Shown here: one piece after another, positions 1-64,000 of the stretch | Position numbering within the stretch: position 1 is the stretch's first letter | Layout of the letters: each line of letters begins with the position of its first letter | Source of the DNA: an uncultured Gammaproteobacteria bacterium | GTDB lineage: Bacteria; Patescibacteriota; Microgenomatia; Levybacterales; GWA1-39-11 | DNA length: 64,000 nucleotides | Assembly (NCBI GenBank): GCA_964511305.1 | Contig: CAZEEU010000004.1 | Location: forward strand, 4,093-68,092 | Direction of reading: 5' to 3' | Translations under genes and position numbers: made by a program | The notes under the pieces: generated by a model | The model's input: the letters and a program-made list of their open reading frames with translations, nothing else | Database searches by the model: none | What the model was told of the DNA's origin: nothing

Positions 1-1
1 T

Positions 2-2110
2 GCTTTTGTAAGCAATTTCTCTCTCTCAAAAGATGAAGAAGAAAATGAAAAATTCAACATATACCTTCTCCTTGCTGGTATTTTCTCATTCGTTATAGGC
101 ATCTTTATTGCATCAGAACTTTCTAAAGAATATGCGAAAAGTGGCACCCCACAAGTTGGATGGATGCAGACGTTTTTCCTAATTGAAGCAGTGGTTTCCT
201 CATTTACCTTCTTTCATTTTGCCTTTAAATTTGGGACTCTCAAAAAATTCCTGGCAATATTGCTAACTTCGGGCGCAATAGTGGCGCTTTGGGGATTACC
301 ATCACATTTTGGCTATGATCCAACGTGTTTTATATTCAGAGGCACAATGGATGTTAGTTGTTGGACTGAAGCATTTCAACCAAAAATCCGTATGTTCTCA
401 ACGCTTGGACAGCCAAACTGGCTAGCAGCATTCTTATTGGTCCTGGTTCCTATTTCATCAGCATTGACTGTTAATGCAGCAAAAAAAGTCAATTTCAAAA
501 ATCCACTAACAAAAGCTGGACTCCTCTTCCTACTCCATCTGTCTCTGGCATTTCTTTTCTATCTTGATCTAGGATGGACACTTTCTCAGTCTGGCTTTGT
601 AGGGTTTTGGGTTGGAAATATTATATTCGTTCTAATTTTTGGAATACTTACATTAAGAAAACACAACTTCTCACTTATCACAACGCTAAAGCATAAAGGA
701 TTTTTGACTTTACTTATGCTGCAGGTTCTTTTCATCGCTACTATGTTTATAACTAAAAATCCAGTTGCCCAAATATATGTTAACTCAATAATGCAAAGAG
801 TTAACCAACCTCAACAGGGATCTTCAACGGCCCCTACTCCTCAAGCTGCAAAGCAACCTGTTGCAGCCCCTGCACAACCTGCATTGGAAGCTGGAATAAC
901 CGGATCAGGAGACATTAGAAAAATCGTATGGAAAGGCGCTGTTGATATTTGGAAAGCATATCCAGTCTTTGGAAGCGGCGTTGAAACGTATGCATTTGCA
1001 TATTATAAATTCAGACCGGCTGAGCATAATTTAACTTCTGAATGGGATTACCTCTATAACAAAGCTCACAATGAATTCCTTAATTACTTAGCAACAACAG
1101 GTGCTTTCGGACTGGGCACATACCTACTATTCATCGCCTCATTTCTCTTTTTTGCTTTCAAAATTATGGCAAAACAGTGGAAAAGAAAACTTATAGGCAA
1201 TCCTCTTTTACCTGCATTTATTGGTGGTTTTGTTGGAATTATGGTTAGCAATTTCTTTGGTTTTTCCGTTGTTATCGTCAACCTACTAACCTTCCTGTTG
1301 CCATTACTGTATTGGGCAAGCACAAAACCTGCTGAAAAATATCTACTAATTCCAAATGATTCAACCGAAGGGTATGTTACTTCCGAAAGTCCAGGAACAG
1401 GTAGAATTATGGTAATTATCGGAATTGGAGCTTTTTCGCTTTACTCAATTATTTTTCTTCTTAATTATTGGAATGCAGATGTTAACTATGGACTTGGATA
1501 TAACTATAATAGAATAAATGCTTTCCAACAAGCAAACCCTTCGTTGGAAGAAGCTGTAAAAATGCGGGGCGGGGAAGATCTTTATAAGAACGAGCTATCA
1601 GTAAATCTTGCAGCACTTGCATTAACAGCAGCTCAACAAAAAGATCTCAATACAGCATCTCAATACGCAACCCGCGCTAAGGATCTTAGCGACGAAGTAG
1701 CAAGAGATAACCCAAATAATGTTGTGTACTGGAAGGCAAGAACTCGCGTCATGTTCTCTCTTGCAGAACTTTCAACTTCTGTTTTACCAGATGCTGTCGC
1801 TGCTATTGAAAAGGCTAGAGAACTCGCACCAACCGATGCTAAGGTCGTATATAATGAAGCTCTTATATATGATCAGGTTGGCAGAAAAGCAGAAGCCAAA
1901 AAACTATTAGAATTAGCGATAAAATTAAAATCTAACTACCGTGATGCATATTATGCGCAAGCACTTTTCTTAACCCAAGAAGCAGAGCAAGAAAAAGACG
2001 CAACCATTAAAAGCCAGAAGAAAAAGCAAGCTTCAGACATACTTAATTTCGTATTAAAAAATGTTGCCCCCGGAGACAAACAGACAGAAGATCTTCTCAA
2101 GAGCTTGTAG
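2..2110 (+). CDS. O-antigen ligase-like (Wzy_C) polytopic membrane protein with C-terminal TPR repeats; 5' end runs off the window. The frame stays open from nt 2, upstream of the listed Met at 164.
   Basis: Many TM segments; NKAHNEFLNYLATTG motif typical of Wzy_C/O-antigen ligase; C-terminal TPR-like repeats (AYYAQALF etc.); no stop between nt 2 and 164 in frame. Confidence 0.6.
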   Translation, partial: AFVSNFSLSKDEEENEKFNIYLLLAGIFSFVIGIFIASELSKEYAKSGTPQVGWMQTFFLIEAVVSSFTFFHFAFKFGTLKKFLAILLTSGAIVALWGLPSHFGYDPTCFIFRGTMDVSCWTEAFQPKIRMFSTLGQPNWLAAFLLVLVPISSALTVNAAKKVNFKNPLTKAGLLFLLHLSLAFLFYLDLGWTLSQSGFVGFWVGNIIFVLIFGILTLRKHNFSLITTLKHKGFLTLLMLQVLFIATMFITKNPVAQIYVNSIMQRVNQPQQGSSTAPTPQAAKQPVAAPAQPALEAGITGSGDIRKIVWKGAVDIWKAYPVFGSGVETYAFAYYKFRPAEHNLTSEWDYLYNKAHNEFLNYLATTGAFGLGTYLLFIASFLFFAFKIMAKQWKRKLIGNPLLPAFIGGFVGIMVSNFFGFSVVIVNLLTFLLPLLYWASTKPAEKYLLIPNDSTEGYVTSESPGTGRIMVIIGIGAFSLYSIIFLLNYWNADVNYGLGYNYNRINAFQQANPSLEEAVKMRGGEDLYKNELSVNLAALALTAAQQKDLNTASQYATRAKDLSDEVARDNPNNVVYWKARTRVMFSLAELSTSVLPDAVAAIEKARELAPTDAKVVYNEALIYDQVGRKAEAKKLLELAIKLKSNYRDAYYAQALFLTQEAEQEKDATIKSQKKKQASDILNFVLKNVAPGDKQTEDLLKSL

Positions 2111-2140
2111 TATAATGCTAAAATCTCAAATTAACTTAAT

Positions 2141-2737
2141 TTGATCGCAAAATTCATGTACAAAATTGTTACTACACCAAATAAAATTCTTGTTGATAAA
2201 GCTTCTGATGTTAAGAAATTCGATAAGGAATTGAAAGAAATCATCAGTGGCATGGAACAGACCCTCCTTGCTACCAAGGACCCAATAGGAGTCGGTCTTG
2301 CTGCACCCCAAGTAGGTCTTCCACTACGAATTTTTCAAATGAAGCCAACTGAAAAATCTAGTGTAACGACATATATAAATCCAGTTATAGAAAAGTTTTC
2401 AGATGAATCCGAAATACCATCTTTTACAAATTCTGAAAAAACAGAAAAGAAAAAGCCTGAATCCTCCAGAAATAAGCTCTTGGAAGGTTGTCTTTCAATT
2501 CCTGACATATGGGGAAATGTAACGAGGAAAAAAACTCTTACTATGTCCTGGTGCGACGAACATGGCAATAGGCTTACAAAAGAATTTACCGGCTTTCCTG
2601 CAATTATTATTCAACATGAGGTGGACCATTTAAACGGTGTACTTTTTACAAAACACGTCATGGAACAAGGAGAGAAATTATTCAAATCTCACAAAAATGC
2701 TGAAGGTGAAGACGAGTTTGAGGAAATTTCAATTTAA
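2141..2737 (+). CDS. def: peptide deformylase
   Basis: PDF motifs GVGLAAPQVG, EGCLSIP, QHEVDHLNG; immediately upstream of fmt. Confidence 0.9.
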   Translation: MIAKFMYKIVTTPNKILVDKASDVKKFDKELKEIISGMEQTLLATKDPIGVGLAAPQVGLPLRIFQMKPTEKSSVTTYINPVIEKFSDESEIPSFTNSEKTEKKKPESSRNKLLEGCLSIPDIWGNVTRKKTLTMSWCDEHGNRLTKEFTGFPAIIIQHEVDHLNGVLFTKHVMEQGEKLFKSHKNAEGEDEFEEISI

Positions 2738-2743
2738 ATATAG

Positions 2744-3958
2744 CTAGAGAAGAAATCTCTTCCCAAGTTTCTCACATATAAATTTATAACCCCAAATATA
2801 GATAATAAGACCAACTGGAATGGTTGCAATAAAAAGTTTTGGATAATATCCCAACGGGAACTCTACTAATAGTAGTGATGCCAATGACATAACCGATAGC
2901 AACTCTACTTTCTTGATTTTGTCAAAATAAATAAATACAAATAAAATTGCCGGTACTAACGCACTTAGAAAATACCTAAATGAAGATGTCATTATGTGTG
3001 TTTGATTTGCAGATGGAAGATTGATAAAAAATAAAGTCAAAACAAACGCAAGAAATAGCAATCTAAATGGCAGTTTCAATTTCCTTGTTTCTTTCGTTCT
3101 GAAATATTGAATTATTACTCCTGGAATTATGAGCGACCATGCAAGAAATTCTGAAACAAAACTATTTAACGTAGAAAGCAGTCCACTCAAAGAACCTGTT
3201 ATTACTTTCGCTACAGTTAAATTCAATATTGCTGACTGCCCTCCTTTAAAAAATAAAAATGCTTGGGGGTATAAAGGGTTCCCGGTTAATAAAATATTTC
3301 TTATATACCATGAGAAACCAAATATACTAATCGGGATCAAGAAAGAAAACATTCGTGAAATATTTACAAAAGGTAAAATTTTCTTGGCATAAAAGATGAG
3401 CAATATAATTGCAATAAAAGGTGCACTGTATTTGCTTCCTATCAATAATCCTAACGCCAAACCAAGCTTTAAAAAATATTTCGCGGACTTCTTTGGTTTT
3501 TCTAAAAATATTAATGACAACAAAAAGAAATTCAAAAGCCAGATGTCTGCAATTTGAGTATCTGCCCATCTGAGGATTGCATTTAGTGTACATATAGTAA
3601 CAGCAAAAATTATACTGGTATGGATATTTAACCTAAAAATAATTCCCAAACGTATACAGATAAACAATAGGGTTAGAATTCCGAAAGCATTAAAAAGGCC
3701 AAGTGGAATTCCTTCGAGATAAAAAACGCTCAAAAGAGCCTCTGTATTTCCAGGATAATATTTTGTGTGCTTTACTGCTAGATTGTGTGCCGGATTTATT
3801 ATATTTCCAGAAATAAAGGACTTGGCAATTGGAATGTGGTAGTCAACGCTATCGCCCTCACTTGGAGTTGTAATAATACATTTATAAATAACCTGAATAA
3901 ATATGCACGCAAAAATAATAAGAAATACTTTACCTAATAACGCCTGCTCAAATTTCAC
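2744..3958 (-). CDS. polytopic integral membrane protein, possibly GT-C type glycosyltransferase; function unknown
   Basis: 404-aa ORF with >10 hydrophobic segments; no diagnostic motif recognised. Confidence 0.45.
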   Translation of the reverse strand: MKFEQALLGKVFLIIFACIFIQVIYKCIITTPSEGDSVDYHIPIAKSFISGNIINPAHNLAVKHTKYYPGNTEALLSVFYLEGIPLGLFNAFGILTLLFICIRLGIIFRLNIHTSIIFAVTICTLNAILRWADTQIADIWLLNFFLLSLIFLEKPKKSAKYFLKLGLALGLLIGSKYSAPFIAIILLIFYAKKILPFVNISRMFSFLIPISIFGFSWYIRNILLTGNPLYPQAFLFFKGGQSAILNLTVAKVITGSLSGLLSTLNSFVSEFLAWSLIIPGVIIQYFRTKETRKLKLPFRLLFLAFVLTLFFINLPSANQTHIMTSSFRYFLSALVPAILFVFIYFDKIKKVELLSVMSLASLLLVEFPLGYYPKLFIATIPVGLIIYIWGYKFICEKLGKRFLL

Positions 3959-3980
3959 ACACTCATTATATAATATAGAA

Positions 3981-4844
3981 ATGAATCAAAATGTCGTATT
4001 TTTCGGTAGCGGTTGGTACACAATACCAGTCGTAAAAAAACTTATTCCTCTCGGTCTTGATCTGGTTGTCACGACTGAAAAAAATCCTGATTCACTTTTC
4101 TTAAAATTTTGCAATGAAAATAACTTGAAAACAATTCAAGTTTCAAATGCATCTGAAATCATTAATCAAAAATCATTAATCATTAATCACAACGTAGCCA
4201 TCCTGGCTTCTTTTGGAGAAATAATTCCCCAAAGCCTTATTGATACTTTACCTCATGGAGTTATAAATATTCACCCTTCTCTACTTCCTAAGTTCAAGGG
4301 ACCATCTCCAATTCAATACACTCTTCTTAGTGGAGATCCTATAACTGGAGTTAGTATCATAAAACTTGATGACAAAGTTGATCACGGACCAATTCTTGCG
4401 CAACAACCATATAGCCTTACTGGAAACGAAACCGCGGAAGATCTTCTATCAATACTTTTTGAGATTGGTGCAGACTTAACTGAAGATATTGTGACAAAGA
4501 TACAAAAAGGAGAAAAGATAGCAGAAACTCCGCAAGATCATACACTCGAATCATGGTCATATAAAATAAAAAAGAATGACGGATATATCGATATATCGAC
4601 GCTTTCATCTTCAGAGTTAGAACTTAGAAATTTTAAATTAGAACTTGCTCGCAAAGTGCGAGCATATTATCCATGGCCTGGTGTATGGTTTATTGCAAGA
4701 ATTAAGGACAAAGAATTAAGAATTAAGCTACTTCCAGAGAACAAGATACAACCAGAGGGAAAGAATCCGATGAGCTATAAAGATTTTCTTAACGGATATG
4801 AAGAGGAAGGAAGAAATCTTTTAATCAAACTAGGACTTGTTTAG
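3981..4844 (+). CDS. fmt: methionyl-tRNA formyltransferase. Start moved to the ATG at 3981 because the listed start at 3903 overlaps the convergent membrane gene.
   Basis: N-terminal VVFFGSGWYTIPVV, HPSLLPKFKG...GVSIIKLDDKVDHGPIL formyl-transferase core, C-terminal Fmt domain; def-fmt pair. Confidence 0.9.
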   Translation: MNQNVVFFGSGWYTIPVVKKLIPLGLDLVVTTEKNPDSLFLKFCNENNLKTIQVSNASEIINQKSLIINHNVAILASFGEIIPQSLIDTLPHGVINIHPSLLPKFKGPSPIQYTLLSGDPITGVSIIKLDDKVDHGPILAQQPYSLTGNETAEDLLSILFEIGADLTEDIVTKIQKGEKIAETPQDHTLESWSYKIKKNDGYIDISTLSSSELELRNFKLELARKVRAYYPWPGVWFIARIKDKELRIKLLPENKIQPEGKNPMSYKDFLNGYEEEGRNLLIKLGLV

Positions 4845-4915
4845 ATTATAAAGACTTTCTAAATGGATTCGGAGAAAAAGGAAAAGAATTGCTAGGAAAA
4901 TTAAATCTTATTTAA
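4845..4915 (+). repeat. degenerate tandem duplicate of the last ~22 codons of fmt (YKDFLNGF..KLNLI*), out of frame with fmt
   Basis: nt 4776-4844 vs 4845-4915 share ~70% identity, each ending in a stop codon. Confidence 0.5.
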
Positions 4916-4932
4916 TGGGAGTTTACTTTAAA

Positions 4933-5172
4933 TTAAGCAGTAGCTACTGGAATTGTTGATGTCTGAGCTTTTTGTTCTACCAATGCTTCAGCTGCTTTCT
5001 TAAAAAGTCTAATACATTTTGTGCAAAGTTTTGCATTCACTTTTCTCCCCATCACAACAACAGTCTTATTGTGAAGATTTGGTTTCCAAGTTCTATTACT
5101 TCGGTTTTTTGCATGAGACACTTTGTGTCCGTACATGATACCTTTGCTGCAGTTGTCGCATTTCATTGCCAT
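4933..5172 (-). CDS. rpmB: 50S ribosomal protein L28 (bL28)
   Basis: MAMKCDNCSKG...VSHAKNRSNRTWKPNLH pattern (C..C, SH..N.T.R.f.PNL) typical of bL28. Confidence 0.7.
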   Translation of the reverse strand: MAMKCDNCSKGIMYGHKVSHAKNRSNRTWKPNLHNKTVVVMGRKVNAKLCTKCIRLFKKAAEALVEQKAQTSTIPVATA

Positions 5173-5258
5173 ATCCGGTAATTATAATGGAATTGAGCGT
5201 AATATTCAATCCTTATTCGCATATCAACATCAAACAGCAACAATTAAGAATTAGACAC

Positions 5259-5287
5259 AAAAAAACCGAGCTAGGCTCGGTCCTTTT
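5259..5287 (-). terminator. rho-independent terminator downstream of rplL
   Basis: Minus-strand CCGAGC-CUA-GCUCGG hairpin followed by U7; A-run on the other side makes it potentially bidirectional. Confidence 0.6.
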
Positions 5288-5323
5288 GTAAGCAAGTGAA
5301 GCTCAAGTGAAGTTTAACTTCGC

Positions 5324-5719
5324 TTATTTCAATTCAACAGTTGCTCCCGCAGCTGTTAATTTTTCTTTTGCTTCATCTGCTGTTTTCTTGTTAACCTGCA
5401 TCAAAACTTCTTTTGGAGCAGCATCAACTAAGTCTTTCGCTTCTTTAAGTCCCAATGTTGGGGCCAATTCGCGAAGAGTCTTAATAACGCCTAGTTTGTT
5501 AGCTCCTGATGCAGTAATGACGACATTAAAGATTGTCTGCTCTTCTTCAGGTTCTGCTGCTTCTCCTCCTGCTGCTGCTCCTGCTGGAGCTGCTGCCATC
5601 ATAGGGGCTGCTGCTGTTACACCGAATTTCTCTTCCAATGCTTTTACAAGCTCTGAAAGTTCTAGAACTGACATTTCCTCAATTGCTTTTAGTAAATCTT
5701 CTTGTGATAGTTTTGCCAT
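5324..5719 (-). CDS. rplL: 50S ribosomal protein L7/L12
   Basis: N-terminal dimerisation helix, Ala/Glu-rich hinge, C-terminal domain ...[25 protein letters not shown]... Confidence 0.95.
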
Positions 5720-5803
5720 AATATGTCGTCACCTCCTTTTTGAGCGTAAAGTATTCAGTAAACAGCGTTCAGTTTTTATTAACTGTACGCTATGCGCTGT
5801 TAA

Positions 5804-6328
5804 CTAAACGCTAGCATTTCCTTTCTTTTCTTCAATTGCTTTTAACAATTGTGCTAATTTCTGAGTATTGAAATTTAAGTCATATACAAGACTTGTAATT
5901 GGTGAATTGAGTAATCCCAAAAGCTTTGCAAGAAGAACCTCTTTTGGAGGAATTGTTGAAAGCGTTGTGATTTTACCTTCATCGATTATTGCATCTTCAA
6001 AAATTCCAAACTTAACAACTGGAAGTTGATATTTTTTATTGAATGCAAGAATTGTCTTTGCTGCTCCAATTGGATCTTCATTTGCAAAAATTACAGCATG
6101 TGGTCCTTTTAATTTTTCAGATGCGTCAATCTTTTTTTCCTGGAGAGCAATATTTACTAATGTATTTTTTAGAATAGCTGCCTCAGCTTTCACCTTAGCA
6201 AGTTCATTTCTGAATTCTTCTAATTGAATATGTGTAAGTCCAGCATAATCAACTAAAAAGATAGCTTGGGCTACAGCTAGCTTAGCCTTAATATCTTCGA
6301 GCGATGTTATATTTTTTTGTGATGCCAT
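5804..6328 (-). CDS. rplJ: 50S ribosomal protein L10
   Basis: L10 family sequence, located upstream of rplL as usual. Confidence 0.9.
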   Translation of the reverse strand: MASQKNITSLEDIKAKLAVAQAIFLVDYAGLTHIQLEEFRNELAKVKAEAAILKNTLVNIALQEKKIDASEKLKGPHAVIFANEDPIGAAKTILAFNKKYQLPVVKFGIFEDAIIDEGKITTLSTIPPKEVLLAKLLGLLNSPITSLVYDLNFNTQKLAQLLKAIEEKKGNASV

Positions 6329-6463
6329 ATATTTTTTGCAAAAAAAAACGTCGATCCTTCGACGTTTGAAAACTTTCGTTCTCCTCGGTGAGATTTCTGT
6401 CTGTCACACACTCACTGTCTTTGGAATAATTGAAATTCTAACACAAAACCATCTATATATCAA
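6329..6463 (-). promoter_or_regulatory. rplJ promoter plus ~100-nt leader containing an intrinsic-terminator hairpin (attenuator-like L10 leader)
   Basis: Minus strand TTGATA-17nt-TAGAAT (plus coords 6435-6463); perfect 7-bp hairpin AAACGUCGA-AGGA-UCGACGUUU + U9 (plus 6341-6368) ending 12 nt before the rplJ ATG. Confidence 0.45.
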
Positions 6464-8101
6464 TTATAGTTTAAATCCAAGTTCACGAAGAGCATCAGAA
6501 GTCCTTGGAAAAATTCTATTTTCCTTCTCTAATTTCTTATAATGCTTACTTTTTTGAAGTAACGGTAATATCATGTTACTTACGCCAGTAATGTATACGT
6601 TGATACCTCTCTTCTCAAGTATTTCAATTATTTCTTCAAAAGCATCGACACCGTCAAGGTCTATAAAGTACAACTCTCTCATTCTCAGAATTATATTTTT
6701 GTGATGATCATGTTCAGTCTCAAATCTACTAACATGCTCCTGACTATCTATATAAGTAAAATGCCCTTTGATCGAATATACAACAGTGTGGGAATCTTTT
6801 ATAAAATCTTCAGCCTTAGAACTTATAACTCTTCCTATCATTTTTTTATTTGCATCATTTGCAATTACTTCAAATTGTCCCCGGGATAAATTTTCGAGGA
6901 ATAAAAACATCGAGATTGCTGCCCCAACTAATATTCCCATAATTGGATCTTCGTAAACCGTTATAAATGCGACAACCATTGCTATCCAAAAACTTTTCTT
7001 GTCTATGCGGTACATTCTTACAAGATGCTCTTTTTCAATCATTCTTACAGCAACTGTAACAAGTATTGCGGCAATTACTGTAAGCGGCAAAAACTTAAAG
7101 TATGGAAGCAGAAAAAATGATATTAGGATTATTGCAATTGCGTTAACTATTCCCGAGGTTTTGTTCGTTGCCCCACTTTTTATATTGAGCGATGTTCTCG
7201 CCAGAGCCGCAGTTGCCGGTATTCCGCCTGCAATGCCAGAGGCCAAATTTGCAATACCTAATCCCAACATTTCTTTTCTTTTATTATGTTTTGTCTTAGT
7301 CATAGAGTCAGCAATACGCGCAGACAGCATTGTCTCAATTATTGCTATCAATGCTACAGTTAAGGCGGTTGCGATGAAATTCCAGTTATATGGCACGGTT
7401 AAATTAGGAAAAATAAAAAGTTGAGCTGATAAATCAGAGTATCTAGAACCTAACGTTTGAAGGGTAAATGGCAAGGCATTCGTTGAGGAAGCATACCCTA
7501 AAAGGATTCCAATGAACGCAAATATAACCGTTGCAGGCAAACTAGCAATTATTTTTATCCGACTTCTAAATTTTTCTGTAATAAATATTCCAAGAAAAAA
7601 TAGAACAAACACAATTAATGATTCGAAGGATATCTTGTCGATATGTCTCAAGGATTCAAGGATGTTGTCTATAAATTTTTCGTGCCCAGGCAATTTAGGA
7701 TAGCCTAATGCAAAATTTGTTTGGTTCATGCCAATGATAAATGCCACTCCTAAAGTAAATCCTTGAATGGTATTTGCAGGAATAAAAACTAAATATCTCT
7801 CAAGCCTCAAGACCCACGATAAGATAACTACGACTCCAGTAGCAATAGCCAAAACTGCTAGACTTTGAGCTCCATTAATAAAAGCGTATGTTGCCAGAAT
7901 GCCAGACAGTGCGCCAGTAGGACCCACTATATTGAAATTTGAACCACCGAAAATTGCTGCAAATAATCCTGCCCATATAGCCGTTATTATTCCAGCCACA
8001 GGAGTAGAACCTGCTGCTATAGCTAGGGAAACCGACAAAGGAATCGAGACAAGAGAAACAGTAACACCAGATTTCCAGTTTTGTTTTAAATTATTGAACA
8101 T
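6464..8101 (-). CDS. SulP family anion (sulfate/bicarbonate) transporter with C-terminal STAS domain
   Basis: ~11 TM segments, NFNIVGPTGALSGI-type SulP core, C-terminal STAS-like ~120 aa. Confidence 0.85.
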   Translation of the reverse strand: MFNNLKQNWKSGVTVSLVSIPLSVSLAIAAGSTPVAGIITAIWAGLFAAIFGGSNFNIVGPTGALSGILATYAFINGAQSLAVLAIATGVVVILSWVLRLERYLVFIPANTIQGFTLGVAFIIGMNQTNFALGYPKLPGHEKFIDNILESLRHIDKISFESLIVFVLFFLGIFITEKFRSRIKIIASLPATVIFAFIGILLGYASSTNALPFTLQTLGSRYSDLSAQLFIFPNLTVPYNWNFIATALTVALIAIIETMLSARIADSMTKTKHNKRKEMLGLGIANLASGIAGGIPATAALARTSLNIKSGATNKTSGIVNAIAIILISFFLLPYFKFLPLTVIAAILVTVAVRMIEKEHLVRMYRIDKKSFWIAMVVAFITVYEDPIMGILVGAAISMFLFLENLSRGQFEVIANDANKKMIGRVISSKAEDFIKDSHTVVYSIKGHFTYIDSQEHVSRFETEHDHHKNIILRMRELYFIDLDGVDAFEEIIEILEKRGINVYITGVSNMILPLLQKSKHYKKLEKENRIFPRTSDALRELGFKL

Positions 8102-8171
8102 GCTTATTAAAAATCATATTTAGTAGTACTCCAACTTTAAATGATCTAGATCATGGTGTTATGATAAAATT

Positions 8172-8798
8172 ATGATACGAGAACCTTTCTTAGGTCATAA
8201 GCCTTCTCATTACCTACAGGTCGATCCGATCGTTAAAGCCTACATAGTTTCAGAATGTTTTTTGTGGTCTTCATGGAGTTTTATTACTCCAATTTTTGCA
8301 ATTTTTGCGACACAAAATATAGTCGGAAGCTCTATTGAGCTGGCTGCATCAAGCTATAGCTGCTACTTTATAGCCCGTGTTGTTGCAGAGCTTATTAGTG
8401 CACGTTTTTTCTCAAAGAAAAGTGACAGAAGTAAAATTATTACAACAATCTCTGGCCTTCTTTTGTTGTCATGTGCATGGTTTGCTTTTTCATTTGCAAC
8501 GAATATTCTGCAATTATTCTCATTCTATGCACTTGCGGGCATTGGGCTAGGACTTGCTGCTCCTGCAAAAAATGCACTTTTTTCAATACATCTTGATAAA
8601 AATAAAGAAGCTTCTGAATGGAGCATTGCTGATGCCTCTTCTTTTATTTCTATGGCTCTTGCAACGGCACTTGGAGGATTTATTGCAGCTGCTTATGGAT
8701 TTAGATTACTTTTTATAATTGCCGGTCTTGTCAATCTTTTTGCTATCCCTCCGTATTTACTGTACTTAAATAGAAAAAAACGAAAAGATATCGAGTAG
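8172..8798 (+). CDS. membrane protein, MFS-like six-helix half transporter; hypothetical
   Basis: 208 aa, 6 hydrophobic helices. Confidence 0.5.
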   Translation: MIREPFLGHKPSHYLQVDPIVKAYIVSECFLWSSWSFITPIFAIFATQNIVGSSIELAASSYSCYFIARVVAELISARFFSKKSDRSKIITTISGLLLLSCAWFAFSFATNILQLFSFYALAGIGLGLAAPAKNALFSIHLDKNKEASEWSIADASSFISMALATALGGFIAAAYGFRLLFIIAGLVNLFAIPPYLLYLNRKKRKDIE

Positions 8799-8806
8799 AA
8801 GAAGAT

Positions 8807-10126
8807 TTATCTATATATACCTGCTGTGAATGCACATTTTCTACCAGCAGGAACCACTTCTGGTCCTAGTGTTACTTCAGTTGCTGTAAGAGCAACTGAT
8901 GGCAACTTGTCTGCATTTGGGTTTCCTTCAGCAACATACTTAACGCAAACTCTGTTATACCAATCTACGTATTCAAGACTTATGGCTTTTTTGCGAAGAT
9001 AAGAGGCAAATTTTCCTGGAACAACAAAGTCCTGGGCAATAATCCTAATTCCTTGTTGTAGCAATTTTTCAAGTTCATTCCATCTTTCATCGCTCCCCTG
9101 TTCTACTGAAGGATCAGGAATCGCAACCCCTTTTGACCTATTGATAAGATATGCTTTCTCACCAGCCCAACTAACTTTAACAACTTTTCCTTTCTTTCTT
9201 GCTTGTCTTAATTCTTCAACTGAGTTGATGAAATAAGAAGGTATGAGAATATTGCGTAATCTACGATTCCGGGCTTTCCCCAGTTGCTCTTCCCAAAATT
9301 TTTCTAACTCATCATCAAAGAATAAGGCAAAAACACCCTTATTAACAAATGCGTTATTGACCCCGGCTGATATAACCTGTTCTCTCTTAAGCCCCATGTC
9401 GTAAAATTTTTGTGGTGGGTAAGATGTTTCGACAATTACTCCTGCGTACTCTTCCCACTTTGGCTTTACACTTCCCTCAACAATATGATTCTCGTTGATG
9501 TGATCTATTTTTAACTTACTATTAGAAACTTTCTCAATAAAGTTGATGAATCTATTAGCATTTGTGTTGTGTTGATTATCAACTCTAATGTGGGCAATTT
9601 TATACGGATCTACCTTATTACTATCAGACATTTTTATCAAAGTAGTTGCTATCTTTGCAGCAGTTGAATCATTCAAATTTTGAATACCATATGCCACTTG
9701 CTCTGCAATCATAAGAGCGCTTGCACCATCTTGACCTTCAATCTCATTTACTTTTGACCTACCTCTTGAGTCTATGATTACGTCTATTCTCCAGGTGGGA
9801 GGTATTCTAAAATCTAAGTCGTCTGCTAATTTCTTCTTTACGTTGGTGGGTAGTTTTTGAAGCGCTTTTGCCAAATGGAGAAGATCATTTCCGAGTAAAG
9901 TCAATTTCTTTTCAGAATTTCTTGGCATTAAGACTGGTTCTGCTGGAATGCGAAAAGTGGGCTCTTTATTTTCTTCCTTGCCATAGAATGGACCAAGATC
10001 TTTTATCACTTCGTATGCGTAATTGGCAGATGATACCAACCCGTCAAATTTCTCAAGTGAAAGGTTCAAGCTTCTGGCCATCACCTTGCGATCATGATCA
10101 TGTACTTCTTGATTGCTATGGGACAT
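8807..10126 (-). CDS. uncharacterised 439-aa cytoplasmic protein (possibly a carboxylate-amine ligase-like enzyme); no motif recognised
   Basis: Long ORF, no TM, standard start; sits in a cluster with FemAB-like GNAT, M20 peptidase and Asp/Glu racemase. Confidence 0.55.
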   Translation of the reverse strand: MSHSNQEVHDHDRKVMARSLNLSLEKFDGLVSSANYAYEVIKDLGPFYGKEENKEPTFRIPAEPVLMPRNSEKKLTLLGNDLLHLAKALQKLPTNVKKKLADDLDFRIPPTWRIDVIIDSRGRSKVNEIEGQDGASALMIAEQVAYGIQNLNDSTAAKIATTLIKMSDSNKVDPYKIAHIRVDNQHNTNANRFINFIEKVSNSKLKIDHINENHIVEGSVKPKWEEYAGVIVETSYPPQKFYDMGLKREQVISAGVNNAFVNKGVFALFFDDELEKFWEEQLGKARNRRLRNILIPSYFINSVEELRQARKKGKVVKVSWAGEKAYLINRSKGVAIPDPSVEQGSDERWNELEKLLQQGIRIIAQDFVVPGKFASYLRKKAISLEYVDWYNRVCVKYVAEGNPNADKLPSVALTATEVTLGPEVVPAGRKCAFTAGIYR

Positions 10127-10217
10127 AACTTTTTTCTAAGCAAATTATTATAGTTGAAACTGGCTATAAAATCAATTAGATTGAACAAGTTCAAAACAGC
10201 ATGTATAATACACTTAC

Positions 10218-11165
10218 ATGAGTAGATTGCTATTTAAAGTAATTGAAGATCCTGCAGAAGCAAAAGTATTCTGGGATCTTTTTTCTCCCAAAAAAACTAT
10301 CGATGATGAGTGGGATTTTCGCGATATATGGACCAAATCATATAATTTCCCTTTTCATTTTATTGTAGGATTCGATGGAGAAAAGCCCGTAGGGCTACTC
10401 CCTCTTCAAAGAAATACATTAAAAGGCCTGAGCCCAAAGCTTCTTGCCATGGATGTCCCGTTTCTCGAATTTTTTGCCGGACTTGATACTGACAACAATC
10501 GAGTTTTTATAAATAAAGAGTACGAAAACTGTATCCCTCAATTTCTGCAGGAGATAAAAGAACCAACGGTTCTTTCCTCACTTAAGGAGCCGTGTTTAGT
10601 TGATGGAAAAGAAGCTGAGCACTACTTATATAGATATGAATTAGATCTTGTTAAACTCCCTACCTTTGAATCATTCATGCAGACAAATCTTGATGGGGTA
10701 AGCAGACAAAGATTAATAAATAGGCTCAACAAGATTGATAAAACATACAAGGCTGAAATAAGGGATGGCGGCAAAGAAGATCTAGAACGAATGTTCCAAC
10801 TAAGCATTGAAAGATTTGGAGAAAGATCATCTTTCAACATGCCTGATAGACAACAGATTTATCGTGAACTTTTAGAAAGATTTGACGTGGATCTAATGAC
10901 AATTGTGCTTGATAATGAGGTAAAAGCAGTCTCTTTTGCCATTGTACATAATGGCACTTATACGACAATTAACGTCGGGTATGACTACGACGTGAGGGAT
11001 TTAAGTAAGCTACTGGTGGTTACTCAAATAAAGCGTGCAATGGATAAAAAATCTACTGTTTTTGACGCTGGCCAAGGTGACAACGGATGGAAAGAACACT
11101 TTAATTTAACAAAAATTCCTCAGTATAAACTAGTCTTGAACTATACTCCGAAGGAAACGATTTAA
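10218..11165 (+). CDS. GNAT-fold acetyltransferase of the FemAB/CelD (Acetyltransf_6-like) family
   Basis: C-terminal ...VSFAIVHNGTYTTINVGYDYDVRDLSKLLVV...FDAGQGDNGWKEHF resembles BioF2/CelD/FemAB-like GNAT domain. Confidence 0.5.
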   Translation: MSRLLFKVIEDPAEAKVFWDLFSPKKTIDDEWDFRDIWTKSYNFPFHFIVGFDGEKPVGLLPLQRNTLKGLSPKLLAMDVPFLEFFAGLDTDNNRVFINKEYENCIPQFLQEIKEPTVLSSLKEPCLVDGKEAEHYLYRYELDLVKLPTFESFMQTNLDGVSRQRLINRLNKIDKTYKAEIRDGGKEDLERMFQLSIERFGERSSFNMPDRQQIYRELLERFDVDLMTIVLDNEVKAVSFAIVHNGTYTTINVGYDYDVRDLSKLLVVTQIKRAMDKKSTVFDAGQGDNGWKEHFNLTKIPQYKLVLNYTPKETI

Positions 11166-12491
11166 TTATTTCTTCTTAAATTGAGGGTGTCTGAATGCTT
11201 CTACGAGAACGTCATGATGCATAGGAATTTTCTCTACCTCTACATGCTCGTCTGGTTTGTGAAAGACAGAACTCTTACCAAATCCAAATATTGCTGCAGG
11301 AATAGACTTTCCTCCCCTAGATAATGCGTCAAACAAAATAGCGCCTTCCTCATATCCATGTTGAGATGCATTCCAAATAGGCACATCGCTTACTCCTGTG
11401 GTTCTTTTTATAATATCAACAAGCCATTGTGACTCTTGTTGGTCTCCCAACCATGCAGGAAAATCAAAAATTTGCTTGTGATCTTCTACTCTTAAACCGC
11501 GCTTTTCTGCTTCTTCTCTGATAAGTCCAGCAATAGTAGGCTCATCGATCTTTTGACCATTAATAGAATCTCCATTTGGTCTAAATTCAGCACGAATCTT
11601 AAGATAATCCGGCACTCTATTCCCACGATTCTGTCTTACTTCGGTCCCACCCTCAATAGGAACAACAAGCCCAGCTGTTCCTGCTGCCATATTGTAAGTT
11701 GTTACCCCAAGAGTCGTTGCTTCTCGAGCCTTTAGCTCTTCTGCAACTGTCTCAACTGCCTTAAAACCTAATTGAAATGCATTTACAGTTTCTTTAGTTC
11801 CAGGTGTTTTTACTGCAGCGTGTCCTGTTTCACCACGAAGAACCATTTCTAATTCTGCAACGCCACGGCACTGATATCCAATTTCTCCGTCAGATCCTGT
11901 TGTAAGCACAAAAGAAGGCTTATAGCTTGGGTCTTCTGCCTGGATTTTTTTGAAATGCTGAGCTAAGGCATTGATACCAGCAAAATCTCCTTCTTCATCA
12001 CCCGTAAATGCAAGCATAAGCTTTGGAAGTTCTTGCTCTCGTCCTTTAAATGACGCAAGGGCAGTCAACATTGCAGCACTTCCTGCTTTTTGATCAGCTG
12101 AACCTAATCCATATAAATTTCCCCCATCAATTACTCCCCCAAATGGGTCATACTTTCCTTGACCTTCTTCATTTCCAACAACCCATGGGCCTACATTGTC
12201 AATGTGGGTAAGTGCGATAAGATCTGGCTTGTCGCTATTTGCGACAATAAGAGTTTCCTTATTGGGGTCTTCTGACGGAATTCTGTATGAGTTAAAGCCA
12301 CTTGGTCCATGCTCGGCCACGAATCCGGCAATCCACAAGCCAATATTTCGCTCACTCTCGTGGGATGGGATTTGAACTAATTTCTGGGTAACTTCTACTG
12401 GATTCAAATATTCTGTAACAGGTCTACCTGCGTATGAAACGCCAATAGCTTCTACTGAAAGGTCTTGAGGTATTGGTGCAAACTCTGACAT
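11166..12491 (-). CDS. M20 family metallopeptidase (ArgE/DapE/dipeptidase-like)
   Basis: ALTHIDNV, GLGSADQKAGSAAMLTAL, FTGDEEGD metal-binding motifs of M20/M25/M40. Confidence 0.8.
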   Translation of the reverse strand: MSEFAPIPQDLSVEAIGVSYAGRPVTEYLNPVEVTQKLVQIPSHESERNIGLWIAGFVAEHGPSGFNSYRIPSEDPNKETLIVANSDKPDLIALTHIDNVGPWVVGNEEGQGKYDPFGGVIDGGNLYGLGSADQKAGSAAMLTALASFKGREQELPKLMLAFTGDEEGDFAGINALAQHFKKIQAEDPSYKPSFVLTTGSDGEIGYQCRGVAELEMVLRGETGHAAVKTPGTKETVNAFQLGFKAVETVAEELKAREATTLGVTTYNMAAGTAGLVVPIEGGTEVRQNRGNRVPDYLKIRAEFRPNGDSINGQKIDEPTIAGLIREEAEKRGLRVEDHKQIFDFPAWLGDQQESQWLVDIIKRTTGVSDVPIWNASQHGYEEGAILFDALSRGGKSIPAAIFGFGKSSVFHKPDEHVEVEKIPMHHDVLVEAFRHPQFKKK

Positions 12492-12548
12492 ATATAGATG
12501 AGAATTATAGCACTTTCAGCTCAAATGTCAAGTACTATGGGCTTATTA

Positions 12549-13352
12549 CTAGATATTTATTTCGTTGCTGAAGCCTGAGGAAGAGGTGATAATTGGAAGA
12601 GTTGGGAGAAAGCGCGAGTTCCAAAGCTTTTTGCTCATGAGCGTTCTTTCAATAACGCTCTTTGCGAGGATCTCCATGGGGTCAACAAGCTCAAAATTGC
12701 ACTTTTCTTTAGACAGCGCAAGTGGAATTTCGGTACATCCGAGAATTATTACAGACGCTCCATCACGGATAAGTTGAAGAGCTGCATTATTGAGTAAATT
12801 AAATGATTGCTCATCAGCGGAGAATTTTTTGATTTTATAAATTGCCTTCATAACGTCTGCTTGATATTTCTTGCTTGGTGTAATTAAAGACATGGATGGT
12901 GCGATTTTTTCGATTGCTTGCTTGTAAGTGTTGCTTGTAAGTGTGCCGTCGGTTGCAAGGAGGCCAACTTTTATCTTCTTTCCGAATGCTTTACTAAGGT
13001 GCGTGATGGTCAAGTCGATCATATTCATAACAGGCAGTCCAACGCCCGCCTCCAGCTCCTCTGTAAATACGTGTGCTGTATGACAGGGAATTACTAAAAA
13101 AGTAGCGCCCGCACGTTTTAGCAACAATCCTGTCTCAACCATTTCCGGAAGTGGACTTTCACCATTGAATAATAAGTGCTTTGATCTGTCTGGAATTTGC
13201 GGATTATTTAAAAGAAGAAATGGAATATGCTCCTGATCGCTCCCAACATGTCCTCGTAATTTAACGAGTAAAGAGGTGAAATAATTGGTTGCTTCTGGCC
13301 CTGTTCCGCCAATTATGCCCACGAGTTGATCGAAATAATTTGATGCACTCAT
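12549..13352 (-). CDS. Asp/Glu racemase family protein (aspartate racemase-like)
   Basis: Two catalytic Cys motifs: IIGGTGPEATNYF and VIILGCTEIPLAL. Confidence 0.8.
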   Translation of the reverse strand: MSASNYFDQLVGIIGGTGPEATNYFTSLLVKLRGHVGSDQEHIPFLLLNNPQIPDRSKHLLFNGESPLPEMVETGLLLKRAGATFLVIPCHTAHVFTEELEAGVGLPVMNMIDLTITHLSKAFGKKIKVGLLATDGTLTSNTYKQAIEKIAPSMSLITPSKKYQADVMKAIYKIKKFSADEQSFNLLNNAALQLIRDGASVIILGCTEIPLALSKEKCNFELVDPMEILAKSVIERTLMSKKLWNSRFLPTLPIITSSSGFSNEINI

Positions 13353-13525
13353 TTTTTTTCTGTGGCTTTTTTGCCATCATTATTTATTTAACACAAGCTG
13401 TAAGAATACCACTTTTTCCTCAATTTCGCAATATGATCCCGGCTGTTAGTTTAATCCTATAATAGTAAGTAGTTACTACTCTCGCCAGTTGGCTCCTGAA
13501 TATGCTTATTCAAAGTTATACAGTA

Positions 13526-14599
13526 TCAGTAAGACCATTTTCCGTTGACATTCTTTATAACGCCTTTTAATTCAAGTCCTGAAAGAATACGCGACACAAC
13601 TCGTACCTCAAATTTAATCTTTTTCACTAAGTCGTCCGTTGTCATACTTTCACTCTGAATTAAATCGATAACAGTTTTTTCTTCCTTCGAGAGATTTAAC
13701 TTTTTTGTTGTCGTTTTTTTACCTATATTTTTTTCACCCTTGGAATATGCATTCAGGATATCCTCAACCTCTGTAACTAAAATAGCTCCTTTCTTAAGCA
13801 AAGAAATGCTGCCTTTTGACATGGGCGAATCAATGGATCCAGGAACCGCAAAAACCTTTTTGGAAAGTCTAAAACCCCAGTCAGCCGTAACCAACGACCC
13901 ACTACCCTCTGCCGCCTCCGTTACGAGAACTCCATCACTTAGAGCCGCAATAATCCTATTTCTTGCAAGAAAAGTTCCTTTATTTGGATTAAGAGATACT
14001 GGATATTCTGAGATTATAAGGCTATTTGATCTGATAATATTTCTATATAAAGAGTAATTTTCAGAAGGGCTACAACAATCAACCCCGCATGCAAGAACTG
14101 CAACCGTAGATCCACAACTCTCTATCGTTGCCCTGTGAGCCGCAGCATCAACTCCAATTGCAAGACCAGAGATAATGGATACTCCATGATTTACTAATCC
14201 TGTTACTAATGTAGCTGTAACAGTTTTTCCATATTCTGTAATTTTTCTTGTCCCTACAACACCAACTGAAAATTTACTCTTCAAAAGATCTGTATTTCCT
14301 TTACAAAAAAGTCCTATTGGAGGATCCGGTAACATTTTAAGACCTTTGGGGTATTTTTTATCCAAAAAAGATATAAATTGTATGTTTTCTTTTTCTAAAA
14401 GCCGTATGTACTTTTTAGAATCAAACGTGTTCCTAAAATGCTCAAACTTAGCAAGAGCTACTCCTTTAACACCTGCCTCTTTGTATTCCCAGCTTGCACC
14501 AGTCCATGCCTTTTCTGAATTTCCAAACTTCTCAAGAAGCTTTTGATAACTTTTTGGACCTAAATTACTAACGGCAAAACCTAATGAAAAGACGTCCAT
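13526..14599 (-). CDS. dprA: DNA processing protein DprA (Smf)
   Basis: GVVGTRKITEYG...SGLAIGVDAAAHRA...LACGVD core of the DprA Rossmann domain; C-terminal wHTH-like tail. Confidence 0.85.
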   Translation of the reverse strand: MDVFSLGFAVSNLGPKSYQKLLEKFGNSEKAWTGASWEYKEAGVKGVALAKFEHFRNTFDSKKYIRLLEKENIQFISFLDKKYPKGLKMLPDPPIGLFCKGNTDLLKSKFSVGVVGTRKITEYGKTVTATLVTGLVNHGVSIISGLAIGVDAAAHRATIESCGSTVAVLACGVDCCSPSENYSLYRNIIRSNSLIISEYPVSLNPNKGTFLARNRIIAALSDGVLVTEAAEGSGSLVTADWGFRLSKKVFAVPGSIDSPMSKGSISLLKKGAILVTEVEDILNAYSKGEKNIGKKTTTKKLNLSKEEKTVIDLIQSESMTTDDLVKKIKFEVRVVSRILSGLELKGVIKNVNGKWSY

Positions 14600-14706
14600 T
14601 CTATTAATCTAAGCATAATTTCCCTTATTGTTCTCTTACAATATTTTCAATAATTGCTGTTGGTCATCACTCAAACTATACAGACTACGAAAGGAGGTGG
14701 ACAAAT

Positions 14707-14904
14707 ATGGTTGAAGTAATACATGAACATGATTCAGATAGCGGAAGTAATGGAATTGTGATGCTAATTGGAATACTAGTAATAGTAGGTATATTTATAT
14801 TCTTTTTCTACTTTTTTGGTAGAAATATAATGGGAGGATTCAATGCTGGTACTCCACAGATCAATATTCCGGACAAAGTTGATGTGAACGTAAATCAAAA
14901 ATAG
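14707..14904 (+). CDS. small (65 aa) single-pass membrane protein
   Basis: Strong SD AAGGAGGTG 7 nt upstream; one hydrophobic helix. Confidence 0.5.
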   Translation: MVEVIHEHDSDSGSNGIVMLIGILVIVGIFIFFFYFFGRNIMGGFNAGTPQINIPDKVDVNVNQK

Positions 14905-15034
14905 ATTGACAAAAACTTAGACTGTTGAAATACTATTCTTGTGAATGATTCTAAGGGTATGTTTCAGGCGAATTTAGTAAGGATAATAATTGCTGCGTTT
15001 GGATTTGTAATTTCTTTTCTAATCTGGGCATTTC

Positions 15035-16309
15035 TTGTCTTTTCATAATTATATGCCCGATTTTACACCAGAAACCCAACTTCATACAGAACGAAATACT
15101 CCTAATCCTGAAATAAAAGCGGGAATGTCCGGCCTTGCAAGCACAAAGCATCCCGAAGGATCTCAAGATACCGCACTAATCTTAACCGACACAAAATCGC
15201 GCTTAAAAGTGTTTGGAGTTTTTGACGGGATGGGTGGCTACAAAGGAGGAGCTGAAGCGTCTTCTCTTGCGCAAAAAGTAATATCTGAAAGAATTAACGG
15301 GGGCAATGTGGATCCAAACCTAAGTCTAGATCAAGCCTCGGGACTAGTTAAAAGTACTCTTCTAGAGGCTCATGATGCCGTAAAACAAGCAGCCATTGGT
15401 GAGTTTCGAGATATGGGCACAACAGCATCTCTAAGTGTTGTGTGGGAAGGAAAAAACGGAGAAAGGAAGCTGGTCTATGGTAATGTCGGAGACAGTAGGA
15501 TTTATGTCAGACGGGGAGATAAATTAATACAACTCACAATCGATGACAATTTAGCAGAAATTGGCAAACCCAATACTCTGACCCAGGTTATCGGACAGGG
15601 GGATATTGACCCCAAAATGCGGTCATTTGATCTTCAGTCAGGAGATCAGATAATAACCGTAAGCGACGGGATAGTAGATGCTCTTGAGGGGAGTCTTGAG
15701 GCAGCATTTCATGAAGCACTTTCAAAAGGACTCTCTCCCGACAAAGCGGCAGAATTTATTACTACTCGAGCAAGAGAGCGCTCTCTTGCGGGAGCAAAAA
15801 TGGATGACCAAACAACTCTTGTTGCAGAGATAGGCGGAAATCAAACGCAAGCAGGCAATATGATAGAATCCCCTACTTTCAAAAAGGAGGAACCATACAG
15901 ACTCCCCAATGGAACAATGGTAAACGTAAAAAGATCCGACGGTACAATTGAAGATGGCTGGTTTGTTTCGGGAAGGACTGAAAATGGAAATGTAATTGTT
16001 AAAAATCTGAATGGGCAAATGAAAACTCCAACTCCAGATCAGCTCGATTCAATTAATCCAACAATAGAAAATGCAAAAACGTGGGATCAACTTGCATTTT
16101 CAATAAATCAACTTCCTGATGATGTGAAAGGCAAAAAAGACACTTTTTCTAAAGACGATCTAATTCGACTAATCGAAGGGGTTAAATCTGGTGATCGCGA
16201 AATAACAGCAATAACTCGTACACTTGGCCTACGAGATAAGGTGAGAGAGTTACTTGATCTTCAAGATACACGAAAAAATTTGGGCACGATAGTTGTCCCT
16301 AGCTCTTAA
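15035..16309 (+). CDS. PP2C-family Ser/Thr protein phosphatase with C-terminal extension
   Basis: VFGVFDGMGGYKGGAEAS, GTTASLSVVWE, GNVGDSRIYV, VSDGIVD motifs of PPM/PP2C. Confidence 0.8.
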   Translation: MSFHNYMPDFTPETQLHTERNTPNPEIKAGMSGLASTKHPEGSQDTALILTDTKSRLKVFGVFDGMGGYKGGAEASSLAQKVISERINGGNVDPNLSLDQASGLVKSTLLEAHDAVKQAAIGEFRDMGTTASLSVVWEGKNGERKLVYGNVGDSRIYVRRGDKLIQLTIDDNLAEIGKPNTLTQVIGQGDIDPKMRSFDLQSGDQIITVSDGIVDALEGSLEAAFHEALSKGLSPDKAAEFITTRARERSLAGAKMDDQTTLVAEIGGNQTQAGNMIESPTFKKEEPYRLPNGTMVNVKRSDGTIEDGWFVSGRTENGNVIVKNLNGQMKTPTPDQLDSINPTIENAKTWDQLAFSINQLPDDVKGKKDTFSKDDLIRLIEGVKSGDREITAITRTLGLRDKVRELLDLQDTRKNLGTIVVPSS

Positions 16310-16316
16310 TTAAAAC

Positions 16317-17351
16317 ATGGAAAATAAAAAACCAGCTAATCCAACCAGTGCTACGCCGATCCCCTCCTCTCCATACGTTCCTACTCCTGAAATAACCACG
16401 AAATCTTCTCAAAATAAAAAATTCGCAGTTGGATTGATTATTTTTTTACTAAGTGTAATTGCATTAGCGTTAATCATTGCCTTCCTCCGCCAGACTTCTT
16501 CTCCCGTCTCGAAAGATACATCCACCAATGCTGATAAAAATCTAACTGACAATTGGCCTATTTTTACTGATGAAACTAAAAACTTCACAATTAAATACCC
16601 TACTACACTTAAAACCTCTTACACAGTCAGTTCTTATTTAAATGATTCATGCACTCGTTTTACAAATATTCCATTGGGAAATCCTGACAGTTCAGAGCCG
16701 GTCAATTTACCCCAAGATGGAAAAACGATTGAAGTTTGTTTTGTTGATGAAAAATTAGCTACAAACTTAACAAAATTCAGTGATGGACAAAGCACTTGGG
16801 AAATTATCAATGTAAAGCCAGTTGTTATTAATTCTTATGAAGGCTTATCAGGAAAAACAAAGGACGACGTTACCTCTCCAACTCTAACGGATGTGTCATT
16901 TGTTAGAAGACCTACAACGAGAGGATATCTAGTTATAAGAAATGAACATGGAAAGAATGACATATATCTTAAGATTCTATCCACCATTAAGTTTCTGCCA
17001 GAAAAGACAGAGTATCCAAAAGAATTTTGGGAAGTTCTTAAAAAAGCATATAACTCACATCTCGATTGTTTGGCTGAGGGAAAAACAAAATCAAAATGCG
17101 CCTCACTGTCATCAGCTTTCAGTATGTCCGGTAAGCCAATAGAAATGCTTTGTCCAAATCAAAACATTTCTTCAAGTGATATTTCAATATATAGGGGGTC
17201 TCAGTCTACGGACCTAAATGGGAAAGTTACAGCTATGGCTAGCATTAGTATTCCTCCCAAAAGTCAGGACCTAAAGAAAAAAAGCAGAGTCAGCTTAACT
17301 TTCATCAATAATCAGTGGAAAATAGATAATATTATTTGCGAAACAGACTAA
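16317..17351 (+). CDS. membrane-anchored extracellular protein, hypothetical
   Basis: N-terminal TM anchor, Cys-containing extracellular domain. Confidence 0.5.
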   Translation: MENKKPANPTSATPIPSSPYVPTPEITTKSSQNKKFAVGLIIFLLSVIALALIIAFLRQTSSPVSKDTSTNADKNLTDNWPIFTDETKNFTIKYPTTLKTSYTVSSYLNDSCTRFTNIPLGNPDSSEPVNLPQDGKTIEVCFVDEKLATNLTKFSDGQSTWEIINVKPVVINSYEGLSGKTKDDVTSPTLTDVSFVRRPTTRGYLVIRNEHGKNDIYLKILSTIKFLPEKTEYPKEFWEVLKKAYNSHLDCLAEGKTKSKCASLSSAFSMSGKPIEMLCPNQNISSSDISIYRGSQSTDLNGKVTAMASISIPPKSQDLKKKSRVSLTFINNQWKIDNIICETD

Positions 17352-19126
17352 TTCTTCTTCTCGAAATATTCCTTTAAAATATCCCTGGCAATTGGACCGG
17401 CAACCGATGACCCTTGTCCTCCATTTTCAACAATTACAGTAATTGCAATCTCTGGATTATAAAATGGTGCAAATACTGTGAACCATGCATGTGGGTCTGC
17501 ATCATCTCCATGCGCTTCAGCAGTTCCCGTCTTGCACCCCATTGTCACATGAACAAAATTTGCTCCTGCTGAGGCGTCTTTTACGTAGTCCAATCCATCA
17601 ATTTTTATTTTGTCATTCTTAACTTTAAAATTGAATAGTGGATAACCCGTTCCCCCAGGCTCACATACACCCCTTAATCCTTCCCTCACAACTTCCAAAT
17701 AATCTTTATCTATAAAGTCTTTCTTAATAATCTGAACGTCACCTTTTATAAGATGAGGTTTTATAAGCACTCCTCCATTTGCCATGAGCTGGGTAAATCT
17801 ATTTACTTGGATAGGAGTTGTTTCAAGATATCCTTGGCCAATACTCATATTGATTGTGTCGCCTAAATACCACTGCTCATCCAAATTCTTTTCTTTCCAT
17901 GAGGGATCAGGCACGGTCCCAACTTCTTCTCCGGGAAGATCTATACCAGTTCTTCTCCCAAGCCCTAAAGTAAGTGACCAATCGTGTAACGTATCAACGC
18001 CAGTTTTCATTGCCGCTTGATAAAAGAAAATATCATTTGAACGAACGAGGGCTTTTACGACATCGACCGCACCTTCCGTTCTGCCGGACTCTAAATAATT
18101 CCATGTTCCGAATTTGCTTCCCCCAATAGAAAGCACTCCGGTATCTTCAAATTCTGTGTCTTTTTTAATTTTTTGCGTTGAAAGTGCTGCAAGCGCTGTT
18201 ACTACTTTATAAGTTGAGCCAGGAGGATATATGCCGCCAATTACGCGATTGAGAAGTGGGAATTTTTCCCCATCAAGAAGAATATCTTCTTTCTTTTTGT
18301 ATGTTCCGACAGGAGTATATGTTGATTCTCGAGTAAATAAATTAGGGTCAAATGAGGGCTTTGAATATAATGCAAGAATTGATCCATCTCGCGGATCGCT
18401 CACAACGACAGCTCCTCGATCAACTTTTTCCATTGCCTTGGTAGCAGCTTTTTGGACATTAACATCAAGAGTGGTATTTAGAACTGCTCCCTCGACTGCC
18501 TCTTCTTCGCCAAGAAGCCTCACTCTTGCACCTTTTGCATTTACTTCATATAACTGTTTTCCATTTCTGCCATGTAAAAATTTTTCATACTTTTCCTCAA
18601 GTCCCATTCTTCCAGTAAAATCAGATAGCCCGTAATCTCTAAAATCCGGAAGCAATACCTCATCTGAATTAACTTGACCAACATATCCCAGTACGTGAGC
18701 AAATAAATCTTTATATACATATTCTCTTTTAACCGTAGCAAGAATACTTTCCCCGCGAGTTAGTCGCTTTAACGCATCTTCTTGATCCAGCCATTCAATT
18801 TCTTTACCATTTTTTAAAATGCTAAATGCAGGTATATTTCTAACCAGTGCAACTCCATTTCTATCAAAAATAATTCCGCGTGGAGCTGGAATAAGGACAG
18901 TGCGAATTCTATTTGCATCTGACAATTTAGAATAATACGAAGCTCTTACGACTTGCAGGGTAAAAAGTCGCATCGAAAGCAAGGCAAAAATCATCAATAA
19001 AATTACCAGTGGTATTAATCGATAAAGATGTAGAGGCCGACCAAAACTGCCTCCTCTTTTTTTTCTAACACGTTCTTCAAATATATGATCTGAAAAAGCA
19101 TGTCCGACATTTCCTCTTTTTTTCAT
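17348..19126 (-). CDS. mrdA: penicillin-binding protein 2 (peptidoglycan D,D-transpeptidase)
   Basis: N-terminal TM, dimerisation domain, transpeptidase SXXK (GSTYK), SXN and KTG motifs; follows mreC-mreD. Confidence 0.85.
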   Translation of the reverse strand: MKKRGNVGHAFSDHIFEERVRKKRGGSFGRPLHLYRLIPLVILLMIFALLSMRLFTLQVVRASYYSKLSDANRIRTVLIPAPRGIIFDRNGVALVRNIPAFSILKNGKEIEWLDQEDALKRLTRGESILATVKREYVYKDLFAHVLGYVGQVNSDEVLLPDFRDYGLSDFTGRMGLEEKYEKFLHGRNGKQLYEVNAKGARVRLLGEEEAVEGAVLNTTLDVNVQKAATKAMEKVDRGAVVVSDPRDGSILALYSKPSFDPNLFTRESTYTPVGTYKKKEDILLDGEKFPLLNRVIGGIYPPGSTYKVVTALAALSTQKIKKDTEFEDTGVLSIGGSKFGTWNYLESGRTEGAVDVVKALVRSNDIFFYQAAMKTGVDTLHDWSLTLGLGRRTGIDLPGEEVGTVPDPSWKEKNLDEQWYLGDTINMSIGQGYLETTPIQVNRFTQLMANGGVLIKPHLIKGDVQIIKKDFIDKDYLEVVREGLRGVCEPGGTGYPLFNFKVKNDKIKIDGLDYVKDASAGANFVHVTMGCKTGTAEAHGDDADPHAWFTVFAPFYNPEIAITVIVENGGQGSSVAGPIARDILKEYFEKKN

Positions 19127-19548
19127 ATAAAAATTTTCTTACTTGCTCGTAATTGAGCGAATGCAAAGTAACCAATCAAAAAAGCTATATAAAATCCAAC
19201 TGTCAGGGGAGTCGAATATATAAGCAGTCGTGTGTAAAAAAATCCAGAGGCTGCAACAACAATCCCTGCAACTAACAAATCACTTGATCCAGAATATCTT
19301 TCATAAAGAAATATTAGTGATAATATTCCAGCTAAAAATAATGGTGTCAATCCAAAGTTACTTACTCGCAATGCATCGGTTGCAAATGCCAAGAAAAAAA
19401 CAAAAGCATATAACCTAACGCTTTTAATTAAAATGAGAAGCGCTGCGCCTAAGAAAAAAATAAATGGGAAATTTACCAAAGATGTCTCAGCAAATAATGC
19501 AATTGTTCCGAGAGCTACAAGTCCATATGAAAGATTTTTAGTACTCAC
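19123..19548 (-). CDS. mreD: rod shape-determining protein MreD
   Basis: 141-aa polytopic membrane protein between mreC and PBP2. Confidence 0.6.
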   Translation of the reverse strand: MSTKNLSYGLVALGTIALFAETSLVNFPFIFFLGAALLILIKSVRLYAFVFFLAFATDALRVSNFGLTPLFLAGILSLIFLYERYSGSSDLLVAGIVVAASGFFYTRLLIYSTPLTVGFYIAFLIGYFAFAQLRASKKIFI

Positions 19549-20339
19549 ATTTTTGAAATGATAAATATATTGGTTAGTTTCTGATAATTAATTGCAGGTT
19601 CCAATTGAGCGCTTTGGAAAGGTGCTGTTTCTCTTTTAGATATCGATGAAATCTTACCCAAAATCATATCGGGAATAACACCAATTCCATCGCGATCAAC
19701 TTCTCCTTTAGTAACAACTACACCACCCTTTTTAAGTTGATCTGTTATAAGAACTCCGTCGAAAAGAATAAGATCGCTTCTTCCGATTACAATGCCATTT
19801 GCATTTGTCTCCGGCAACTTAGCTAGCACCTGAAATTTGGGATTATATGGGGTTATAACCACTGAAAAATGTTCGCTAACGTCTTCAATTTTTCCTACTA
19901 AATACTTTTCAAAAATCACTGTCATATTTTTAGAAATTCCTTCTGCTTTCCCGGCATTCACAGTAAATGTGTGAGGTTTTTGATTTTCACCCTGAACTCC
20001 AATAATTTTTGCAGCCACCATGCTTTGCGTTGTCTCCCCACTAACTGTAAATTGACTCTTTAATGCCTCGTTATCTTTTTCCATAATTTGATACTTCACA
20101 ATTTGTTGCTCAAGAGATCTAATTTTTTTATTGAGAGTATTCTCACGATCATCTCGTGCGCTTTTTCCAAGGGAATAAAAATATGACTTTGGGGCACTAA
20201 AGATAGACTGCAATATTCCTTGTGCAAATAACACTGGGGGTGAAGTTTTGTACAGAAAAATAACTGCTGATACTACAGATATTGCAATAAGAGTTATGAT
20301 GATTTTTTTCTTTTGTGACTTAGGGGATGATACAAGCAT
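19545..20339 (-). CDS. mreC: rod shape-determining protein MreC
   Basis: N-terminal TM, coiled coil, C-terminal beta domain ...GIVIGRSDLILFDGVL...VVTKGEVD... Confidence 0.8.
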   Translation of the reverse strand: MLVSSPKSQKKKIIITLIAISVVSAVIFLYKTSPPVLFAQGILQSIFSAPKSYFYSLGKSARDDRENTLNKKIRSLEQQIVKYQIMEKDNEALKSQFTVSGETTQSMVAAKIIGVQGENQKPHTFTVNAGKAEGISKNMTVIFEKYLVGKIEDVSEHFSVVITPYNPKFQVLAKLPETNANGIVIGRSDLILFDGVLITDQLKKGGVVVTKGEVDRDGIGVIPDMILGKISSISKRETAPFQSAQLEPAINYQKLTNIFIISKM

Positions 20340-20608
20340 TGCAGACTCAACTTTAACAAAAAAGCCTCAAAGTCGCAAGGGAAGATGGGCCTCCGATCCG
20401 CCAAAAGGCGGACCGGAGGGGATAGAAAGATGACTGTTGCCGTCACGATGCCGGCATAGCCGGCTTCCGGTTGAAAACCCGACTGGGACCCGCAAGGGTC
20501 AGTTGCCGGAGACTCGCTCCGCAGGATGGGCATTGCCCTTTAATCCCGCGGGGTTTTCCGCAGTCGTCGCAAAACAACGGCAAGACTGGGTCGTGATCCG
20601 GCGCTACA

Positions 20609-21049
20609 TCAGGCAGCATGACTTCCCTCCGGTTCAGGCTGAACCCGAAGGCGCGGAAGGTAGTGATGGCAGTTACGCGCGGGGACATAACGACCGGCGG
20701 CGACGAAATCCGAGAACTCCGCGGCCTTGCTTGATCTCCAACTGACCGCAGCCACACCTTCGACGCGAAGTCGAAGATCAGCCACGCTCAGTGAGCGGAA
20801 ATGCACGGCGTCGCGAATTGCCATGCGTGGAGTGGCAAGCCACTGGCCACGCTTCTCCTCGATGAGGAGATCGATGTCCGGATCGTCTGGACCCACCTGC
20901 ACAACCGTATTGCCAGGACCTTCATACCAGACCAGGATCTCGCCGTGAACGGCGAGAACGAGGAGAAGGTCGAAGCTCGGATCAACCGGCTTTGATATGG
21001 CAGGATCCCGAAGAATCCCAAGGATCTCTTCCATTGGAAGCTGTTCCAT
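20609..21049 (-). CDS. hypothetical protein (146 aa) with high-GC codon usage, probably of foreign origin
   Basis: SD AAGGAGG 7 nt upstream of the ATG; clean GC3-rich ORF; no family recognised. Confidence 0.5.
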   Translation of the reverse strand: MEQLPMEEILGILRDPAISKPVDPSFDLLLVLAVHGEILVWYEGPGNTVVQVGPDDPDIDLLIEEKRGQWLATPRMAIRDAVHFRSLSVADLRLRVEGVAAVSWRSSKAAEFSDFVAAGRYVPARNCHHYLPRLRVQPEPEGSHAA

Positions 21050-21225
21050 TATTGGTCCTCCTTGCGCTATACGCGCCTGTTGGGTGTCGGCGGTGCCGGG
21101 GGTTGATTCGGCGGGATGTTGATCCGCCGAGGATCTCGGATCGGCCCATCGGGCCTACGAATAGGGCCCGGCAGTTCGCCGGGCCTGGGCGTAGTGGATG
21201 GACGGGTCGGTGTCAGTGTAGGCAC

Positions 21226-21432
21226 CTACTTGTCCTCCGTGTTTGACGGGTCTTTCAGCAGTGTCCTGCGAGGAAACCCAAAGATCCTTGCCTCCTCATC
21301 CGGTGTTGGTCGAGGACCAAAGGTATGGACTTCTTCCTCTTCAGTGCGCTTGATGCGCACAGCGATGGAGTCCTCTGCCGCGAGCATTTCTGTCTGCGTA
21401 AAAGGACGTCCTATGCCAGGTTCGAAGAACAT
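21226..21432 (-). CDS. small hypothetical protein (68 aa from MFFEPGIGRP...), high-GC codon usage
   Basis: SD AGGAG 6 nt upstream of the ATG at 21432; preceded by an operator-like palindrome. Confidence 0.45.
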   Translation of the reverse strand: MFFEPGIGRPFTQTEMLAAEDSIAVRIKRTEEEEVHTFGPRPTPDEEARIFGFPRRTLLKDPSNTEDK

Positions 21433-21441
21433 AAAAACTCC

Positions 21442-21458
21442 TGTGCCATATCGGCACA
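21442..21458. promoter_or_regulatory. operator-like inverted repeat TGTGCC-N5-GGCACA overlapping the SD region of the first island gene
   Basis: Perfect 6-bp inverted repeat with a 5-nt spacer directly upstream of the ribosome-binding site. Confidence 0.35.
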
Positions 21459-21757
21459 CTAAGAATAAGAATTAAGGATCTAGAATTAAGTATTAAGCTC
21501 TTTATACTTTATTCTTTCTACTTTCTTCTTCTCAAAGTGCCAACATGGCAAATACAACAGTCATTTTCAAAGAACGCTTTTACTACGGCTTTTCAAAGCA
21601 TGCGAACAGCTTTGCGAGCCAAAGCAAATTATGGGTATTTTACTCTCTTGAAGTGGCAAAAGCCATACGGCGAAGAAAAAATACTAGAAAAAGCGTGGGC
21701 CTGCACGCAATGCATTTTGCAAAGCGATGGCAGGCGGACAAGACGGTTCTGCTTTAT

Positions 21758-22171
21758 TTACAACAACTCTTTCAATATTAATATTCCCTCTCCTACATAT
21801 GGGATTACCGCAAATACTTTTCCGTAAATATTTTTGTCTGTAATAAGTACAGAATCAGAAATGTTATTGGCATCTCCTTTTGTAGAATAGTATGTCGCTC
21901 CTCCCAACACCTCTTCCCCAACAATACGATGAGACACATTTCCTTTTTGCTGGAATGTTATTACATCCCCCTTTTTGTACGATGATTTCGAAAGCGTATA
22001 CACGATGCTGCCTTTAGGAATTGCAGGCTCCATTGAAGAGGTGGTAATAACAAAAGACTTTACAGCAGGAATAAAATTCGTATTAAGAATCAATAAATTA
22101 AATGTAGCGATAGGAAAAAGTACAACCGATAGAATCAAATACAAAAATGAGTAAAATGCTTGGGCAGGCAT
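21758..22171 (-). CDS. signal peptidase I, SipW-like (S26B)
   Basis: N-terminal TM then TSSMEPAIPKGSIV (catalytic Ser box) and GDANN-type motif. Confidence 0.75.
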   Translation of the reverse strand: MPAQAFYSFLYLILSVVLFPIATFNLLILNTNFIPAVKSFVITTSSMEPAIPKGSIVYTLSKSSYKKGDVITFQQKGNVSHRIVGEEVLGGATYYSTKGDANNISDSVLITDKNIYGKVFAVIPYVGEGILILKELL

Positions 22172-22313
22172 AAAGAAATGAAAAACTTAAAAGCAAAAAG
22201 GCAAAAATAGATTTGCGAAATGCTTGGACAAGAAGACTACAAAGACAGTTAACAGGTATTTAACGAGAATTTCAAGAGCACTTACTATTCGAAATAATCA
22301 CAAACTAGAACAA

Positions 22314-22940
22314 CTAGCTGGACGCTTTAGGAGATAATTTTCTGTATACATGAGCTCCAGCAAGCATAACAATTGGCCAACTTATTACAAGACCAAGTCC
22401 AAATACGATCATACCTAGAATTGTAATACCAATGAATGCGAGGCCTAGATAGAAAAGCTGGAGCTTTGCACCATTTGTAATTTTTCCACTTGTTCGAAAA
22501 GCATCCATAGGACTCATTTTCTTGTCAACAATTAGATATGTAATATATTGATATTTAATTCCCCATATAATTCCAGGGACAATAAGCAATATAAATCCGA
22601 CAAGAACCACTACCCCATAAATTAAAGATCCTAAAAAGAAATTAAGTATTAGATTGTAATGCTTGTAAATATCATCATAGGTTGGCTTTTTGCCATCTAC
22701 GATTTTAAGACTAATTACAATCGTACCAATGCCAGTAATCATCTGTACAAACCATCCAAGAATTGTAAAAATGAAGCTCAAATTTGGCATATTCTCACGA
22801 GACCAATCGTGAAGCCACTGAGGAATAAGTCCTGCGAGAATTACAATTATGAAAGTGACAACAAGAAACTGCCAATTCTTTTTAAAAGTCTCCCACCCAT
22901 AAGAGAGGGCTTCTTTAACTGAGATAGTATTATGTGCCAT
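22314..22940 (-). CDS. polytopic membrane protein, hypothetical
   Basis: 208 aa, ~5 TM helices. Confidence 0.5.
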   Translation of the reverse strand: MAHNTISVKEALSYGWETFKKNWQFLVVTFIIVILAGLIPQWLHDWSRENMPNLSFIFTILGWFVQMITGIGTIVISLKIVDGKKPTYDDIYKHYNLILNFFLGSLIYGVVVLVGFILLIVPGIIWGIKYQYITYLIVDKKMSPMDAFRTSGKITNGAKLQLFYLGLAFIGITILGMIVFGLGLVISWPIVMLAGAHVYRKLSPKASS

Positions 22941-22981
22941 TTAGTGTATTTTCCCTGAATCAAGCACAAAAGTCAATGCAC

Positions 22982-23737
22982 TCATTTTTTTGGAGTCGCA
23001 AATACAAGAAGTCTTTTCCAAGCTGTTCCCGGAGGCCAACAGGTCTGAAGGATTACTCGCTCTCCCTGACCCATTGCGCTATCAATATAATGAGTATCCG
23101 TTGAGTCTACAATTTTTGTCTCGCTCACAGTGTAGTTATATCTCTTACCATTGAAAAATAGGACCACCTCATCTCCTATCTCCATTTTGTTAAGCAAATA
23201 AAAGACAGCATTATAACGTCCTACCGACCAAAAGTTATCCGTACTATGAGCGAATAAATAAGTTGTCCCATCTAATCCTGGGAACGATGTCCCTTTTGCG
23301 TGAGCAATTGTTCTTGATAATACTTCTAGATATTCTTTCTCATTATTTGGATCAACGTTTGGCGTAACCCTCTCATTGGCCCCAATTTTGGGGATCATAA
23401 CAGTAAATGATGGATCTTCCGGATACAATATCTCCTCTTGATCTCCATTAAGAACTTCATCAAATAAATTAGGTTGCCTTTTGATCTTTTGGCCTTTCTG
23501 TAAAATTTTAGTAAATTCCGAGGGTGAGGTGGGGGTTTCTTTTACAACTTCATATTTTATGTCAAAAAATTGAGTTAATTGGTAACGACTTTCAAAATAT
23601 AAAGCAGGCCCGAACGTAGCTGTAACTCCAAAAATTGTAAAAAGAATCAAGAAATTGCCTAAAGTTCTTATGGCAAGATACTTTATTACTGCAGGATTTA
23701 TTTTATGAATGTGAGTCTTCTTGGGAGGGACAGGCAT
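22982..23737 (-). CDS. sortase family transpeptidase
   Basis: N-terminal TM anchor; conserved His (LFAHST), catalytic LQTC motif, downstream Arg. Confidence 0.75.
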   Translation of the reverse strand: MPVPPKKTHIHKINPAVIKYLAIRTLGNFLILFTIFGVTATFGPALYFESRYQLTQFFDIKYEVVKETPTSPSEFTKILQKGQKIKRQPNLFDEVLNGDQEEILYPEDPSFTVMIPKIGANERVTPNVDPNNEKEYLEVLSRTIAHAKGTSFPGLDGTTYLFAHSTDNFWSVGRYNAVFYLLNKMEIGDEVVLFFNGKRYNYTVSETKIVDSTDTHYIDSAMGQGERVILQTCWPPGTAWKRLLVFATPKK

Positions 23738-23748
23738 TTAATTAATTA

Positions 23749-24210
23749 TTACTTTCTTCTTTCTTCTATAAAAAATGGCTCGCGCTCTGCAATCCACTTA
23801 AGAACTACGTCTTTTAATGCTGGTGGCGCAATTACCGCATCGACAAATTTATCCATTGGGAACCAAAAGAATTCAACGTGAGACTCTTTTGAAACAATAT
23901 GCTTTAAATCTATGTCGACATTGAAGATAAAACTCACTTCATGTTTTTGCACACCCTCTTGCTCAAATAAATTCTCAATACCTCCAATAAATTCAGCGTC
24001 TTTCAGTATTGCCCCCATCTCCTCATAAAGTTCGCGTCTCAACGCATCTGTCATTGTTTCATTGAATTCAACGTGACCCCCAGGTAGGAAAAAATAATCT
24101 CGTCCGACTGTCTGACAAACCAATATTTTTCTATCTCGTATGACAAGAGCCCTTACTATTAATTCTTTTTCCTCATTCATAATATCTATTCTAGCAAAAT
24201 TACTTGACAT
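23749..24210 (-). CDS. NUDIX hydrolase
   Basis: Nudix box GGHVEFNETMTDALRRELYEEMG. Confidence 0.8.
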   Translation of the reverse strand: MSSNFARIDIMNEEKELIVRALVIRDRKILVCQTVGRDYFFLPGGHVEFNETMTDALRRELYEEMGAILKDAEFIGGIENLFEQEGVQKHEVSFIFNVDIDLKHIVSKESHVEFFWFPMDKFVDAVIAPPALKDVVLKWIAEREPFFIEERRK

Positions 24211-24238
24211 ATATAATATCTTTTAGAATAATGAGATA

Positions 24239-24832
24239 ATGAGTGAGGAAAAATCTGAAGTAGATCACCAGGCTGAACCTCTAATTGACTTCGCGAATGA
24301 CGCAAAAACTGCTAAGAATTTTTTAAAAGATAAGAATCTTAATCCCCCTACCATGAAACAAAGACTTGCCAGATGGGGTGCTGCTATTGGGTTGGGAGCC
24401 GCAGGAGTAACAACAGTAGGATTTATGGCCAATGAAGCAGTGGAGGCCAATTCCAACGCAGACTGGTTTGGAAAACCAATTTCGGGTGAGGTAATACACG
24501 TTCAACTACAAAAAGTAAACGACAATCACAACCGCCCTATCGGCCCTACATTCAGAGACGATGCTAAAGTGCAAGATAATAATGAATTAACTCCGGAAGA
24601 AATTGCTGAAAGAGGAATTGGTCTGAATCCACTAGACGTTATGATACGCGAAGTAAAAGGTGCAACATACCCTAGCGGGATCGCCAAAGGCTTCGACACT
24701 GATGAAAAAGGGAACAATTATGGCATGTGGGGTGAAATTGTAGTCGAAGATCCAAATACGAAGGAGATAAAAGGTACTGGAATCTTTATGTCAGGGAATC
24801 AATATAGTAAACCCCAACCTACAGATAGATAA
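24239..24832 (+). CDS. membrane-anchored/secreted hypothetical protein
   Basis: Hydrophobic segment GAAIGLGAAGVTTVGFMA after a basic N-terminus. Confidence 0.45.
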   Translation: MSEEKSEVDHQAEPLIDFANDAKTAKNFLKDKNLNPPTMKQRLARWGAAIGLGAAGVTTVGFMANEAVEANSNADWFGKPISGEVIHVQLQKVNDNHNRPIGPTFRDDAKVQDNNELTPEEIAERGIGLNPLDVMIREVKGATYPSGIAKGFDTDEKGNNYGMWGEIVVEDPNTKEIKGTGIFMSGNQYSKPQPTDR

Positions 24833-24849
24833 CTCTATAAAAGAACTAT

Positions 24850-25389
24850 CTACTTTTCTTTTCCAAGAAGACTAATAAGAATAATTAGCGCAAAGGTGGT
24901 AAATGCCATAACAGGAATAGTTATATATCCATACTGCGCGAATTGAACAGCACTACATTTTGCAACCTCATCGCTACACTCAAATGCTTTAGGAAATACC
25001 TGCATTAAGATGTGATATGTAGATATTAAGATACCCACAATTGAAAGTGCTAATACAAACTTTTTAATACGACTCTCGTTAAAAATAAGAGACACTAGTG
25101 AAATAAGTCCTATTGGATACATAAAAATTCGCTGATACCAACACAACTTACATGGGACGAAATTTAAAATCTCTGAAAGAGCTAAGCTACCAACTGTCGC
25201 TGCTGCACTTATGACAAAAATTATGGTTATATAATTCTCAGAAATAAGCGTAATAATTTTTTTTGTATTCTTAATTGTAAGTAGTCTTTTTCTAAAAATT
25301 AATAGTCCCAAAAGAAATATAGCGACAATCTGACCAAGCAATGTAAGCATCGAGAGGGCATCAATAACTACTTTGGCTAATGGATCCAT
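24850..25389 (-). CDS. DsbB/BdbC-type disulfide bond formation protein. Start placed at MDPLAK to avoid the ~100-nt overlap with the upstream gene.
   Basis: VPCKLCWYQRI motif (cf. Bacillus BdbC C-x-x-C-W-Y-Q-R-I), second Cys pair, 4 TM. Confidence 0.7.
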   Translation of the reverse strand: MDPLAKVVIDALSMLTLLGQIVAIFLLGLLIFRKRLLTIKNTKKIITLISENYITIIFVISAAATVGSLALSEILNFVPCKLCWYQRIFMYPIGLISLVSLIFNESRIKKFVLALSIVGILISTYHILMQVFPKAFECSDEVAKCSAVQFAQYGYITIPVMAFTTFALIILISLLGKEK

Positions 25390-25390
25390 A

Positions 25391-26233
25391 TTATTCCTGA
25401 AGAGGAAGAGCTGTAGGAACAGAACTACCAACAGTTGGTGAAGGTGAGTCTTTAGTTTTGACTGAAGTTCCTTCTTTACCAATAGCATCTGAAATCACTT
25501 TTTGAAATTCAGTAAGATTTGCAGGAGTGTTAAGCCTTACACCTTCAAGGAAGAATGTTGGGGTCCCGGTAACACCATTTGCTATACCTTCATTTCTTTG
25601 ACTATCAATTAATGCTGTTATTGCTGGGTCTTTTAGGTCATTTTTATATTTATCAATATCAATCCCCAGGCTTTTTGCGTACTCAACGAATTTATCATCA
25701 GGCACCTTAAGCTCAGCCCATTCAGTCTGTTTTTCATAAAGAATGTCAATAAATTCAAAATACTTACCCTGCTTCCCTACAGCTTCCGCAGCAATTGCTG
25801 CATCCATTGCATTTGGATGGATATTTATAAGTGGGAAGTTCTTAAATACTAATCTCAATTTACCTGGGTTATTTACAAGTAATTGCTTGACATCAGGATA
25901 ATACAACTTACATGCTGGACATTGGAAGTCTCCATATTCAACCAGGGTAACTACTTTGCTATTTTCCGCTGATGCCGTTGAATCGGTCGTTTTTGGCTCT
26001 ACCATTTTTATATGGCCATTGTCTGCGATAGTCACTTTCCCGTCTTCGGTTTTGGGATTATTTTTATTCTTTGCTACTGCAATTATTCCAACAAACATTA
26101 GAAGAAATAATGCAGAAATTACAGAAATTGCAATCCACTTAAATGAATTGCTCTTTTGCTCAATGCCTCTGTTTTGCATTTTCTCAAGCTTTCTTAATTC
26201 TTTTATTTGTTTTTTTGTAAGACCGTCGGTCAT
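25391..26233 (-). CDS. DsbA-like thioredoxin-fold thiol:disulfide oxidoreductase, membrane anchored
   Basis: N-terminal TM; CPAC active-site motif in GDFQCPACKLYYP. Confidence 0.75.
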   Translation of the reverse strand: MTDGLTKKQIKELRKLEKMQNRGIEQKSNSFKWIAISVISALFLLMFVGIIAVAKNKNNPKTEDGKVTIADNGHIKMVEPKTTDSTASAENSKVVTLVEYGDFQCPACKLYYPDVKQLLVNNPGKLRLVFKNFPLINIHPNAMDAAIAAEAVGKQGKYFEFIDILYEKQTEWAELKVPDDKFVEYAKSLGIDIDKYKNDLKDPAITALIDSQRNEGIANGVTGTPTFFLEGVRLNTPANLTEFQKVISDAIGKEGTSVKTKDSPSPTVGSSVPTALPLQE

Positions 26234-26290
26234 GTTCCCTATATCTTATTTCAATGCCTAGTAGTAGTCAAGAAGGCACCAAATGACACT

Positions 26291-27286
26291 TTATGAAATT
26301 ATCTTTCCCATTATCGGTATTTTCCTGCAAAATACTATTAGTAAAGAGGACAAAAAGAATACAACAAATACACTAACCAGCATATTTTGTGCCGGATTGT
26401 TTTTCATAAAAGCAAATTCCTGAAGGTACTTCCAAACAATCGAATGGATAAAATAAATTCCAAATGATGCAGCAGCGATTGATGAAATCACATTTCTGTA
26501 TTGAAGCAGAAAAGATCCAAATCTATTTGAAATTGCACAAATTATTACGAACAGTCCCGTTGAAAGCAAAACTATCCCGGGAGATATGTAATCAAAATAA
26601 TACAAAGATTCTTGCGCAATACCACTCTTTGAGAGAAAACTTAGTATTACAGTCAACAGTCCTACCAACATAAATACTATTGCCATAAATATGTTCTTTT
26701 TAGTGTCACTAATAAATCTAAATATATAAAACCCTAATAAATAGTAACCAACAAAACTTATAATTTGTCTTACAAGTCCACTGTCTGGACTAAATGGGAA
26801 GGCAGGAGAATTGTGATAAAACGGAAATATCGATACGGCTATGAACCAGAGAAGAATAATTATTCCTACATCTTTTTTGCTTGAGCCAACGGTTATTTTT
26901 CTTATTGCAGGTGTCAAAATATATAACCCCATTACCATTGGCATGAACCAAAATGCCTGAAGTGATGTTTTAAAACTTCCGAAAGATAATGGCAGTCCAA
27001 GGAAAAAAATATATACAAATGACCAAAATATCCAGGGGAAAATAACTCTTCTCACTCTTTTTAGATAGAAATCTTTATACGACTCGTACTTTGTGAGCAA
27101 AAGTGCTCCTGAAAGCATTACAAAAAGTGGAATTGAAGTCTTTGCTATGGCGAAATGTATGTAATAAAAAAGATTATCTGAAGAAATATACTTTGGTATA
27201 TAACTCAGGTGTACGGCAACTACTAAATAGATTGCAATAATTCTAATAACATCCGCCCAAAGAAATCTTTGAGATTTACCTGCCAT
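26291..27286 (-). CDS. acyltransferase family 3 (OafA/OpgC-like) membrane protein. Start moved to MAGKSQRFLWADV because the listed N-terminus reads through a tRNA fragment.
   Basis: RFLWADVIRIIAIYLVVAVH N-terminal signature and ~10 TM helices. Confidence 0.7.
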   Translation of the reverse strand: MAGKSQRFLWADVIRIIAIYLVVAVHLSYIPKYISSDNLFYYIHFAIAKTSIPLFVMLSGALLLTKYESYKDFYLKRVRRVIFPWIFWSFVYIFFLGLPLSFGSFKTSLQAFWFMPMVMGLYILTPAIRKITVGSSKKDVGIIILLWFIAVSIFPFYHNSPAFPFSPDSGLVRQIISFVGYYLLGFYIFRFISDTKKNIFMAIVFMLVGLLTVILSFLSKSGIAQESLYYFDYISPGIVLLSTGLFVIICAISNRFGSFLLQYRNVISSIAAASFGIYFIHSIVWKYLQEFAFMKNNPAQNMLVSVFVVFFLSSLLIVFCRKIPIMGKIIS

Positions 27287-27325
27287 GGTGACCCCGAGAG
27301 GACTTGAACCTCCAATCTTCCCATC
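27286..27325 (-). other. partial tRNA 3' half (T-arm + acceptor 3' strand + CCA), near-identical to the 3' part of the adjacent tRNA-Arg
   Basis: GGGAAGAUUGGAGGUUCAAGUCCUCUCGGGGUCACCA shares 28 identical nt with tRNA-Arg, then diverges; no 5' half present. Confidence 0.5.
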
Positions 27326-27344
27326 ACTCAATTGCTGTTTCATG

Positions 27345-27417
27345 TGCCGTCGAGAGGACTTGAACCTCCAATCTTCCCCTTAGGACGGGGCTGCTCTATC
27401 CATTAAGCTACGACAGC
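27345..27417 (-). tRNA. tRNA-Arg (anticodon CCU)
   Basis: Hand-folded cloverleaf: acceptor GCUGUCG/CGACGGC, D-arm GCUUAAUGGAUAGAGC, anticodon loop GUCCUAA, T-arm GGAGGUUCAAGUCCUCU. Confidence 0.8.
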
Positions 27418-27474
27418 AAATGTAGACCGGGTGCTCAACCTTTGTGCAAAGCACAAAGTCGAATACCATTAAGC

Positions 27475-27554
27475 TACGGAGTCTTACTCAACCACTCCGC
27501 AAGCTTGGCTTACGGAGTCTTACTCAACCACTCCGCAAGCTTGCTTCCGGAGTC
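27475..27554. repeat. two-and-a-fraction tandem copies of a 36-bp unit containing a 6-bp hairpin (CGGAGU..ACUCCG), next to a 20-nt tRNA 5'-end-like fragment (27461-27480)
   Basis: acggagtcttactcaaccactccgcaagcttgg repeated at 27475 and 27511, partial third copy at 27547. Confidence 0.6.
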
Positions 27555-27635
27555 GTTTGATTCATTATTTTAGCACAAGCCCACGTTTCTCTTTCATATA
27601 TTGACAGACATCTGCTCTTCTAGTAAATTCTCATT

Positions 27636-28850
27636 ATGGCAGCAGGAGGACCAGAAGCAGCACCCCAACCATCGGAAGTTATAGACCAACCCCAACAGTA
27701 CCAGCTCATAGATGGTCGAATTGATACTGCTGTCAATTTAGAACCAGGAGAAACCATCACCCCACTAAAAGTGGTATTTGCAGGAAAAGGTGCTATGGGT
27801 AATTCTTTTTTTGATGCCGTTCAAGGCTCAGTGCATGAAATAGTTGAAGTCTATGGGCCCGCTGTAACTAAAAAAAATCCCGTTCTTGATCCGATACGAC
27901 AAAAAGCAAAAGATCTTGGAATAACAGAAAATAAATTTAGCAGTCTCGATGATCCAGCGGAACTGAAACGACTTGAAGAAGATGTAAAACCAGATGTAAT
28001 AATCGGCGCAAATTTGACACTCTTTGTAAAACCAGAACTTGCCAAAATTGCAAAATTAGGAATGTGGGGAAGTCATTTTTCAAACCTTATCGAATCCCAA
28101 CATAGAGGCGCAAACGCCACCCAGTGGCAATTCGTAAATGGAGCGGAAGAAGTGTACCTTAGCCTGCATGCATTAGGTCGAGACGATGAAATGGATGACC
28201 CTGATGGCACTGAACCTGAAGAAGGGCCATTACCTAAAGGCTCCGTTAATGACCCGGAGAATGACACGGCAGACAAAGGACCGGTACTTGCAATGACAAA
28301 AATTGATAGATCTGCAGGCCCTCGTGCGCACTCTGCTTTCTTTTCTCAGCAACTACTTGTTAAAGGCCCTGAATTTATGGTTCAAGTTCTCAACATGATG
28401 TCCAAAGCCAAAGATCAAGGAATAATTTACACAGGCCAAAGACAAATAAGAGGAAGAGGAAATTATCAACCACCAATGAATAAGGACCATCTGAGAATTA
28501 GTCCTGAAGAGACTGCTCTTGAAGCTCAACATAAAGTTGAAGCGGGAACTGGCAATCCTGGGGCATATATCGTTATGGAAAGTGGTGCAGAATACACAAT
28601 CTATGATGCAACAGCACAGGATGCAGAATCAACAAAACCTGGAACATTGAGCTCAATAACGGAAGACGCGGTCAATCTAGACATGAAAAAAGGGAAATTA
28701 AATGTAAGAACTATGAGAAGCGGTGTTATAACAAGAATAGGAGATGTGGTCTCAGAAACTGACAAAACCAAACCACAACCCTCACCACTTTTTGCCTCTG
28801 AAAGAAATCTCGCTCCTGGTGATTATTTTGTCGCACCACAACTACAATAG
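27636..28850 (+). CDS. divergent formyltransferase-like (Fmt/PurN fold) protein with acidic insertion and C-terminal extension
   Basis: KVVFAGKGAMGNSFF N-terminal Rossmann start, ...GMWGSHFSNLIESQHRGANATQWQFVNGAEEVYLSLHAL resembles the HPSLLP/RG...TG.T.H core of formyl transferases. Confidence 0.45.
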   Translation: MAAGGPEAAPQPSEVIDQPQQYQLIDGRIDTAVNLEPGETITPLKVVFAGKGAMGNSFFDAVQGSVHEIVEVYGPAVTKKNPVLDPIRQKAKDLGITENKFSSLDDPAELKRLEEDVKPDVIIGANLTLFVKPELAKIAKLGMWGSHFSNLIESQHRGANATQWQFVNGAEEVYLSLHALGRDDEMDDPDGTEPEEGPLPKGSVNDPENDTADKGPVLAMTKIDRSAGPRAHSAFFSQQLLVKGPEFMVQVLNMMSKAKDQGIIYTGQRQIRGRGNYQPPMNKDHLRISPEETALEAQHKVEAGTGNPGAYIVMESGAEYTIYDATAQDAESTKPGTLSSITEDAVNLDMKKGKLNVRTMRSGVITRIGDVVSETDKTKPQPSPLFASERNLAPGDYFVAPQLQ

Positions 28851-29034
28851 CAAAAATTTACTTTCCCAACTATATCTCTTTGAAGAACATATCCCCACTC
28901 ACAAGAATCAGAACTCATGGGGTGATTGTCCCCCATCACAAAATAAGATTTTAGGCGCAGCAACAGCTTACGACTAGAGTATGTAATCTACTATCAGTGC
29001 TGTTTTGAGAACCCTTTGATCTTATAATGTCGGC

Positions 29035-29307
29035 ATGAGCCTAGAGACATCTTCGGGAATGGAGGCACAATATCATGCAGTTGAACAATTTTTGGCAAAA
29101 GAAATTCTTGAGCCCGAGTTCCAGCAATTAGATTTTCCACCTGACTTAAATACTCTTCGATTGCTTTTGGAAGCATCTGGGCCCGTAGGAATCGTTAATT
29201 TTGGAAAAGATAATTGGCATTTAGTCAGAAATGCTAATAGCTATCCTCCTTCAATTTATCAAATGCCACCCGATGCCGAAGTCCTTGTTTATTCAGATCC
29301 CACTTGA
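29035..29307 (+). CDS. hypothetical protein (90 aa); same reading frame as the next ORF, separated only by one TGA
   Basis: ORF with ATG start; in-frame continuation after the TGA at 29305-29307. Confidence 0.4.
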   Translation: MSLETSSGMEAQYHAVEQFLAKEILEPEFQQLDFPPDLNTLRLLLEASGPVGIVNFGKDNWHLVRNANSYPPSIYQMPPDAEVLVYSDPT

Positions 29308-29346
29308 CCCCAAGAGTTAACTCTTCCACTCGCGGAAGAATTTGCA

Positions 29347-29625
29347 TTGGCCTCACGTACAGCAAAAAATCTACACGTCACTCAAGGTGGAATTACAAGA
29401 TATTGGTGCTTAGAAAACAAAGGATTCGAAACACCTTCGACAAGACCTGTGGATGTTAATAATCGTCTTCATAGAATTTCAAGGTCCACTGATCCAACAG
29501 ACATGGCGGAGTATAAATCAGTGTTAGCGGGGGAAGGTGAACACCAAATGGTCTCTGGAAAATATATAACACTACCCTGGGAAGTGATCACAGAACCTGT
29601 TGTTACCGCAATTATTCAAATGTAA
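29347..29625 (+). CDS. hypothetical protein (92 aa, TTG start), in frame with the preceding ORF
   Basis: No SD before the TTG; no stops between the TGA at 29307 and this ORF. Confidence 0.35.
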   Translation: MASRTAKNLHVTQGGITRYWCLENKGFETPSTRPVDVNNRLHRISRSTDPTDMAEYKSVLAGEGEHQMVSGKYITLPWEVITEPVVTAIIQM

Positions 29626-29675
29626 TTAGAATAAGCCTGCTTGTAATCAGCTAATTTTAATGGAAGAATGGTTAT

Positions 29676-30383
29676 ATGGAAGAAGCAACAGTCGAGACGC
29701 CAAAGGAGAACACTCTCCCAAAGCCTCAACCTATGATCGTCAAAAAGAATAACAACGCACCACTCGTTGGCGCAATTATTTTTTTAGCACTCGTTATTGG
29801 GGCTGCAGCGGTCTATCTTGGAACTCAGAAAAATAATGAGATAGCTGTTGCTATACCTACAACGCCAACTCCAACGATTGCCACTCAAAATACTCCATCC
29901 TCACCGCCATCCGCCTCGCCTGTCCAAGACATTACCTTGAAGTGGGAAAGCGCAAATATCCCAAAGCTAAAAGATTCTTCATTCTATTCTTTTAACATAA
30001 AGCATCCTGCAGACTGGGTAGCAAAAGAATCTAAAAATGAAGTTTCGCAAACTTTAACGATCACCAAGGGTAAAAATGAAATTAAAATCTACCAAGCACC
30101 AATGGGAGGCGGGGGATGTATTTTTGAAGGTGATGTGCCTGAGGGACCTTTCAGTGATTACAGAAATGCAAGCCACGTTGATATCAAAGTGGGGAACTTA
30201 ACAATTAAAAGAGTTGAGGTTGGTAAAAATTCATATGCTTTCTGCGGCAATAGCACAAATTCTATTTCTACATTCGGTGTACCTACACTATTTGGTGTAA
30301 TAAGCTATGAAGTAGAAAGCTCTACTGCTGAAATTCTAGCGGAAATGGATAAAATACTCTCAACGCTCAAAGCTCAAGAATAG
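29676..30383 (+). CDS. membrane-anchored extracellular hypothetical protein
   Basis: N-terminal TM (LVGAIIFLALVIGAAAVYLG), Thr/Pro-rich linker. Confidence 0.5.
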   Translation: MEEATVETPKENTLPKPQPMIVKKNNNAPLVGAIIFLALVIGAAAVYLGTQKNNEIAVAIPTTPTPTIATQNTPSSPPSASPVQDITLKWESANIPKLKDSSFYSFNIKHPADWVAKESKNEVSQTLTITKGKNEIKIYQAPMGGGGCIFEGDVPEGPFSDYRNASHVDIKVGNLTIKRVEVGKNSYAFCGNSTNSISTFGVPTLFGVISYEVESSTAEILAEMDKILSTLKAQE

Positions 30384-31128
30384 CTTTTAATGGAAAGTGG
30401 TCAGATACATCTACATCTGGCATCTCACTACTCACAACTCTTAAATTTTTTGTAACTAATATTTTATCAACGGACTCAGAAGCATACTCTGGATTGTCCT
30501 TGTGATTCATATTAAATGTTAAAGGAAGACTTCCACCAAATACATTATGAAGGTTCAATTTTTCCTCAATATCATGCATTACAGTTGTATCTGGCCTAAT
30601 ATTTGCGTCCCCAGCTATGATCACCGACTCCTTACCTGACAAGGTTTTTATAATTACGTCTTTCATTATCAATCGTTCTTTTGAATCACCCCCATGGTTA
30701 TTCCAAACTCCATGCCAACTATAGACAAAAAGCTCCTTTCCATTTGCATCAAGCTTTGTCTCAAGCATTCCTTCAGCAGCCAAACGAGGATCGGAATCGA
30801 CTCGAAAATCATATTTTGTAAAGGGAAGATCAAAAAGAACTGTATTTGAGGATAGAATCGGAAATTTTGAAAATACAGCATTACCCCAGAGGACGTTAAC
30901 ACCAGTATCTAAGACTGTTGCACCAAATGCGCTATGTGGGAGAAAATCACCAAACTCTTTTGAAAATTCCTCCATCGTCCTAAATCTTTTTTCAAGATTT
31001 TGATCGTGACCGTCATATACTTCCTGGATTGCAAGAATATCCGGCTTTTCTTCACTAATGAATTTGGTCATATTGTCCCAAATTTTGCCTCCAAACCAAA
31101 TATTTAGTGTCACAAATTTTATGATCAT
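30367..31128 (-). CDS. endonuclease/exonuclease/phosphatase (EEP) family protein
   Basis: LNIWFGG...ILAIQEV N-terminus and C-terminal SDHFPL motif of the DNase I-like EEP fold. Confidence 0.75.
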   Translation of the reverse strand: MIIKFVTLNIWFGGKIWDNMTKFISEEKPDILAIQEVYDGHDQNLEKRFRTMEEFSKEFGDFLPHSAFGATVLDTGVNVLWGNAVFSKFPILSSNTVLFDLPFTKYDFRVDSDPRLAAEGMLETKLDANGKELFVYSWHGVWNNHGGDSKERLIMKDVIIKTLSGKESVIIAGDANIRPDTTVMHDIEEKLNLHNVFGGSLPLTFNMNHKDNPEYASESVDKILVTKNLRVVSSEMPDVDVSDHFPLKAILEL

Positions 31129-31934
31129 ATCGATTCAAATGTTGCAGTAAGCGGAAAATGATCCGAAACATCAGCATCAAGACACTCTTTCTCGATAATC
31201 TTGATTCCTTTTCCTGTAAATATCATATCAACTGCGGCCGTAGCATATCCAGGATTGTTTTTGTATTTCATATTAAATGTTGAAATAAGGGTTTCTCCAA
31301 ATATATTTTCTACTCCTGCATCCTCAAGTATTTGTACAGTTTTTTTCGCATCCATAGTAAAGTTGGTATCTCCTGCAAGGATAACATTGGTTTTTCCTTT
31401 AATTTTTGAGGCAATTCTTTTTGCCATTTCAATTCTGGTAGCACTATCAAGCCCATCCCTCCCCCAAACACCATGTATGTTGTAGACATAAAGCTTTTGA
31501 TTATCAACGATTAGCTCTAAGTTCTGCGTTATTGCAGGGTGAATTGAATAGTCAGCAGTGCCCTTTTCATCAACTATGGTATATGGCACGCTTAACTCAG
31601 TTTTTGTATTACTTTTTATTTCAAATTTGCTGTAGATACAATTACCATGCTCTGCACCCTCATCAATTTCAGTAATAAAAAAGCAAGAGCTCTGGAAAGC
31701 CTTAAAGGGTAATTTCTCTTTAAAGATACTGCCGAATTCACTAAAAGCCCTAAATCTTTGTTCTCGATCTTGTAAATTACTGTCATAAACTTCTTGGAAC
31801 AGAACTATATCTGGGTCTTGTTCTTCAATAAGCCTCACGATATTGTCAAAAAGCTTTCCACCATGCTCAATGTTAAGGGTTAGAAGTTTTATGCGCATGT
31901 TCGATGTTGCAGTATGAAGCAGAGCTTCTAGCAT
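31125..31934 (-). CDS. endonuclease/exonuclease/phosphatase (EEP) family protein, tandem paralog of the downstream gene
   Basis: LNIEHGG...VLFQEV and C-terminal SDHFPL; 4-nt overlap with the paralog. Confidence 0.75.
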   Translation of the reverse strand: MLEALLHTATSNMRIKLLTLNIEHGGKLFDNIVRLIEEQDPDIVLFQEVYDSNLQDREQRFRAFSEFGSIFKEKLPFKAFQSSCFFITEIDEGAEHGNCIYSKFEIKSNTKTELSVPYTIVDEKGTADYSIHPAITQNLELIVDNQKLYVYNIHGVWGRDGLDSATRIEMAKRIASKIKGKTNVILAGDTNFTMDAKKTVQILEDAGVENIFGETLISTFNMKYKNNPGYATAAVDMIFTGKGIKIIEKECLDADVSDHFPLTATFESI

Positions 31935-32039
31935 ACGGTATGAATCTCCTTTCAGGCGGTTTTACCGCTATGAATTTTTCTTCAATCGATTTTATCGATA
32001 TGAAGCGAAGCTTCTACCTTACGGTATAATACACGATAT

Positions 32040-32669
32040 ATGGAAGGTGTATTTGCTGTCAACAAACCTAAAGGTATCACTTCTCACGATGTCGTGAATG
32101 CAGTTAGGCGCAAAACAGGCATAAGACGCGTTGGTCATGGAGGAACTCTTGATCCTATGGCAGAAGGAGTCTTGGTTATTGCTGTTGGGCGTGAAAATAC
32201 CCGACTGTTAGACCAGTATGTTAAGGGTGAAAAGGAATATATTGCTGGTATCTTTTTAGGTGCTCAAAGTGACACATATGATGCAGAAGGAGTAATCGAA
32301 AATGTAAATACAAATATTAAGCCTTCAAAGGATGAAATACTTGAAGTGATCAAATTATTTGTTGGTAAAATTGAGCAAATTCCACCCATTTATTCCTCCG
32401 TGAAAATATCGGGAAAACCCGCACATAGACGGGTAAGGGCCGGTCAAGAAGTTACACTTGAAGCACGAAGTGTTGAAATAATGAATATCACCCTACTTTC
32501 GTATGAATATCCACATTTGAAACTCAAGGTGGCAACGGGGCCTGGCGTATATATACGCTCACTCGCCTACGATATAGGCAGAATTCTTGGCACAGGAGCT
32601 TATCTTGAAAGTCTTGTACGAACAAAAGTAGGGAATTTCACAATTGAACAGGCAATTGAACTTGAATAA
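32040..32669 (+). CDS. truB: tRNA pseudouridine(55) synthase
   Basis: GHGGTLDPMAEGVLVIAVG catalytic Asp motif. Confidence 0.9.
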   Translation: MEGVFAVNKPKGITSHDVVNAVRRKTGIRRVGHGGTLDPMAEGVLVIAVGRENTRLLDQYVKGEKEYIAGIFLGAQSDTYDAEGVIENVNTNIKPSKDEILEVIKLFVGKIEQIPPIYSSVKISGKPAHRRVRAGQEVTLEARSVEIMNITLLSYEYPHLKLKVATGPGVYIRSLAYDIGRILGTGAYLESLVRTKVGNFTIEQAIELE

Positions 32670-32688
32670 GAGCCAGTTCACTATCTAA

Positions 32689-34530
32689 CTAATGCGTGAA
32701 ATCGTAACTCATTGCTTTCTTTTGATAAGGGAAAAATATAACTTCATCTGTCTCAGGGTCTATTCTGCAAAATATTCTGACAGGTCCTCTTTTAATTTTA
32801 TAGTACTCTATTCCATTAATTGTTTCTTTTATCCAAACTCTTCGTATTGACTCAGGCATCTGCAAAAACCAATCGATCGCCCGCACTATGCTAGTCGATT
32901 TAATTGAAAAAGCTTCATTATTGGCTTGAAAAAGCATGTCGAGACATCTTGTTTTTTCATCTAAATTGTCGCCAACAATTTCATTTCGCCTTGCATCATT
33001 GTAGTCGTGGGCAACATATATTTTTCTACCACTAAAGCTTTCGCTATTTACTTGATCTCCTACCTTTTGCGTTTCTTCTTCAATCTCTTTTATTTCCTGT
33101 TCGTCTTTTGTGGGCGCCTGTGGAGCTTGGGGAATGTCTTTCTTAACTTGGCCAGAGTCCAACGTTAGCAATAGGTCTTGATGTGTTTCCAACCATTTGC
33201 GATGTGTCTTAAGTATGTCTTTTGCGAGAGGGGTTTTCTGATTTGCTTCATCCATTGAAAAATACTTACTAAATAATCTCGCAATTTCGAAAAGAACCTC
33301 ATTCGGATTCTGTGCTGAAGATGCCAACTCTTGCAAGTACCCAACTTCACTAGTGTCTAGATGTCCTAATACGGAACCTAGTTCGAATTTAACCAACTTA
33401 TAGCGTCCTTTATCATTTTTCTTTAATTCATATAATTCTGCGTCACTTCTTTCTCTACTGAACCAATCAATAACCTCTTTAAGACTAACCATATCAACTG
33501 CCCTCTTGGCGTCCTTTAGCTTTTCTTCTAGCCATAAGGACACTGCTTCATCGCTATAGCCAAATTTATCCAAGTATTCTTGAACAACACTTGCTGTCAG
33601 GTCATTATAGGCTTTATCATCCCTCGCAGTCTCATCAGATATCCGTAAAAACAATGCTGTACGCACCAGTGATGTACTATTTTCCCCAAGGGATCGTCTA
33701 GTTTTTTCAAAGTAATCCATGTGCTTAGCATGTTTTGTTTTGTAGCGGTCATCAATTGTGTCAAACTTTCTCGCGAAAGCATGGACAAGATCTTTTGAAA
33801 GATCGAATTCTTTCTCATCCTCAGATAATTCTCTTTCTACAATTTCACTTGCTGGTAGATGCTCACCAAGCTCAAAGAACCAATTTGGATAATTTCCTTC
33901 AATTGTATTTGCTCTCTGAACGCCCGGTGGGTATGTTCTGCCCTTGTCACCATAAATCAGCGTATCAAAAGTTCCATTCTCAGAAAGAAATTTAGTCCAG
34001 TCAGCCCTATTTCCAGTAAACCATGCGGGAATATTTTTAACGTGCTTTTGTGCCCACTCACCTTGCAGTCCTGAGTTGGCTTCCATAAGCATTCTTCGAT
34101 TGAATTCTTCACTTGAATCATGGCGCCCAAAGACTCTGTCATTGTTATATGCAACCATTGTCTTAAATAAGTCTACAAAGTCTGTGTCTCCCACAGAATC
34201 TTGGAACTTTTCCCTCAGAATTATATAAGCTCTTCCTACATTTATTGATGAAGCAAGATCAATAGATCTACCCAAACTTACCTGAATTGCGTCATTCGTT
34301 CGTTCCATTGATTCAATACTAGCTTCGCTAAAAGCATACAGTGCACTAACAGCATTTCTATGATTTCGTACGAAGGTTGTATATAGAGGAAGCTCGTTAC
34401 TGAGGGAAGCTCTGTCTCTTTCAACTAAATATTGAAAAACGGTGCTTGTATTAATTGGTCTTAGAGGTTCTTGATCTGGATTTATCGGTTGTGAGGGTCG
34501 ATTAACAATTTCGTTTGTGGGCATAACCAT
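32689..34530 (-). CDS. large (613 aa) cytoplasmic hypothetical protein
   Basis: No TM, no recognisable catalytic motif; C-terminal ~60 aa (RIFCRIDPETDEVIFF) faintly RelE/ParE-like. Confidence 0.55.
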   Translation of the reverse strand: MVMPTNEIVNRPSQPINPDQEPLRPINTSTVFQYLVERDRASLSNELPLYTTFVRNHRNAVSALYAFSEASIESMERTNDAIQVSLGRSIDLASSINVGRAYIILREKFQDSVGDTDFVDLFKTMVAYNNDRVFGRHDSSEEFNRRMLMEANSGLQGEWAQKHVKNIPAWFTGNRADWTKFLSENGTFDTLIYGDKGRTYPPGVQRANTIEGNYPNWFFELGEHLPASEIVERELSEDEKEFDLSKDLVHAFARKFDTIDDRYKTKHAKHMDYFEKTRRSLGENSTSLVRTALFLRISDETARDDKAYNDLTASVVQEYLDKFGYSDEAVSLWLEEKLKDAKRAVDMVSLKEVIDWFSRERSDAELYELKKNDKGRYKLVKFELGSVLGHLDTSEVGYLQELASSAQNPNEVLFEIARLFSKYFSMDEANQKTPLAKDILKTHRKWLETHQDLLLTLDSGQVKKDIPQAPQAPTKDEQEIKEIEEETQKVGDQVNSESFSGRKIYVAHDYNDARRNEIVGDNLDEKTRCLDMLFQANNEAFSIKSTSIVRAIDWFLQMPESIRRVWIKETINGIEYYKIKRGPVRIFCRIDPETDEVIFFPYQKKAMSYDFTH

Positions 34531-34563
34531 CTTTCCTCGTCTGCACCGTAAAAATAGTTATAG

Positions 34564-35025
34564 CTATTTTTCGTCTGCGCCGTAAAGGTGAGGGGTGTCA
34601 GTTCTTTCCCAAGTGAAAAGATCTGAGTCTGCAAAAATTATTCCGATCTCTTTATCTGCTGCTTCTTTTGATTCTGAAGCATGAATTAAATTCATTTGAG
34701 TACTTATCGCGTAGTCTCCTCTGATTGTTCCTGGCTCTGCTTGTCGTGCCTGGGTAATACCGATCATTTTTCTAACAACCGATGCAGCTTCTACACCTTC
34801 CCAAGCCATTGCAACTATTGGATATGAAGTCATAAAACTTTTAAGTGCAGGGAAGAAAGATCGTTCTTTGTGATGAGCGTACCATTCATCAATAATCTCA
34901 TCGGTCATGTTCATCATTTTAAGAGCACAAAGCTTAAGGCCCTTATTTTCAAATCTTGCGATGATTTCACCAATAAGCCCTCTTTGGACTCCATCTGGTT
35001 TAACTAATACGACTGTTTTTTCCAT
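34564..35025 (-). CDS. ndk: nucleoside diphosphate kinase (start at MEKTVVLVKPDG)
   Basis: VKPDGVQRGLIGEII, NLIHASES (catalytic His) motifs. Confidence 0.9.
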   Translation of the reverse strand: MEKTVVLVKPDGVQRGLIGEIIARFENKGLKLCALKMMNMTDEIIDEWYAHHKERSFFPALKSFMTSYPIVAMAWEGVEAASVVRKMIGITQARQAEPGTIRGDYAISTQMNLIHASESKEAADKEIGIIFADSDLFTWERTDTPHLYGADEK

Positions 35026-35069
35026 ATTTGTAATTCTACTAAGACGTAGCTTAAAAAGCAATAAAAGAA

Positions 35070-36416
35070 CTATGCTGCAGTTATGTCAACTCTTGCCCAA
35101 TAGTGTAATTGTTTATTGTCTTCAACTACCTTCACAACGCCTTCATCTTGAAGAACCTCCATATATTTTCGTGCAGTAAGCCTACCAACATGTATTCCTT
35201 GCTCCTCAAGCATAATGAGAATATCTCTGTTCGATAACGGCGTCTCGGATCTAAAAATCATATCTCTTAGTGCCTCTATAACGTCGTCTCCGTCTGGAGG
35301 ATTTGCGCTAGGAGAAAATCTTCGTGCTTTTGCTAAAAGAGCTCTTACTGCGTGTGGGTCAGAGAAAATTTCTCTTGCATACCGCTTGCCACGAGACATT
35401 ACTTCCGGATCTCTTCTTTGAAAAGCTTCAAGATCGGTTATAACTGGAGATATTAATTCTCTTTGCTGCTCATTTAGATAGGCACGAGATTGATCTTCTT
35501 TATGAAAACCTATGCTCTGAAGGTAATTTCCTTTTTCCAAATATTTTAAGATTCCTGCAATTTTCCCCTTTATATCTGCCTCCTTCTCCCGATGAGGAAA
35601 TGCCTTCAAAACCTCGTTTGGAGTAATAGCAGATAGACTACCGCTTTTTATTAGCAAGTAAACTTCCTTTGTTAAAGTTACATTTTCACCAAATGAGCGT
35701 GGAAAAGTCTCAGGAAAAACTTCTGCCGGAATATATGAGGCAAATCCTTTTCGATCGCCTACCTCATAGGTAATTATTCCCGCACGTGAAAGATTTAATA
35801 AGTCTTCGGCTAACTTCTCATCTCCTTGATTCGCTACTAAATCAGTCCACCGTCTCGGGGTGTCTGCATGAACCAGACTCCGAAGAATCTTATATTGCCT
35901 TCCGGGTGTTCGGCTTCGAACACTCATTTCAACTCCGTTTGAGTTTATTATTTCCGTTCTTACAGAGCTTGATTTTGTACTTCCGAAGCCATAATAAAGA
36001 GGAATTCCGGATTCCATGGAAAAATTGAGCAACAACCCGGACAACGCCACTCCTTCCTGACCTCCTGTCGGGGTTAGGGAGTATCCATACAAGTTATCTT
36101 GTGAATCAACTACTTTTTGAGCAACCAATCCCACATCTTCAAAGGAAGGGCAGCAATACCCCCATAGAATGCTCTTTCGTATGTCCCACGTTTCATTAGC
36201 TACTTCACCTACAGGCACTTTCTGCGCTTGCCTCATTATTTGCCTTAAATCAGAACGAGAAAAAACCATGTCAGGCCGAGTTGACATTCCTGCCATGAGT
36301 AAAGCTTTCGACTCGCTGTTGCCAACAGCAGCTAAATATCCACCCATCTCCAAATCAGACATTCTTTCTCGCGGGGCATGTTCTACATTACCTATACCTG
36401 CTTCAAATGGATTCAT
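35070..36416 (-). CDS. hypothetical 448-aa protein with C-terminal winged-helix-like domains
   Basis: C-terminus ...SNRDILIMLEEQGIHVGRLTARKYMEVLQDEGVV resembles a wHTH; no enzymatic motif. Confidence 0.55.
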   Translation of the reverse strand: MNPFEAGIGNVEHAPRERMSDLEMGGYLAAVGNSESKALLMAGMSTRPDMVFSRSDLRQIMRQAQKVPVGEVANETWDIRKSILWGYCCPSFEDVGLVAQKVVDSQDNLYGYSLTPTGGQEGVALSGLLLNFSMESGIPLYYGFGSTKSSSVRTEIINSNGVEMSVRSRTPGRQYKILRSLVHADTPRRWTDLVANQGDEKLAEDLLNLSRAGIITYEVGDRKGFASYIPAEVFPETFPRSFGENVTLTKEVYLLIKSGSLSAITPNEVLKAFPHREKEADIKGKIAGILKYLEKGNYLQSIGFHKEDQSRAYLNEQQRELISPVITDLEAFQRRDPEVMSRGKRYAREIFSDPHAVRALLAKARRFSPSANPPDGDDVIEALRDMIFRSETPLSNRDILIMLEEQGIHVGRLTARKYMEVLQDEGVVKVVEDNKQLHYWARVDITAA

Positions 36417-36486
36417 GTGGATATTATACCAAATTCACTATGGGATAGTAATAGTGGAGCTAGACAAGGTTTGCTATACTAGCATC

Positions 36487-37137
36487 ATGAGCGAAGGAGG
36501 GGAAATTGATTACAATCAAAGGGTTGATGCAGAAGCAGCCCGCATAACTGAGGTTATGCGAGCAATAGAAGGAAGAGTTAGGGGAATGAAAGAGCAAGGG
36601 ATACAAGTTCCTGCTGATGAACCTACAAAATTTGCACGATTAGATCAAAAAGCATCACCAGAACAACGAAAAATTGCGAGAAGCGCAATAGATACTCTTA
36701 TTAAAGTCACTACAATAAAAGCGCAGAAAGAAGATGTACTCGCAGAAGAAGGCGACTACAAATTTACTTACAATCAAGGTGGAATAGATGTAGAAGTACG
36801 TATACCTAACTACCAGGACGACCATATCGATGCTCCTTCAGAAAAACTAAGCTTACGTCTTGATACATGGGGGAGAAACGATGTGAAAATCGATTTTGAC
36901 TCAAGAGATAAAGGAGTATTCCAGTTGGGAATAGTTTTTGCAGAACCTGATGGTGAAGATCTAATAAATGTTCTGCCCTACAACTCAGGCGAGGTCAACA
37001 TAGGGGACATGCGTGTTGATGAGGCAGATTTAATTCAAAACTTTGCTACAGAGGTAGCAGATCTATTAGATCCTCAATATTCGTGTCATCCAATGACCGA
37101 ATTTTCTTCACCACCCACTCGGATACCATTGAGCTAA
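36487..37137 (+). CDS. hypothetical acidic protein (start chosen at MSEGGEIDYNQ; the listed upstream start overlaps the convergent gene)
   Basis: ORF; no recognisable domain. Confidence 0.45.
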   Translation: MSEGGEIDYNQRVDAEAARITEVMRAIEGRVRGMKEQGIQVPADEPTKFARLDQKASPEQRKIARSAIDTLIKVTTIKAQKEDVLAEEGDYKFTYNQGGIDVEVRIPNYQDDHIDAPSEKLSLRLDTWGRNDVKIDFDSRDKGVFQLGIVFAEPDGEDLINVLPYNSGEVNIGDMRVDEADLIQNFATEVADLLDPQYSCHPMTEFSSPPTRIPLS

Positions 37138-38522
37138 GCTTCTGACACTGGAGGTTCCAGAGGAGCTTCTGAAGCAAATTCTTCCCGAACATCTGCTAGC
37201 TGAGCCTTGCCAACATTTTTTGCTCTAATTTTTTTTATTGCATCAAGAATTATCCCGCTCATTCTGTCATTTGCATAAATCTCATGTCCACCCCCCACCA
37301 TACTAATTGGTACCGTAGGGTAGTCTCCTCTTTCACGTGCCTTTTGAGTTATGGCAAGCTCTCTATCAATAAACTGTTTTGCTATGCCTGCTTCTTCGGG
37401 TGTCAAATCCTTTGCCCTAATTGGCCTCTTACCCTTTCTTGGTAGATCTTCTTCAGCTATTTGGATATCCTCACCCATTTCGGAAGCCTTCTTAACGCGT
37501 TCGGCTATTTCGGAAGCTCTTTCTGCCTGCTCAGCTAGATCAACTAAATATTCCGATATATTCGGCTTTTTAGTTTTTTCCGGTCTAATAAGTGATGGCT
37601 GCCCCCATCTATTGCCGCCTACTGACTTCTCAGCAATATTCTTCCATATTCTTTGAGAAGCGTTCAGTTCATCCGTATCCCCCTGAATAATTACTGCGGG
37701 AATTCCCCACTCATGAAGCCTTTGAAAATCATCATAAATATCTGCACCCCCCATTCCCACAACCTCACGAACAGTTCTTTCTATATTGTTCAACATGAAA
37801 TTTTTTGCCTGCTCCCCATAGATGGCTTCTTTCTCTTTCTGCTCATCACTAAAGTCTTTTGCCTTTTCATTTTCCTTGAGTCTTCGCCTCACAATCGAAA
37901 CTGCATTATCTTTGCCCCCCAAACCCATCGGACTTATTACAATAACGCCATCAACCCTTGTTCTTAAATGTGGCATATGCTTAAGCATTGAGACAATTCT
38001 TATTGTTGCCATTGAATGTCCAACAAGTTTTACTTTTTTCTGAGGCATTTTTTCAATAAATTGACCCAAAAGCTTGGCCTGTCTATTAAGCTCTCTTGAA
38101 TACCCATCTTCTCCTTTTACCCTTCTTCCCTTTCCTTCAAAATCAAGGGTTATCACGTGCTCTCCGCCAGCTACCACACCTGCCATTGTATCCCCTACGT
38201 CTTTTTGATCCCCAAAAGCACCAACCATTGATATCACTGGCTCATCATGATCAGAATTAGGAATTGCAGGTCGCATATCCCTATAAACGACTTTCCCATC
38301 AGGAAATACGATTTCTTGAAGTGGAAATTTTGCTCTTAATTTTTCTTGGATTTGTGTTTTTGCTTTAACAACCGTTGCAGGAGCACTACCTGCAGCCTCA
38401 ATAAATGGATAAGACTCATCTATTGGCTGCTGACCTCCGCTTGCCTCCGTCAACGGGAAAGAGTTGGATGTACCTGCATCTGACGCTTGTTCATGTGGCA
38501 TTTCTACACTTTCCTCAGGCAT
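37134..38522 (-). CDS. alpha/beta-hydrolase fold protein with long charged C-terminal extension
   Basis: Nucleophile elbow GHSMA (G-x-S-x-G) in KVKLVGHSMATI, downstream Asp/His candidates. Confidence 0.65.
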   Translation of the reverse strand: MPEESVEMPHEQASDAGTSNSFPLTEASGGQQPIDESYPFIEAAGSAPATVVKAKTQIQEKLRAKFPLQEIVFPDGKVVYRDMRPAIPNSDHDEPVISMVGAFGDQKDVGDTMAGVVAGGEHVITLDFEGKGRRVKGEDGYSRELNRQAKLLGQFIEKMPQKKVKLVGHSMATIRIVSMLKHMPHLRTRVDGVIVISPMGLGGKDNAVSIVRRRLKENEKAKDFSDEQKEKEAIYGEQAKNFMLNNIERTVREVVGMGGADIYDDFQRLHEWGIPAVIIQGDTDELNASQRIWKNIAEKSVGGNRWGQPSLIRPEKTKKPNISEYLVDLAEQAERASEIAERVKKASEMGEDIQIAEEDLPRKGKRPIRAKDLTPEEAGIAKQFIDRELAITQKARERGDYPTVPISMVGGGHEIYANDRMSGIILDAIKKIRAKNVGKAQLADVREEFASEAPLEPPVSEA

Positions 38523-38524
38523 AT

Positions 38525-39799
38525 CTACTTCAGAAGTTTTTCAAATCTGCTTGTATCTTCGTCGAAATTACCAATAATGGCAAGGCTCAATGCTTTTGTG
38601 TCCAGGTACTCTTTTGCAACCCTCTGGATGTCCTCAATTGTCACTTTATCAATCCTCTCAATGCTTGCTTTTGGATCTGTCAATTTTTCTTCCAAAATTT
38701 CTTGAGAAGCGTACATAACTGCAATATATCGCGTATCTTCAAGCCCCAGCACAAAATGTCCTTTCATATATTCTTTTGCCTTCTTTAGTTCTTCATCGTC
38801 AATTTCACCCTTCTGAGCAACCTTTACATATTCATCAACCGTCACTTTTATTGCCTCATCAACCCTCTTAGGATCAGATCCTATCCATGTTGCAAGGTAT
38901 CCAGCATCAAGATAGTGTTCTGAGCCAGTATTTGCGTAATATGACAATCCTCGACGTTCTCTTATTTCATAAAAAAGACGGGATGACATACCTCCTCCTA
39001 AGATTGATGCAAGAACACTTAGGGGGTATCTGTCTTTTTTGTTATCAAGACCTACTGTTCTGACACCAAGAGCAAAATGTGCCTGCTCTGTCTTTTTGTG
39101 TTTAACTCTAACTATTGGGTGTATCTGCTTTTCGTGCACTGGCAGGTAACTCTTAACCTTAAATCTGTCTACATCTCCAAAATGTTTCTCGATTTTCTTT
39201 AGCATGTCTTCGACATGGACATTTCCTGCAACTACAACTGTCATGTTATGGGCACTGTAGTGCTCTCCCATATACTGCACGAAGTCGTCTCGCTTCATAG
39301 AATTTATTATGTCCGGAGTTCCTGCGGTATCCCATCCAAGTGGGGTATCTCCGTAGAGAAGCATTTCATATACGTCCCCAATATTTCGCATTGGGTTGTC
39401 CTCACTTATACCAATCTCGCCCAAAATAGCGCCCTTTTCTTTTTCAATTTCAGAAGGATCCATGAGTAAATTCTTGAGCATGTCAGATAACACATCAAGA
39501 CAAAGCCCTACGTGCGTTGTTGCTGATTTTATGTAATATCCTGTATATTCTTTTCCGGTAAAAGCATTAAATTCTCCACCAATTCCATCAATAAGGCCAG
39601 AAATTTCTCGTGCTGAAGGTCTATTTGTTGTACCTTTGAAAGCCATGTGCTCCAAAAAATGAGATACACCATTATTTCTGTGCTCCTCGTACCTACTTCC
39701 AGCTCCATACATAACAAGCGTTGTAGCTGATTCAACGCCAAGAACTGGGACAATAATTACTCTAACGCCATTCGGGAGAATACTTCTGTGGTAATGCAT
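38525..39799 (-). CDS. M16 family zinc peptidase (insulinase/pitrilysin-like)
   Basis: Inverted zinc motif HFLEH...E in GVSHFLEHMAFKGT. Confidence 0.85.
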   Translation of the reverse strand: MHYHRSILPNGVRVIIVPVLGVESATTLVMYGAGSRYEEHRNNGVSHFLEHMAFKGTTNRPSAREISGLIDGIGGEFNAFTGKEYTGYYIKSATTHVGLCLDVLSDMLKNLLMDPSEIEKEKGAILGEIGISEDNPMRNIGDVYEMLLYGDTPLGWDTAGTPDIINSMKRDDFVQYMGEHYSAHNMTVVVAGNVHVEDMLKKIEKHFGDVDRFKVKSYLPVHEKQIHPIVRVKHKKTEQAHFALGVRTVGLDNKKDRYPLSVLASILGGGMSSRLFYEIRERRGLSYYANTGSEHYLDAGYLATWIGSDPKRVDEAIKVTVDEYVKVAQKGEIDDEELKKAKEYMKGHFVLGLEDTRYIAVMYASQEILEEKLTDPKASIERIDKVTIEDIQRVAKEYLDTKALSLAIIGNFDEDTSRFEKLLK

Positions 39800-39895
39800 T
39801 TGGAGATAATTCTCTCACAGGATGCATGTGAGTGCAACCAAGCTTTCGCTCTTCTATTATTGATTTCAATATAAGACACACGATATAGTAAATTA

Positions 39896-41386
39896 ATGAA
39901 TGAAGCATCAGAAGCTATGGTTCAACAACCAGTTGAACAACCTATAGGGGGGTCAAAAGCGGATTATGATGCTGTAATTCAGAGAAGCTTTGCAAGAACA
40001 GAAGCAAAGTGGAGACAAGAAAGAGGACCATCTGCCGAAGGGGTTCCATACGGTTACTTACTAGCCACAGATCATTTTCTTGCAGAACCATCAAATCCTT
40101 CCCAAGCGTTGGAATATTTAAAGGGTGACGCTTTTGATCAGCTTGATCTACGCTTTGCGCTTCAAACAACTCTTAACTATTTAGAACTGAGAAATGCTGA
40201 AGGTAAATGCAATGACGACGAGCTTAAAACGCTTGATAATGTCAAAGACCTTACGGGTTCAGATGACCCCGAGAAAGCAATATCCCAGATTAAATCCACA
40301 ATAAGAAGCTTTCTACCACAAGATGACATTGAATCATTTCTTCCAGATACTACTCCGGAAGGCGTTAGAAAAGATAATCTAGGAATAAAGGAAATTGCGT
40401 CACTTGCTCGGCTGATTCTTCGCGATGATGAGCATAAGGCACCTGAAGAAATGTCTGAAGTTCATAATAATTGTGTCCAACTCATCAAAAGAAGTCAGGA
40501 GGAAAGACTAAATATAGCGGAAAATGATCGCTCTAGAAGAACTGCTCTCACAACAGTCATGGAAAAACTTCAGAATGAGGATGATACTCTCACCTTCTTT
40601 GAGGGCCATGATCCTATGTCTCAAAAGGTTCTATATCATTTTTCGCAAAATCCTGGATTACTTGTGAAAGCATATCTACATGACCTTGACACTGGTAAAC
40701 CAGAAATCATTCAGGAAGGTGAATTAATAAAAAAAGTTGCCGCTGTTTTGGGTGACCATCCAGAAGCAGAATTTCTAAAAAGATCTGCTGAATCAGTTGA
40801 AAATAGAATGCGAGGACTTTTAACTCGTTTATACGACCCAAAAACCGATCAGTACAGATTGTCCGTAACGGAATTCATTAACTCGGAAAAAGAGCTACAT
40901 AAAAAGCTAGAAACTCTCCCTGATGAGCCAGAACCAAATCCAACTCCTATCACTCCTGAACCCGAAATTGCTGTACCTTTAAAGATGGATTCCGTTGAAG
41001 ATGTTAGAAAAGAAATTGATTTAGAAAAATTAGCCCCAGGTATTAATAATGTAGTACTTGAAGGAGTAAAAAAACATCTAGAATCCGGGCAAGTAACGTA
41101 TACTCACAAGCAAGTCGAACAACTTTGGGATGTTGATAGACACAGCAGGAGACAAATTCATACAAATGGATATGTTAATCCAACTGTTGGGCGTGACCAC
41201 CATCCCGAATACACACCAACTGAAGCAATCGCCACAGTAGTATTTCGGGATTATGATGGGCTACAGGTAAATAATAGATTACGAAATGCAATTTATGACT
41301 TGATTGACAGAACAATTGAGTCTCAAAAACAAGCAATAGAACCAACGTCTACATCTTCTCAACAGTCTCAATCCCAAGTATCGTAA
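39896..41386 (+). CDS. large (496 aa) acidic hypothetical protein
   Basis: No TM, no known motif; Pro/Glu-rich linker mid-protein. Confidence 0.5.
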   Translation: MNEASEAMVQQPVEQPIGGSKADYDAVIQRSFARTEAKWRQERGPSAEGVPYGYLLATDHFLAEPSNPSQALEYLKGDAFDQLDLRFALQTTLNYLELRNAEGKCNDDELKTLDNVKDLTGSDDPEKAISQIKSTIRSFLPQDDIESFLPDTTPEGVRKDNLGIKEIASLARLILRDDEHKAPEEMSEVHNNCVQLIKRSQEERLNIAENDRSRRTALTTVMEKLQNEDDTLTFFEGHDPMSQKVLYHFSQNPGLLVKAYLHDLDTGKPEIIQEGELIKKVAAVLGDHPEAEFLKRSAESVENRMRGLLTRLYDPKTDQYRLSVTEFINSEKELHKKLETLPDEPEPNPTPITPEPEIAVPLKMDSVEDVRKEIDLEKLAPGINNVVLEGVKKHLESGQVTYTHKQVEQLWDVDRHSRRQIHTNGYVNPTVGRDHHPEYTPTEAIATVVFRDYDGLQVNNRLRNAIYDLIDRTIESQKQAIEPTSTSSQQSQSQVS

Positions 41387-43073
41387 GGCCATTTTTTAGT
41401 ACATTTCCTACTGCTTTTGTAAGGGACAGTCGAAAAGTCTCTTTTTCTCCACCTATAATTTTGCATTTCTGATAAAACAAATTGTATTTTTGAGAAAGCT
41501 CGAATAAATAATTACATAGTAAATTTGGAGCAAAATCCTGCGCAGCCATTGTTACATGGTATGGATATTGGGTAAGAAATCGTAAAAGTTCTGACTCTTC
41601 TTTCTCAAGATTTCTTACTTCTTCATTCTTAATTCTTAATTCTTGATTCTCGCTTTTAGAAAGCACACTCTGCGTTCTGACATAAGCGTATTGAAGATAC
41701 GGCCCAGAATTACCTTCAAGTGTTATAGATTCTTCAAAAGAAAAATGGATGTCAGCAGGAATTGAAAATTTAAGCATTGAATATTTTACAGATCCAATAC
41801 CGACCTTATTTGCAGTGTCTTCATCCATATCAGTAAAAGCTGTTTTTACCCGAGAAACCGCCTCGTCCAGTAACCACGATGCAGTAATAACGTCTCCTGT
41901 ACGAGAAGACATTTTCCCTTCTTTAAGCCGAACATGCCCAAAGGTCAAATGCTTAGTCTTAGAAGCAAGATCTGGTGAGATTTTTTTAAGTGCCGCAAGC
42001 ATTACATGAAAATACTCGAGTTGTTCATTGCCTGTCAGAACAACAGATTGGTCATAGGCAATATCTTCATTTTTTAAAATTGCTAAAGCCAAATCCTTAC
42101 CTTCATAAGTTGCGTAATCTTGGGACGTCAAGAAAACACGAGTATGCAGTCCATCTTTTTCACCTCTATAAACAACTGCTCCATCACTTTTTTCAAACAC
42201 GCCGTCATCAATATGCGAGAGAACTATTTCCTTCCCCTTTTTTGCCGTAGAAGACTCAAAATAATATTTATCATAGTGAATGCCTGCTCTTTTATATAAT
42301 TCTTCAAAGTGATCAAGACTCACTTTTCTCCCCGCTTCCCATAAGGGTTTTATTTCGGGATCATCATTGTAGACTTTCTTATTGAGCTCAGTTATTTCTT
42401 TCTTTGCATTCTCATCTTCCTCAAACATTTTTGCACCCAAAATATAGCCCTCGGCAAGATCCTTAACAGTTAATTCCTCGCTATCCGCTATCCGCTGCAT
42501 AATTCCCCACAAACACTTTGCAACATGCATACCAACATCTCCTTGATAATTGGCGCGTATAACCTCATTTCCTTGAGACTCTAAAAGCTTTGAAAAGCTT
42601 TCACCAATACAAAAATTTCTTAAATGACCTATATGGATTTCTTTAAAGGGATTAGGATCTCCAAATTCAACTACAGTTTTTTGCCCGCCTTGACTGGCTA
42701 TCTCTTGATGCGAGGTAGGAGGATTTACGTTACTCGAAGTGCCAAAGGTCGTACCATCTTGAGCAACTTCTGTTAACATATTTAAGAGGTAAACCTCTTT
42801 TAGGTAAAAGTTAATAAATCCAGGCCCGGCAGGCTCAATTTTCTCAAAAATATCTTGTATTTCTGTGTTTTGTTGTAAAGAAGATATTATCTCTTCTGCC
42901 AGTTGCCTAGGATTGGAATTCTCGATTTTCTTCGATGCAATAAGTGAAATATTTGAGGAAAAATCTCCAAATTGTAGATTTTGAGACAAAGACACTTCAA
43001 ATTCGACAGAAATGTCTCGACTTTTGAGCCATTTCTCAAGACTATCCTCAATTAATTGTCTAGGATTTAACAT
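41349..43073 (-). CDS. argS: arginine--tRNA ligase
   Basis: Class I HIGH motif (HIGHLRN), Arg-tRNA synthetase N-domain and DALR-like anticodon-binding C-terminus. Confidence 0.9.
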   Translation of the reverse strand: MLNPRQLIEDSLEKWLKSRDISVEFEVSLSQNLQFGDFSSNISLIASKKIENSNPRQLAEEIISSLQQNTEIQDIFEKIEPAGPGFINFYLKEVYLLNMLTEVAQDGTTFGTSSNVNPPTSHQEIASQGGQKTVVEFGDPNPFKEIHIGHLRNFCIGESFSKLLESQGNEVIRANYQGDVGMHVAKCLWGIMQRIADSEELTVKDLAEGYILGAKMFEEDENAKKEITELNKKVYNDDPEIKPLWEAGRKVSLDHFEELYKRAGIHYDKYYFESSTAKKGKEIVLSHIDDGVFEKSDGAVVYRGEKDGLHTRVFLTSQDYATYEGKDLALAILKNEDIAYDQSVVLTGNEQLEYFHVMLAALKKISPDLASKTKHLTFGHVRLKEGKMSSRTGDVITASWLLDEAVSRVKTAFTDMDEDTANKVGIGSVKYSMLKFSIPADIHFSFEESITLEGNSGPYLQYAYVRTQSVLSKSENQELRIKNEEVRNLEKEESELLRFLTQYPYHVTMAAQDFAPNLLCNYLFELSQKYNLFYQKCKIIGGEKETFRLSLTKAVGNVLKNGLTILGIETVEKM

Positions 43074-43113
43074 ACATGTAGTGTAACTGAAGCAGATCTT
43101 GAACTCAAGAAGA

Positions 43114-44010
43114 CTATTCTAGGTGGAGGGTTTTAAGAAAATCTCTAAATTCACCACCGATTGAAGGATGAGCTAGGGCAAATTCAACAATCGTCTTCAT
43201 GTATTCGATTTTATTTCCCGTGTCGTAATATTTTCCATCCTTTATCTCGTAAGCAAGAACCCTCTTTCCATCCCCAAGCATAAGCTTCAACGCATCATTA
43301 TAATAAAGCTCATCACCGTCTCTTAGATTATTTAGAGCTACATCAAGATATTGGAATATATCAGGAGTAAGTATAAAACCACTAACGGTCGCAAGATCGG
43401 AAGGTGCATTCATCTTGCCTGGTTTTTCGATAATAGTCTTTGCATCAATCAATCCGCTTTCTATTTCCTCTCCTCCAGCAAATCCATATCTGTCATAGTC
43501 TTCATCTGATTTTGCTTTTACCGATGCAAGAATAGAACAATTATATTTTTCATAAACATCTATCATTTGTTGAAATCTTGATCGCGGTGCAGCTTTTATG
43601 AAGTCGTCGCTCCATGTATAGATAAAAGGTTCATCCCCAACTATAGAACGGACATTCATGAGTGGAGTTCCATTTCCGTATGGCCCTTTCTGACGTACAT
43701 AGATGAAATTAGCCATAGATGCTATTCTTTCAGCTTCTTCCAAAAACTTCATCTTCTTCTCTCCACCCATCCTTAAATTCTCCGCAAGCTCCATTGATGG
43801 CCTATCGAAATGATCTTCAATTGTCCTTTTGTGAGAACCAGTTACTATAATAATGTCTTCAATTCCTGCCTCAACAAGCTCCTCAACAATGTATTGAACG
43901 ATTGGCTTGTCTACAACTGGAAGCATTTCTTTCGGCATTGCTTTTGTCTGAGGAAGGAACCGGGTTCCAAAACCGGCGGCGGGGATTACTGCTTTTCGAA
44001 TTTTTGTCAT
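43114..44010 (-). CDS. galU: UTP--glucose-1-phosphate uridylyltransferase
   Basis: KAVIPAAGFGTRFLPQTKAMPKEMLPVVDKPIVQY signature. Confidence 0.9.
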   Translation of the reverse strand: MTKIRKAVIPAAGFGTRFLPQTKAMPKEMLPVVDKPIVQYIVEELVEAGIEDIIIVTGSHKRTIEDHFDRPSMELAENLRMGGEKKMKFLEEAERIASMANFIYVRQKGPYGNGTPLMNVRSIVGDEPFIYTWSDDFIKAAPRSRFQQMIDVYEKYNCSILASVKAKSDEDYDRYGFAGGEEIESGLIDAKTIIEKPGKMNAPSDLATVSGFILTPDIFQYLDVALNNLRDGDELYYNDALKLMLGDGKRVLAYEIKDGKYYDTGNKIEYMKTIVEFALAHPSIGGEFRDFLKTLHLE

Positions 44011-44130
44011 GTGCCTAGATTAGGATTTACTATAAATAAAGCTCCCAGTATCTCTGAGCTTACGCTCGGAATTATTAAGTGCTCGCAGAATAAGTCTAAA
44101 ATGAATAGCAAGAATTGTCAAACGCCTTTC

Positions 44131-44350
44131 GGTCTCTACTCAAGCTTGAGTATTTACAAAATAGCTTCCCATTTCTGTTATGAGATCTTCGATATATCTG
44201 GTATGAGCCTTTTCAGTCTCTATCAGATATGTATTTGAATTTCAGCTCATATCTGATATGAGCCCTCGCGAGCTCCATCAGATACATTGTCTTTACAAAA
44301 TGAACCTGTATCTGATATAATTACTTCTTAATATCCGATAGAGACTAAGG
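44131..44350. promoter_or_regulatory. dense array of palindromes upstream of secE: a 16-bp perfect palindrome TACTCAAGCTTGAGTA, plus 5-6 copies of a TATCTGATA/ATATCAGAT-like motif including the perfect CTCATATC-T-GATATGAG
   Basis: Read directly: 44138-44153; 44194-44210; 44219-44231; 44247-44263; 44278-44291; 44308-44322; outer inverted repeat GTCTCTATCAGATAT (44217) / ATATCCGATAGAGAC (44332). Confidence 0.4.
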
Positions 44351-44392
44351 TCCCTATATTATTTTGGATTAAAAAAGCAAGAAAATTGATCA

Positions 44393-44566
44393 TATGATCA
44401 AGTTCATAAAAGAAGTAAGAACAGAACTTTTAAAAGTAACCTGGCCTACAAGAGCCGAAACAATCAAGCTCACTTTAATTGTTGTAGGGATCTCACTTCT
44501 TGTCGGAATTTATCTGGGTGGACTCGATTTCTTATTTACTGAAATGCTCAAATTTCTTGTTTCGTA
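44393..44566 (+). CDS. secE: preprotein translocase subunit SecE (57 aa; below the ORF-track size cut-off)
   Basis: MIKFIKEVRTELLKVTWPTRAETIKLTLIVVGISLLV...: conserved W-P-x-R-x-E then one TM; directly upstream of nusG. Confidence 0.75.
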
Positions 44567-44585
44567 AAAAATAAAAAAAACAAAT

Positions 44586-45416
44586 ATGGCTAATACAGAC
44601 GATTTAATAAAAGACGAAGAAGTAATGGACGCAGCAACAAATGCTGATGCGTCAGATGTCTCTCTTGATGACATGATGGCTGCTGCTGTTGAACCAACTC
44701 CAGCAGACGAAGAGACAACCGAGGAGACACCATCAGAATCAACAGAAGAAGCAACTCCAGAAGCTACGGAAGAAGAATCAACAGACTCATCAGACAATGA
44801 AGTTGTAGACGAAGTTGTTGAAGAAAATGCTGAAGAAGTAAAAGTGGAAGAAGCAACTCCAGTGGCTAACCCACTTCCAGCAAGAAAAGACTACAAAGGC
44901 AAATGGTACATTGTTCATACCTACTCAGGTCATGAAAATAAAGTTGCAAGAACCCTGATGCAAAGAGTCCAGGCAATGGGATTTGAAGAAAGAATTTATG
45001 ACGCATTAGTCCCTACAAGAGACACCATTAGAGTCCGCGGAGGAAAGAAAGAAACCATAAAAGAAAAGATTTTCCCAGGATACATCTTGGTTAATATGGA
45101 TCTTTCTGATGAAGCATGGGTCCTCGTTAGAACTACTCCAGGTGTTACATCATTTGTAGGCGCACAAAACAAACCAACTCCAATAAGAGACGACGAGGTC
45201 CAAGCAATCGTTGCATTCGTAGGCCAAAAAGACCCAGTCTACAAAGCTCAATTCTCAGTTGGTGAAGCCGTTAAAATTACTGATGGTCCTTTCTCAGACT
45301 TTTTGGGAACTGTTGAATCAATTGATGAAGCTAAAGGAAAGATTAAAGTACTTGTAAGCATCTTCGGGCGAGAAACACCCGTTGAGCTTGACTTCCTTCA
45401 GGTAGCAAAGATATAA
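44586..45416 (+). CDS. nusG: transcription termination/antitermination factor NusG with ~90-aa acidic N-terminal extension
   Basis: NGN domain [15 protein letters not shown] and KOW motif; N-terminal D/E/T-rich low-complexity tail. Confidence 0.9.
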
Positions 45417-45485
45417 TCTGAAGCCAAGTTGAGAATGGCAAAAAAAGTAAGCAAAGCTTGCTTTTTCAGCAAAAAATAAAGACTT

Positions 45486-45911
45486 ATGGCTAAAAAAGTA
45501 AAAACATACATTAAACTTGCCATCAAAGGTGGCGAAGCAACGCCTGCACCACCAGTTGGTACAGCACTCGGTCCTCACGGACTTCCAATCATGGATTTCG
45601 TGAAGGCATTCAATGACAAAACCTCTGATCAAAAGGGAATTCTTCTTCCAGTTGTTATTTCTGTCTATGAAGATAGAACCTTCTCATTCATCGTTAAAAA
45701 ACCACCGATGTCAGAGCTTATTAAAATGGAACTTAAGATACAAAAAGGATCTATGAAGCCAGGACGAGAAGTTGCAGCTACTCTAACTCGAGAACAAGTT
45801 ATAGAAATTGGCAAAAAGAAAATGGACGATCTCAATACCAAAGATGAAGATATGGCAGCGAGAGTTGTCATGGGAACAGCCCGATCAATGGGAATTAAGG
45901 TACAGGAGTAA
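45486..45911 (+). CDS. rplK: 50S ribosomal protein L11
   Basis: IKLAIKGGEATPAPPVGTALGPHG canonical L11 N-terminus. Confidence 0.95.
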   Translation: MAKKVKTYIKLAIKGGEATPAPPVGTALGPHGLPIMDFVKAFNDKTSDQKGILLPVVISVYEDRTFSFIVKKPPMSELIKMELKIQKGSMKPGREVAATLTREQVIEIGKKKMDDLNTKDEDMAARVVMGTARSMGIKVQE

Positions 45912-45962
45912 AAAAAGCGCTCAGAAAACAGCGTACAGTTTTCAAAATAAATATTAAATAAC

Positions 45963-46877
45963 ATGGGAAAAATAAGAGTTAAAGGATTTGATGAGGCAAC
46001 TCCTGAAGAGGAGGCAAAGTTAAAAGCAAAAAAAGAAGCTAAAAAGGCTGAGAAAATGGCAGCTAAAAATGCTCAAAGAGCTTCAGAAGGCAAAAAAGTT
46101 AACCCTCAAAGTGAGGAAATGATCGCTTCTATAACCACTGATGAACCAAAATCAACAGAGGCTACAGTTGAAGAAAAAGTAACCGTCGAAACAGTTGAAG
46201 AAGAAAAGCCTGCTCGCCTCGCAGAAGACGAGACGAAGCCAGCAAAGAAAGCAAAAAAAGAAAAATTTGCTAAAGCAAAAGGAAAAACAGAGTCAAAAAG
46301 ACATAAGTCAAATCTCACGCTTGTTTCAAAAACCCAAACATACACTATAGATCAAGCTTTGGAAGCTCTCAAGAAGTTCAAAAAATCAAGCTTTGATGAG
46401 ACTGTAGAGCTTCACATCAACACAAAAGAAAAAGGTATTAGCGGTCAGGTTATACTTCCACACGGCACAGGTAAAACACTCGTTATTAAAGTTGCTGATG
46501 ACACAATTATTGCAGAAGTTGCTAAAGGAAAAATCAATTTTGATGTCCTTGTTGCAACTCCATCAATGATGCCACAACTTGCTCGTGTAGCAAAAATCCT
46601 AGGACCACGAGGTCTTATGCCAAATCCTAAAAATGGCACAATAACTGAAGACACGGCTAGCGCCGTGAAAAAACTTGCAGGTGGACAAATCAATTTCAAA
46701 ACAGAATCTGAGGCTCCTATCATTCACGCTAGAGTTGGAAAAATAAGCTTTGACGATGCAAAGCTAAAAGAAAATATAAAAACTTTTATCACATCAGTTG
46801 GAAATGACAAAATTAGCAACGTTACCCTCAAGTCTACAATGAGCCCAGCCGTAAGGTTGGATTACCTATCTTTATAA
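45963..46877 (+). CDS. rplA: 50S ribosomal protein L1 with ~110-aa Lys/Glu/Ala-rich N-terminal extension
   Basis: L1 core ...ELHINTKEKGISGQVILPHGTGKTLVI...PIIHARVGKISFDD; N-terminal charged low-complexity extension. Confidence 0.9.
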   Translation: MGKIRVKGFDEATPEEEAKLKAKKEAKKAEKMAAKNAQRASEGKKVNPQSEEMIASITTDEPKSTEATVEEKVTVETVEEEKPARLAEDETKPAKKAKKEKFAKAKGKTESKRHKSNLTLVSKTQTYTIDQALEALKKFKKSSFDETVELHINTKEKGISGQVILPHGTGKTLVIKVADDTIIAEVAKGKINFDVLVATPSMMPQLARVAKILGPRGLMPNPKNGTITEDTASAVKKLAGGQINFKTESEAPIIHARVGKISFDDAKLKENIKTFITSVGNDKISNVTLKSTMSPAVRLDYLSL

Positions 46878-46892
46878 TTAGACACGATTCTT

Positions 46893-47405
46893 ATGTCTAT
46901 AGAAGAAGCACCAAGAAGAGTTATTCCAGTCGAAGGTCAATCGTTATCTGCTACTCTCGAGATTCCGGAAGCTTTACAAGGCAAAATCCCATATCCAAAG
47001 AGTGCAAAAAACACCCGAACTGTTATCAATACGTATAGAATGAATTGGAAACGTGCGGCAGACGATCTGCGTGCGCTAAGCCAAACGCAAGAGATGGGGC
47101 CACCAATTGCATCTTTTTTTGATGTATTTCCAGAAGAAGGAATTCTTGCCGAACTAAGTACTGTTTTACCTCTTATCGGTCTTAATGATAGTACAATGGC
47201 GCGTCAGGTCAGAAGTGACCTAAAACTTGCAAGAATGGAAGGGGAAGCCACCGACCATACCTTTTGGAGATTCTCTAAAGAAGAAATGGCACAATATATG
47301 ACTGGTCTTATTGCAAGGAAAAAAGTCAATTACTATGCTAGTATGCGTAGGCATCCGGAATTCTTTACAACGCCTGAATCCTCAATTTACAACCCAGAGC
47401 AATAA
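46893..47405 (+). CDS. hypothetical protein (170 aa)
   Basis: ORF only. Confidence 0.45.
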   Translation: MSIEEAPRRVIPVEGQSLSATLEIPEALQGKIPYPKSAKNTRTVINTYRMNWKRAADDLRALSQTQEMGPPIASFFDVFPEEGILAELSTVLPLIGLNDSTMARQVRSDLKLARMEGEATDHTFWRFSKEEMAQYMTGLIARKKVNYYASMRRHPEFFTTPESSIYNPEQ

Positions 47406-47527
47406 ATAGCTTAGGATCTGCAAATTGCAGCTTTACAAGCACATATTTCTCAAAAATATATTGGTGACAAAATACTGAAGATTCCTGAAAGTCCCCCTAA
47501 AGAAGAATATTTCACCCTACTCTAAAA

Positions 47528-47556
47528 TTTTACTTTTTATATATTATAGGATATAA
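47528..47556 (+). promoter_or_regulatory. sigma70-like promoter (TTTACT-17nt-TATAAT) firing into the GC-rich leader of the RAM-domain gene
   Basis: Read from sequence; AT-rich promoter abutting the GC-rich segment. Confidence 0.4.
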
Positions 47557-48060
47557 TGATGCCCTGTGAGTTAAGCCTAGCCTTCCCCATGGGAGAATCT
47601 AGGCTGAAGTTCGCTCTCTGACAACAGAAGCCAATTTAGACCAGTCCGGTAGCAATATCGGGCCCAAAAACCCTGCAATTGCAGGAGAGGAGTTATTCGT
47701 TGAATACTGTTCGAGCCCTCGTGCTCATCAATGCCCTGGAGGGCAAGCGAAATGACCTCGCCAAAACGCTCTCGGCGTGCGATTCGCACATCGAAGGCGT
47801 TGGCTCCGTTCAGCGCATCCAGGGTCCCTTCGATTTGGCCATCGTGGTCGAACGCGAGGACGAGCTCAGGTTTGCTCAAACGATCGCTCAGATCGAAGCA
47901 AATCCGGATGCTCAAACCGTAATCGCGTGCAGGTACGTTTATGACCCTGCAGACCTCCCGGATAACTCCGGGGATTACGTGCCTGACGGTCACTAACCGG
48001 CTTCTGTTCTCGTCCTCGGGTGCGCTTGCGCGCCCGGGGACTTTCTCTAAGTTACTTCTG
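47557..48060. other. GC-rich island 2 (~0.5 kb): structured ~140-nt leader, small RAM-domain gene, GC-rich 3' hairpin
   Basis: Abrupt GC shift; CTGCAA(A)TTGCAG palindromes at 47418-47430 and 47671-47685. Confidence 0.55.
47700..47996 (+). CDS. stand-alone Lrp/AsnC-type ligand-binding (RAM) domain protein, ~98 aa, TTG start, high-GC codon usage
   Basis: VRALVLINALEGKRNDLAKTL...GPFDLAIVVEREDELRFAQTIAQIEANPDAQTVIA matches the beta-alpha-beta-beta-alpha-beta RAM/AsnC_trans_reg fold; SD GGAGAGGAG 7 nt upstream of the TTG. The antisense ORF 47577-47993 is judged spurious. Confidence 0.6.
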   Translation: MNTVRALVLINALEGKRNDLAKTLSACDSHIEGVGSVQRIQGPFDLAIVVEREDELRFAQTIAQIEANPDAQTVIACRYVYDPADLPDNSGDYVPDGH

Positions 48061-48065
48061 GAAAT

Positions 48066-49235
48066 TTATTTTAAAGCTTCTATTCCGGGGAGAGTTCCAT
48101 TCTCTATGTACTCAAGCATTGCTCCACCACCTGTAGAAATATGAGTAATCGTTTCTAGATACTCCATCTTGTCAATTGCAGCCAATGTATCACCACCACC
48201 AACTATCGACACTAGATGAGGATTTTGCGCAATTGTGTAATATAAAAATTGGGTCCCACGAGCATACTCAGGATTTTCCATATACCCTACTGGCCCATTC
48301 CAAATAAGAGTTTTTGAAGCCAAAATTGCTTTTGCATAATCTGATTGCGCTTCAGGTCCAATGTCCAAAATCATGTCGCTTGCCCCGACTTCTGAAATCT
48401 TTTTGACTACACTGTCATTTCCATCCATAGTACCTACCAATACATCTCGCGGTAACATAATTTTTGTATTCTTATCCTTTGCATGTCTCACGATCTTTTT
48501 TACCTCATCAACCATATCGCGTTCGCAAAGACTCTTGCCAACTGGGTATCCAAGTGCAAAAAGGAGAGTATTTGCAAGTCCTCCACCAAGTATTAAGTAG
48601 TCTGCTCTTTCTGTTAATTTATAAAGCAATTTCAGCTTGGTTGATACTTTAGCACCACCAATAATTGCAGCGAATGGATGATTTGGATGACGCATGGCAT
48701 GTCCTATGGTTTCTACTTCCCGCTCCATAAGAAGCCCTCCATAATGCGGTAGATATTTGGGGACCTCTGTAATTGACGCACAATCCCTATGACTTACACC
48801 AAAGGCATCATTTACATACACGTCAGCAAGAGCCGCTAATTTTTTAGCAAAATTTACATTAGCATCTTCTTCCTCCTTATAGAACCGTATATTCTCTAAG
48901 AACAGTATATCTCGAGTCGTTTGCGACTCAAAATGCTTCTTGGCACCTTCAGACTCAAAATCATCAATGACTGTTAGGTTGTAGTCTGGAAGATATGAAT
49001 GCAGACGCCTTGCAATTGGTCGTAATGCCAATTTTTCATCCCACCCCTTTGGGCGACCTAGGTGCGAGACAATAATGAGCCTGTTATCGTCCTTTAGAAG
49101 TTTTTTAATTGTCGGAAGTGCTGCACGAATTCTAGCATCATCGGTAATTTTATTGCCGCGCATACTGACGTTAAAATCTACACGAAGAAGAACCTTCTTA
49201 TTTCGGATATGCGCTTTGTCAATGTAAATAATCAT
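48066..49235 (-). CDS. pgk: phosphoglycerate kinase
   Basis: N-terminal KKVLLRVDFNV and overall PGK architecture. Confidence 0.9.
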   Translation of the reverse strand: MIIYIDKAHIRNKKVLLRVDFNVSMRGNKITDDARIRAALPTIKKLLKDDNRLIIVSHLGRPKGWDEKLALRPIARRLHSYLPDYNLTVIDDFESEGAKKHFESQTTRDILFLENIRFYKEEEDANVNFAKKLAALADVYVNDAFGVSHRDCASITEVPKYLPHYGGLLMEREVETIGHAMRHPNHPFAAIIGGAKVSTKLKLLYKLTERADYLILGGGLANTLLFALGYPVGKSLCERDMVDEVKKIVRHAKDKNTKIMLPRDVLVGTMDGNDSVVKKISEVGASDMILDIGPEAQSDYAKAILASKTLIWNGPVGYMENPEYARGTQFLYYTIAQNPHLVSIVGGGDTLAAIDKMEYLETITHISTGGGAMLEYIENGTLPGIEALK

Positions 49236-49292
49236 GATCTTTGATTAAGGATTAATTGATTAATGATCGTTAAAGCATTTAATCTTAGATCA

Positions 49293-50645
49293 TCATTCAT
49301 TAATCGAGGTCTCACTTATGTATTGTCTAACTGTGTGGGCATTACCTTTGAGGTTGAGCTTTTGTATCAACATCTCGAATTCCTCAGCCAAAGCTCCTCT
49401 TATAACATTTTTCTCATCCTCATTCATAAGCCACATTTCTTTTTTGTGAGGTCCAAATGCCTTTTTTCTTGTCTTGTATAAAAGCTGCTCATCTGTCCAT
49501 CCCTCTTCGCGCTCATTTTCAAAATTATCTCTACAATATTGGAAGAGTTTTTCACGCAAATGAGCTGGCATAGTGTCGTAAATGATATTTTGAAAACCGG
49601 TAGCTAAGTGGATTTCTACGGTACCTGCTTCGGGGAATTTATCAAATAGCTCGTTTGGCAAAGTTGATGCACCATGCTGCACTGGCCCACCCATTCCAAA
49701 TTTTTCCCTTGCAACATTCCCAATACTTCTTAATACCTCAAAATCTACTTTAACTTCTTTTAGCGACCCGTCTGGATTCGGAAGTCCTCCATGTGTAGTA
49801 CCAGTCTGAACACTCACTTTTGAAATGATCTGGGCATCTCCTACGCGCTCCATATACCCCTTCATAAAAGCCTCAAAATCCTCAACATCTGAGTTCGTAT
49901 CCCCTATGTGCCCTATTTCTCCACCAATTGTTGCCATAACACCTGCTGGCTGCATACTTCTGACAAATTTTGTAAGAAGAGCTGTCATTTCATAATTCTC
50001 CTCCTGTTGCTCATCTTTTGTTGGAAGAGATAGATCAACCAATGTTGATGCATCTATATCTATATTGTAAAAACCAGCCGCTAATGCATCTTTAATAGAA
50101 AGCTCAATCTCATCGATTTGACCCTGAGGATATTCTTTGTACTTTTTTGCATCAAATTGATAATGATCTCCTTGTAGAAATACCGGTCCTTCATATCCTT
50201 CTTTCATGGCAGCAGCTAGAATACAAACAGTAATCTCGTCTTGATTTTGAAGCGTGTACTTATGCTCGCTTCTTGAAATTTCAAATATAAAGGTTGATGC
50301 TTCATGCTCTAACGCCTTTTTAAAGACCTCTCTCGCAACATCATAAGTAATTGTTCTCATATTCATTGCAGGGACCGTAAAACCACTCACTTTTCCTTCA
50401 CCAAATGCTTTATATAGTGGGTGAATTGAGGCTGGATAGACATGAAGTATCTTCGCAAGTTTTCTTATGTATACGCGACAAAGATGCCTAACTTGGGCAT
50501 CATCTGAGAGAACCCCGGAGTAAATTAAGTAGTCAATTCCGTATTCGCGAAATTTTTGGGGATCTTTGATCTGGATATCCTCGTCAGACATTGCCACAAC
50601 GTCATTAAGATTATTGTCCAGTTCGGAAACACTCTGAAATATCAT
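49293..50645 (-). CDS. class II fructose-bisphosphate aldolase family protein (long form)
   Basis: GFTVPAMNMRT (cf. VPAFNVNN), LQGDHYQ (cf. LHLDHG), VQTGTTHGG (cf. GxxHG) metal/phosphate-binding motifs; adjacent to pgk. Confidence 0.6.
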   Translation of the reverse strand: MIFQSVSELDNNLNDVVAMSDEDIQIKDPQKFREYGIDYLIYSGVLSDDAQVRHLCRVYIRKLAKILHVYPASIHPLYKAFGEGKVSGFTVPAMNMRTITYDVAREVFKKALEHEASTFIFEISRSEHKYTLQNQDEITVCILAAAMKEGYEGPVFLQGDHYQFDAKKYKEYPQGQIDEIELSIKDALAAGFYNIDIDASTLVDLSLPTKDEQQEENYEMTALLTKFVRSMQPAGVMATIGGEIGHIGDTNSDVEDFEAFMKGYMERVGDAQIISKVSVQTGTTHGGLPNPDGSLKEVKVDFEVLRSIGNVAREKFGMGGPVQHGASTLPNELFDKFPEAGTVEIHLATGFQNIIYDTMPAHLREKLFQYCRDNFENEREEGWTDEQLLYKTRKKAFGPHKKEMWLMNEDEKNVIRGALAEEFEMLIQKLNLKGNAHTVRQYISETSINE

Positions 50646-50721
50646 AGGGCAGTAAGTTTTGTAGACTTAGTGTACTGGATTTTTGAAAAATTAGTCAAGT
50701 AGAAAATGCTACAATTATTTT

Positions 50722-51366
50722 ATGGACGAAGAAATAGACTCTAAATTTATTCTTTTCTCACCTTGGACTTTCATATTAATTCTTTTAGTCTTTATCCTAG
50801 GAAATCTTTTTATAATTGATACTGCCCTTTTTTGGAGAACCAACCGTGACGCATCGAAGCAAATTGCCGTAAAGCCTACTCAAATTTCACCATCACCAAC
50901 TAATCCTATTAAGAATGGTTGCGATACGGACTGCAAAGAAGAAATCCAAAAGGCAGTTGCTGCAGCTGTTATTAAGCCTCCGGCAACTACTACCCAATCA
51001 CATGCAAAAGAATTTTTTATCACACTTGGCTCTGGCTCAAGCAATTCTCAAGATTGGACAGATGTGCCCGGAACACAGAGTTATATTGATGGTTCTTCAT
51101 ATGAAAAAATTAAAGCAGTCACTTTTGAAGCCTCCCTATACACACCAACTGGCAATCAAACAGCATATGCCAGATTATATAACGTAACTGATTCACATCC
51201 CGTGTGGAATTCCGAGGTCTTAATCGAAGGAGGGACACCTCAGCTTCGAATCTCAAGCCCAATTACTCTTGAGAAAAGCTCAAAACTATACCAGGTGCAG
51301 ATGAAAACACAACTACAATCAAGAACAAATTTGGAAAATGCTCGGATACATATTACGACTTTTTAG
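50722..51366 (+). CDS. membrane-anchored extracellular hypothetical protein
   Basis: N-terminal TM; two Cys in GCDTDCKEE. Confidence 0.5.
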   Translation: MDEEIDSKFILFSPWTFILILLVFILGNLFIIDTALFWRTNRDASKQIAVKPTQISPSPTNPIKNGCDTDCKEEIQKAVAAAVIKPPATTTQSHAKEFFITLGSGSSNSQDWTDVPGTQSYIDGSSYEKIKAVTFEASLYTPTGNQTAYARLYNVTDSHPVWNSEVLIEGGTPQLRISSPITLEKSSKLYQVQMKTQLQSRTNLENARIHITTF

Positions 51367-51414
51367 AACTAAATACCAAGAACTGAAAATTAAAAATCGG
51401 GAAAATGAAGGGAC

Positions 51415-52233
51415 TTAATAATTGACGAAGGTGGTAATTTTTGCGTTCTTCTTTATATTTGCTATCCACTCTTGATATTTCTGAGCCAATTTTTGTTGTT
51501 CCATTTGTGCTCTTAAATTTGCTTTTGCTGTATTTTGATCTTTCTCATCTTTAATAAGATCTGCATTCTTTGCCATAAAGTCATTGAATTCTTTGTCAGT
51601 TACTTTTGCTTGTGCACCTAGTATCTTTGTGACTAATAGTTGGATTTTAACTTCCTCTTTAAATTTTTCCTGAGTAAGTCCCTGCGTCGCCAATAAGGCG
51701 TCAAGATTTTGGCCTTGATCTGCAAATTGCTTTTTAATTTTTGCAATTTCTGTATCAATTTCTTTAATTGTTGCATCAATATTTTTCTTTTTTGCCTCCT
51801 GCATAACAAGCATTCTAGTAACTACTGCGTCTAAAGCTGCCTTTCCTGATTGTTTTTCAAGATCCTTGATAATAGAGACTCTAGAAACAGGTTGTCCATT
51901 AACTGTTGCTGCGATAAGAAGACTTTTTCCAAAATATACAACAACTGCAGCAACTACGATTACCCCTGCAAGAATTAAAGATCTTCTATTTGCTGGGTCA
52001 AAAGCTTTTTTCTTAAGATCATTTATTGTGAAGTTCTGAGATTTTGCAACTGCTGGTTGTGATTTTGTTGTGGACTTTGCGGAAGCTTTCAAAGGCGCTT
52101 TAGAAACAGCTTTAGTTGTTTTTGCTGGAGTCTTCTTTGTTGTTTTCGTTGTTGCCATGCGGCAAGTATACCATTGGGTATTTAAGAAATGCAAGATGTT
52201 TGTCGTGCAATTCGTTTCTTGTTGTAATTTCAT
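51415..52233 (-). CDS. membrane-anchored periplasmic-chaperone-like protein (SurA N-terminal-domain-like), probable start at MATTKTTKK
   Basis: Lys/Thr-rich N-terminus, one TM, helical domain with SurA_N-like pattern. Confidence 0.4.
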   Translation of the reverse strand: MKLQQETNCTTNILHFLNTQWYTCRMATTKTTKKTPAKTTKAVSKAPLKASAKSTTKSQPAVAKSQNFTINDLKKKAFDPANRRSLILAGVIVVAAVVVYFGKSLLIAATVNGQPVSRVSIIKDLEKQSGKAALDAVVTRMLVMQEAKKKNIDATIKEIDTEIAKIKKQFADQGQNLDALLATQGLTQEKFKEEVKIQLLVTKILGAQAKVTDKEFNDFMAKNADLIKDEKDQNTAKANLRAQMEQQKLAQKYQEWIANIKKNAKITTFVNY

Positions 52234-52308
52234 ACTCCTCTTATTAAATTCTCATAAATCATCGCTAGCATATAAATATATATGAAAAGAGGAGGTGATG
52301 ATTAAAAT

Positions 52309-52461
52309 ATGGGAATTTTAGAATTAATATTTGGAATACTTATCTTTCTTTTCTTAGTAAATCTTTTCTGGGCACTGATTCCTATTCCAAGAACAGCAGG
52401 AGGAGCAATTGTACTAATACTTGTTATTCTTTTGGTGCTAAGACTGATGCACGTTATCTAA
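52309..52461 (+). CDS. small (50 aa) two-helix membrane protein, not in the ORF track
   Basis: Strong SD AGGAGGTGA 9 nt upstream; MGILELIFGILIFLFLVNLFWALIPIPRTAGGAIVLILVILLVLRLMHVI. Confidence 0.45.
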   Translation: MGILELIFGILIFLFLVNLFWALIPIPRTAGGAIVLILVILLVLRLMHVI

Positions 52462-53325
52462 TTACTCTTCCTCAACAGATAATTCAAGATAAATTTTTCG
52501 GTTGGTGGCGAGTTCTAATTCACGTCTTGCCATCATACCGATTTCTTTTATCTTTGAACCACCTGCTCCGATTATCATTTTTTTGTACCTATTTGGTGCG
52601 AGAATTCTTGCTTTTATAACTGTCATGTCTTTTTGTGGCTTTTCAACAATGCTATCTACTGTCACTTTAATAGCATAAGGTAATTCACGTCTGAGTCTCA
52701 AAAAAGCCTTCTCCCTAATCATCTCTTCAAGAAAAAGCTTTGAATCCATATTAAGAAGAGGGGTTACCATATCCTTGGTGTCTATAAGCTGCTCACCTTC
52801 TTTTAAGAAAGCGAAAATTGTATCGACTAATACGTTAAGATTTGTTCTAGTTCTTGCGGAAAGTTCAATTGTCGCGTCAAATTCCTCTTCCATGAATTTA
52901 TATTGTTCTGAAAAATCAGGATGTCTTTTGTCACATTTGTTAATAACCAAAATTTTTGGGACATCAACTTTTCTCACCAATCCAAGCACTTTATTCTCCT
53001 CAACCCCACGCTCACGTGTCTTATCAACTACATACACAGCAACATCAACGCCGTCATTTAAAGCATGTTCTGCTGTGTAATTTATGTCATGTGCCTTAGG
53101 GTTATCAGCTTTTGCGAATATACCAGGGGTATCGTGAAAAATTATTTGCCCACGTGCGTCTTCATATACCGCTTGTACAGAAAATTGTGTTGTCTGCGGT
53201 TTTGGTGAAGTAATAGACACCTTTTTATCCAAAAGGGCATTTAAAAGTGTTGATTTGCCCGCATTTGGCCTTCCCAAAAGAGCAACAACACCTGATTTGT
53301 ACACGGGTTTTGATTCTTTTATCAT
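52462..53325 (-). CDS. era: GTPase Era
   Basis: G1 GRPNAGKST, G3 DTPG, G4 NKCD; C-terminal KH domain. Confidence 0.9.
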   Translation of the reverse strand: MIKESKPVYKSGVVALLGRPNAGKSTLLNALLDKKVSITSPKPQTTQFSVQAVYEDARGQIIFHDTPGIFAKADNPKAHDINYTAEHALNDGVDVAVYVVDKTRERGVEENKVLGLVRKVDVPKILVINKCDKRHPDFSEQYKFMEEEFDATIELSARTRTNLNVLVDTIFAFLKEGEQLIDTKDMVTPLLNMDSKLFLEEMIREKAFLRLRRELPYAIKVTVDSIVEKPQKDMTVIKARILAPNRYKKMIIGAGGSKIKEIGMMARRELELATNRKIYLELSVEEE

Positions 53326-53374
53326 GGGGTAATTATACTAAAAATGAAGTAATAAAGATACTATAGGGCATTCT

Positions 53375-54148
53375 CTATGAGGTAACTGTTGCTTGTGCGG
53401 GTCTACCACCAAATCTTCTCTCTCTTTTTGTGAATTCGATTATGGCCTCAACAATATCTTTTGAACCTGTATTAGGCAGTAATTTGGAAATAAATGCAAG
53501 TTCGGAATTAATGGTAAGCCAGCCCAAGTCTGAAGTCCTCTTTTCCCCTGAAGTCCTAACAACTAAATCAGCAGGTGGGACAATACCTCCACCATCTCTG
53601 TACTTAGAAAGTATTTCGGGGGTAATTTTTGTTATTTTATCCTCAATCATCTTTCGAAACATTCGTACCTCCTGATCTTGACCTGCATAGTCCACAAGCA
53701 AGGAAAGCACAGTTCCTGTATTTTTTTTTGTCTTTTTTTCAGCTTCTTCGAATGCTTTTCTTAAATATGCTGGTATTCGATCTTTTCTTCCAATATGCAC
53801 AATACGTTCATTGCGTTTCATCGCTTGAGGCAAAAGCACTTTTAGCGTTGCGTCAATTACTTTCATGATTCCATCAGCTTCTTCTTTTGTTCTGGACCAA
53901 TTATCAGCAGAGAATCCCCAAATGCTGATGTATTTTATAGGTAACTGCCATAAATCATTGTAAATATTTGTAATAACTTCTGCTCCCTTTTTGTGACCTT
54001 CTGTGATATTTTTATGAGCAAGCTTTGCCCATCTACCATTTCCGTCAGGAATTAAGAGCAAATGGGAAGGGAATTTTTCTTTGGAGATTTTTTTGAGTTC
54101 TGGGAATTTTTCCCACACACTTTTTCCAGACTTTGAATTTAAGAACAT
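53375..54148 (-). CDS. uppS: undecaprenyl diphosphate synthase (cis-prenyltransferase)
   Basis: HLLLIPDGNGRWAK and downstream RTSGE motifs. Confidence 0.9.
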   Translation of the reverse strand: MFLNSKSGKSVWEKFPELKKISKEKFPSHLLLIPDGNGRWAKLAHKNITEGHKKGAEVITNIYNDLWQLPIKYISIWGFSADNWSRTKEEADGIMKVIDATLKVLLPQAMKRNERIVHIGRKDRIPAYLRKAFEEAEKKTKKNTGTVLSLLVDYAGQDQEVRMFRKMIEDKITKITPEILSKYRDGGGIVPPADLVVRTSGEKRTSDLGWLTINSELAFISKLLPNTGSKDIVEAIIEFTKRERRFGGRPAQATVTS

Positions 54149-54199
54149 ATTTAGGGTTGGACAGACTATATTGTACTAAAGGAATACTAAAACCACAAA

Positions 54200-54853
54200 C
54201 TAACTAACTTTTCCCATAGTGCTTTTGCAGAAATCTTTTCTATGAATATCTGATATACCAAATTTTATAATATTTGCTCGGTGTTTTGCAGTACCGTACC
54301 CTTTATGCGATTTAAATTCGTATTCTGGATACTTTTCCGAAAGTTGTTCCATGAGTCTATCACGCTCTACTTTTGCAATTATTGAAGCTGCAGCAATTGA
54401 AATACTTAGACTATCTCCTCGAATAATACCTTTTTGTTTATAATTCCCCGGAATAGTAAAAGCGTCAATAAGAAAGTAAGGCTTATGTAACTTCTTCATC
54501 AATTTATCAGCCACTTCTTGCATCCCCATATATGTAGCTTTGCCAATACCAATCTCATTAATAACGCCTACCTCTATAAAACTTAGCTCAAATCTACATA
54601 ACTCTTTGAGGATTCTAGAAAGTTCTTCCCGTTTCTTAGGTGTCAGTTTTTTACTGTCATTAATGCCAAGTTTTAATAGATTCGCTTGGTCGCTTTTAGA
54701 AAGGCTGGGAAATGCAGCTCCTCCAACGCACACTGGTCCAGCAAATGCACCCCTCCCTACTTCATCTATGCCGACAGGGAAATATCCTTCTTCAATCAGT
54801 GGTAACTCGTAAGAAAAATCAGGGAACTGCCTCATTATTTTTCTCCCGGACAC
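54200..54853 (-). CDS. rnhB: ribonuclease HII
   Basis: GIDEVGRGAFAGPV catalytic DE motif. Confidence 0.9.
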   Translation of the reverse strand: MSGRKIMRQFPDFSYELPLIEEGYFPVGIDEVGRGAFAGPVCVGGAAFPSLSKSDQANLLKLGINDSKKLTPKKREELSRILKELCRFELSFIEVGVINEIGIGKATYMGMQEVADKLMKKLHKPYFLIDAFTIPGNYKQKGIIRGDSLSISIAAASIIAKVERDRLMEQLSEKYPEYEFKSHKGYGTAKHRANIIKFGISDIHRKDFCKSTMGKVS

Positions 54854-55143
54854 TTTTTAAATTCACAATTAGGTCCTTCTCGACCAACAGCAGACCCATC
54901 AGGACAAAGCCGTGCATCCATAGTGCATGCTGTACCCTCCAATTGTGAATGTTTGGTTGAGGACAGTCTATATAACTCCTGAAGCATTGGGCGGTCAATT
55001 CTTTCTTGATAGGCAACCCCCATATAAAATGCGATCACTGGCAACATCACAAATAATATAAGTGCAATTATTTTGGAAAGTGTTGTCACTGTTGTAAATG
55101 GATTATTTTTCTTGGCCATATTCTTACTATACCAAAGTGGCAA
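54835..55143 (-). CDS. small membrane-anchored protein with Cys-rich C-terminus, hypothetical
   Basis: One TM; C-x-n-C pattern CTMDARLCPDG...CEFKKC. Confidence 0.4.
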   Translation of the reverse strand: MPLWYSKNMAKKNNPFTTVTTLSKIIALILFVMLPVIAFYMGVAYQERIDRPMLQELYRLSSTKHSQLEGTACTMDARLCPDGSAVGREGPNCEFKKCPGEK

Positions 55144-55172
55144 TAAAGGAGTAAATATGATATCTTTACGGT

Positions 55173-55634
55173 ATGAAGCAGGCAGGCTCGATACTCACAC
55201 TCGCTTTTTTTTCCTTCGCACTTTCAGCTCACCATGTTAGCGCAAATACTTCCTCAGTGCATGTAACAAGCGAAGGTGATTCCTCTACTTCTGTTAATGT
55301 CCAAAGCAATTTCAACTCTACAAATACCACAACAAATTCCAATACCAACAATACAAAAATTAGAATTGAATCAAACGGAGAAGTTAAAGAGTACGAGTCA
55401 AATAATGGTGAGGATGTAAATATTGAATCAAAAGACGGAAATTCAAAAGTTGTGGTAAAAAACAACGGAACAACTATTACAGCCTCACCAAAACCAACAA
55501 CCCAAATGGACCATGTTGCGTCAGAAGAAGCAAAAAAAATTGAGAAAAAAATAGAGGATATAAAAGAAAAACAAAAAGACTTCTTTCAAAAGCTAGAAGA
55601 ACTGATCAAAAACTTTTTCCAGAACCTCTTCTAA
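55173..55634 (+). CDS. secreted low-complexity (Asn/Ser/Thr-rich) protein
   Basis: Signal peptide-like N-terminus. Confidence 0.45.
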   Translation: MKQAGSILTLAFFSFALSAHHVSANTSSVHVTSEGDSSTSVNVQSNFNSTNTTTNSNTNNTKIRIESNGEVKEYESNNGEDVNIESKDGNSKVVVKNNGTTITASPKPTTQMDHVASEEAKKIEKKIEDIKEKQKDFFQKLEELIKNFFQNLF

Positions 55635-55635
55635 A

Positions 55636-56268
55636 CTACTTCAGGAATTTTATTGAGGATATAATACTATCTACTTCCTTTTGGAATCCTACTTTTTGAG
55701 GATCTGCGACAAGATATGTTATGTCTACTCCGTATTGTGAATTGTTATCTTTATGAAGAACATAATGGGTAGATTCACCTAAGCTTCTTATTGTATAGGT
55801 AAATCCTGAATATCCATTTACCGATACTGCTTTTTTACCAGTTAGCAATTCGCCCATTTGATCTTTAGTTGCCATTTCAATTTGACTATCTACATAACTT
55901 TCAAGGCTTCCGGTAAATTGTAATGGCTGGAATGTGACTATGGCTCCATCATACATTTCAGTCTGCCCTGTCTGCGTATCACCCTTTTTATAAATCCTAA
56001 TAAATTCTCCCCCATTCATTTCATCAATTGTGTAACCCAATGGATACAGGAATGTAAAAATCCCCCTCTTATCTGAATAACTTAATCCACCTTTCTTAAG
56101 TGCTTCCACTTGTGCTTCATCAACAACAGGAACAGAATCAGGAGAATTAGTGGGAATGATGTTGGTAATATTAGTTGGGATATTTGGACGGATACTTTTT
56201 GTATAGATAAAATATCCCGCAACGATAACAACTATCAAAAGAACTACAATTACAATTTTTCCCATCAT
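55636..56268 (-). CDS. membrane-anchored extracellular hypothetical protein
   Basis: N-terminal TM. Confidence 0.5.
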   Translation of the reverse strand: MMGKIVIVVLLIVVIVAGYFIYTKSIRPNIPTNITNIIPTNSPDSVPVVDEAQVEALKKGGLSYSDKRGIFTFLYPLGYTIDEMNGGEFIRIYKKGDTQTGQTEMYDGAIVTFQPLQFTGSLESYVDSQIEMATKDQMGELLTGKKAVSVNGYSGFTYTIRSLGESTHYVLHKDNNSQYGVDITYLVADPQKVGFQKEVDSIISSIKFLK

Positions 56269-56373
56269 GAAATTTTTACATATAAAGCTTAACGGTTAAT
56301 TAAAAAAATTGTAAGAAGTGAATAAGAGAATGTAAATAAACCCCGAAACGATAGCGTGCAATTAAGATTCTTT

Positions 56374-56577
56374 TTAAATATGATTACGGAGTTGATTATG
56401 TTGTGCAAGATCAAAAGGAGTAACAATTGGGGCCTGCTCTAGGATGGTATCTATTCCCCTAAGAACTTGTTCTTGATCAGGAGTAAGCTCAATACCTTTT
56501 GCCTCCCTTCTAAGCTCTATATACTCTGGATCCTGATAGTCAAGATTTCTTAGTGCTGCTGCAAGATTCTCATTCAT
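56374..56577 (-). CDS. small hypothetical protein (67 aa)
   Basis: ORF only. Confidence 0.35.
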   Translation of the reverse strand: MNENLAAALRNLDYQDPEYIELRREAKGIELTPDQEQVLRGIDTILEQAPIVTPFDLAQHNQLRNHI

Positions 56578-56800
56578 GAGTATATTTTACTCCTCAAAAA
56601 TCTAGATGCAAGCAAATATCATGTTTGTAAATTTGAGCCAGTTGAAGCTTGCCCCGAGCTTGTCGAGGGGGTAAAATAGAATGTCTTAGGGCTGTAAGCA
56701 GAGCTTCACTTTGTTTAAGCAGAGCTTGCATCCCTAACAAGTTAGGGCTGTAGTTTAGTTCGCACAAAGTGTGAACCAAAATACACCCTGAACGTAGTGA

Positions 56801-56873
56801 AGGGCCGTAGTTTACCGGTAGAATAGGGGTCTCCAAAACCCTTGAAGATGGTTCGATTCCATCCGGCCCTGCA
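56801..56873 (+). tRNA. tRNA-Trp (anticodon CCA)
   Basis: Hand fold: acceptor AGGGCCG/CGGCCCU, anticodon stem GGGGU/ACCCU with loop CUCCAAA, T-arm GAUGG-UUCGAUU-CCAUC. The overlapping minus ORF 56594-56836 is judged spurious. Confidence 0.75.
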
Positions 56874-56963
56874 GACCTCCCAGCCTCAAATCACAAACTT
56901 TCTGCTACAAAAACCATTGTATTTTTCAAACATCGGTTAGAACCTCTTTGATATACTAGAAAA

Positions 56964-57767
56964 ATGAAAATTCACTTTATTGGATTATCAAGTTTTTTAA
57001 TTGAAAACAATGCAGGGTATCGTATTCTTATTGATCCCTTTAATAATGCACCCGAATGGTCATTAGGATTATCTTTTCCAGATACGTTTGTAGAAAAGCC
57101 TTTTGGTGCAAACATAGTACTCATGTCAGAACCTGATGCTGACCATGCTTATGCACCCGGAGACTGGTTAGAAAAAGCCCCACCCACAGAACCGAACAGC
57201 AATCCGTTTCCTAACATTAACATTCGAGGAACTGTAATTTATGAATGGAATGGTGATGTAAATATCGCATGGCATTACACTGTTGACGGGGTTCGTCTAG
57301 TGCACCTAGCTGATAATGCACATCCACTAACCGAGCAACAACTACAAGAAATTGGAAGGCCGGATATTCTTTTTATTTCTGCATCAAAGGCAAAAGAGAA
57401 CGAAGACGGTGAAGTAACAAGAAAAAATATAGAGTCACTTGCACCTAAAATGGTTATTTGGACACATCATATCGTGCCACCAAATCTGCCCGATACTGAA
57501 AATGCAGAGGAGCTAAGAAGTTTCTTCAGAAAATTTTTCAAAGAAAACGCATCAATGAACAAAAACTACAAAGGTGAAGATAGTTGCATTGAGCTTTGTT
57601 ATATTCTGGAAAATGCGATGGAACACAATAAAGAATATAACGGCACAGTTCTTGACGAAACAAGTTTTTCAATCAATATGGAACAATTGACCCAAACTGA
57701 CAATAGTCCAAAATCAATTCTTTTTAAAAGAATGTTAGCTCACCCGAAAATTCTACCAAAAGAATAA
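56964..57767 (+). CDS. metallo-beta-lactamase-fold-like hydrolase, divergent metal motif; tentative
   Basis: ILIDPFNN...IVLMSEPDADHAY resembles the LIDP...THxHxDH region but with His replacements. Confidence 0.35.
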   Translation: MKIHFIGLSSFLIENNAGYRILIDPFNNAPEWSLGLSFPDTFVEKPFGANIVLMSEPDADHAYAPGDWLEKAPPTEPNSNPFPNINIRGTVIYEWNGDVNIAWHYTVDGVRLVHLADNAHPLTEQQLQEIGRPDILFISASKAKENEDGEVTRKNIESLAPKMVIWTHHIVPPNLPDTENAEELRSFFRKFFKENASMNKNYKGEDSCIELCYILENAMEHNKEYNGTVLDETSFSINMEQLTQTDNSPKSILFKRMLAHPKILPKE

Positions 57768-57777
57768 TGCTTCTAAT

Positions 57778-58590
57778 ATGAATGACGCCCAAGCACCATC
57801 TAAAGATATTCTTGAAAGATTTAACATAGCAGACGAGCCTATTTTGATAAAAGGCGGTCAGGGAACAACTTGGAAAGCTGGAAAATTTATCCTCAAACCA
57901 ATCTCAAGCGAGGAAGAAGTTGATTGGTGTGCTACGACAATAGAAAAATTGCCACGAGACTCTTTTCGCATTCCCAAGTATTTAAAAACAACCGATGGTA
58001 AGTATTCTATCGATGGTTGGTGTGCATTGGAGTTTATCGAAGGGGAACATATGAAAGACTGCTGGGAAGAAAAGGTAGTTGTTTGTAAAGGCTTTAATAA
58101 TCTATTGGTAGATTTGTTAAAACCAGATTTTATAGAAAAAAGAACAAATCCATGGGCAATTGCAGACAAAATGGTTTTTGAAGAAATACCATTAAATTAC
58201 GACCCCCGCTTGGCGGAATACGTTATTGAAATTAAAAAATATCTAAAACCAATCGATATGGAAGAGCAAATTATACATGGGGATATTACTGGGAATATGT
58301 TATTTGCTGATGGGGAGCTTCCTGGAATTATCGATTTCACTCCCAATTGGAAATCAAAAGAATATGCATTAGCAATTTTAGTAGTAGACGCAATTACTTG
58401 GGAAGGTGCTGATGAAACTATATTCAAGTTAGTATCAAACGAACAAGACATTTTTCAACTATTGCTAAGAGCTGCATTCTTTAGAGCATTGGTCACTAGT
58501 GAATTTTTTAGACAGTTTGGAAATGATAGGATTTCAGAGATTGATGTTCATACAAGAACTTTGGAAATGATTATCAAAGAGTTTGAGTAG
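57778..58590 (+). CDS. APH/choline-kinase-like phosphotransferase-fold kinase
   Basis: Brenner motif IIHGDITGNMLF (HGD...N) and DFG-like IIDF. Confidence 0.65.
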   Translation: MNDAQAPSKDILERFNIADEPILIKGGQGTTWKAGKFILKPISSEEEVDWCATTIEKLPRDSFRIPKYLKTTDGKYSIDGWCALEFIEGEHMKDCWEEKVVVCKGFNNLLVDLLKPDFIEKRTNPWAIADKMVFEEIPLNYDPRLAEYVIEIKKYLKPIDMEEQIIHGDITGNMLFADGELPGIIDFTPNWKSKEYALAILVVDAITWEGADETIFKLVSNEQDIFQLLLRAAFFRALVTSEFFRQFGNDRISEIDVHTRTLEMIIKEFE

Positions 58591-58646
58591 TATATAGATA
58601 ATACGTCCTAACATATTCGCTCAAGCCCTGCAATACATCCCATAGT

Positions 58647-58675
58647 TTGACATTTTAACTCATTTTTGTTAGAAT
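58647..58675 (+). promoter_or_regulatory. sigma70-type promoter TTGACA-17nt-TAGAAT, 6 nt upstream of the RelA/SpoT-domain gene ATG (predicts a leaderless mRNA)
   Basis: Read from sequence at 58647-58652 and 58670-58675; ATG at 58682. Confidence 0.45.
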
Positions 58676-58681
58676 AACTTC

Positions 58682-59203
58682 ATGAAAGAAACGTATTCAG
58701 GTCCTATAACTTTACTAGAGCAACCTGAGGTTACTGCAGCTTATGCTAATGACAGGGATTTTTCCCAAGAGTTAGTTATTGTGAATGATCTTCATAATGA
58801 GATGCTTTCGTATTTAGCATCGCGTGGTATTGAAGTATTACAATCTGATGCAAGAATTAAGTCCACAGAAAGGCTTCTTGAGAAAATTGAAAATCCCATG
58901 CGTGGCTCAAATCCTGTCCTTGATCTGTATGCTCTTCAAATGGTAGTTGGCCAGCCGGAGGTTTTTAGAACAATCAAATCAATTAGAAAAAAGTGGCCAA
59001 TGCCAAAGAAGTTTCCATGGGGAATACGCACTGCAAGAATTGGCGGAAATCCATTGAGCCATCCTGACTATCAAGCTGTGCATATGAATTTTGTTTTTAA
59101 TTCAGATAAAATCGCCGAAGTAAAACTCTTTACTCCTGAACAGTTTCAGCTTGAGCAAGAAACGAGAGAATTCTATGAACTAAATAGACGTTTGCTAAAA
59201 TAA
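58682..59203 (+). CDS. stand-alone RelA/SpoT-domain (alarmone-synthetase-like nucleotidyltransferase) protein, 173 aa
   Basis: SDARIKSTERLLEKIE (R-x-K-S...K), LDLYALQMVV (cf. D-x-x-A-x-R-I) and DYQAVHMNFV (cf. GYQSLH) match the synthetase-domain motif series, with substitutions. Confidence 0.55.
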   Translation: MKETYSGPITLLEQPEVTAAYANDRDFSQELVIVNDLHNEMLSYLASRGIEVLQSDARIKSTERLLEKIENPMRGSNPVLDLYALQMVVGQPEVFRTIKSIRKKWPMPKKFPWGIRTARIGGNPLSHPDYQAVHMNFVFNSDKIAEVKLFTPEQFQLEQETREFYELNRRLLK

Positions 59204-59336
59204 TACGTCCTGACATAAGCAAAGCTTGCCCGTTCGCTACGCTCAGGGTAAACAAGTTTGCTTCTTTTCAATAAGTAATCGCTCAAGCCCTGCAAGAAGG
59301 CACCATTCGATACCTGGCTTCGCAACGACTTTAACC

Positions 59337-60046
59337 TCAAGCATTTAGGTGAAAGAATTCTTCGCCACTTACAATACTAAAATCAGTAGCTGGAATTGTG
59401 CCGTCGATATACATATCGCTTAAATGTTCTGCCATGAAATCGTCACGAATTTCAAAGAGACTTCCTTCAAGGCTTAAATCGTCAATTTTTAGACTTGGTA
59501 CTCTCGATTTGAAATAATTAATGTCAGTGAGTAGTTGGTAAACATCGGGAAAGTTTTGTCGAAGGTGAGCAGCAAAATTGCCTGGGAGGAACCATTAACC
59601 ACCAGGAGAGCAGGTTTGTGGCGGGATTTAAATTCGACAATTCGTTGGTGAAGCGCGTCATAGGAAAGTGCCAAATCTCTTCGACTGTCTGGTATTATAT
59701 TGCGTCGATATTCATAAGGAAGAAGAGCTTCCTCTAAAAATTCAGGTCCATTAATTGCAAAATCTACTGCAGATGACACATCGTGAGAGATATGAACTCT
59801 TGGAGATGGTTGGTATTCAGCTTGAGGATTTCCACCCGTTACAACGCACACCTCTTTAAGTAACTCAAGGTCACTTTGGGTCCAAAAACGCAATTCTGGA
59901 TTTGAGCTTAGTCCATGCTTCATGATACTAGGAAGGAATTCCATCGATGTTCCATGGAAAAATGACATGGTTGCTATATGTTTTTCCCAAAATTGTTCTA
60001 TTTGTTGTTCTTCTGAAGCTCCATCAATAGAAATTGGTCGTTCCAT
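59337..60046 (-). pseudogene. frameshifted gene: 185-aa ORF (60046-59489) continues for ~80 more codons in another frame (59594-59337); function unknown
   Basis: Frame switch near 59585-59600 (..ALLVVNG / FLPGNFAAHLRQNFPDVYQLL..); the second frame looks more protein-like than the tail of the first. Confidence 0.4.
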
Positions 60047-60137
60047 GTGGTTATTATATATCTAGTTTTAAATCCGAAAGAAGTATGTCTAGTTTCAAGC
60101 TTGACCTTAATATAGTTATTTGAAATACTGAATTCCT

Positions 60138-60902
60138 ATGGAAATAATAGATCCTACTCTGCCCGCAGCCCCTATTCAAGCTCCTTCAGCATTTTCTCCG
60201 CAACAATCTCAAGGAAATCGGAAAAAATATATAGTCATAGGTATTGGGATTACAGTGCTTATGCTGGTTATAGGTATTGGAAGTTATTTTTTGGGGATGA
60301 AAAACAGCCAAGCTTTCATAGCCGTTACGCCACAGAGTGATGCTCCCCCAGTTGTCGACCCATTACCTAGTAAAGTTCCAACGCCCACTACAAATCCAAC
60401 AGCAGGCTGGAGGACTTATTTGAATAAAGACTGGAATCTGACGATTAAATATCCTCCTCATCTATTTGAAAACAAAGGGGATGCATTTGTTATATTTTCT
60501 TTCGAGCCTGAACCTACTCAAGGATGGGGAATGTTGGAACCAGGCAGCCAGATTAGAATTTTAAAAATGAGTCATTTTGAAAATCCTGGTCAAAAATTTG
60601 ATGCATTATTTAAAGCAACTGTCGGGGCGGATGTGAAAGAAGCACAAGAAGGGGTAGATATAAAAGTTACTAAAATAAAAAACACAAAAATTGGGAATTA
60701 TGATGCAGTGGAGTATATTCATGATGGTATCACCCCTCCTAAAACGGATGGAAGAGGACCTGTGGGCTATTCACACATCGTTCTAGTTAAAATTAACAAT
60801 GATACTTATATAGAAGTAAAAAACACTTCGTATGTGGTACAAACAACTGTTAACAATGATGTGATTTTTAATCAGATGATATCAACACTACAAATTAAAT
60901 AA
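60138..60902 (+). CDS. membrane-anchored extracellular hypothetical protein
   Basis: N-terminal TM (YIVIGIGITVLMLVIGIGSYFLG). Confidence 0.5.
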   Translation: MEIIDPTLPAAPIQAPSAFSPQQSQGNRKKYIVIGIGITVLMLVIGIGSYFLGMKNSQAFIAVTPQSDAPPVVDPLPSKVPTPTTNPTAGWRTYLNKDWNLTIKYPPHLFENKGDAFVIFSFEPEPTQGWGMLEPGSQIRILKMSHFENPGQKFDALFKATVGADVKEAQEGVDIKVTKIKNTKIGNYDAVEYIHDGITPPKTDGRGPVGYSHIVLVKINNDTYIEVKNTSYVVQTTVNNDVIFNQMISTLQIK

Positions 60903-60916
60903 TTCATCAGTCCTCA

Positions 60917-60955
60917 CTCTGCTGGGGAATTGGATCAAGCCCAGCAGAGTTTTTG
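60917..60955. terminator. bidirectional intrinsic terminator between convergent genes
   Basis: 10-bp stem CUCUGCUGGG/CCCAGCAGAG followed by U5; A-rich on the other side. Confidence 0.6.
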
Positions 60956-60988
60956 ACCTCAAAACGAAATTTTATTCAGCCTCAAAAT

Positions 60989-61711
60989 TTATATAACCCC
61001 AGAGAGACTCGGACTTGTTTGTTCAAACCGAGCTCCTCTATGTGGATTACGATTATCAGGAGTGGTTCTTGGGTTTGTATGAACAGAACCTTCAGAATAC
61101 ATATCTGCTATGCATATTAGTCCTTCATTTGTTAGTGAACCAGCAAGCCTTGAACGTGTCCATTCATCGACTGGCCTAGAGCTATGATCAAAGTGTTGAC
61201 CTATTAAATCCTTGCTTGCGTAAGAAGCTAAAATATAGGTAATCAATCTTTGACCTTGATAGCCATACTCTGCTTGAATTTTTGCAATTTCCTCTTCATT
61301 GGTTCCTAAATTTGGCGATGAAATTGTTGCTTCCACCTTTACCCACCCAGAATTAGGAATTGTATCTTGATAGTAGTATGGTGGGGTTACAACGCTAGAT
61401 AGTTTAGGGAAAATCTTTCCCAAAAAACTATAGCCATCTTCTTTTGTAAATTTTTTGCCTACATACACCATCATGCCCTCAATAGGATTCCCATGAATGT
61501 CGAACATTGGAGATTGAATTTCTCGTTCGTTCCATGTACATTGACTTACTCGAATATCCCTTCTAGCTTTTCTTCCCTCGAAATCCATTTTTGCTTTCCA
61601 GTAAGCAGTAACAGTCTCAGGAGTAGGAGGACCACTCTTATAATTTTCAATTACTTTTAGCAAATTTTCAGGATAGGGAATTTCTGACTGTCCTCCGCGC
61701 TCATTTCTCAT
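60989..61711 (-). CDS. hypothetical protein (240 aa)
   Basis: ORF only. Confidence 0.5.
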   Translation of the reverse strand: MRNERGGQSEIPYPENLLKVIENYKSGPPTPETVTAYWKAKMDFEGRKARRDIRVSQCTWNEREIQSPMFDIHGNPIEGMMVYVGKKFTKEDGYSFLGKIFPKLSSVVTPPYYYQDTIPNSGWVKVEATISSPNLGTNEEEIAKIQAEYGYQGQRLITYILASYASKDLIGQHFDHSSRPVDEWTRSRLAGSLTNEGLICIADMYSEGSVHTNPRTTPDNRNPHRGARFEQTSPSLSGVI

Positions 61712-61865
61712 GGAGGCAATTATAGCAGAAAGTTCAGTCCAAACTGGCTGTGTAAATAGTAGTTGCTGACATATTCGCTTAAGCCCTGCACCGTTTTTTA
61801 GGATCTCATATTTTTTTAAACTCCCCCTTGATTCCTATTCCTTACTTGATTTAGTATTTAGTTAA

Positions 61866-62579
61866 TTGAGCGAGGTACTTCAACTCATTGATGCCCGAGA
61901 AACTCTTGCACCGTCACAACGGATTTCTGATTTCCTGACTACTAATTTTTCTTTCGAAAACACCCCACACCCAAATTATCCAGAAGAAGTTCTTAATATG
62001 CTTGCAACACGTCCTGATAGACTGAATAACCCTAATTACGTAAACTTTTATCTTCGGGTTATGCAGATTGCTGCGGAATATGGATTTCCATCTGCCTCCG
62101 CACATTTAACAAAGCGGCTTCCTCGAGATCCGATGCATCCACTTACCCTTCTTGCTCTTGGGGGATATCTATCTGATGTAACTCTACAATCAACAATTCA
62201 ACGACAGGGAGCAGAGGATTATTGGAATAATCAAACAAAGGGACAATTAAGTCATGAGGAGCGGAGAAAAATTTGGGCGACTTGGATATCACCCTCAATG
62301 GGCACTGTAGAACTTCCTCAGCCAGTAGACTTTCTTGATCCAACACAAGTACGTCCTTGGGAGGCCAATCAAGGAACTAGACTAACCTATGGTCTACCGT
62401 TATATCAGCCAGATACAGAATTTCATTTCAGCCTAAGAGAAGTCGCCCCTAAAATGTCAGAAGTGGAATCAATGCAACGCGAAGGCTTTGATACAAAAAT
62501 GTTTGGAGTAGCAAGAACTTTTTATAGATATGGCATCAACACTCTACCCGTTTTTAATAACCCACAAGAATGGGCATGA
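61866..62579 (+). CDS. hypothetical protein (237 aa)
   Basis: ORF only. Confidence 0.5.
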   Translation: MSEVLQLIDARETLAPSQRISDFLTTNFSFENTPHPNYPEEVLNMLATRPDRLNNPNYVNFYLRVMQIAAEYGFPSASAHLTKRLPRDPMHPLTLLALGGYLSDVTLQSTIQRQGAEDYWNNQTKGQLSHEERRKIWATWISPSMGTVELPQPVDFLDPTQVRPWEANQGTRLTYGLPLYQPDTEFHFSLREVAPKMSEVESMQREGFDTKMFGVARTFYRYGINTLPVFNNPQEWA

Positions 62580-62600
62580 GCCTTTGATATAATTCCGTTA

Positions 62601-63236
62601 ATGAATGACCAAAAACAATTGTGGAATGTTGCACATAAGGATGGAGAACTAAATCACTACTCGACTACTCCTACGGAATTTGCAGACGAAGTTCTTAAGA
62701 TAATTTCACCCTCTTCAAAAATCCTAGAGCTTGGTTGTGGTGTTGGAAATGATTCCGCGGCATTTGCTGCAAGTGGCCATCAAATAATAGCCACAGATTT
62801 CTCAGACGTTGCCATAAGAAAAAACTTTGAAAGATTCAAAGACATCCCAAATCTTTCTTTTAAAATACTAGACATAAGTCAACCTTTTACACTTTCAGAT
62901 GATGAATTTGATGTCGTATATGCCCGACTTTCTCTTCATTATTTTGCAAACGAAGTTACAAGAAAAATTTTTAGAGAAATTCATAGAATTCTCAGGCCAA
63001 AGGGTTACCTATGCTTTATATGTAAATCCGTTGATGACCCACTATTTGGAAAAGGAACCGAAATCGAAAAAGATATGTATGAATTTGAAGATCATATACG
63101 CCACTTTTTTAACGAAGAATATGCAATGTCACTTTTGAGAAATAATTTCAAAATTCAAAAAATTGAAAGCGGTGATGATAAATTTTATGGCAGAAATTCC
63201 GCATACGTAAAAGTGATTGCACTAGCCGTAAAGTAA
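62601..63236 (+). CDS. class I SAM-dependent methyltransferase
   Basis: Motif I ILELGCGVGNDSAAFA and acidic motif II (IIATDF). Confidence 0.75.
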   Translation: MNDQKQLWNVAHKDGELNHYSTTPTEFADEVLKIISPSSKILELGCGVGNDSAAFAASGHQIIATDFSDVAIRKNFERFKDIPNLSFKILDISQPFTLSDDEFDVVYARLSLHYFANEVTRKIFREIHRILRPKGYLCFICKSVDDPLFGKGTEIEKDMYEFEDHIRHFFNEEYAMSLLRNNFKIQKIESGDDKFYGRNSAYVKVIALAVK

Positions 63237-63303
63237 ATATGTCCTAACACCAGGCATATCTCACGCATATATAAAGCTCTGATATAATCAGCTGACTCAA
63301 CTT

Positions 63304-64000
63304 ATGGAAATTTTAATTGTTATTGCCCTTATTTTACTCAACGGTATTTTTGCGATGGCAGAGATCGCCATTATATCCGCACGAAAGGCAAAGCTTCAAC
63401 AGCGTGCAAACGATGGTAACAAAAATGCACAAGCAGCCCTAGATATAGCAAAATCCCCTAATAGATTCTTATCAACAGTTCAAATAGGTATTACTCTTGT
63501 AGGTATATTTGCCGGAGCATTTGGAGGTGCAACTATTGCAGAAACTCTCTCAACACAATTACAATCTGTACCATTCATTGCACCATATAGTGAAACCGTT
63601 GCGCTTGTTTTAGTTGTATCGGTCATCACATATCTTTCACTTATTATTGGCGAGTTAGTGCCAAAAAGGTTAGGGTTGTCTAATCCTGAAAAGATTGCAA
63701 TGCTTGTTGCTCGGCCAATGAATAATCTTTCAAGGGTAAGTGCCCCAATTGTTTGGTTGCTAAGTATTTCATCCGATTGGACTCTGAAATTATTCGGCAT
63801 AAAGGATGTGGCACCCTCAACTATTACTGATGAAGAGATAAAAATTTTGCTTCGGGAAGGAGCCCAAGTTGGCGCATTTGAAAAGGTAGAAACCGATATT
63901 GTGGAGCGCACAATGAGGCTCTCGGATAAAAAGGCTAAGTCACTTATGACACCGAAAAAAGATATTATTTGGCTTGACATTGACAGCCCATTCAAAACCA
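63304..64000 (+). CDS. CNNM/CorC/HlyC-family (DUF21 + CBS) membrane protein, 3' end runs off the window. The minus-strand ORF 63480-63995 is an antisense artefact.
   Basis: MEILIVIALILLNGIFAMAEIAIISARKAKLQQ... is the canonical DUF21 N-terminus; CBS-like region begins near DIVERTMRL. Confidence 0.7.
   Translation, partial: MEILIVIALILLNGIFAMAEIAIISARKAKLQQRANDGNKNAQAALDIAKSPNRFLSTVQIGITLVGIFAGAFGGATIAETLSTQLQSVPFIAPYSETVALVLVVSVITYLSLIIGELVPKRLGLSNPEKIAMLVARPMNNLSRVSAPIVWLLSISSDWTLKLFGIKDVAPSTITDEEIKILLREGAQVGAFEKVETDIVERTMRLSDKKAKSLMTPKKDIIWLDIDSPFKT

What the first reader, a model, noticed from the sequence alone, without database searches (positions are those of the whole stretch)
47418..48060. 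Second GC-rich cassette: promoter, structured leader and a stand-alone RAM (Lrp/AsnC ligand-binding) domain gene, bracketed by CTGCAATTGCAG palindromes
An AT-rich sigma70-like promoter (TTTACT-17-TATAAT, 47528-47556) fires straight into a ~140-nt GC-rich leader with long imperfect hairpins (AGCCUAG...CUAGGCU around CCCAUGGG). That leader is followed by SD GGAGAGGAG and a TTG-initiated 98-aa RAM-domain protein in high-GC codons, then a GC hairpin. The same palindrome CTGCAA(A)TTGCAG occurs at 47418-47430 and again overlapping the SD at 47671-47685. It looks like paired operators or a recombination footprint. A stand-alone amino-acid-sensing RAM domain without a DNA-binding domain under such an elaborate leader is unusual. 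Its composition matches island 1, suggesting the same foreign source.
Basis: partly seen in the sequence, partly recalled or inferred. Interest (0 to 1): 0.65.

Follow-up and report, generated by a model that had tools for sequence, protein, structure and literature searches.

The report
GC-rich end-paired mRNA for RAM protein
This is a long-resident small gene for a fast-evolving amino-acid-sensor-type (RAM) protein in an AT-rich candidate-phylum bacterium, on an unusually GC-rich mRNA whose two ends pair; it is not a recently imported cassette bracketed by palindromes.

Summary
The described features exist. They are a sigma70-like promoter (47529-47557), a ~136-nt structured leader, SD plus TTG, a 98-aa ORF (47700-47996) and a GC hairpin (48012-48041). 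GC is 55% in a ~37% GC Levyibacteriota (CPR) genome.

The ORF alone hits no Pfam model and has no homologue outside its own species. Syntenic orthologues in relatives hit PF01037. A family profile matches the window ORF (E 6.5e-8), and an AlphaFold model (pLDDT 86) superposes on solved stand-alone RAM proteins. So the RAM reading holds.

The "foreign cassette bracketed by palindromes" reading does not:
- The unit sits in the same slot (PIG-L gene to pgk) in 15 distinct related loci, always GC-rich (GC3 0.65-0.85).
- Palindrome 1 lies inside a decayed remnant of the PIG-L gene.
- Palindrome 2 is an RNA hairpin next to the SD that covaries.
- Island 1 shares no sequence or architecture with it.

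New here is a covariation-supported mRNA scaffold: a 5'-terminal hairpin, a 10-bp helix joining the 5'UTR (47623-47632) to the first bases after the stop codon (47999-48008), then the terminator. The closest analogue is B. subtilis hbs mRNA. The function (mRNA stabilisation or translation coupling) is inferred. The persistent GC richness is unexplained.

The parts
47409..47525 (+). Decayed remnant of the 3' end of a PIG-L/LmbE-family deacetylase gene that is intact in relatives. It is not part of the cassette but explains palindrome 1.
   Evidence: It aligns base for base with the last ~110 nt of the 218-221-aa PIG-L genes of L003, L004 and L005, including the shared stop ...TTCACCCTACTCTAA. 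The L003 gene hits PF02585 at E 3e-28. A translation of 47409-47522 in the frame of that shared stop codon contains a stop codon.
47418..47430 (.). Palindrome 1, CTGCAAATTGCAG: a chance palindrome inside the gene remnant.
   Evidence: Confirmed. The homologous stretch reads CCCGCGTTGCAG in L003 and CAACGAATTGGAG in L004, neither of which is palindromic.
47529..47557 (+). Sigma70-type promoter: -35 TTTACT, 17-nt spacer, -10 TATAAT. The predicted transcription start is about 47564-47566.
   Evidence: Found. A -35/17 nt/TATAAT arrangement sits at the same position in L003, L007, L010, L117-L119, L122 and L123.
47566..47614 (+). H1, a ~50-nt hairpin starting within about 0-3 nt of the predicted 5' end of the RNA (a 5'-terminal stem-loop).
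   Evidence: It appears in the MFE structure of all four full transcripts. In the 10-sequence consensus, 11 of its 19 pairs show changes on both sides (helices 1 and 2).
47623..47632 (+). 5' strand of the long-range helix (LR), AACAGAAGCC.
   Evidence: It pairs with 47999-48008 (I9). The anchored Watson-Crick helix is reached in 3 of 5000 shuffles. Cognate against permuted partners across 12 lineages: 0 of 100000 permutations reach the observed mean.
47644..47663 (+). H3, a conserved leader hairpin (GUCCGG...CGGGC).
   Evidence: In the RNAalifold consensus of 10 sequences, 4 of its 8 pairs show changes on both sides (helix 4). In the window's own MFE this stretch pairs elsewhere, so H3 rests on the consensus.
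47672..47685 (+). SD-adjacent RNA hairpin CCUGC-AAUU-GCAGG.
   Evidence: Confirmed. The same position holds UCCCGC-CCC-GCGGGA in L007 and L010 and equivalent stems in L117-L123, with compensatory UA to CG changes (helix 5).
47684..47692 (+). Shine-Dalgarno GGAGAGGAG, 7 nt upstream of the TTG start.
   Evidence: Read directly from the sequence. (A/G)GGAG is conserved at this place in most relatives; L010 has AAGAGG.
47700..47996 (+). Gene for a 98-aa divergent stand-alone RAM (Lrp/AsnC ligand-binding) domain protein. It starts with TTG, ends with TAA at 47994-47996, and has a 17-residue acidic C-terminal tail predicted with low confidence.
   Evidence: - GC by codon position is 0.66/0.39/0.65.
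- It is 32% identical to the syntenic L003 ORF, E 4e-10.
- hhalign against the RAM family alignment A6 gives probability 94.6%, E 6.5e-8.
- hmmsearch gives E 4.7e-8.
- The profile A3 hits solved stand-alone RAM proteins 2zbc, 2cvi, 2e1a and 2djw.
- The AF2 model has pLDDT 86 and a beta-alpha-beta-beta-alpha-beta fold.
- Foldseek finds TTHA0845, FFRP-DM1 and STS042 at rmsd 1.1-1.3 A.
47999..48008 (+). 3' strand of the long-range helix (LR), GGCUUCUGUU. It starts 2 nt after the stop codon and ends 3 nt before the terminator stem.
48012..48041 (+). Terminator hairpin with a 13-bp stem (10 GC pairs), followed by UUUCUCU.
   Evidence: Found. It is conserved in all RAM-type relatives, with 98% of cells paired and some compensatory changes (helix 6).

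Best explanation
The region is a resident, vertically inherited monocistronic transcription unit of a Candidatus Levyibacteriota (CPR/Patescibacteria) genome.

A conserved sigma70-type promoter drives a ~480-nt GC-rich mRNA. This mRNA encodes a fast-diverging stand-alone RAM (Lrp/AsnC ligand-binding) domain protein, presumably a small-molecule or amino-acid sensor that works through oligomerisation with itself or with partner proteins.

The mRNA carries a conserved scaffold:
- a long hairpin (H1) at the very 5' end;
- a 10-bp long-range helix (LR) that pairs the 5'UTR with the bases immediately after the stop codon, so the SD and the whole ORF are enclosed in one closed domain;
- a strong terminator hairpin directly 3' of the LR.

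The most likely role of the scaffold is to make a compact, end-protected, nuclease-resistant mRNA whose stability or translation is coupled to ribosome passage. A terminating ribosome must melt the LR. This would resemble the 5'/3'-UTR interaction of B. subtilis hbs mRNA.

Shown here: the gene, its family, its synteny, and the conservation and covariation of the structure. Inferred: ligand sensing by the protein, and the stabilising or translation-coupling role of the RNA structure. The reason the unit stays GC-rich is not explained.
For: Coding and family:
- Codon-position GC periodicity.
- Syntenic orthologues hit PF01037 at 35.0, 32.4 and 24.2 bits.
- Window ORF against the L003 ORF gives E 4e-10.
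- hhalign gives E 6.5e-8 and hmmsearch E 4.7e-8.
- The profile hits solved stand-alone RAM proteins in the PDB at E 3.5e-10.
- The AF2 model has pLDDT 86, and Foldseek top hits are RAM domains, including stand-alone ones.

Residence:
- The L11-L1-(orf)-PIG-L-[GC-rich unit]-pgk synteny holds in L003-L007, L009, L010 and L013 and in L117-L124.
- ORF GC3 is 0.65-0.85 while flanks are 34-43% GC.
- Identical copies occur in two other metagenomes.

RNA structure:
- Full-transcript z-scores are -7.0, -5.5, -5.4 and -8.0 in four lineages.
- The same H1, LR, SD-hairpin and terminator layout appears in four independent MFE folds.
- On 10 sequences, 47 consensus pairs are 92.3% paired. Nineteen pairs have changes on both sides, against 6.9 +/- 2.0 in shuffles (0 of 500). 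Slid controls give 28-51% paired.
- LR partners covary. Cognate mean duplex energy is -20.2 kcal/mol against -13.0 +/- 1.1 for permuted partners (0 of 100000). The cognate partner ranks first in 9 of 12 lineages.
- The LR persists in relatives whose unit carries different ORFs: L004, L005, L006 and L013 have 9-bp Watson-Crick helices, and L009 has 10 bp only when G.U is allowed.
- G.U pairs occur in several LR helices; L123 has 4 of 17.

Analogue: a 14-bp 5'/3'-UTR interaction modulates RNase Y cleavage in hbs mRNA (PMC5737220).
Against: - There are no expression or probing data. The transcription start, the termination point and the folding in vivo are all predictions.
- The window ORF alone fails Pfam and NCBIfam. 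It has no homologue outside its own species in 5.8 billion or 1.84 billion proteins. It may therefore be under relaxed constraint in this lineage.
- ORF-only folding is unremarkable in L007 and L010 (z +0.25 and -0.57). Selection for structure therefore does not obviously explain GC-rich codons.
- Comparing LR energies on the sense and antisense strands does not decide the strand.
- A DNA-level inverted repeat would show the same complementarity.
- The U-tract after the terminator hairpin is short.
- Covariation rests on about 10-12 related lineages of one clade.
Confidence: 0.6

Rival explanations
1. One reading: a recently acquired foreign gene cassette from the same GC-rich donor as island 1, inserted between palindromic sites that are operators or a recombination footprint.
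For: - GC is 55% against ~37%.
- Codon usage is atypical for the host: CAI-like 0.44 against a host mean of 0.685 and minimum of 0.62.
- The nearest outgroup of the protein family lies in higher-GC Chloroflexota/Dehalococcoidia, so an ancient transfer into the clade's ancestor is plausible.
- The adjacent PIG-L gene is deleted in this genome.
Against: - The unit sits in the same slot with homologous promoter, leader and terminator in 15 distinct related loci, whose pgk is down to 63% identical.
- No integrase or transposase, no direct repeats and no second copy were found.
- Palindrome 1 is pseudogene sequence and palindrome 2 is a covarying RNA stem.
- There is no similarity to island 1, and island 1 lacks the LR.
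Confidence: 0.06
2. The leader is a cis-regulatory sensor: a new riboswitch, or a binding site for the RAM protein itself or another protein. It would switch translation or termination in response to a metabolite, and the long-range helix would be part of the switch.
For: - The ~136-170-nt leader has three covarying hairpins, one abutting the SD.
- The gene product is a predicted amino-acid-binding domain, a typical setting for feedback control.
- In relatives with short leaders, the LR 5' strand lies 3-24 nt from the start codon. Its extension can pair with the SD, as in L005, L009 and L013.
Against: - No Rfam family matches even at E <= 1-10.
- No mutually exclusive alternative structure or terminator/antiterminator pair was identified.
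- Relatives of the protein in other phyla show no detectable copy of this leader (nhmmer).
- The H1, LR and terminator layout (though not a homologous H1) also encloses unrelated small ORFs. That argues for a gene-independent role.
Confidence: 0.2
3. The two LR strands are DNA-level inverted repeats used for site-specific inversion (phase variation) or for exchange of the ORF segment between conserved flanks. This would explain why the coding content between them differs among species.
For: - 9-16-bp inverted repeats flank the ORF in every lineage.
- The content between them varies: a RAM gene, or 2-4 other small ORFs.
- The window and L003 ORFs are only 32% identical while their leader is 80% and their terminator region 92% identical.
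- The sense/antisense energy test is not decisive.
Against: - Repeat sequences differ between lineages and covary in pairs, unlike recombinase core sites.
- Several helices depend on G.U pairs, which are mismatches in DNA. L123 has 4 of 17; L007, L117 and L122 have 2 of 16 each.
- All 17 assemblies show the ORF in the sense orientation relative to the promoter.
- No invertase gene is nearby.
- Contig ends of L001 and L002 do not fall at the repeats.
Confidence: 0.07
4. A structured non-coding RNA whose ORF is an accident of GC-rich sequence.
For: - The fold z-score is very low on both strands.
- Long ORFs occur on both strands.
- The window ORF alone has no family hit.
- GC-rich intergenic stretches in AT-rich genomes are the classic signature of structured RNAs (PMC8723152).
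Against: - An ORF of the same length, position and beta-alpha-beta-beta-alpha-beta pattern is kept in all RAM-type relatives and belongs to PF01037.
- Codon-position GC periodicity is present.
- An SD at the correct spacing is conserved.
Confidence: 0.02

Closest known systems
Stand-alone RAM-domain proteins (SARD) of the Lrp/AsnC (feast/famine) family, e.g. P. horikoshii FFRP-DM1 (2e1a), S. tokodaii STS042 (2zbc), T. thermophilus TTHA0845 (2djw)
   Same: - It is a ~75-98-aa single beta-alpha-beta-beta-alpha-beta domain without an HTH.
- Profile similarity is significant.
- The predicted structure superposes at rmsd 1.1-1.3 A, with TM up to 0.88 relative to the target.
- Known members bind amino acids and switch oligomeric state, and DM1 forms hetero-octamers with full-length FL11 (PMC2995911).
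   Different: - The sequence is very divergent, with no direct Pfam hit.
- Family motifs such as LIETEVGK, GPYDVIA and RTTTCL are altered.
- It has an extra acidic C-terminal tail predicted with low confidence.
- No full-length Lrp/AsnC partner is found in the 64-kb window.
- Ligand and oligomeric state are unknown.
B. subtilis hbs mRNA: structured 5'UTR plus a 14-bp 5'/3'-UTR interaction that modulates RNase Y cleavage (PMC5737220)
   Same: - It is a small ORF of about 90-100 codons on a short monocistronic mRNA with a highly structured leader.
- A 10-16-bp helix joins the 5'UTR to the 3'UTR just upstream of the terminator.
   Different: - There is no sequence homology, and the organism and gene differ.
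- Here the helix starts 2 nt after the stop codon.
- The whole mRNA, coding part included, is GC-rich against an AT-rich genome.
- An effect on RNases is untested.
S. aureus icaR mRNA 5'-3' UTR pairing (PMC3868564)
   Same: A long-range pairing of 3'UTR to 5'UTR within one bacterial mRNA.
   Different: - In icaR the 3'UTR pairs with the Shine-Dalgarno region, blocks translation and creates an RNase III site.
- In the window the LR 5' strand ends 67 nt upstream of the start codon and leaves the SD free.
- Only the short-leader relatives L005, L009 and L013 place it next to the SD.
5'-terminal stem-loop mRNA stabilisers (E. coli ompA; B. subtilis aprE and ermC leaders). Cited from my own knowledge, not checked in the paper library.
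   Same: A hairpin beginning within a few nucleotides of the predicted 5' end (H1, 47566-47614) is conserved with covariation.
   Different: The transcription start is only predicted from the -10 box. The stabilising effect is untested.

Membership tests
Stand-alone RAM domain proteins (Lrp/AsnC ligand-binding domain, PF01037) | Significant profile-level sequence homology to RAM domains | tested here: met
   - hhalign of the window ORF against a 20-sequence RAM alignment that excludes the window and L003: probability 94.6%, E 6.5e-8.
- hmmsearch of that profile against all window ORFs: E 4.7e-8, the only hit.
- The profile of the four syntenic orthologues hits the PDB RAM proteins 2zbc, 2cyy, 2cvi, 2e1a and 2djw at E 3.5e-10 to 2e-6.
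- Caveat: a direct Pfam-A or NCBIfam scan of the window ORF alone gives nothing at E <= 1. Orthologues L007 and L010 pass the PF01037 gathering score, while L003 is just below it at 24.2 against 25.
Stand-alone RAM domain proteins (Lrp/AsnC ligand-binding domain, PF01037) | Beta-alpha-beta-beta-alpha-beta (ferredoxin-like) RAM fold | tested here: met
   - The AF2 model built with a 51-sequence alignment has pLDDT 86 and pTM 0.73, with elements E3-12, H17-25, E34-39, E46-52, H55-66 and E71-81.
- The Foldseek PDB top 16 hits are all Lrp/AsnC RAM domains, including the stand-alone TTHA0845, DM1 and STS042.
- The alignment used consisted of RAM homologues, which favours this fold.
- A single-sequence model gave the same topology at low confidence.
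Stand-alone RAM domain proteins (Lrp/AsnC ligand-binding domain, PF01037) | No N-terminal helix-turn-helix DNA-binding domain | tested here: met
   The ORF is 98 aa. The reading frame is closed upstream within the leader, since the ORF list gives 47679 as the earliest possible start. Orthologues are 82-89 aa.
Stand-alone RAM domain proteins (Lrp/AsnC ligand-binding domain, PF01037) | Binds amino acids or metabolites at the dimer interface and changes oligomeric state | not testable with these tools
   This needs purified protein (ITC, SEC-MALS). The property is known for DM1, STS042 and others (PMC2995911).
Bacterial mRNAs with a functional 5'UTR-3'UTR interaction (hbs type) | Long-range complementarity between the 5'UTR and the 3'UTR of the same mRNA | tested here: met
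   A 10-bp Watson-Crick helix joins 47623-47632 to 47999-48008. It extends to 16 pairs with an internal loop.
Bacterial mRNAs with a functional 5'UTR-3'UTR interaction (hbs type) | The interaction is evolutionarily maintained (covariation) | tested here: met
   Cognate against permuted partners in 12 lineages: 0 of 100000 permutations reach the observed mean. Compensatory differences include AACAGAAGCC/GGCUUCUGUU against AUCAGAUCC/GGAUCUGAU and CAGGUCACA/UGUGACCUG.
Bacterial mRNAs with a functional 5'UTR-3'UTR interaction (hbs type) | The interaction changes RNase cleavage, mRNA half-life or translation | not testable with these tools
   This needs mutagenesis and RNA decay assays.
icaR-type 3'UTR anti-SD pairing | The 3'UTR strand pairs with the Shine-Dalgarno region | tested here: not met
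   In the window the LR 5' strand ends 67 nt before the start codon, and the SD (47684-47692) is outside the helix. So the unit is not filed under this type.
Known cis-regulatory or structured RNA families (Rfam 15) | Covariance-model match | tested here: not met
   There is no hit at gathering score in the window or in 10 relatives. At E <= 10 only chance-level hits appear: sX11 at 18 bits and RNase_MRP at 12 bits. Nothing is found in the L118, L121 and L122 leaders.
Mobile gene cassette or genomic island (integron cassette, MITE/IS cargo, recent HGT island) | Variable presence at the site, mobility genes or target-site and terminal repeats, or extra copies elsewhere | tested here: not met
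   - The position is conserved in 15 distinct related loci.
- There are no direct repeats or second copies.
- No copy occurs in the viral or genome collections outside the clade.
- The flanking genes are L1, PIG-L and pgk.
NapD (the name given by JGI to the identical protein) | Match to the NapD family and a nap operon context | tested here: not met
   There is no PF03927 hit. NapD is only Foldseek rank 50, with rmsd 9.7. No nap genes are nearby. The JGI name appears.

The most novel reading that the evidence does not exclude
The layout of 5'-terminal hairpin, 5'UTR:3'UTR helix and terminator is a lineage-wide, gene-independent 'RNA capsule'. In this Levyibacteriota slot it hosts interchangeable small GC-rich ORFs: RAM proteins, tiny membrane peptides and zinc-ribbon peptides. 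On this reading the extreme, persistent GC richness (GC3 up to 0.85 in 35-38% GC genomes) is maintained by selection on the RNA itself. It would give a long-lived or dormant, end-paired mRNA, or a dual-function RNA, suited to slow-growing ultra-small cells. It would not be a trace of foreign origin.
Probability: 0.2. Interest if true: 0.7.

Novelty: new variant of a known kind. Interest (0 to 1): 0.45.

Why it matters
- The result turns an apparent "foreign island" into a conserved, clade-wide feature. It also gives a clean, covariation-backed example of 5'UTR-3'UTR end-pairing in a bacterial mRNA from an uncultivated phylum, where post-transcriptional control is essentially unstudied.
- It raises a concrete open question: how can a small gene keep GC3 at 0.65-0.85 over long divergence in a ~37% GC genome? 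Amelioration theory predicts decay, so persistence points to selection or a local bias that could be tested.
- It corrects a public mis-annotation (NapD).
- It shows that the window protein is a RAM domain that standard HMM libraries miss.

Tried and rejected
1. Known structured RNA. A GAAAGUCC(CC)GG / ACAGAAGCCGGUUA pair on the minus strand looked like RNase P helix P4. However, the two strands are only ~30 nt apart around the terminator hairpin, and the RNase P clan scored 12 bits. ARAGORN found no tmRNA. Rejected.
2. Direct family assignment of the window ORF failed in every search:
   - Pfam and NCBIfam gave nothing.
   - phmmer against the PDB gave only chance tau hits.
   - The 5.8-billion and 1.84-billion protein searches returned only the same protein, plus one low-complexity false positive, P0002.
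3. Relatives of the ORF in the viral and GTDB genome collections: none.
4. The search for related loci with the four-sequence alignment failed because no stretch was conserved enough.
5. I first read the 100% identity of the unit in L001, against 94.8% overall, as ultra-conservation. The mismatch map shows a recombination mosaic, with only 5 differences before 48732, so it is uninformative.
6. RNAduplex or longest-helix tests using the whole 5'UTR with G.U allowed did not separate cognate from non-cognate partners. Only windows anchored on the conserved motif and on the terminator did.
7. Comparing LR energies on the sense and antisense strands to decide RNA against DNA was inconclusive.
8. 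An nhmmer search with the leader profile found no other copy in the window or in 117 loci.
9. A shared architecture with island 1 was not found: there is no LR there and no sequence similarity.
Full report
**Setting.** The window is ~37% GC. Its genes (NusG, L11, L1, pgk, fba, mreC/D, PBP2) and the closest genome hits place it in Candidatus Levyibacteriota, in the CPR/Patescibacteria. Two stretches stand out in composition: 20.4-21.4 kb at ~60% GC, and the finding at 47.56-48.05 kb at 55% GC.

**Observation.** All the listed elements are present.
- TTTACT-17-TATAAT lies at 47529-47557.
- An imperfect leader hairpin is present.
- SD GGAGAGGAG is followed 7 nt later by TTG at 47700, opening a 98-codon ORF that ends at 47996.
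- A 13-bp GC hairpin at 48012-48041 is followed by UUUCUCU.
- The palindromes are at 47418-47430 and 47673-47684.
- The predicted transcript folds far better than dinucleotide shuffles, z = -6.4 to -7.0.
- Two independent JGI metagenome contigs (L001, L002) carry the identical unit joined to pgk. The junction is therefore real.

**Is the ORF a gene, and is it a RAM domain?** Taken alone it fails every direct test.
- There is no Pfam or NCBIfam match at E <= 1.
- There is no homologue outside its own species in 5.8 billion or 1.84 billion proteins. The one extra hit is a low-complexity repeat protein.
- JGI calls the identical protein "NapD".

Codon-position GC (0.66/0.39/0.65) nevertheless looks coding.

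The decisive evidence came from synteny. A scan for pgk relatives returned 34 loci. In the closest ones the space after pgk's stop codon is also GC-rich. L003 (pgk 93% identical) has the same promoter, a leader 80% identical, the same SD and a terminator region 92% identical. Its ORF is 82 aa and only 32% identical to the window's (BLASTP E 4e-10).

The ORFs at this position in L007, L010 and L003 hit PF01037 (Lrp/AsnC ligand-binding domain) at 35.0, 32.4 and 24.2 bits, against a cutoff of 25. Further support:
- A profile of the four orthologues hits solved stand-alone RAM proteins (2zbc, 2cvi, 2e1a, 2djw) at E 3.5e-10 to 2e-6.
- hhalign of the window ORF alone, against a 20-member family alignment that excludes it, gives probability 94.6% and E 6.5e-8. 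hmmsearch gives E 4.7e-8.
- An AlphaFold model with a 51-sequence alignment reaches pLDDT 86 with a beta-alpha-beta-beta-alpha-beta fold and a low-confidence (probably disordered) acidic tail.

The protein is a highly divergent member that HMM libraries miss.

**Foreign cassette bracketed by palindromes?** No.

The unit is resident. Profile hits P0003-P0012 led to eight more contigs, L117-L124. All show L11/L1 - PIG-L - [GC-rich RAM unit] - pgk (or gdh-pgk). ORF GC3 is 0.69-0.85 while flanks are 34-43% GC. Together with L003-L007, L009, L010 and L013, the slot is occupied in 15 distinct related loci, or 16 lineages with the window.

Relatives of the protein outside the clade (80 loci) sit in GC-matched genomes of 45-70% GC. 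The next-best protein hits are Dehalococcoidia/Chloroflexota. An ancient transfer into the clade's ancestor is therefore possible. A recent one is not.

Palindrome 1 lies in a ~110-nt remnant of the 3' end of the PIG-L-family gene, which is intact in L003, L004 and L005. The homologous bases there are not palindromic. Translating 47409-47522 in the frame of the shared stop codon hits an internal stop codon.

Palindrome 2 is the stem of an RNA hairpin abutting the SD. Relatives have a different but equally complementary stem at the same place, UCCCGC/GCGGGA.

Island 1 shares no sequence with the finding. Its 146-aa ORF is another species-restricted ORFan. It is confirmed next to mreC in an independent sample. 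It has no long-range helix. "Same donor" has no support.

**The RNA scaffold.** Full predicted transcripts of four lineages fold with z = -7.0, -5.5, -5.4 and -8.0. The ORFs alone give -4.3, -2.8, +0.25 and -0.57. Most of the signal therefore lies in the UTRs and their interaction.

The four independent MFE folds share five elements:
- a ~50-nt hairpin, H1, starting at (C/U)UGUGA within a few nt of the predicted 5' end;
- a long-range helix (LR) between a conserved ACA-N-CAG motif in the 5'UTR and the bases just after the stop codon;
- a GUCCGG hairpin (H3);
- the SD-adjacent hairpin;
- the terminator.

The window LR is AACAGAAGCC/GGCUUCUGUU (47623-47632 / 47999-48008). Other versions include:
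- L007: AUCAGAUCC/GGAUCUGAU;
- L010: AACAGA-U-AAGAGCUGG / CUAGCUCUU-U-UCUGUU;
- L004: CAGGUCACA/UGUGACCUG;
- L005: ACUGGUCAG/CUGACCAGU.

Using 24-nt windows anchored on the motif and on the terminator, cognate Watson-Crick helices of 9-10 bp occur in 7 of 9 units (each reached in 0 to 16 of 5000 shuffles). Non-cognate pairs average 5 bp.

Across 12 lineages the mean cognate duplex energy is -20.2 kcal/mol, against -13.0 +/- 1.1 for permuted partners (0 of 100000). The cognate partner ranks first in 9 of 12.

On a 10-sequence alignment of leader plus 3'UTR, RNAalifold recovers H1, the LR core, H3, the SD hairpin and the terminator. Of 47 pairs, 92.3% of cells are paired. Nineteen pairs show changes on both sides, against 6.9 +/- 2.0 in shuffles (0 of 500). 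Sliding the partners drops pairing to 28-51%.

The LR is also present where the unit carries other small ORFs, as in L004, L005, L006, L009 and L013. It is therefore not tied to the RAM gene.

No Rfam family matches any version.

**How it probably works (inference).** H1 at the 5' end, the terminator at the 3' end and the LR bringing both together enclose the SD and ORF in one closed, GC-rich domain. The LR 3' strand always lies within about 0-9 nt of the stop codon or overlaps it, so a terminating ribosome must melt it.

The closest experimentally studied case is B. subtilis hbs mRNA. There a structured leader and a 14-bp 5'/3'-UTR interaction modulate RNase Y access and couple stability to translation (PMC5737220). 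The icaR type, in which the 3'UTR masks the SD, does not fit the window, where the SD is free (PMC3868564).

By analogy with DM1, STS042 and TTHA0845, the protein should bind amino acids or metabolites and act through oligomerisation (PMC2995911). No full-length Lrp partner is present in this window.

**What remains unexplained.** It is not clear why the whole unit stays GC-rich and uses codons that are rare for the host (CAI-like 0.44 against 0.685) across lineages whose pgk has diverged to 63-80% identity. Structure inside the ORF is not generally exceptional. It is also unclear why the window/L003 branch of the protein diverged so fast.

**Verdict.** It is wrong on the palindrome bracket, the recent foreign origin and the shared donor. 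The unit is a new, divergent member of a known protein family on an mRNA that is a new variant of a known kind of 5'/3'-UTR-paired transcript. Interest is moderate.

Noticed in passing
window 20380-21460, minus strand: Island 1 is a ~1.1-kb, 60% GC unit upstream of mreC on the same strand. It carries a 68-77-aa ORF (start 21432 or 21459) and a 146-aa ORF (20609-21049). A possible CxxC...CxxC zinc-ribbon ORF overlaps the end of the 146-aa ORF. A strong hairpin, CCUCCGGUCCGCC-UUUU-GGCGGAUCGGAGG, ends the unit near 20385-20419. The 146-aa protein has no homologue except a 99% identical copy, found in the same context in an independent run (L125). It has no long-range 5'/3' helix and no similarity to the finding.
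   Followed up: partly
L004, L005, L006, L009, L013 (region between the PIG-L gene or L1 and pgk): In these relatives the same slot, with a promoter, a 5' hairpin, an LR and a terminator, holds other GC-rich small ORFs instead of, or besides, the RAM gene. These include an 85-aa RAM-like protein plus a 70-aa membrane peptide (L005, L006). L009 has 45-aa and 81-aa membrane peptides plus a 75-aa Cys-rich peptide, and L013 holds about four ORFs over 1.2 kb. The gene content of the unit turns over while the RNA layout stays.
   Followed up: partly
window 48732-49491 against L001: L001 differs from the window at only 5 positions between 47527 and 48731, but at ~13% of positions from 48732 onward, inside pgk. 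This is a sharp recombination breakpoint between strains. L002 likewise stops matching after 48864.
   Followed up: no
window 47406-47525 and 46893-47405: This genome has lost nearly all of the PIG-L/LmbE-family deacetylase gene that lies between the conserved 170-aa ORF and the RAM unit in L003, and between L1 and the unit in others. Only the last ~110 nt remain. The deletion junction is supported only by the window's own assembly, because L001 starts at 47527.
   Followed up: partly
window 6334-6442, minus strand: An Rfam L10_leader (RF00557) match sits just at the gathering score: 44.7 bits against 44.
   Followed up: no
P0001 (JGI); P0006 and P0010 (Logan): Public annotations are off. The identical protein is named NapD by JGI and is called from an internal GTG (91 aa). 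In two relatives the gene call runs upstream through the GC-rich leader, giving 134-138 aa, because that frame is open.
   Followed up: yes
L004 5183-5395 (-), L117 ~2221-2436, L121 ~1500-1848: A conserved ~70-aa CxxC peptide of normal AT-rich composition (motif HHWIIEE..GPTS.G.C..CG...F.NWL) lies next to the GC-rich unit in several relatives. It is absent from the window.
   Followed up: no

What the first reader, a model, noticed from the sequence alone, without database searches (positions are those of the whole stretch)
57778..60046. Stand-alone RelA/SpoT-domain (toxSAS-like) gene with leaderless promoter, next to an APH-like kinase and a convergent frameshifted gene
The 173-aa ORF at 58682-59203 carries the ordered RelA/SpoT synthetase motifs (R-x-K-S..K; D-L-x-A-x-Q-M in place of D-x-x-A-x-R-I; D-Y-Q-A-V-H in place of G-Y-Q-S-x-H). 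It has no hydrolase or regulatory domains. Small stand-alone RSD proteins are either small alarmone synthetases or toxic (p)ppGpp/(p)ppApp synthetases or tRNA pyrophosphokinases of toxin-antitoxin and phage-defence systems. A canonical TTGACA-17-TAGAAT promoter sits only 6 nt before the ATG. The gene is embedded in an accessory-looking stretch with a recurring intergenic repeat, an APH-fold kinase upstream and a frameshifted gene converging on it. The substitutions at the R and G positions are the kind seen in non-canonical RSDs.
Basis: partly seen in the sequence, partly recalled or inferred. Interest (0 to 1): 0.7.

Follow-up and report, generated by a model that had tools for sequence, protein, structure and literature searches.

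The report
Divergent stand-alone RelA/SpoT-type enzyme beside tRNA-Trp
The 173-residue gene is a real but very divergent single-domain relative of the enzymes that make the bacterial alarm nucleotide (p)ppGpp, found in a few tiny-genome (CPR) bacteria in a swap-prone gene island next to a tRNA gene; nothing supports a toxin-antitoxin pairing with its neighbours.

Summary

The promoter, APH-like gene, intergenic repeat and frameshift are all real.

The toxSAS reading is not supported. In four related lineages the neighbours all differ. The RSD gene instead sits 48-50 nt after tRNA-Trp. In the window lineage a two-gene MBL+APH module was inserted between them, bounded by GCCCTGCA. The leaderless promoter design is common in this genome. 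The frameshift is a 2-nt insertion seen only in this strain.

Best reading: a solitary, self-promoted small pyrophosphokinase of an unclassified CPR family. Its acceptor substrate is unknown. It lies in a tRNA-anchored cassette island.

One point is unexplained: distant family members also follow tRNA-Val and tRNA-Lys at the same spacing.

The parts
56801..56872 (+). tRNA-Trp(CCA) gene. It anchors the variable island. Its last bases ...CCGGCCCTGCA carry the 8-nt core GCCCTGCA that recurs at module junctions.
   Evidence: ARAGORN and Rfam; sequence. In L001-L004 and L013 the RSD gene starts 48-50 nt after this tRNA.
56964..57767 (+). MBL-fold hydrolase gene (Lactamase_B_3), first gene of a two-gene module inserted between tRNA-Trp and the RSD gene in this lineage only.
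   Evidence: Pfam 2.5e-22. Absent from L001 and L004 by tblastn. The insertion is bounded by GCCCTGCA on both sides.
57778..58590 (+). APH-fold (TIGR02569-like) putative kinase gene, second gene of the inserted module. Not a conserved partner of the RSD gene.
   Evidence: Pfam APH 6e-6; TIGR02569 5.8e-33, below its cut-off; absent next to the RSD gene in L001-L004.
58598..58633 (+). Junction repeat R1 (AATACGTCCTAACATATTCGCTCAAGCCCTGCA). It starts a few bases after the APH-like gene's stop codon and ends in the tRNA-3'-end core GCCCTGCA.
   Evidence: the repeat finder D1/D3/D4/D18; pattern searches; 89-94% identical to copies in L004; alignment A6.
58647..58675 (+). Sigma-70-type promoter TTGACA-17-TAGAAT with TG before the -10 hexamer, ending 6 nt before the ATG (leaderless design).
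   Evidence: Sequence; best match in the island, 11/12. Position is conserved in L001, L004, L016, L019 and L023. Sibling strain L005 has TTGATA.
58682..59203 (+). 173-aa stand-alone RelA/SpoT-synthetase-fold protein. Key residues: R58, K60, R64, K68 (ATP phosphates); D81 (Mg2+); A84/Q86 in place of G/R; Y130-x-A-x-H134; E146; K148 in place of Q.
59200..59295 (+). Junction repeat R2, split into 59200-59217 and 59276-59295 by a terminator-like hairpin with a T-rich tail (59218-59275, AAGCAAAGCTTGCCC...GGGTAAACAAGTTTGCTTCTTTTC).
   Evidence: Homology to L004 and L001 ends at 59208-59210.
59337..60046 (-). Convergent gene for a 235-aa orphan protein, disrupted here by two extra A at 59574-59577. 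N-terminal PARP/Tpt1-like similarity is insignificant.
   Evidence: Three-frame translation; alignment to L005; intact in 8 sibling contigs; only two close homologues known; Pfam E 0.02.
60138..63250 (.). Rest of the island: 254-aa membrane protein gene (60138-60902, +); repeat R3 (60928-60947); 240-aa gene (60989-61711, -); repeat R4 (61753-61791); 237-aa gene (61866-62579, +); SAM methyltransferase (62601-63236, +); partial repeat R5 (63229-63250). Core genes (CNNM/CorC) follow.
   Evidence: The methyltransferase module 62584-63249 corresponds to L004 1848-2512, where it sits in a different order.

Best explanation
The gene encodes a catalytically competent, single-domain pyrophosphokinase of the RelA/SpoT synthetase fold. 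It belongs to a small, unclassified family labelled so far only in CPR bacteria (Levybacteria, Parcubacteria).

Inferred mechanism:
- ATP-Mg2+ binds the donor site formed by R58/K60 on strand 1, R64/K68 on the following helix, D81 and E146.
- K148 has taken over the cationic role of the canonical strand-2 arginine, which is Q86 here.
- Y130 on the strand-3 loop stacks on a purine acceptor.
- The beta,gamma-pyrophosphate of ATP is transferred to the acceptor's 3'-OH.
- The acceptor is most likely a free nucleotide, giving a (p)ppGpp- or (p)ppApp-type alarmone.

The gene is a monocistronic unit with its own strong leaderless promoter and a hairpin terminator, and has no dedicated protein partner. 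It sits in a flexible island anchored at tRNA-Trp, whose modules are bounded by a ~35-nt repeat ending in the tRNA's 3'-terminal GCCCTGCA. The APH-like, MBL and frameshifted genes are unrelated neighbouring modules.

Shown: fold, conserved catalytic residues, purifying selection, lack of a conserved neighbour, module boundaries. Inferred: enzymatic activity, acceptor identity, physiological role.
For: Fold and homology.

Catalytic residues across 61 family members: R58 59/61, K60 59/61, K68 57/61, D81 60/61, E146 60/61, Y130 54/61. These residues align to R-x-K...K, D-x-x-G-x-R, Y-x-S-x-H and E-x-Q of a solved GTP pyrophosphokinase. PMC11782079 assigns them roles in FaRel2 and other RSHs: adenine stacked between the strand-1 and strand-2 arginines, Mg2+ held by the Asp, and the Glu hydrogen-bonded to the adenine NH2.

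Correlated swap: K148 occurs in 7 of 15 members that lack R86 and in 1 of 46 that have it.

Selection: dN/dS 0.08-0.12 with dS 0.7-1.7 between lineages. RSD is 78% identical between the window and L001, where Era is 56%.

No partner: neighbours differ in every lineage and clade.

Promoter and hairpin.

Module boundaries coincide with homology breakpoints.
Against: - No activity data.
- The window clade lacks the canonical Gly and the adenine-stacking Arg of D-x-x-G-x-R, the Gln of E-x-Q and the Arg of Q-I-R-T.
- The acceptor loop (P-x-P-x-x-F-P-W-G...R...N..S) differs from that of known (p)ppGpp synthetases, so the acceptor could be something other than GDP/GTP.
- The family is rare: 67 clusters among 1.84 billion representatives, and one genome among the GTDB species representatives. 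That pattern fits an accessory gene better than a housekeeping one.
- A strongly promoted alarmone synthetase with no visible hydrolase nearby could be harmful. PMC12691689 reports cytoplasmic toxicity even of (p)ppGpp-specific enzymes.
- Whether this genome has a long RSH or an alarmone hydrolase could not be checked.
Confidence: 0.6

Rival explanations
1. [quoted passage not shown] It would be kept in check by its own conserved N-terminal segment, by an antitoxin encoded elsewhere, or by an RNA.
For: - It lies in a flexible island of orphan genes.
- The family is sporadic and rare.
- One member carries a C-terminal Xre-type HTH (P0013).
- Other members sit next to a NUDIX hydrolase (L017) or an HTH_17+CYTH protein (L021), which could degrade polyphosphorylated nucleotides.
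- The family has its own N-terminal extension with invariant Q14 and P8 in 56/61. FaRel2 uses an ordered N-terminal region for tRNA recognition (PMC11782079).
- The genes repeatedly sit next to tRNA genes.
Against: - The defining conserved two- or three-gene arrangement (PMC7229694) is absent.
- In L004 the module is 48 nt of leader, the ORF, and about 30 nt, so there is no room for a second ORF.
- PADLOC and PHROGs give no hit.
- No relatives were found in viral contigs.
- pI is near neutral rather than basic.
- The protein is more conserved than Era, with saturated synonymous sites, which indicates long vertical retention.
Confidence: 0.2
2. It has the RSD fold but altered or lost chemistry: a pseudoenzyme/nucleotide-binding protein, or a transferase using a different donor or acceptor. 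This would follow from replacement of the strand-2 Arg and Gly and of the Q-I-R-T residues.
For: A84, Q86, K148 and F150 replace canonical G, R, Q and R. The Pfam score is below threshold. The acceptor loop is unlike canonical enzymes (consensus).
Against: The Mg2+ and triphosphate ligands are retained in 57-60 of 61 members and in every member of the window's clade. The R86/Q148 changes look like a coordinated charge relocation rather than decay. dN/dS is about 0.1.
Confidence: 0.12
3. It is simply the housekeeping RelQ/RelP-type small alarmone synthetase of this organism.
Against: Identity to RelQ/RelP is only 10-16%, and the profile E-value is only about 1e-5. NCBIfam gives no hit. The family has its own N-terminal motif and acceptor loop. 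Distribution is sporadic. The location is a flexible island with variable synteny.
Confidence: 0.04

Closest known systems
Synthetase domain of long RSH enzymes (Rel, SpoT, RelSeq) and the small alarmone synthetases RelQ (SAS1) and RelP (SAS2)
   Different: - 10-18% identity.
- G-x-R is replaced by A-x-Q, E-x-Q by E-x-K, and I-R-T by L-F-T.
- The acceptor loop differs (F-P-W-G...R...N..S instead of the K-D-Y-I...P-K-x-N-G type; the canonical motif is from my own knowledge).
- Extra N-terminal segment with invariant Gln.
- No hydrolase or regulatory domains.
- Oligomerisation and allosteric sites were not assessed.
toxSAS toxins: CapRel, FaRel2, PhRel/PhRel2 (tRNA CCA pyrophosphokinases) and FaRel, Tas1/Apk1 ((pp)pApp synthetases)
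   Different: No conserved adjacent antitoxin or immunity gene and no fused pseudo-Zn-finger antitoxin domain. Not retrieved by the family profile. No PADLOC model hit. Near-neutral pI. Strongly conserved and apparently vertically retained.
tRNA-anchored flexible genomic islands with partial-tRNA repeats (e.g. Prochlorococcus islands and tycheposons; bioRxiv 10.1101/2020.12.28.424599)
   Same: The island abuts a tRNA gene. Modules are separated by short copies of the tRNA 3' end. A newer module (MBL+APH) is inserted at the tRNA and pushes the older RSD module inward. Module order differs between lineages.
   Different: - Modules are only 0.6-1.8 kb, one or two genes each, and each carries its own promoter.
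- No integrase or replication module was found in the island or in the 10 other window ORFs tested.
- The identical core is only 8 nt, and the similarity to the tRNA beyond it is not statistically significant on its own.
Integron cassette arrays
   Same: Same-orientation recombination-site-like repeats follow each module. Insertion occurs at a fixed anchor site. There is no recombinase inside the modules.
   Different: No IntI found. The repeats are not hairpin-forming attC sites, and no R''/R' GTTRRRY pair was seen (by eye; fold of the R2 repeat with its hairpin insert unremarkable, z 0.26). Modules carry promoters and some are inverted. The anchor is a tRNA gene.

Membership tests
RelA/SpoT synthetase (RSD) superfamily, Pfam PF04607 | Significant match to the family HMM | tested here: inconclusive
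   The window protein alone scores E 0.0023, 18.6 bits, below the 27-bit gathering cut-off. At family level, 49/61 homologues match (best 6.8e-9), and the family profile hits solved GTP pyrophosphokinases at 2.7e-6.
RelA/SpoT synthetase (RSD) superfamily, Pfam PF04607 | Synthetase-domain fold (helix, then a five-stranded mixed sheet of nucleotidyltransferase type with RSH-specific helices) | tested here: met
RelA/SpoT synthetase (RSD) superfamily, Pfam PF04607 | Donor-site and catalytic residues: R-x-K-x(3)-S-x(3)-K, D-x-x-G-x-R, E-x-Q | tested here: inconclusive
   R58, K60, K68, D81 and E146 are present and near-invariant in the family. G, R and Q are replaced by A84, Q86 and K148 in this clade. 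The family consensus is canonical (D-I-Y-G-x-R, E-I-Q).
toxSAS toxin-antitoxin modules (FaRel, FaRel2, PhRel, PhRel2, CapRel) | Conserved bi- or tricistronic arrangement with an adjacent antitoxin gene, or a fused C-terminal antitoxin domain (PMC7229694; PMC11782079) | tested here: not met
   Upstream is tRNA-Trp in L001-L004 and L013. The downstream gene differs in each: RimK-like, C39-like, or the 235-aa orphan. Wider family members have unrelated neighbours. The protein is 173 aa with no extra domain.
toxSAS toxin-antitoxin modules (FaRel, FaRel2, PhRel, PhRel2, CapRel) | Sequence membership in one of the validated toxSAS subfamilies | tested here: inconclusive
   No PADLOC hit. The profile search of the PDB did not retrieve CapRel, FaRel2 or Tas1 at E<=1. 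Structural similarity to them is lower than to Rel/RelP/RelQ. The subfamily HMMs of Jimmy et al. were not available.
toxSAS toxin-antitoxin modules (FaRel, FaRel2, PhRel, PhRel2, CapRel) | Growth inhibition on expression, dependent on the active site and neutralised by a cognate antitoxin or an alarmone hydrolase | not testable with these tools
   Needs expression experiments.
RelQ/RelP housekeeping small alarmone synthetases | Orthology by sequence (NCBIfam/Pfam level) and conserved catalytic motifs | tested here: not met
   No NCBIfam hit. 10-16% identity in structural alignments. Profile E-value only about 1e-5. The motifs are altered.
tRNA-anchored integrative island (tycheposon-like) | Location at a tRNA gene with partial tRNA copies flanking modules | tested here: met
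   The island runs from tRNA-Trp (56801-56872) to about 63250. GCCCTGCA, identical to the tRNA 3' end, ends junction repeats R1, R2 and R4 and bounds the MBL+APH insertion. Similarity beyond the 8-nt core is weak.
tRNA-anchored integrative island (tycheposon-like) | Site-specific integrase (tyrosine or serine recombinase) in the element | tested here: not met
   No recombinase domain in any island ORF or in 10 other window ORFs of integrase size. The rest of the genome was not available.
Integron | IntI integrase with attI, and hairpin-forming attC sites with R''/R' cores | tested here: not met
   No integrase found. The repeats show no consistent inverted-repeat structure or GTTRRRY end (by eye; fold of the R2 repeat with its hairpin insert, z-score 0.26).

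The most novel reading that the evidence does not exclude
The RSD gene with its promoter is a single-gene mobile cassette of an undescribed, integron-like system in CPR bacteria. In this system short self-promoted cassettes, each ending in a ~35-nt tRNA-3'-like site, are inserted at the 3' ends of tRNA genes by a recombinase encoded elsewhere. The RSD enzyme would be functionally tied to the tRNA it follows, for example by pyrophosphorylating tRNA 3' ends or by coupling alarmone synthesis to tRNA-gene transcription.

This reading would explain two things. RSD genes sharing only 29-38% identity sit at the same 48-50-nt distance after tRNA-Trp, tRNA-Val and tRNA-Lys. Short copies of the respective tRNA also follow the gene.
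Probability: 0.12. Interest if true: 0.75.

Novelty: new member of a known kind. Interest (0 to 1): 0.42.

Why it matters
How CPR bacteria, with their tiny genomes, handle starvation signalling is little studied. My literature searches found no paper on alarmone enzymes in them. This small family is annotated as 'hypothetical' and falls below the Pfam threshold for this protein. It keeps the ATP/Mg2+ catalytic core but has a re-wired adenine pocket and a different acceptor loop. It is therefore a concrete candidate for biochemical work on what these organisms pyrophosphorylate.

The context also shows, at single-module resolution, how a tRNA-anchored island in a CPR genome gains and shuffles one- and two-gene units.

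The negative result is useful too. The APH-like kinase and the frameshifted gene are not partners of the RSD gene, so this locus should not be catalogued as a toxSAS toxin-antitoxin or defence system on present evidence.

Tried and rejected
1. Direct searches with the single protein were uninformative. The PDB phmmer search gave only a chance Cas-like hit at E 0.47. The first structure model, built from 5 close sequences, had pLDDT 54.8.
2. APH-like, MBL or 235-aa gene as antitoxin: rejected, because none accompanies the RSD gene in L001-L004.
3. attC/integron reading of the repeat: rejected, with no hairpin, no GTTRRRY partner and no IntI. A dif/Xer-like reading was rejected by eye, because the arms are not inverted repeats.
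4. Wider sampling of loci failed or was thin. Alignments A2 and A4 were too divergent for the search for related loci. A5 found one GTDB genome, nothing in JGI metagenomes and nothing in viral contigs.
5. The 16-nt repeat core scanned against metagenome contigs gave 120 single, unextended hits with no array. These are chance matches.
6. The profile word-index search added little. Cluster look-up named only one member, from Parcubacteria.
7. Significance of the repeat's similarity to the tRNA beyond the 8-nt core: 100-277 of 2000 shuffles did as well for the Trp- and Lys-linked loci (20 of 2000 for the 10-nt tRNA-Val match), so I do not rely on it.
8. The afdb50 fold library was unavailable. 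The supplements of Jimmy et al. were not held, so the 30 SAS subfamily models could not be applied.
9. The 235-aa gene as a PARP/Tpt1-like ADP-ribosyltransferase: only E 0.02 over 37 residues, with no PDB or family support. Left open.
Full report
WHAT IS THERE

The window is low-GC DNA (0.33-0.49 in 2-kb windows) from a CPR bacterium. The closest named relatives of the protein are 'Candidatus Levybacteria/Levyibacteriota' MAGs.

ORF 58682-59203 (+) encodes 173 aa. TTGACA (58647-52), a 17-nt spacer and TAGAAT (58670-75) precede it, and 6 nt separate the -10 hexamer from the ATG. This is the best sigma-70 consensus match in the island, 11/12 with TG before the -10.

Upstream lie tRNA-Trp (56801-56872), an MBL-fold gene (56964-57767; Lactamase_B_3, 2.5e-22) and an APH-fold gene (57778-58590; APH 6e-6, TIGR02569 5.8e-33).

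Downstream, a gene converges on it. It is split here into a 185-aa ORF plus about 85 codons in another frame.

IS IT AN RSD PROTEIN?

On its own the protein misses Pfam's threshold (RelA_SpoT E 0.0023, 18.6 bits, cut-off 27). It has only four close homologues in 5.8 billion clusters.

An exhaustive profile search found 67 representative clusters. Their consensus restores the canonical blocks: S-x-x-R-x-K...K, D-I-Y-G-x-R, Y-x-A-x-H and A-E-I-Q-L-x-T-P-E. Of 61 members, 49 hit PF04607, the best at 6.8e-9. The family profile hits solved GTP pyrophosphokinases at 2.7e-6 to 6e-5 (Rel-type, RelP, RelQ), with the motifs in register.

- SpoT 13.1, Rel 12.5, RelQ 12.2, RelP 12.1
- CapRel 10.3, Tas1 9.5
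- generic nucleotidyltransferases <=8.5, FaRel 6.8

Foldseek agrees, both against the PDB and against viral models. So the domain call is right. The protein is roughly equidistant from all characterised subfamilies and slightly nearer the (p)ppGpp synthetases than the solved toxSAS.

ACTIVE SITE

Across 61 members the donor-site and metal residues are near-invariant: R58 59, K60 59, K68 57, D81 60, E146 60. Y130 (54), R162 (56) and a family-specific N-terminal Q14 (61/61) and P8 (56) are also conserved.

PMC11782079 describes the roles of these positions in FaRel2 and other RSHs. The donor adenine stacks between the strand-1 Arg and the strand-2 Arg of D-x-x-G-x-R. The Asp holds Mg2+. The Glu contacts the adenine NH2.

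The window clade has A84 and Q86 instead of G and R, and K148 instead of the Q of E-x-Q. K148 occurs in 7 of the 15 members that lack R86, but in only 1 of the 46 that keep it. This looks like a relocation of the positive charge rather than decay.

The loop before Y130 (W-P-x-P-x-x-F-P-W-G...R119...N123..S126) is unlike that of canonical enzymes, so the acceptor is uncertain. pI is near neutral (6.85; family 4.7-9.0). That is a weak argument against extensive tRNA binding.

SELECTION

Between the window, L004 and L001 lineages dN/dS is 0.08-0.12 with dS 0.7-1.7. The protein is 78% identical between the window and L001, where the Era GTPase is 56%. It is a functional, strongly constrained protein that has been kept for a long time.

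CONTEXT, AND WHY THE TA READING FAILS

Eight sibling contigs (99.6-99.9% identical) share the window's gene order. In the three other lineages (L004; L001/L013; L002 and L003) the RSD gene starts 48-50 nt after tRNA-Trp. The gene after it differs: a RimK-like ATP-grasp in L001, a C39-like 176-aa protein in L004. None contains the MBL, APH-like or 235-aa genes.

BLAST breakpoints are sharp. Window 58625-59210 corresponds to L004 562-1145 and to L001 9945-10527. Homology therefore begins at GCCCTGCA, which in those loci is the very 3' end of the tRNA region. In the window it is the end of a 35-nt repeat after the APH-like gene.

The MBL+APH pair is thus a 1.76-kb insertion at the tRNA end, flanked by GCCCTGCA on both sides.

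The same repeat (AATACGTCCTAACATAWTCGCTCAAGCCCTGCA), which starts at or a few bases after the preceding stop codon, follows the APH-like gene and the RSD gene. After the RSD gene it is split by a terminator-like hairpin. It also lies between the divergently transcribed 240-aa and 237-aa genes (R4, 61753-61791), and a weaker 20-nt copy (75%) follows the 254-aa gene. Only its first half follows the methyltransferase. Three copies occur in L004, and diverged versions occur in L001.

The methyltransferase module (62584-63249) recurs in L004 in a different position. After about 63250, core genes resume (CNNM/CorC in L005).

This is a tRNA-anchored flexible island of one- and two-gene modules. The closest described analogue is the tRNA-anchored islands with partial-tRNA repeats in Prochlorococcus. 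No recombinase was found. Beyond the 8-nt core, the similarity to the tRNA is not significant by itself.

The conserved adjacent antitoxin that defines toxSAS modules (PMC7229694) is absent, and the RSD module has no space for a second ORF. PADLOC, PHROGs and viral contigs give nothing. In the wider family the neighbours vary: NUDIX, HTH+CYTH, peptidases and unknowns. One member has a fused Xre-type HTH.

PROMOTER AND FRAMESHIFT

A TAnnnT hexamer 6-8 nt before the start codon occurs at 20 of 63 genes in the window. Shine-Dalgarno-like motifs occur at 5 of 63. The leaderless design is real but ordinary for this organism. The exact TTGACA is strain-specific; the sibling L005 has TTGATA.

The convergent gene is an orphan, with only two close homologues known. 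Its PARP/Tpt1 similarity is insignificant. In eight sibling contigs it is an intact 235-aa ORF. The window has two extra A at 59574-59577. This is either a strain-specific mutation or an assembly error.

UNEXPLAINED

Two distant family members also follow a tRNA gene at the same spacing (tRNA, about 13 nt, -35, 17 nt, -10, 6 nt, ATG):
- P0008 (38% identity) follows tRNA-Val in L019 and L020.
- P0071 (29% identity) follows tRNA-Lys in L016.

Rfam confirms the truncated tRNAs. Short copies of the respective tRNA follow the gene: GGTTCGAG...GGATCA in L016 and ATTGAAGAGG in L019. Seven other sampled loci have no tRNA.

About 3% of genes follow a tRNA here, so three of about ten clades is more than chance would give (my estimate, P about 0.004). 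The cause could be cassette-like insertion at tRNA ends, or a functional or expression link to tRNA genes.

VERDICT

The toxSAS/TA interpretation is not supported. The best reading is a solitary, constitutively promoted, divergent small RSD pyrophosphokinase of a CPR family, with unknown acceptor, embedded in a tRNA-Trp-anchored modular island.

Noticed in passing
window 26291-27417 (-): tRNA-Arg(CCT) (27344-27417, -) is followed with no spacer by an Acyl_transf_3 ORF whose ATG is at 27343. tRNA 3' processing would then leave an mRNA that starts at its start codon.
   Followed up: partly
window 56734-56800; L005 about 7975-8133; L004 380-496: Copies of the 5' end of tRNA-Trp (AGGGCYGTAGTTTA...) lie just upstream of the real tRNA. 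Their number differs between strains that are otherwise 99.8% identical: L005 has 159 nt more than the window. In L002 versus L001, homology starts exactly at the tRNA 5' end.
   Followed up: partly
window, whole: Shine-Dalgarno-like motifs precede only 5 of 63 genes. A TAnnnT hexamer lies 6-8 nt before the start codon at 20 of 63 genes. Several of these promoters share CCYATAGT just 5' of the -35 hexamer: genes 11166-12491(-), 35070-36416(-), 52462-53325(-) and the RSD gene.
   Followed up: partly
window 27500(-), 45449, 56717, 59217; also L004 about 466 and L019 2258, 2985, 3010: The near-palindromic motif AAGCAAAGCTTG recurs at terminator-like positions. It is shared by CPR lineages whose RSD proteins are only 38% identical.
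   Followed up: partly
window 59337-60046 (-): The 235-aa orphan protein (two close homologues only) has an N-terminal F-H-G-T-S stretch weakly resembling PARP/Tpt1 (E 0.02). It is disrupted by two extra bases only in this strain.
   Followed up: partly
window 62601-63236 (+): The SAM-dependent methyltransferase of the island matches the PADLOC model mad2 (5.5e-20). The match covers only the generic methyltransferase domain. The same module occurs in L004 in a different position.
   Followed up: partly
window 20001-22000: GC content is 0.486 here, against 0.33-0.42 elsewhere in the window. ORF 20609-21049(-) has one of the few clear Shine-Dalgarno motifs. This may be foreign or special DNA.
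   Followed up: no
L017 158-688 (-); L021 176-937 (+): Two distant RSD family members have a NUDIX hydrolase or an HTH_17+CYTH (triphosphate tunnel) protein as immediate neighbour. Either could act on polyphosphorylated nucleotides.
   Followed up: no
window 60944-61017; L004 1777-1850: A 74-nt stretch following the repeat core (about 85% identical: ...TTTTAGCCTCAAAACGGAATTTTA..., with a GGGGTT/AACCCC hairpin) is shared by junctions that precede unrelated genes.
   Followed up: no
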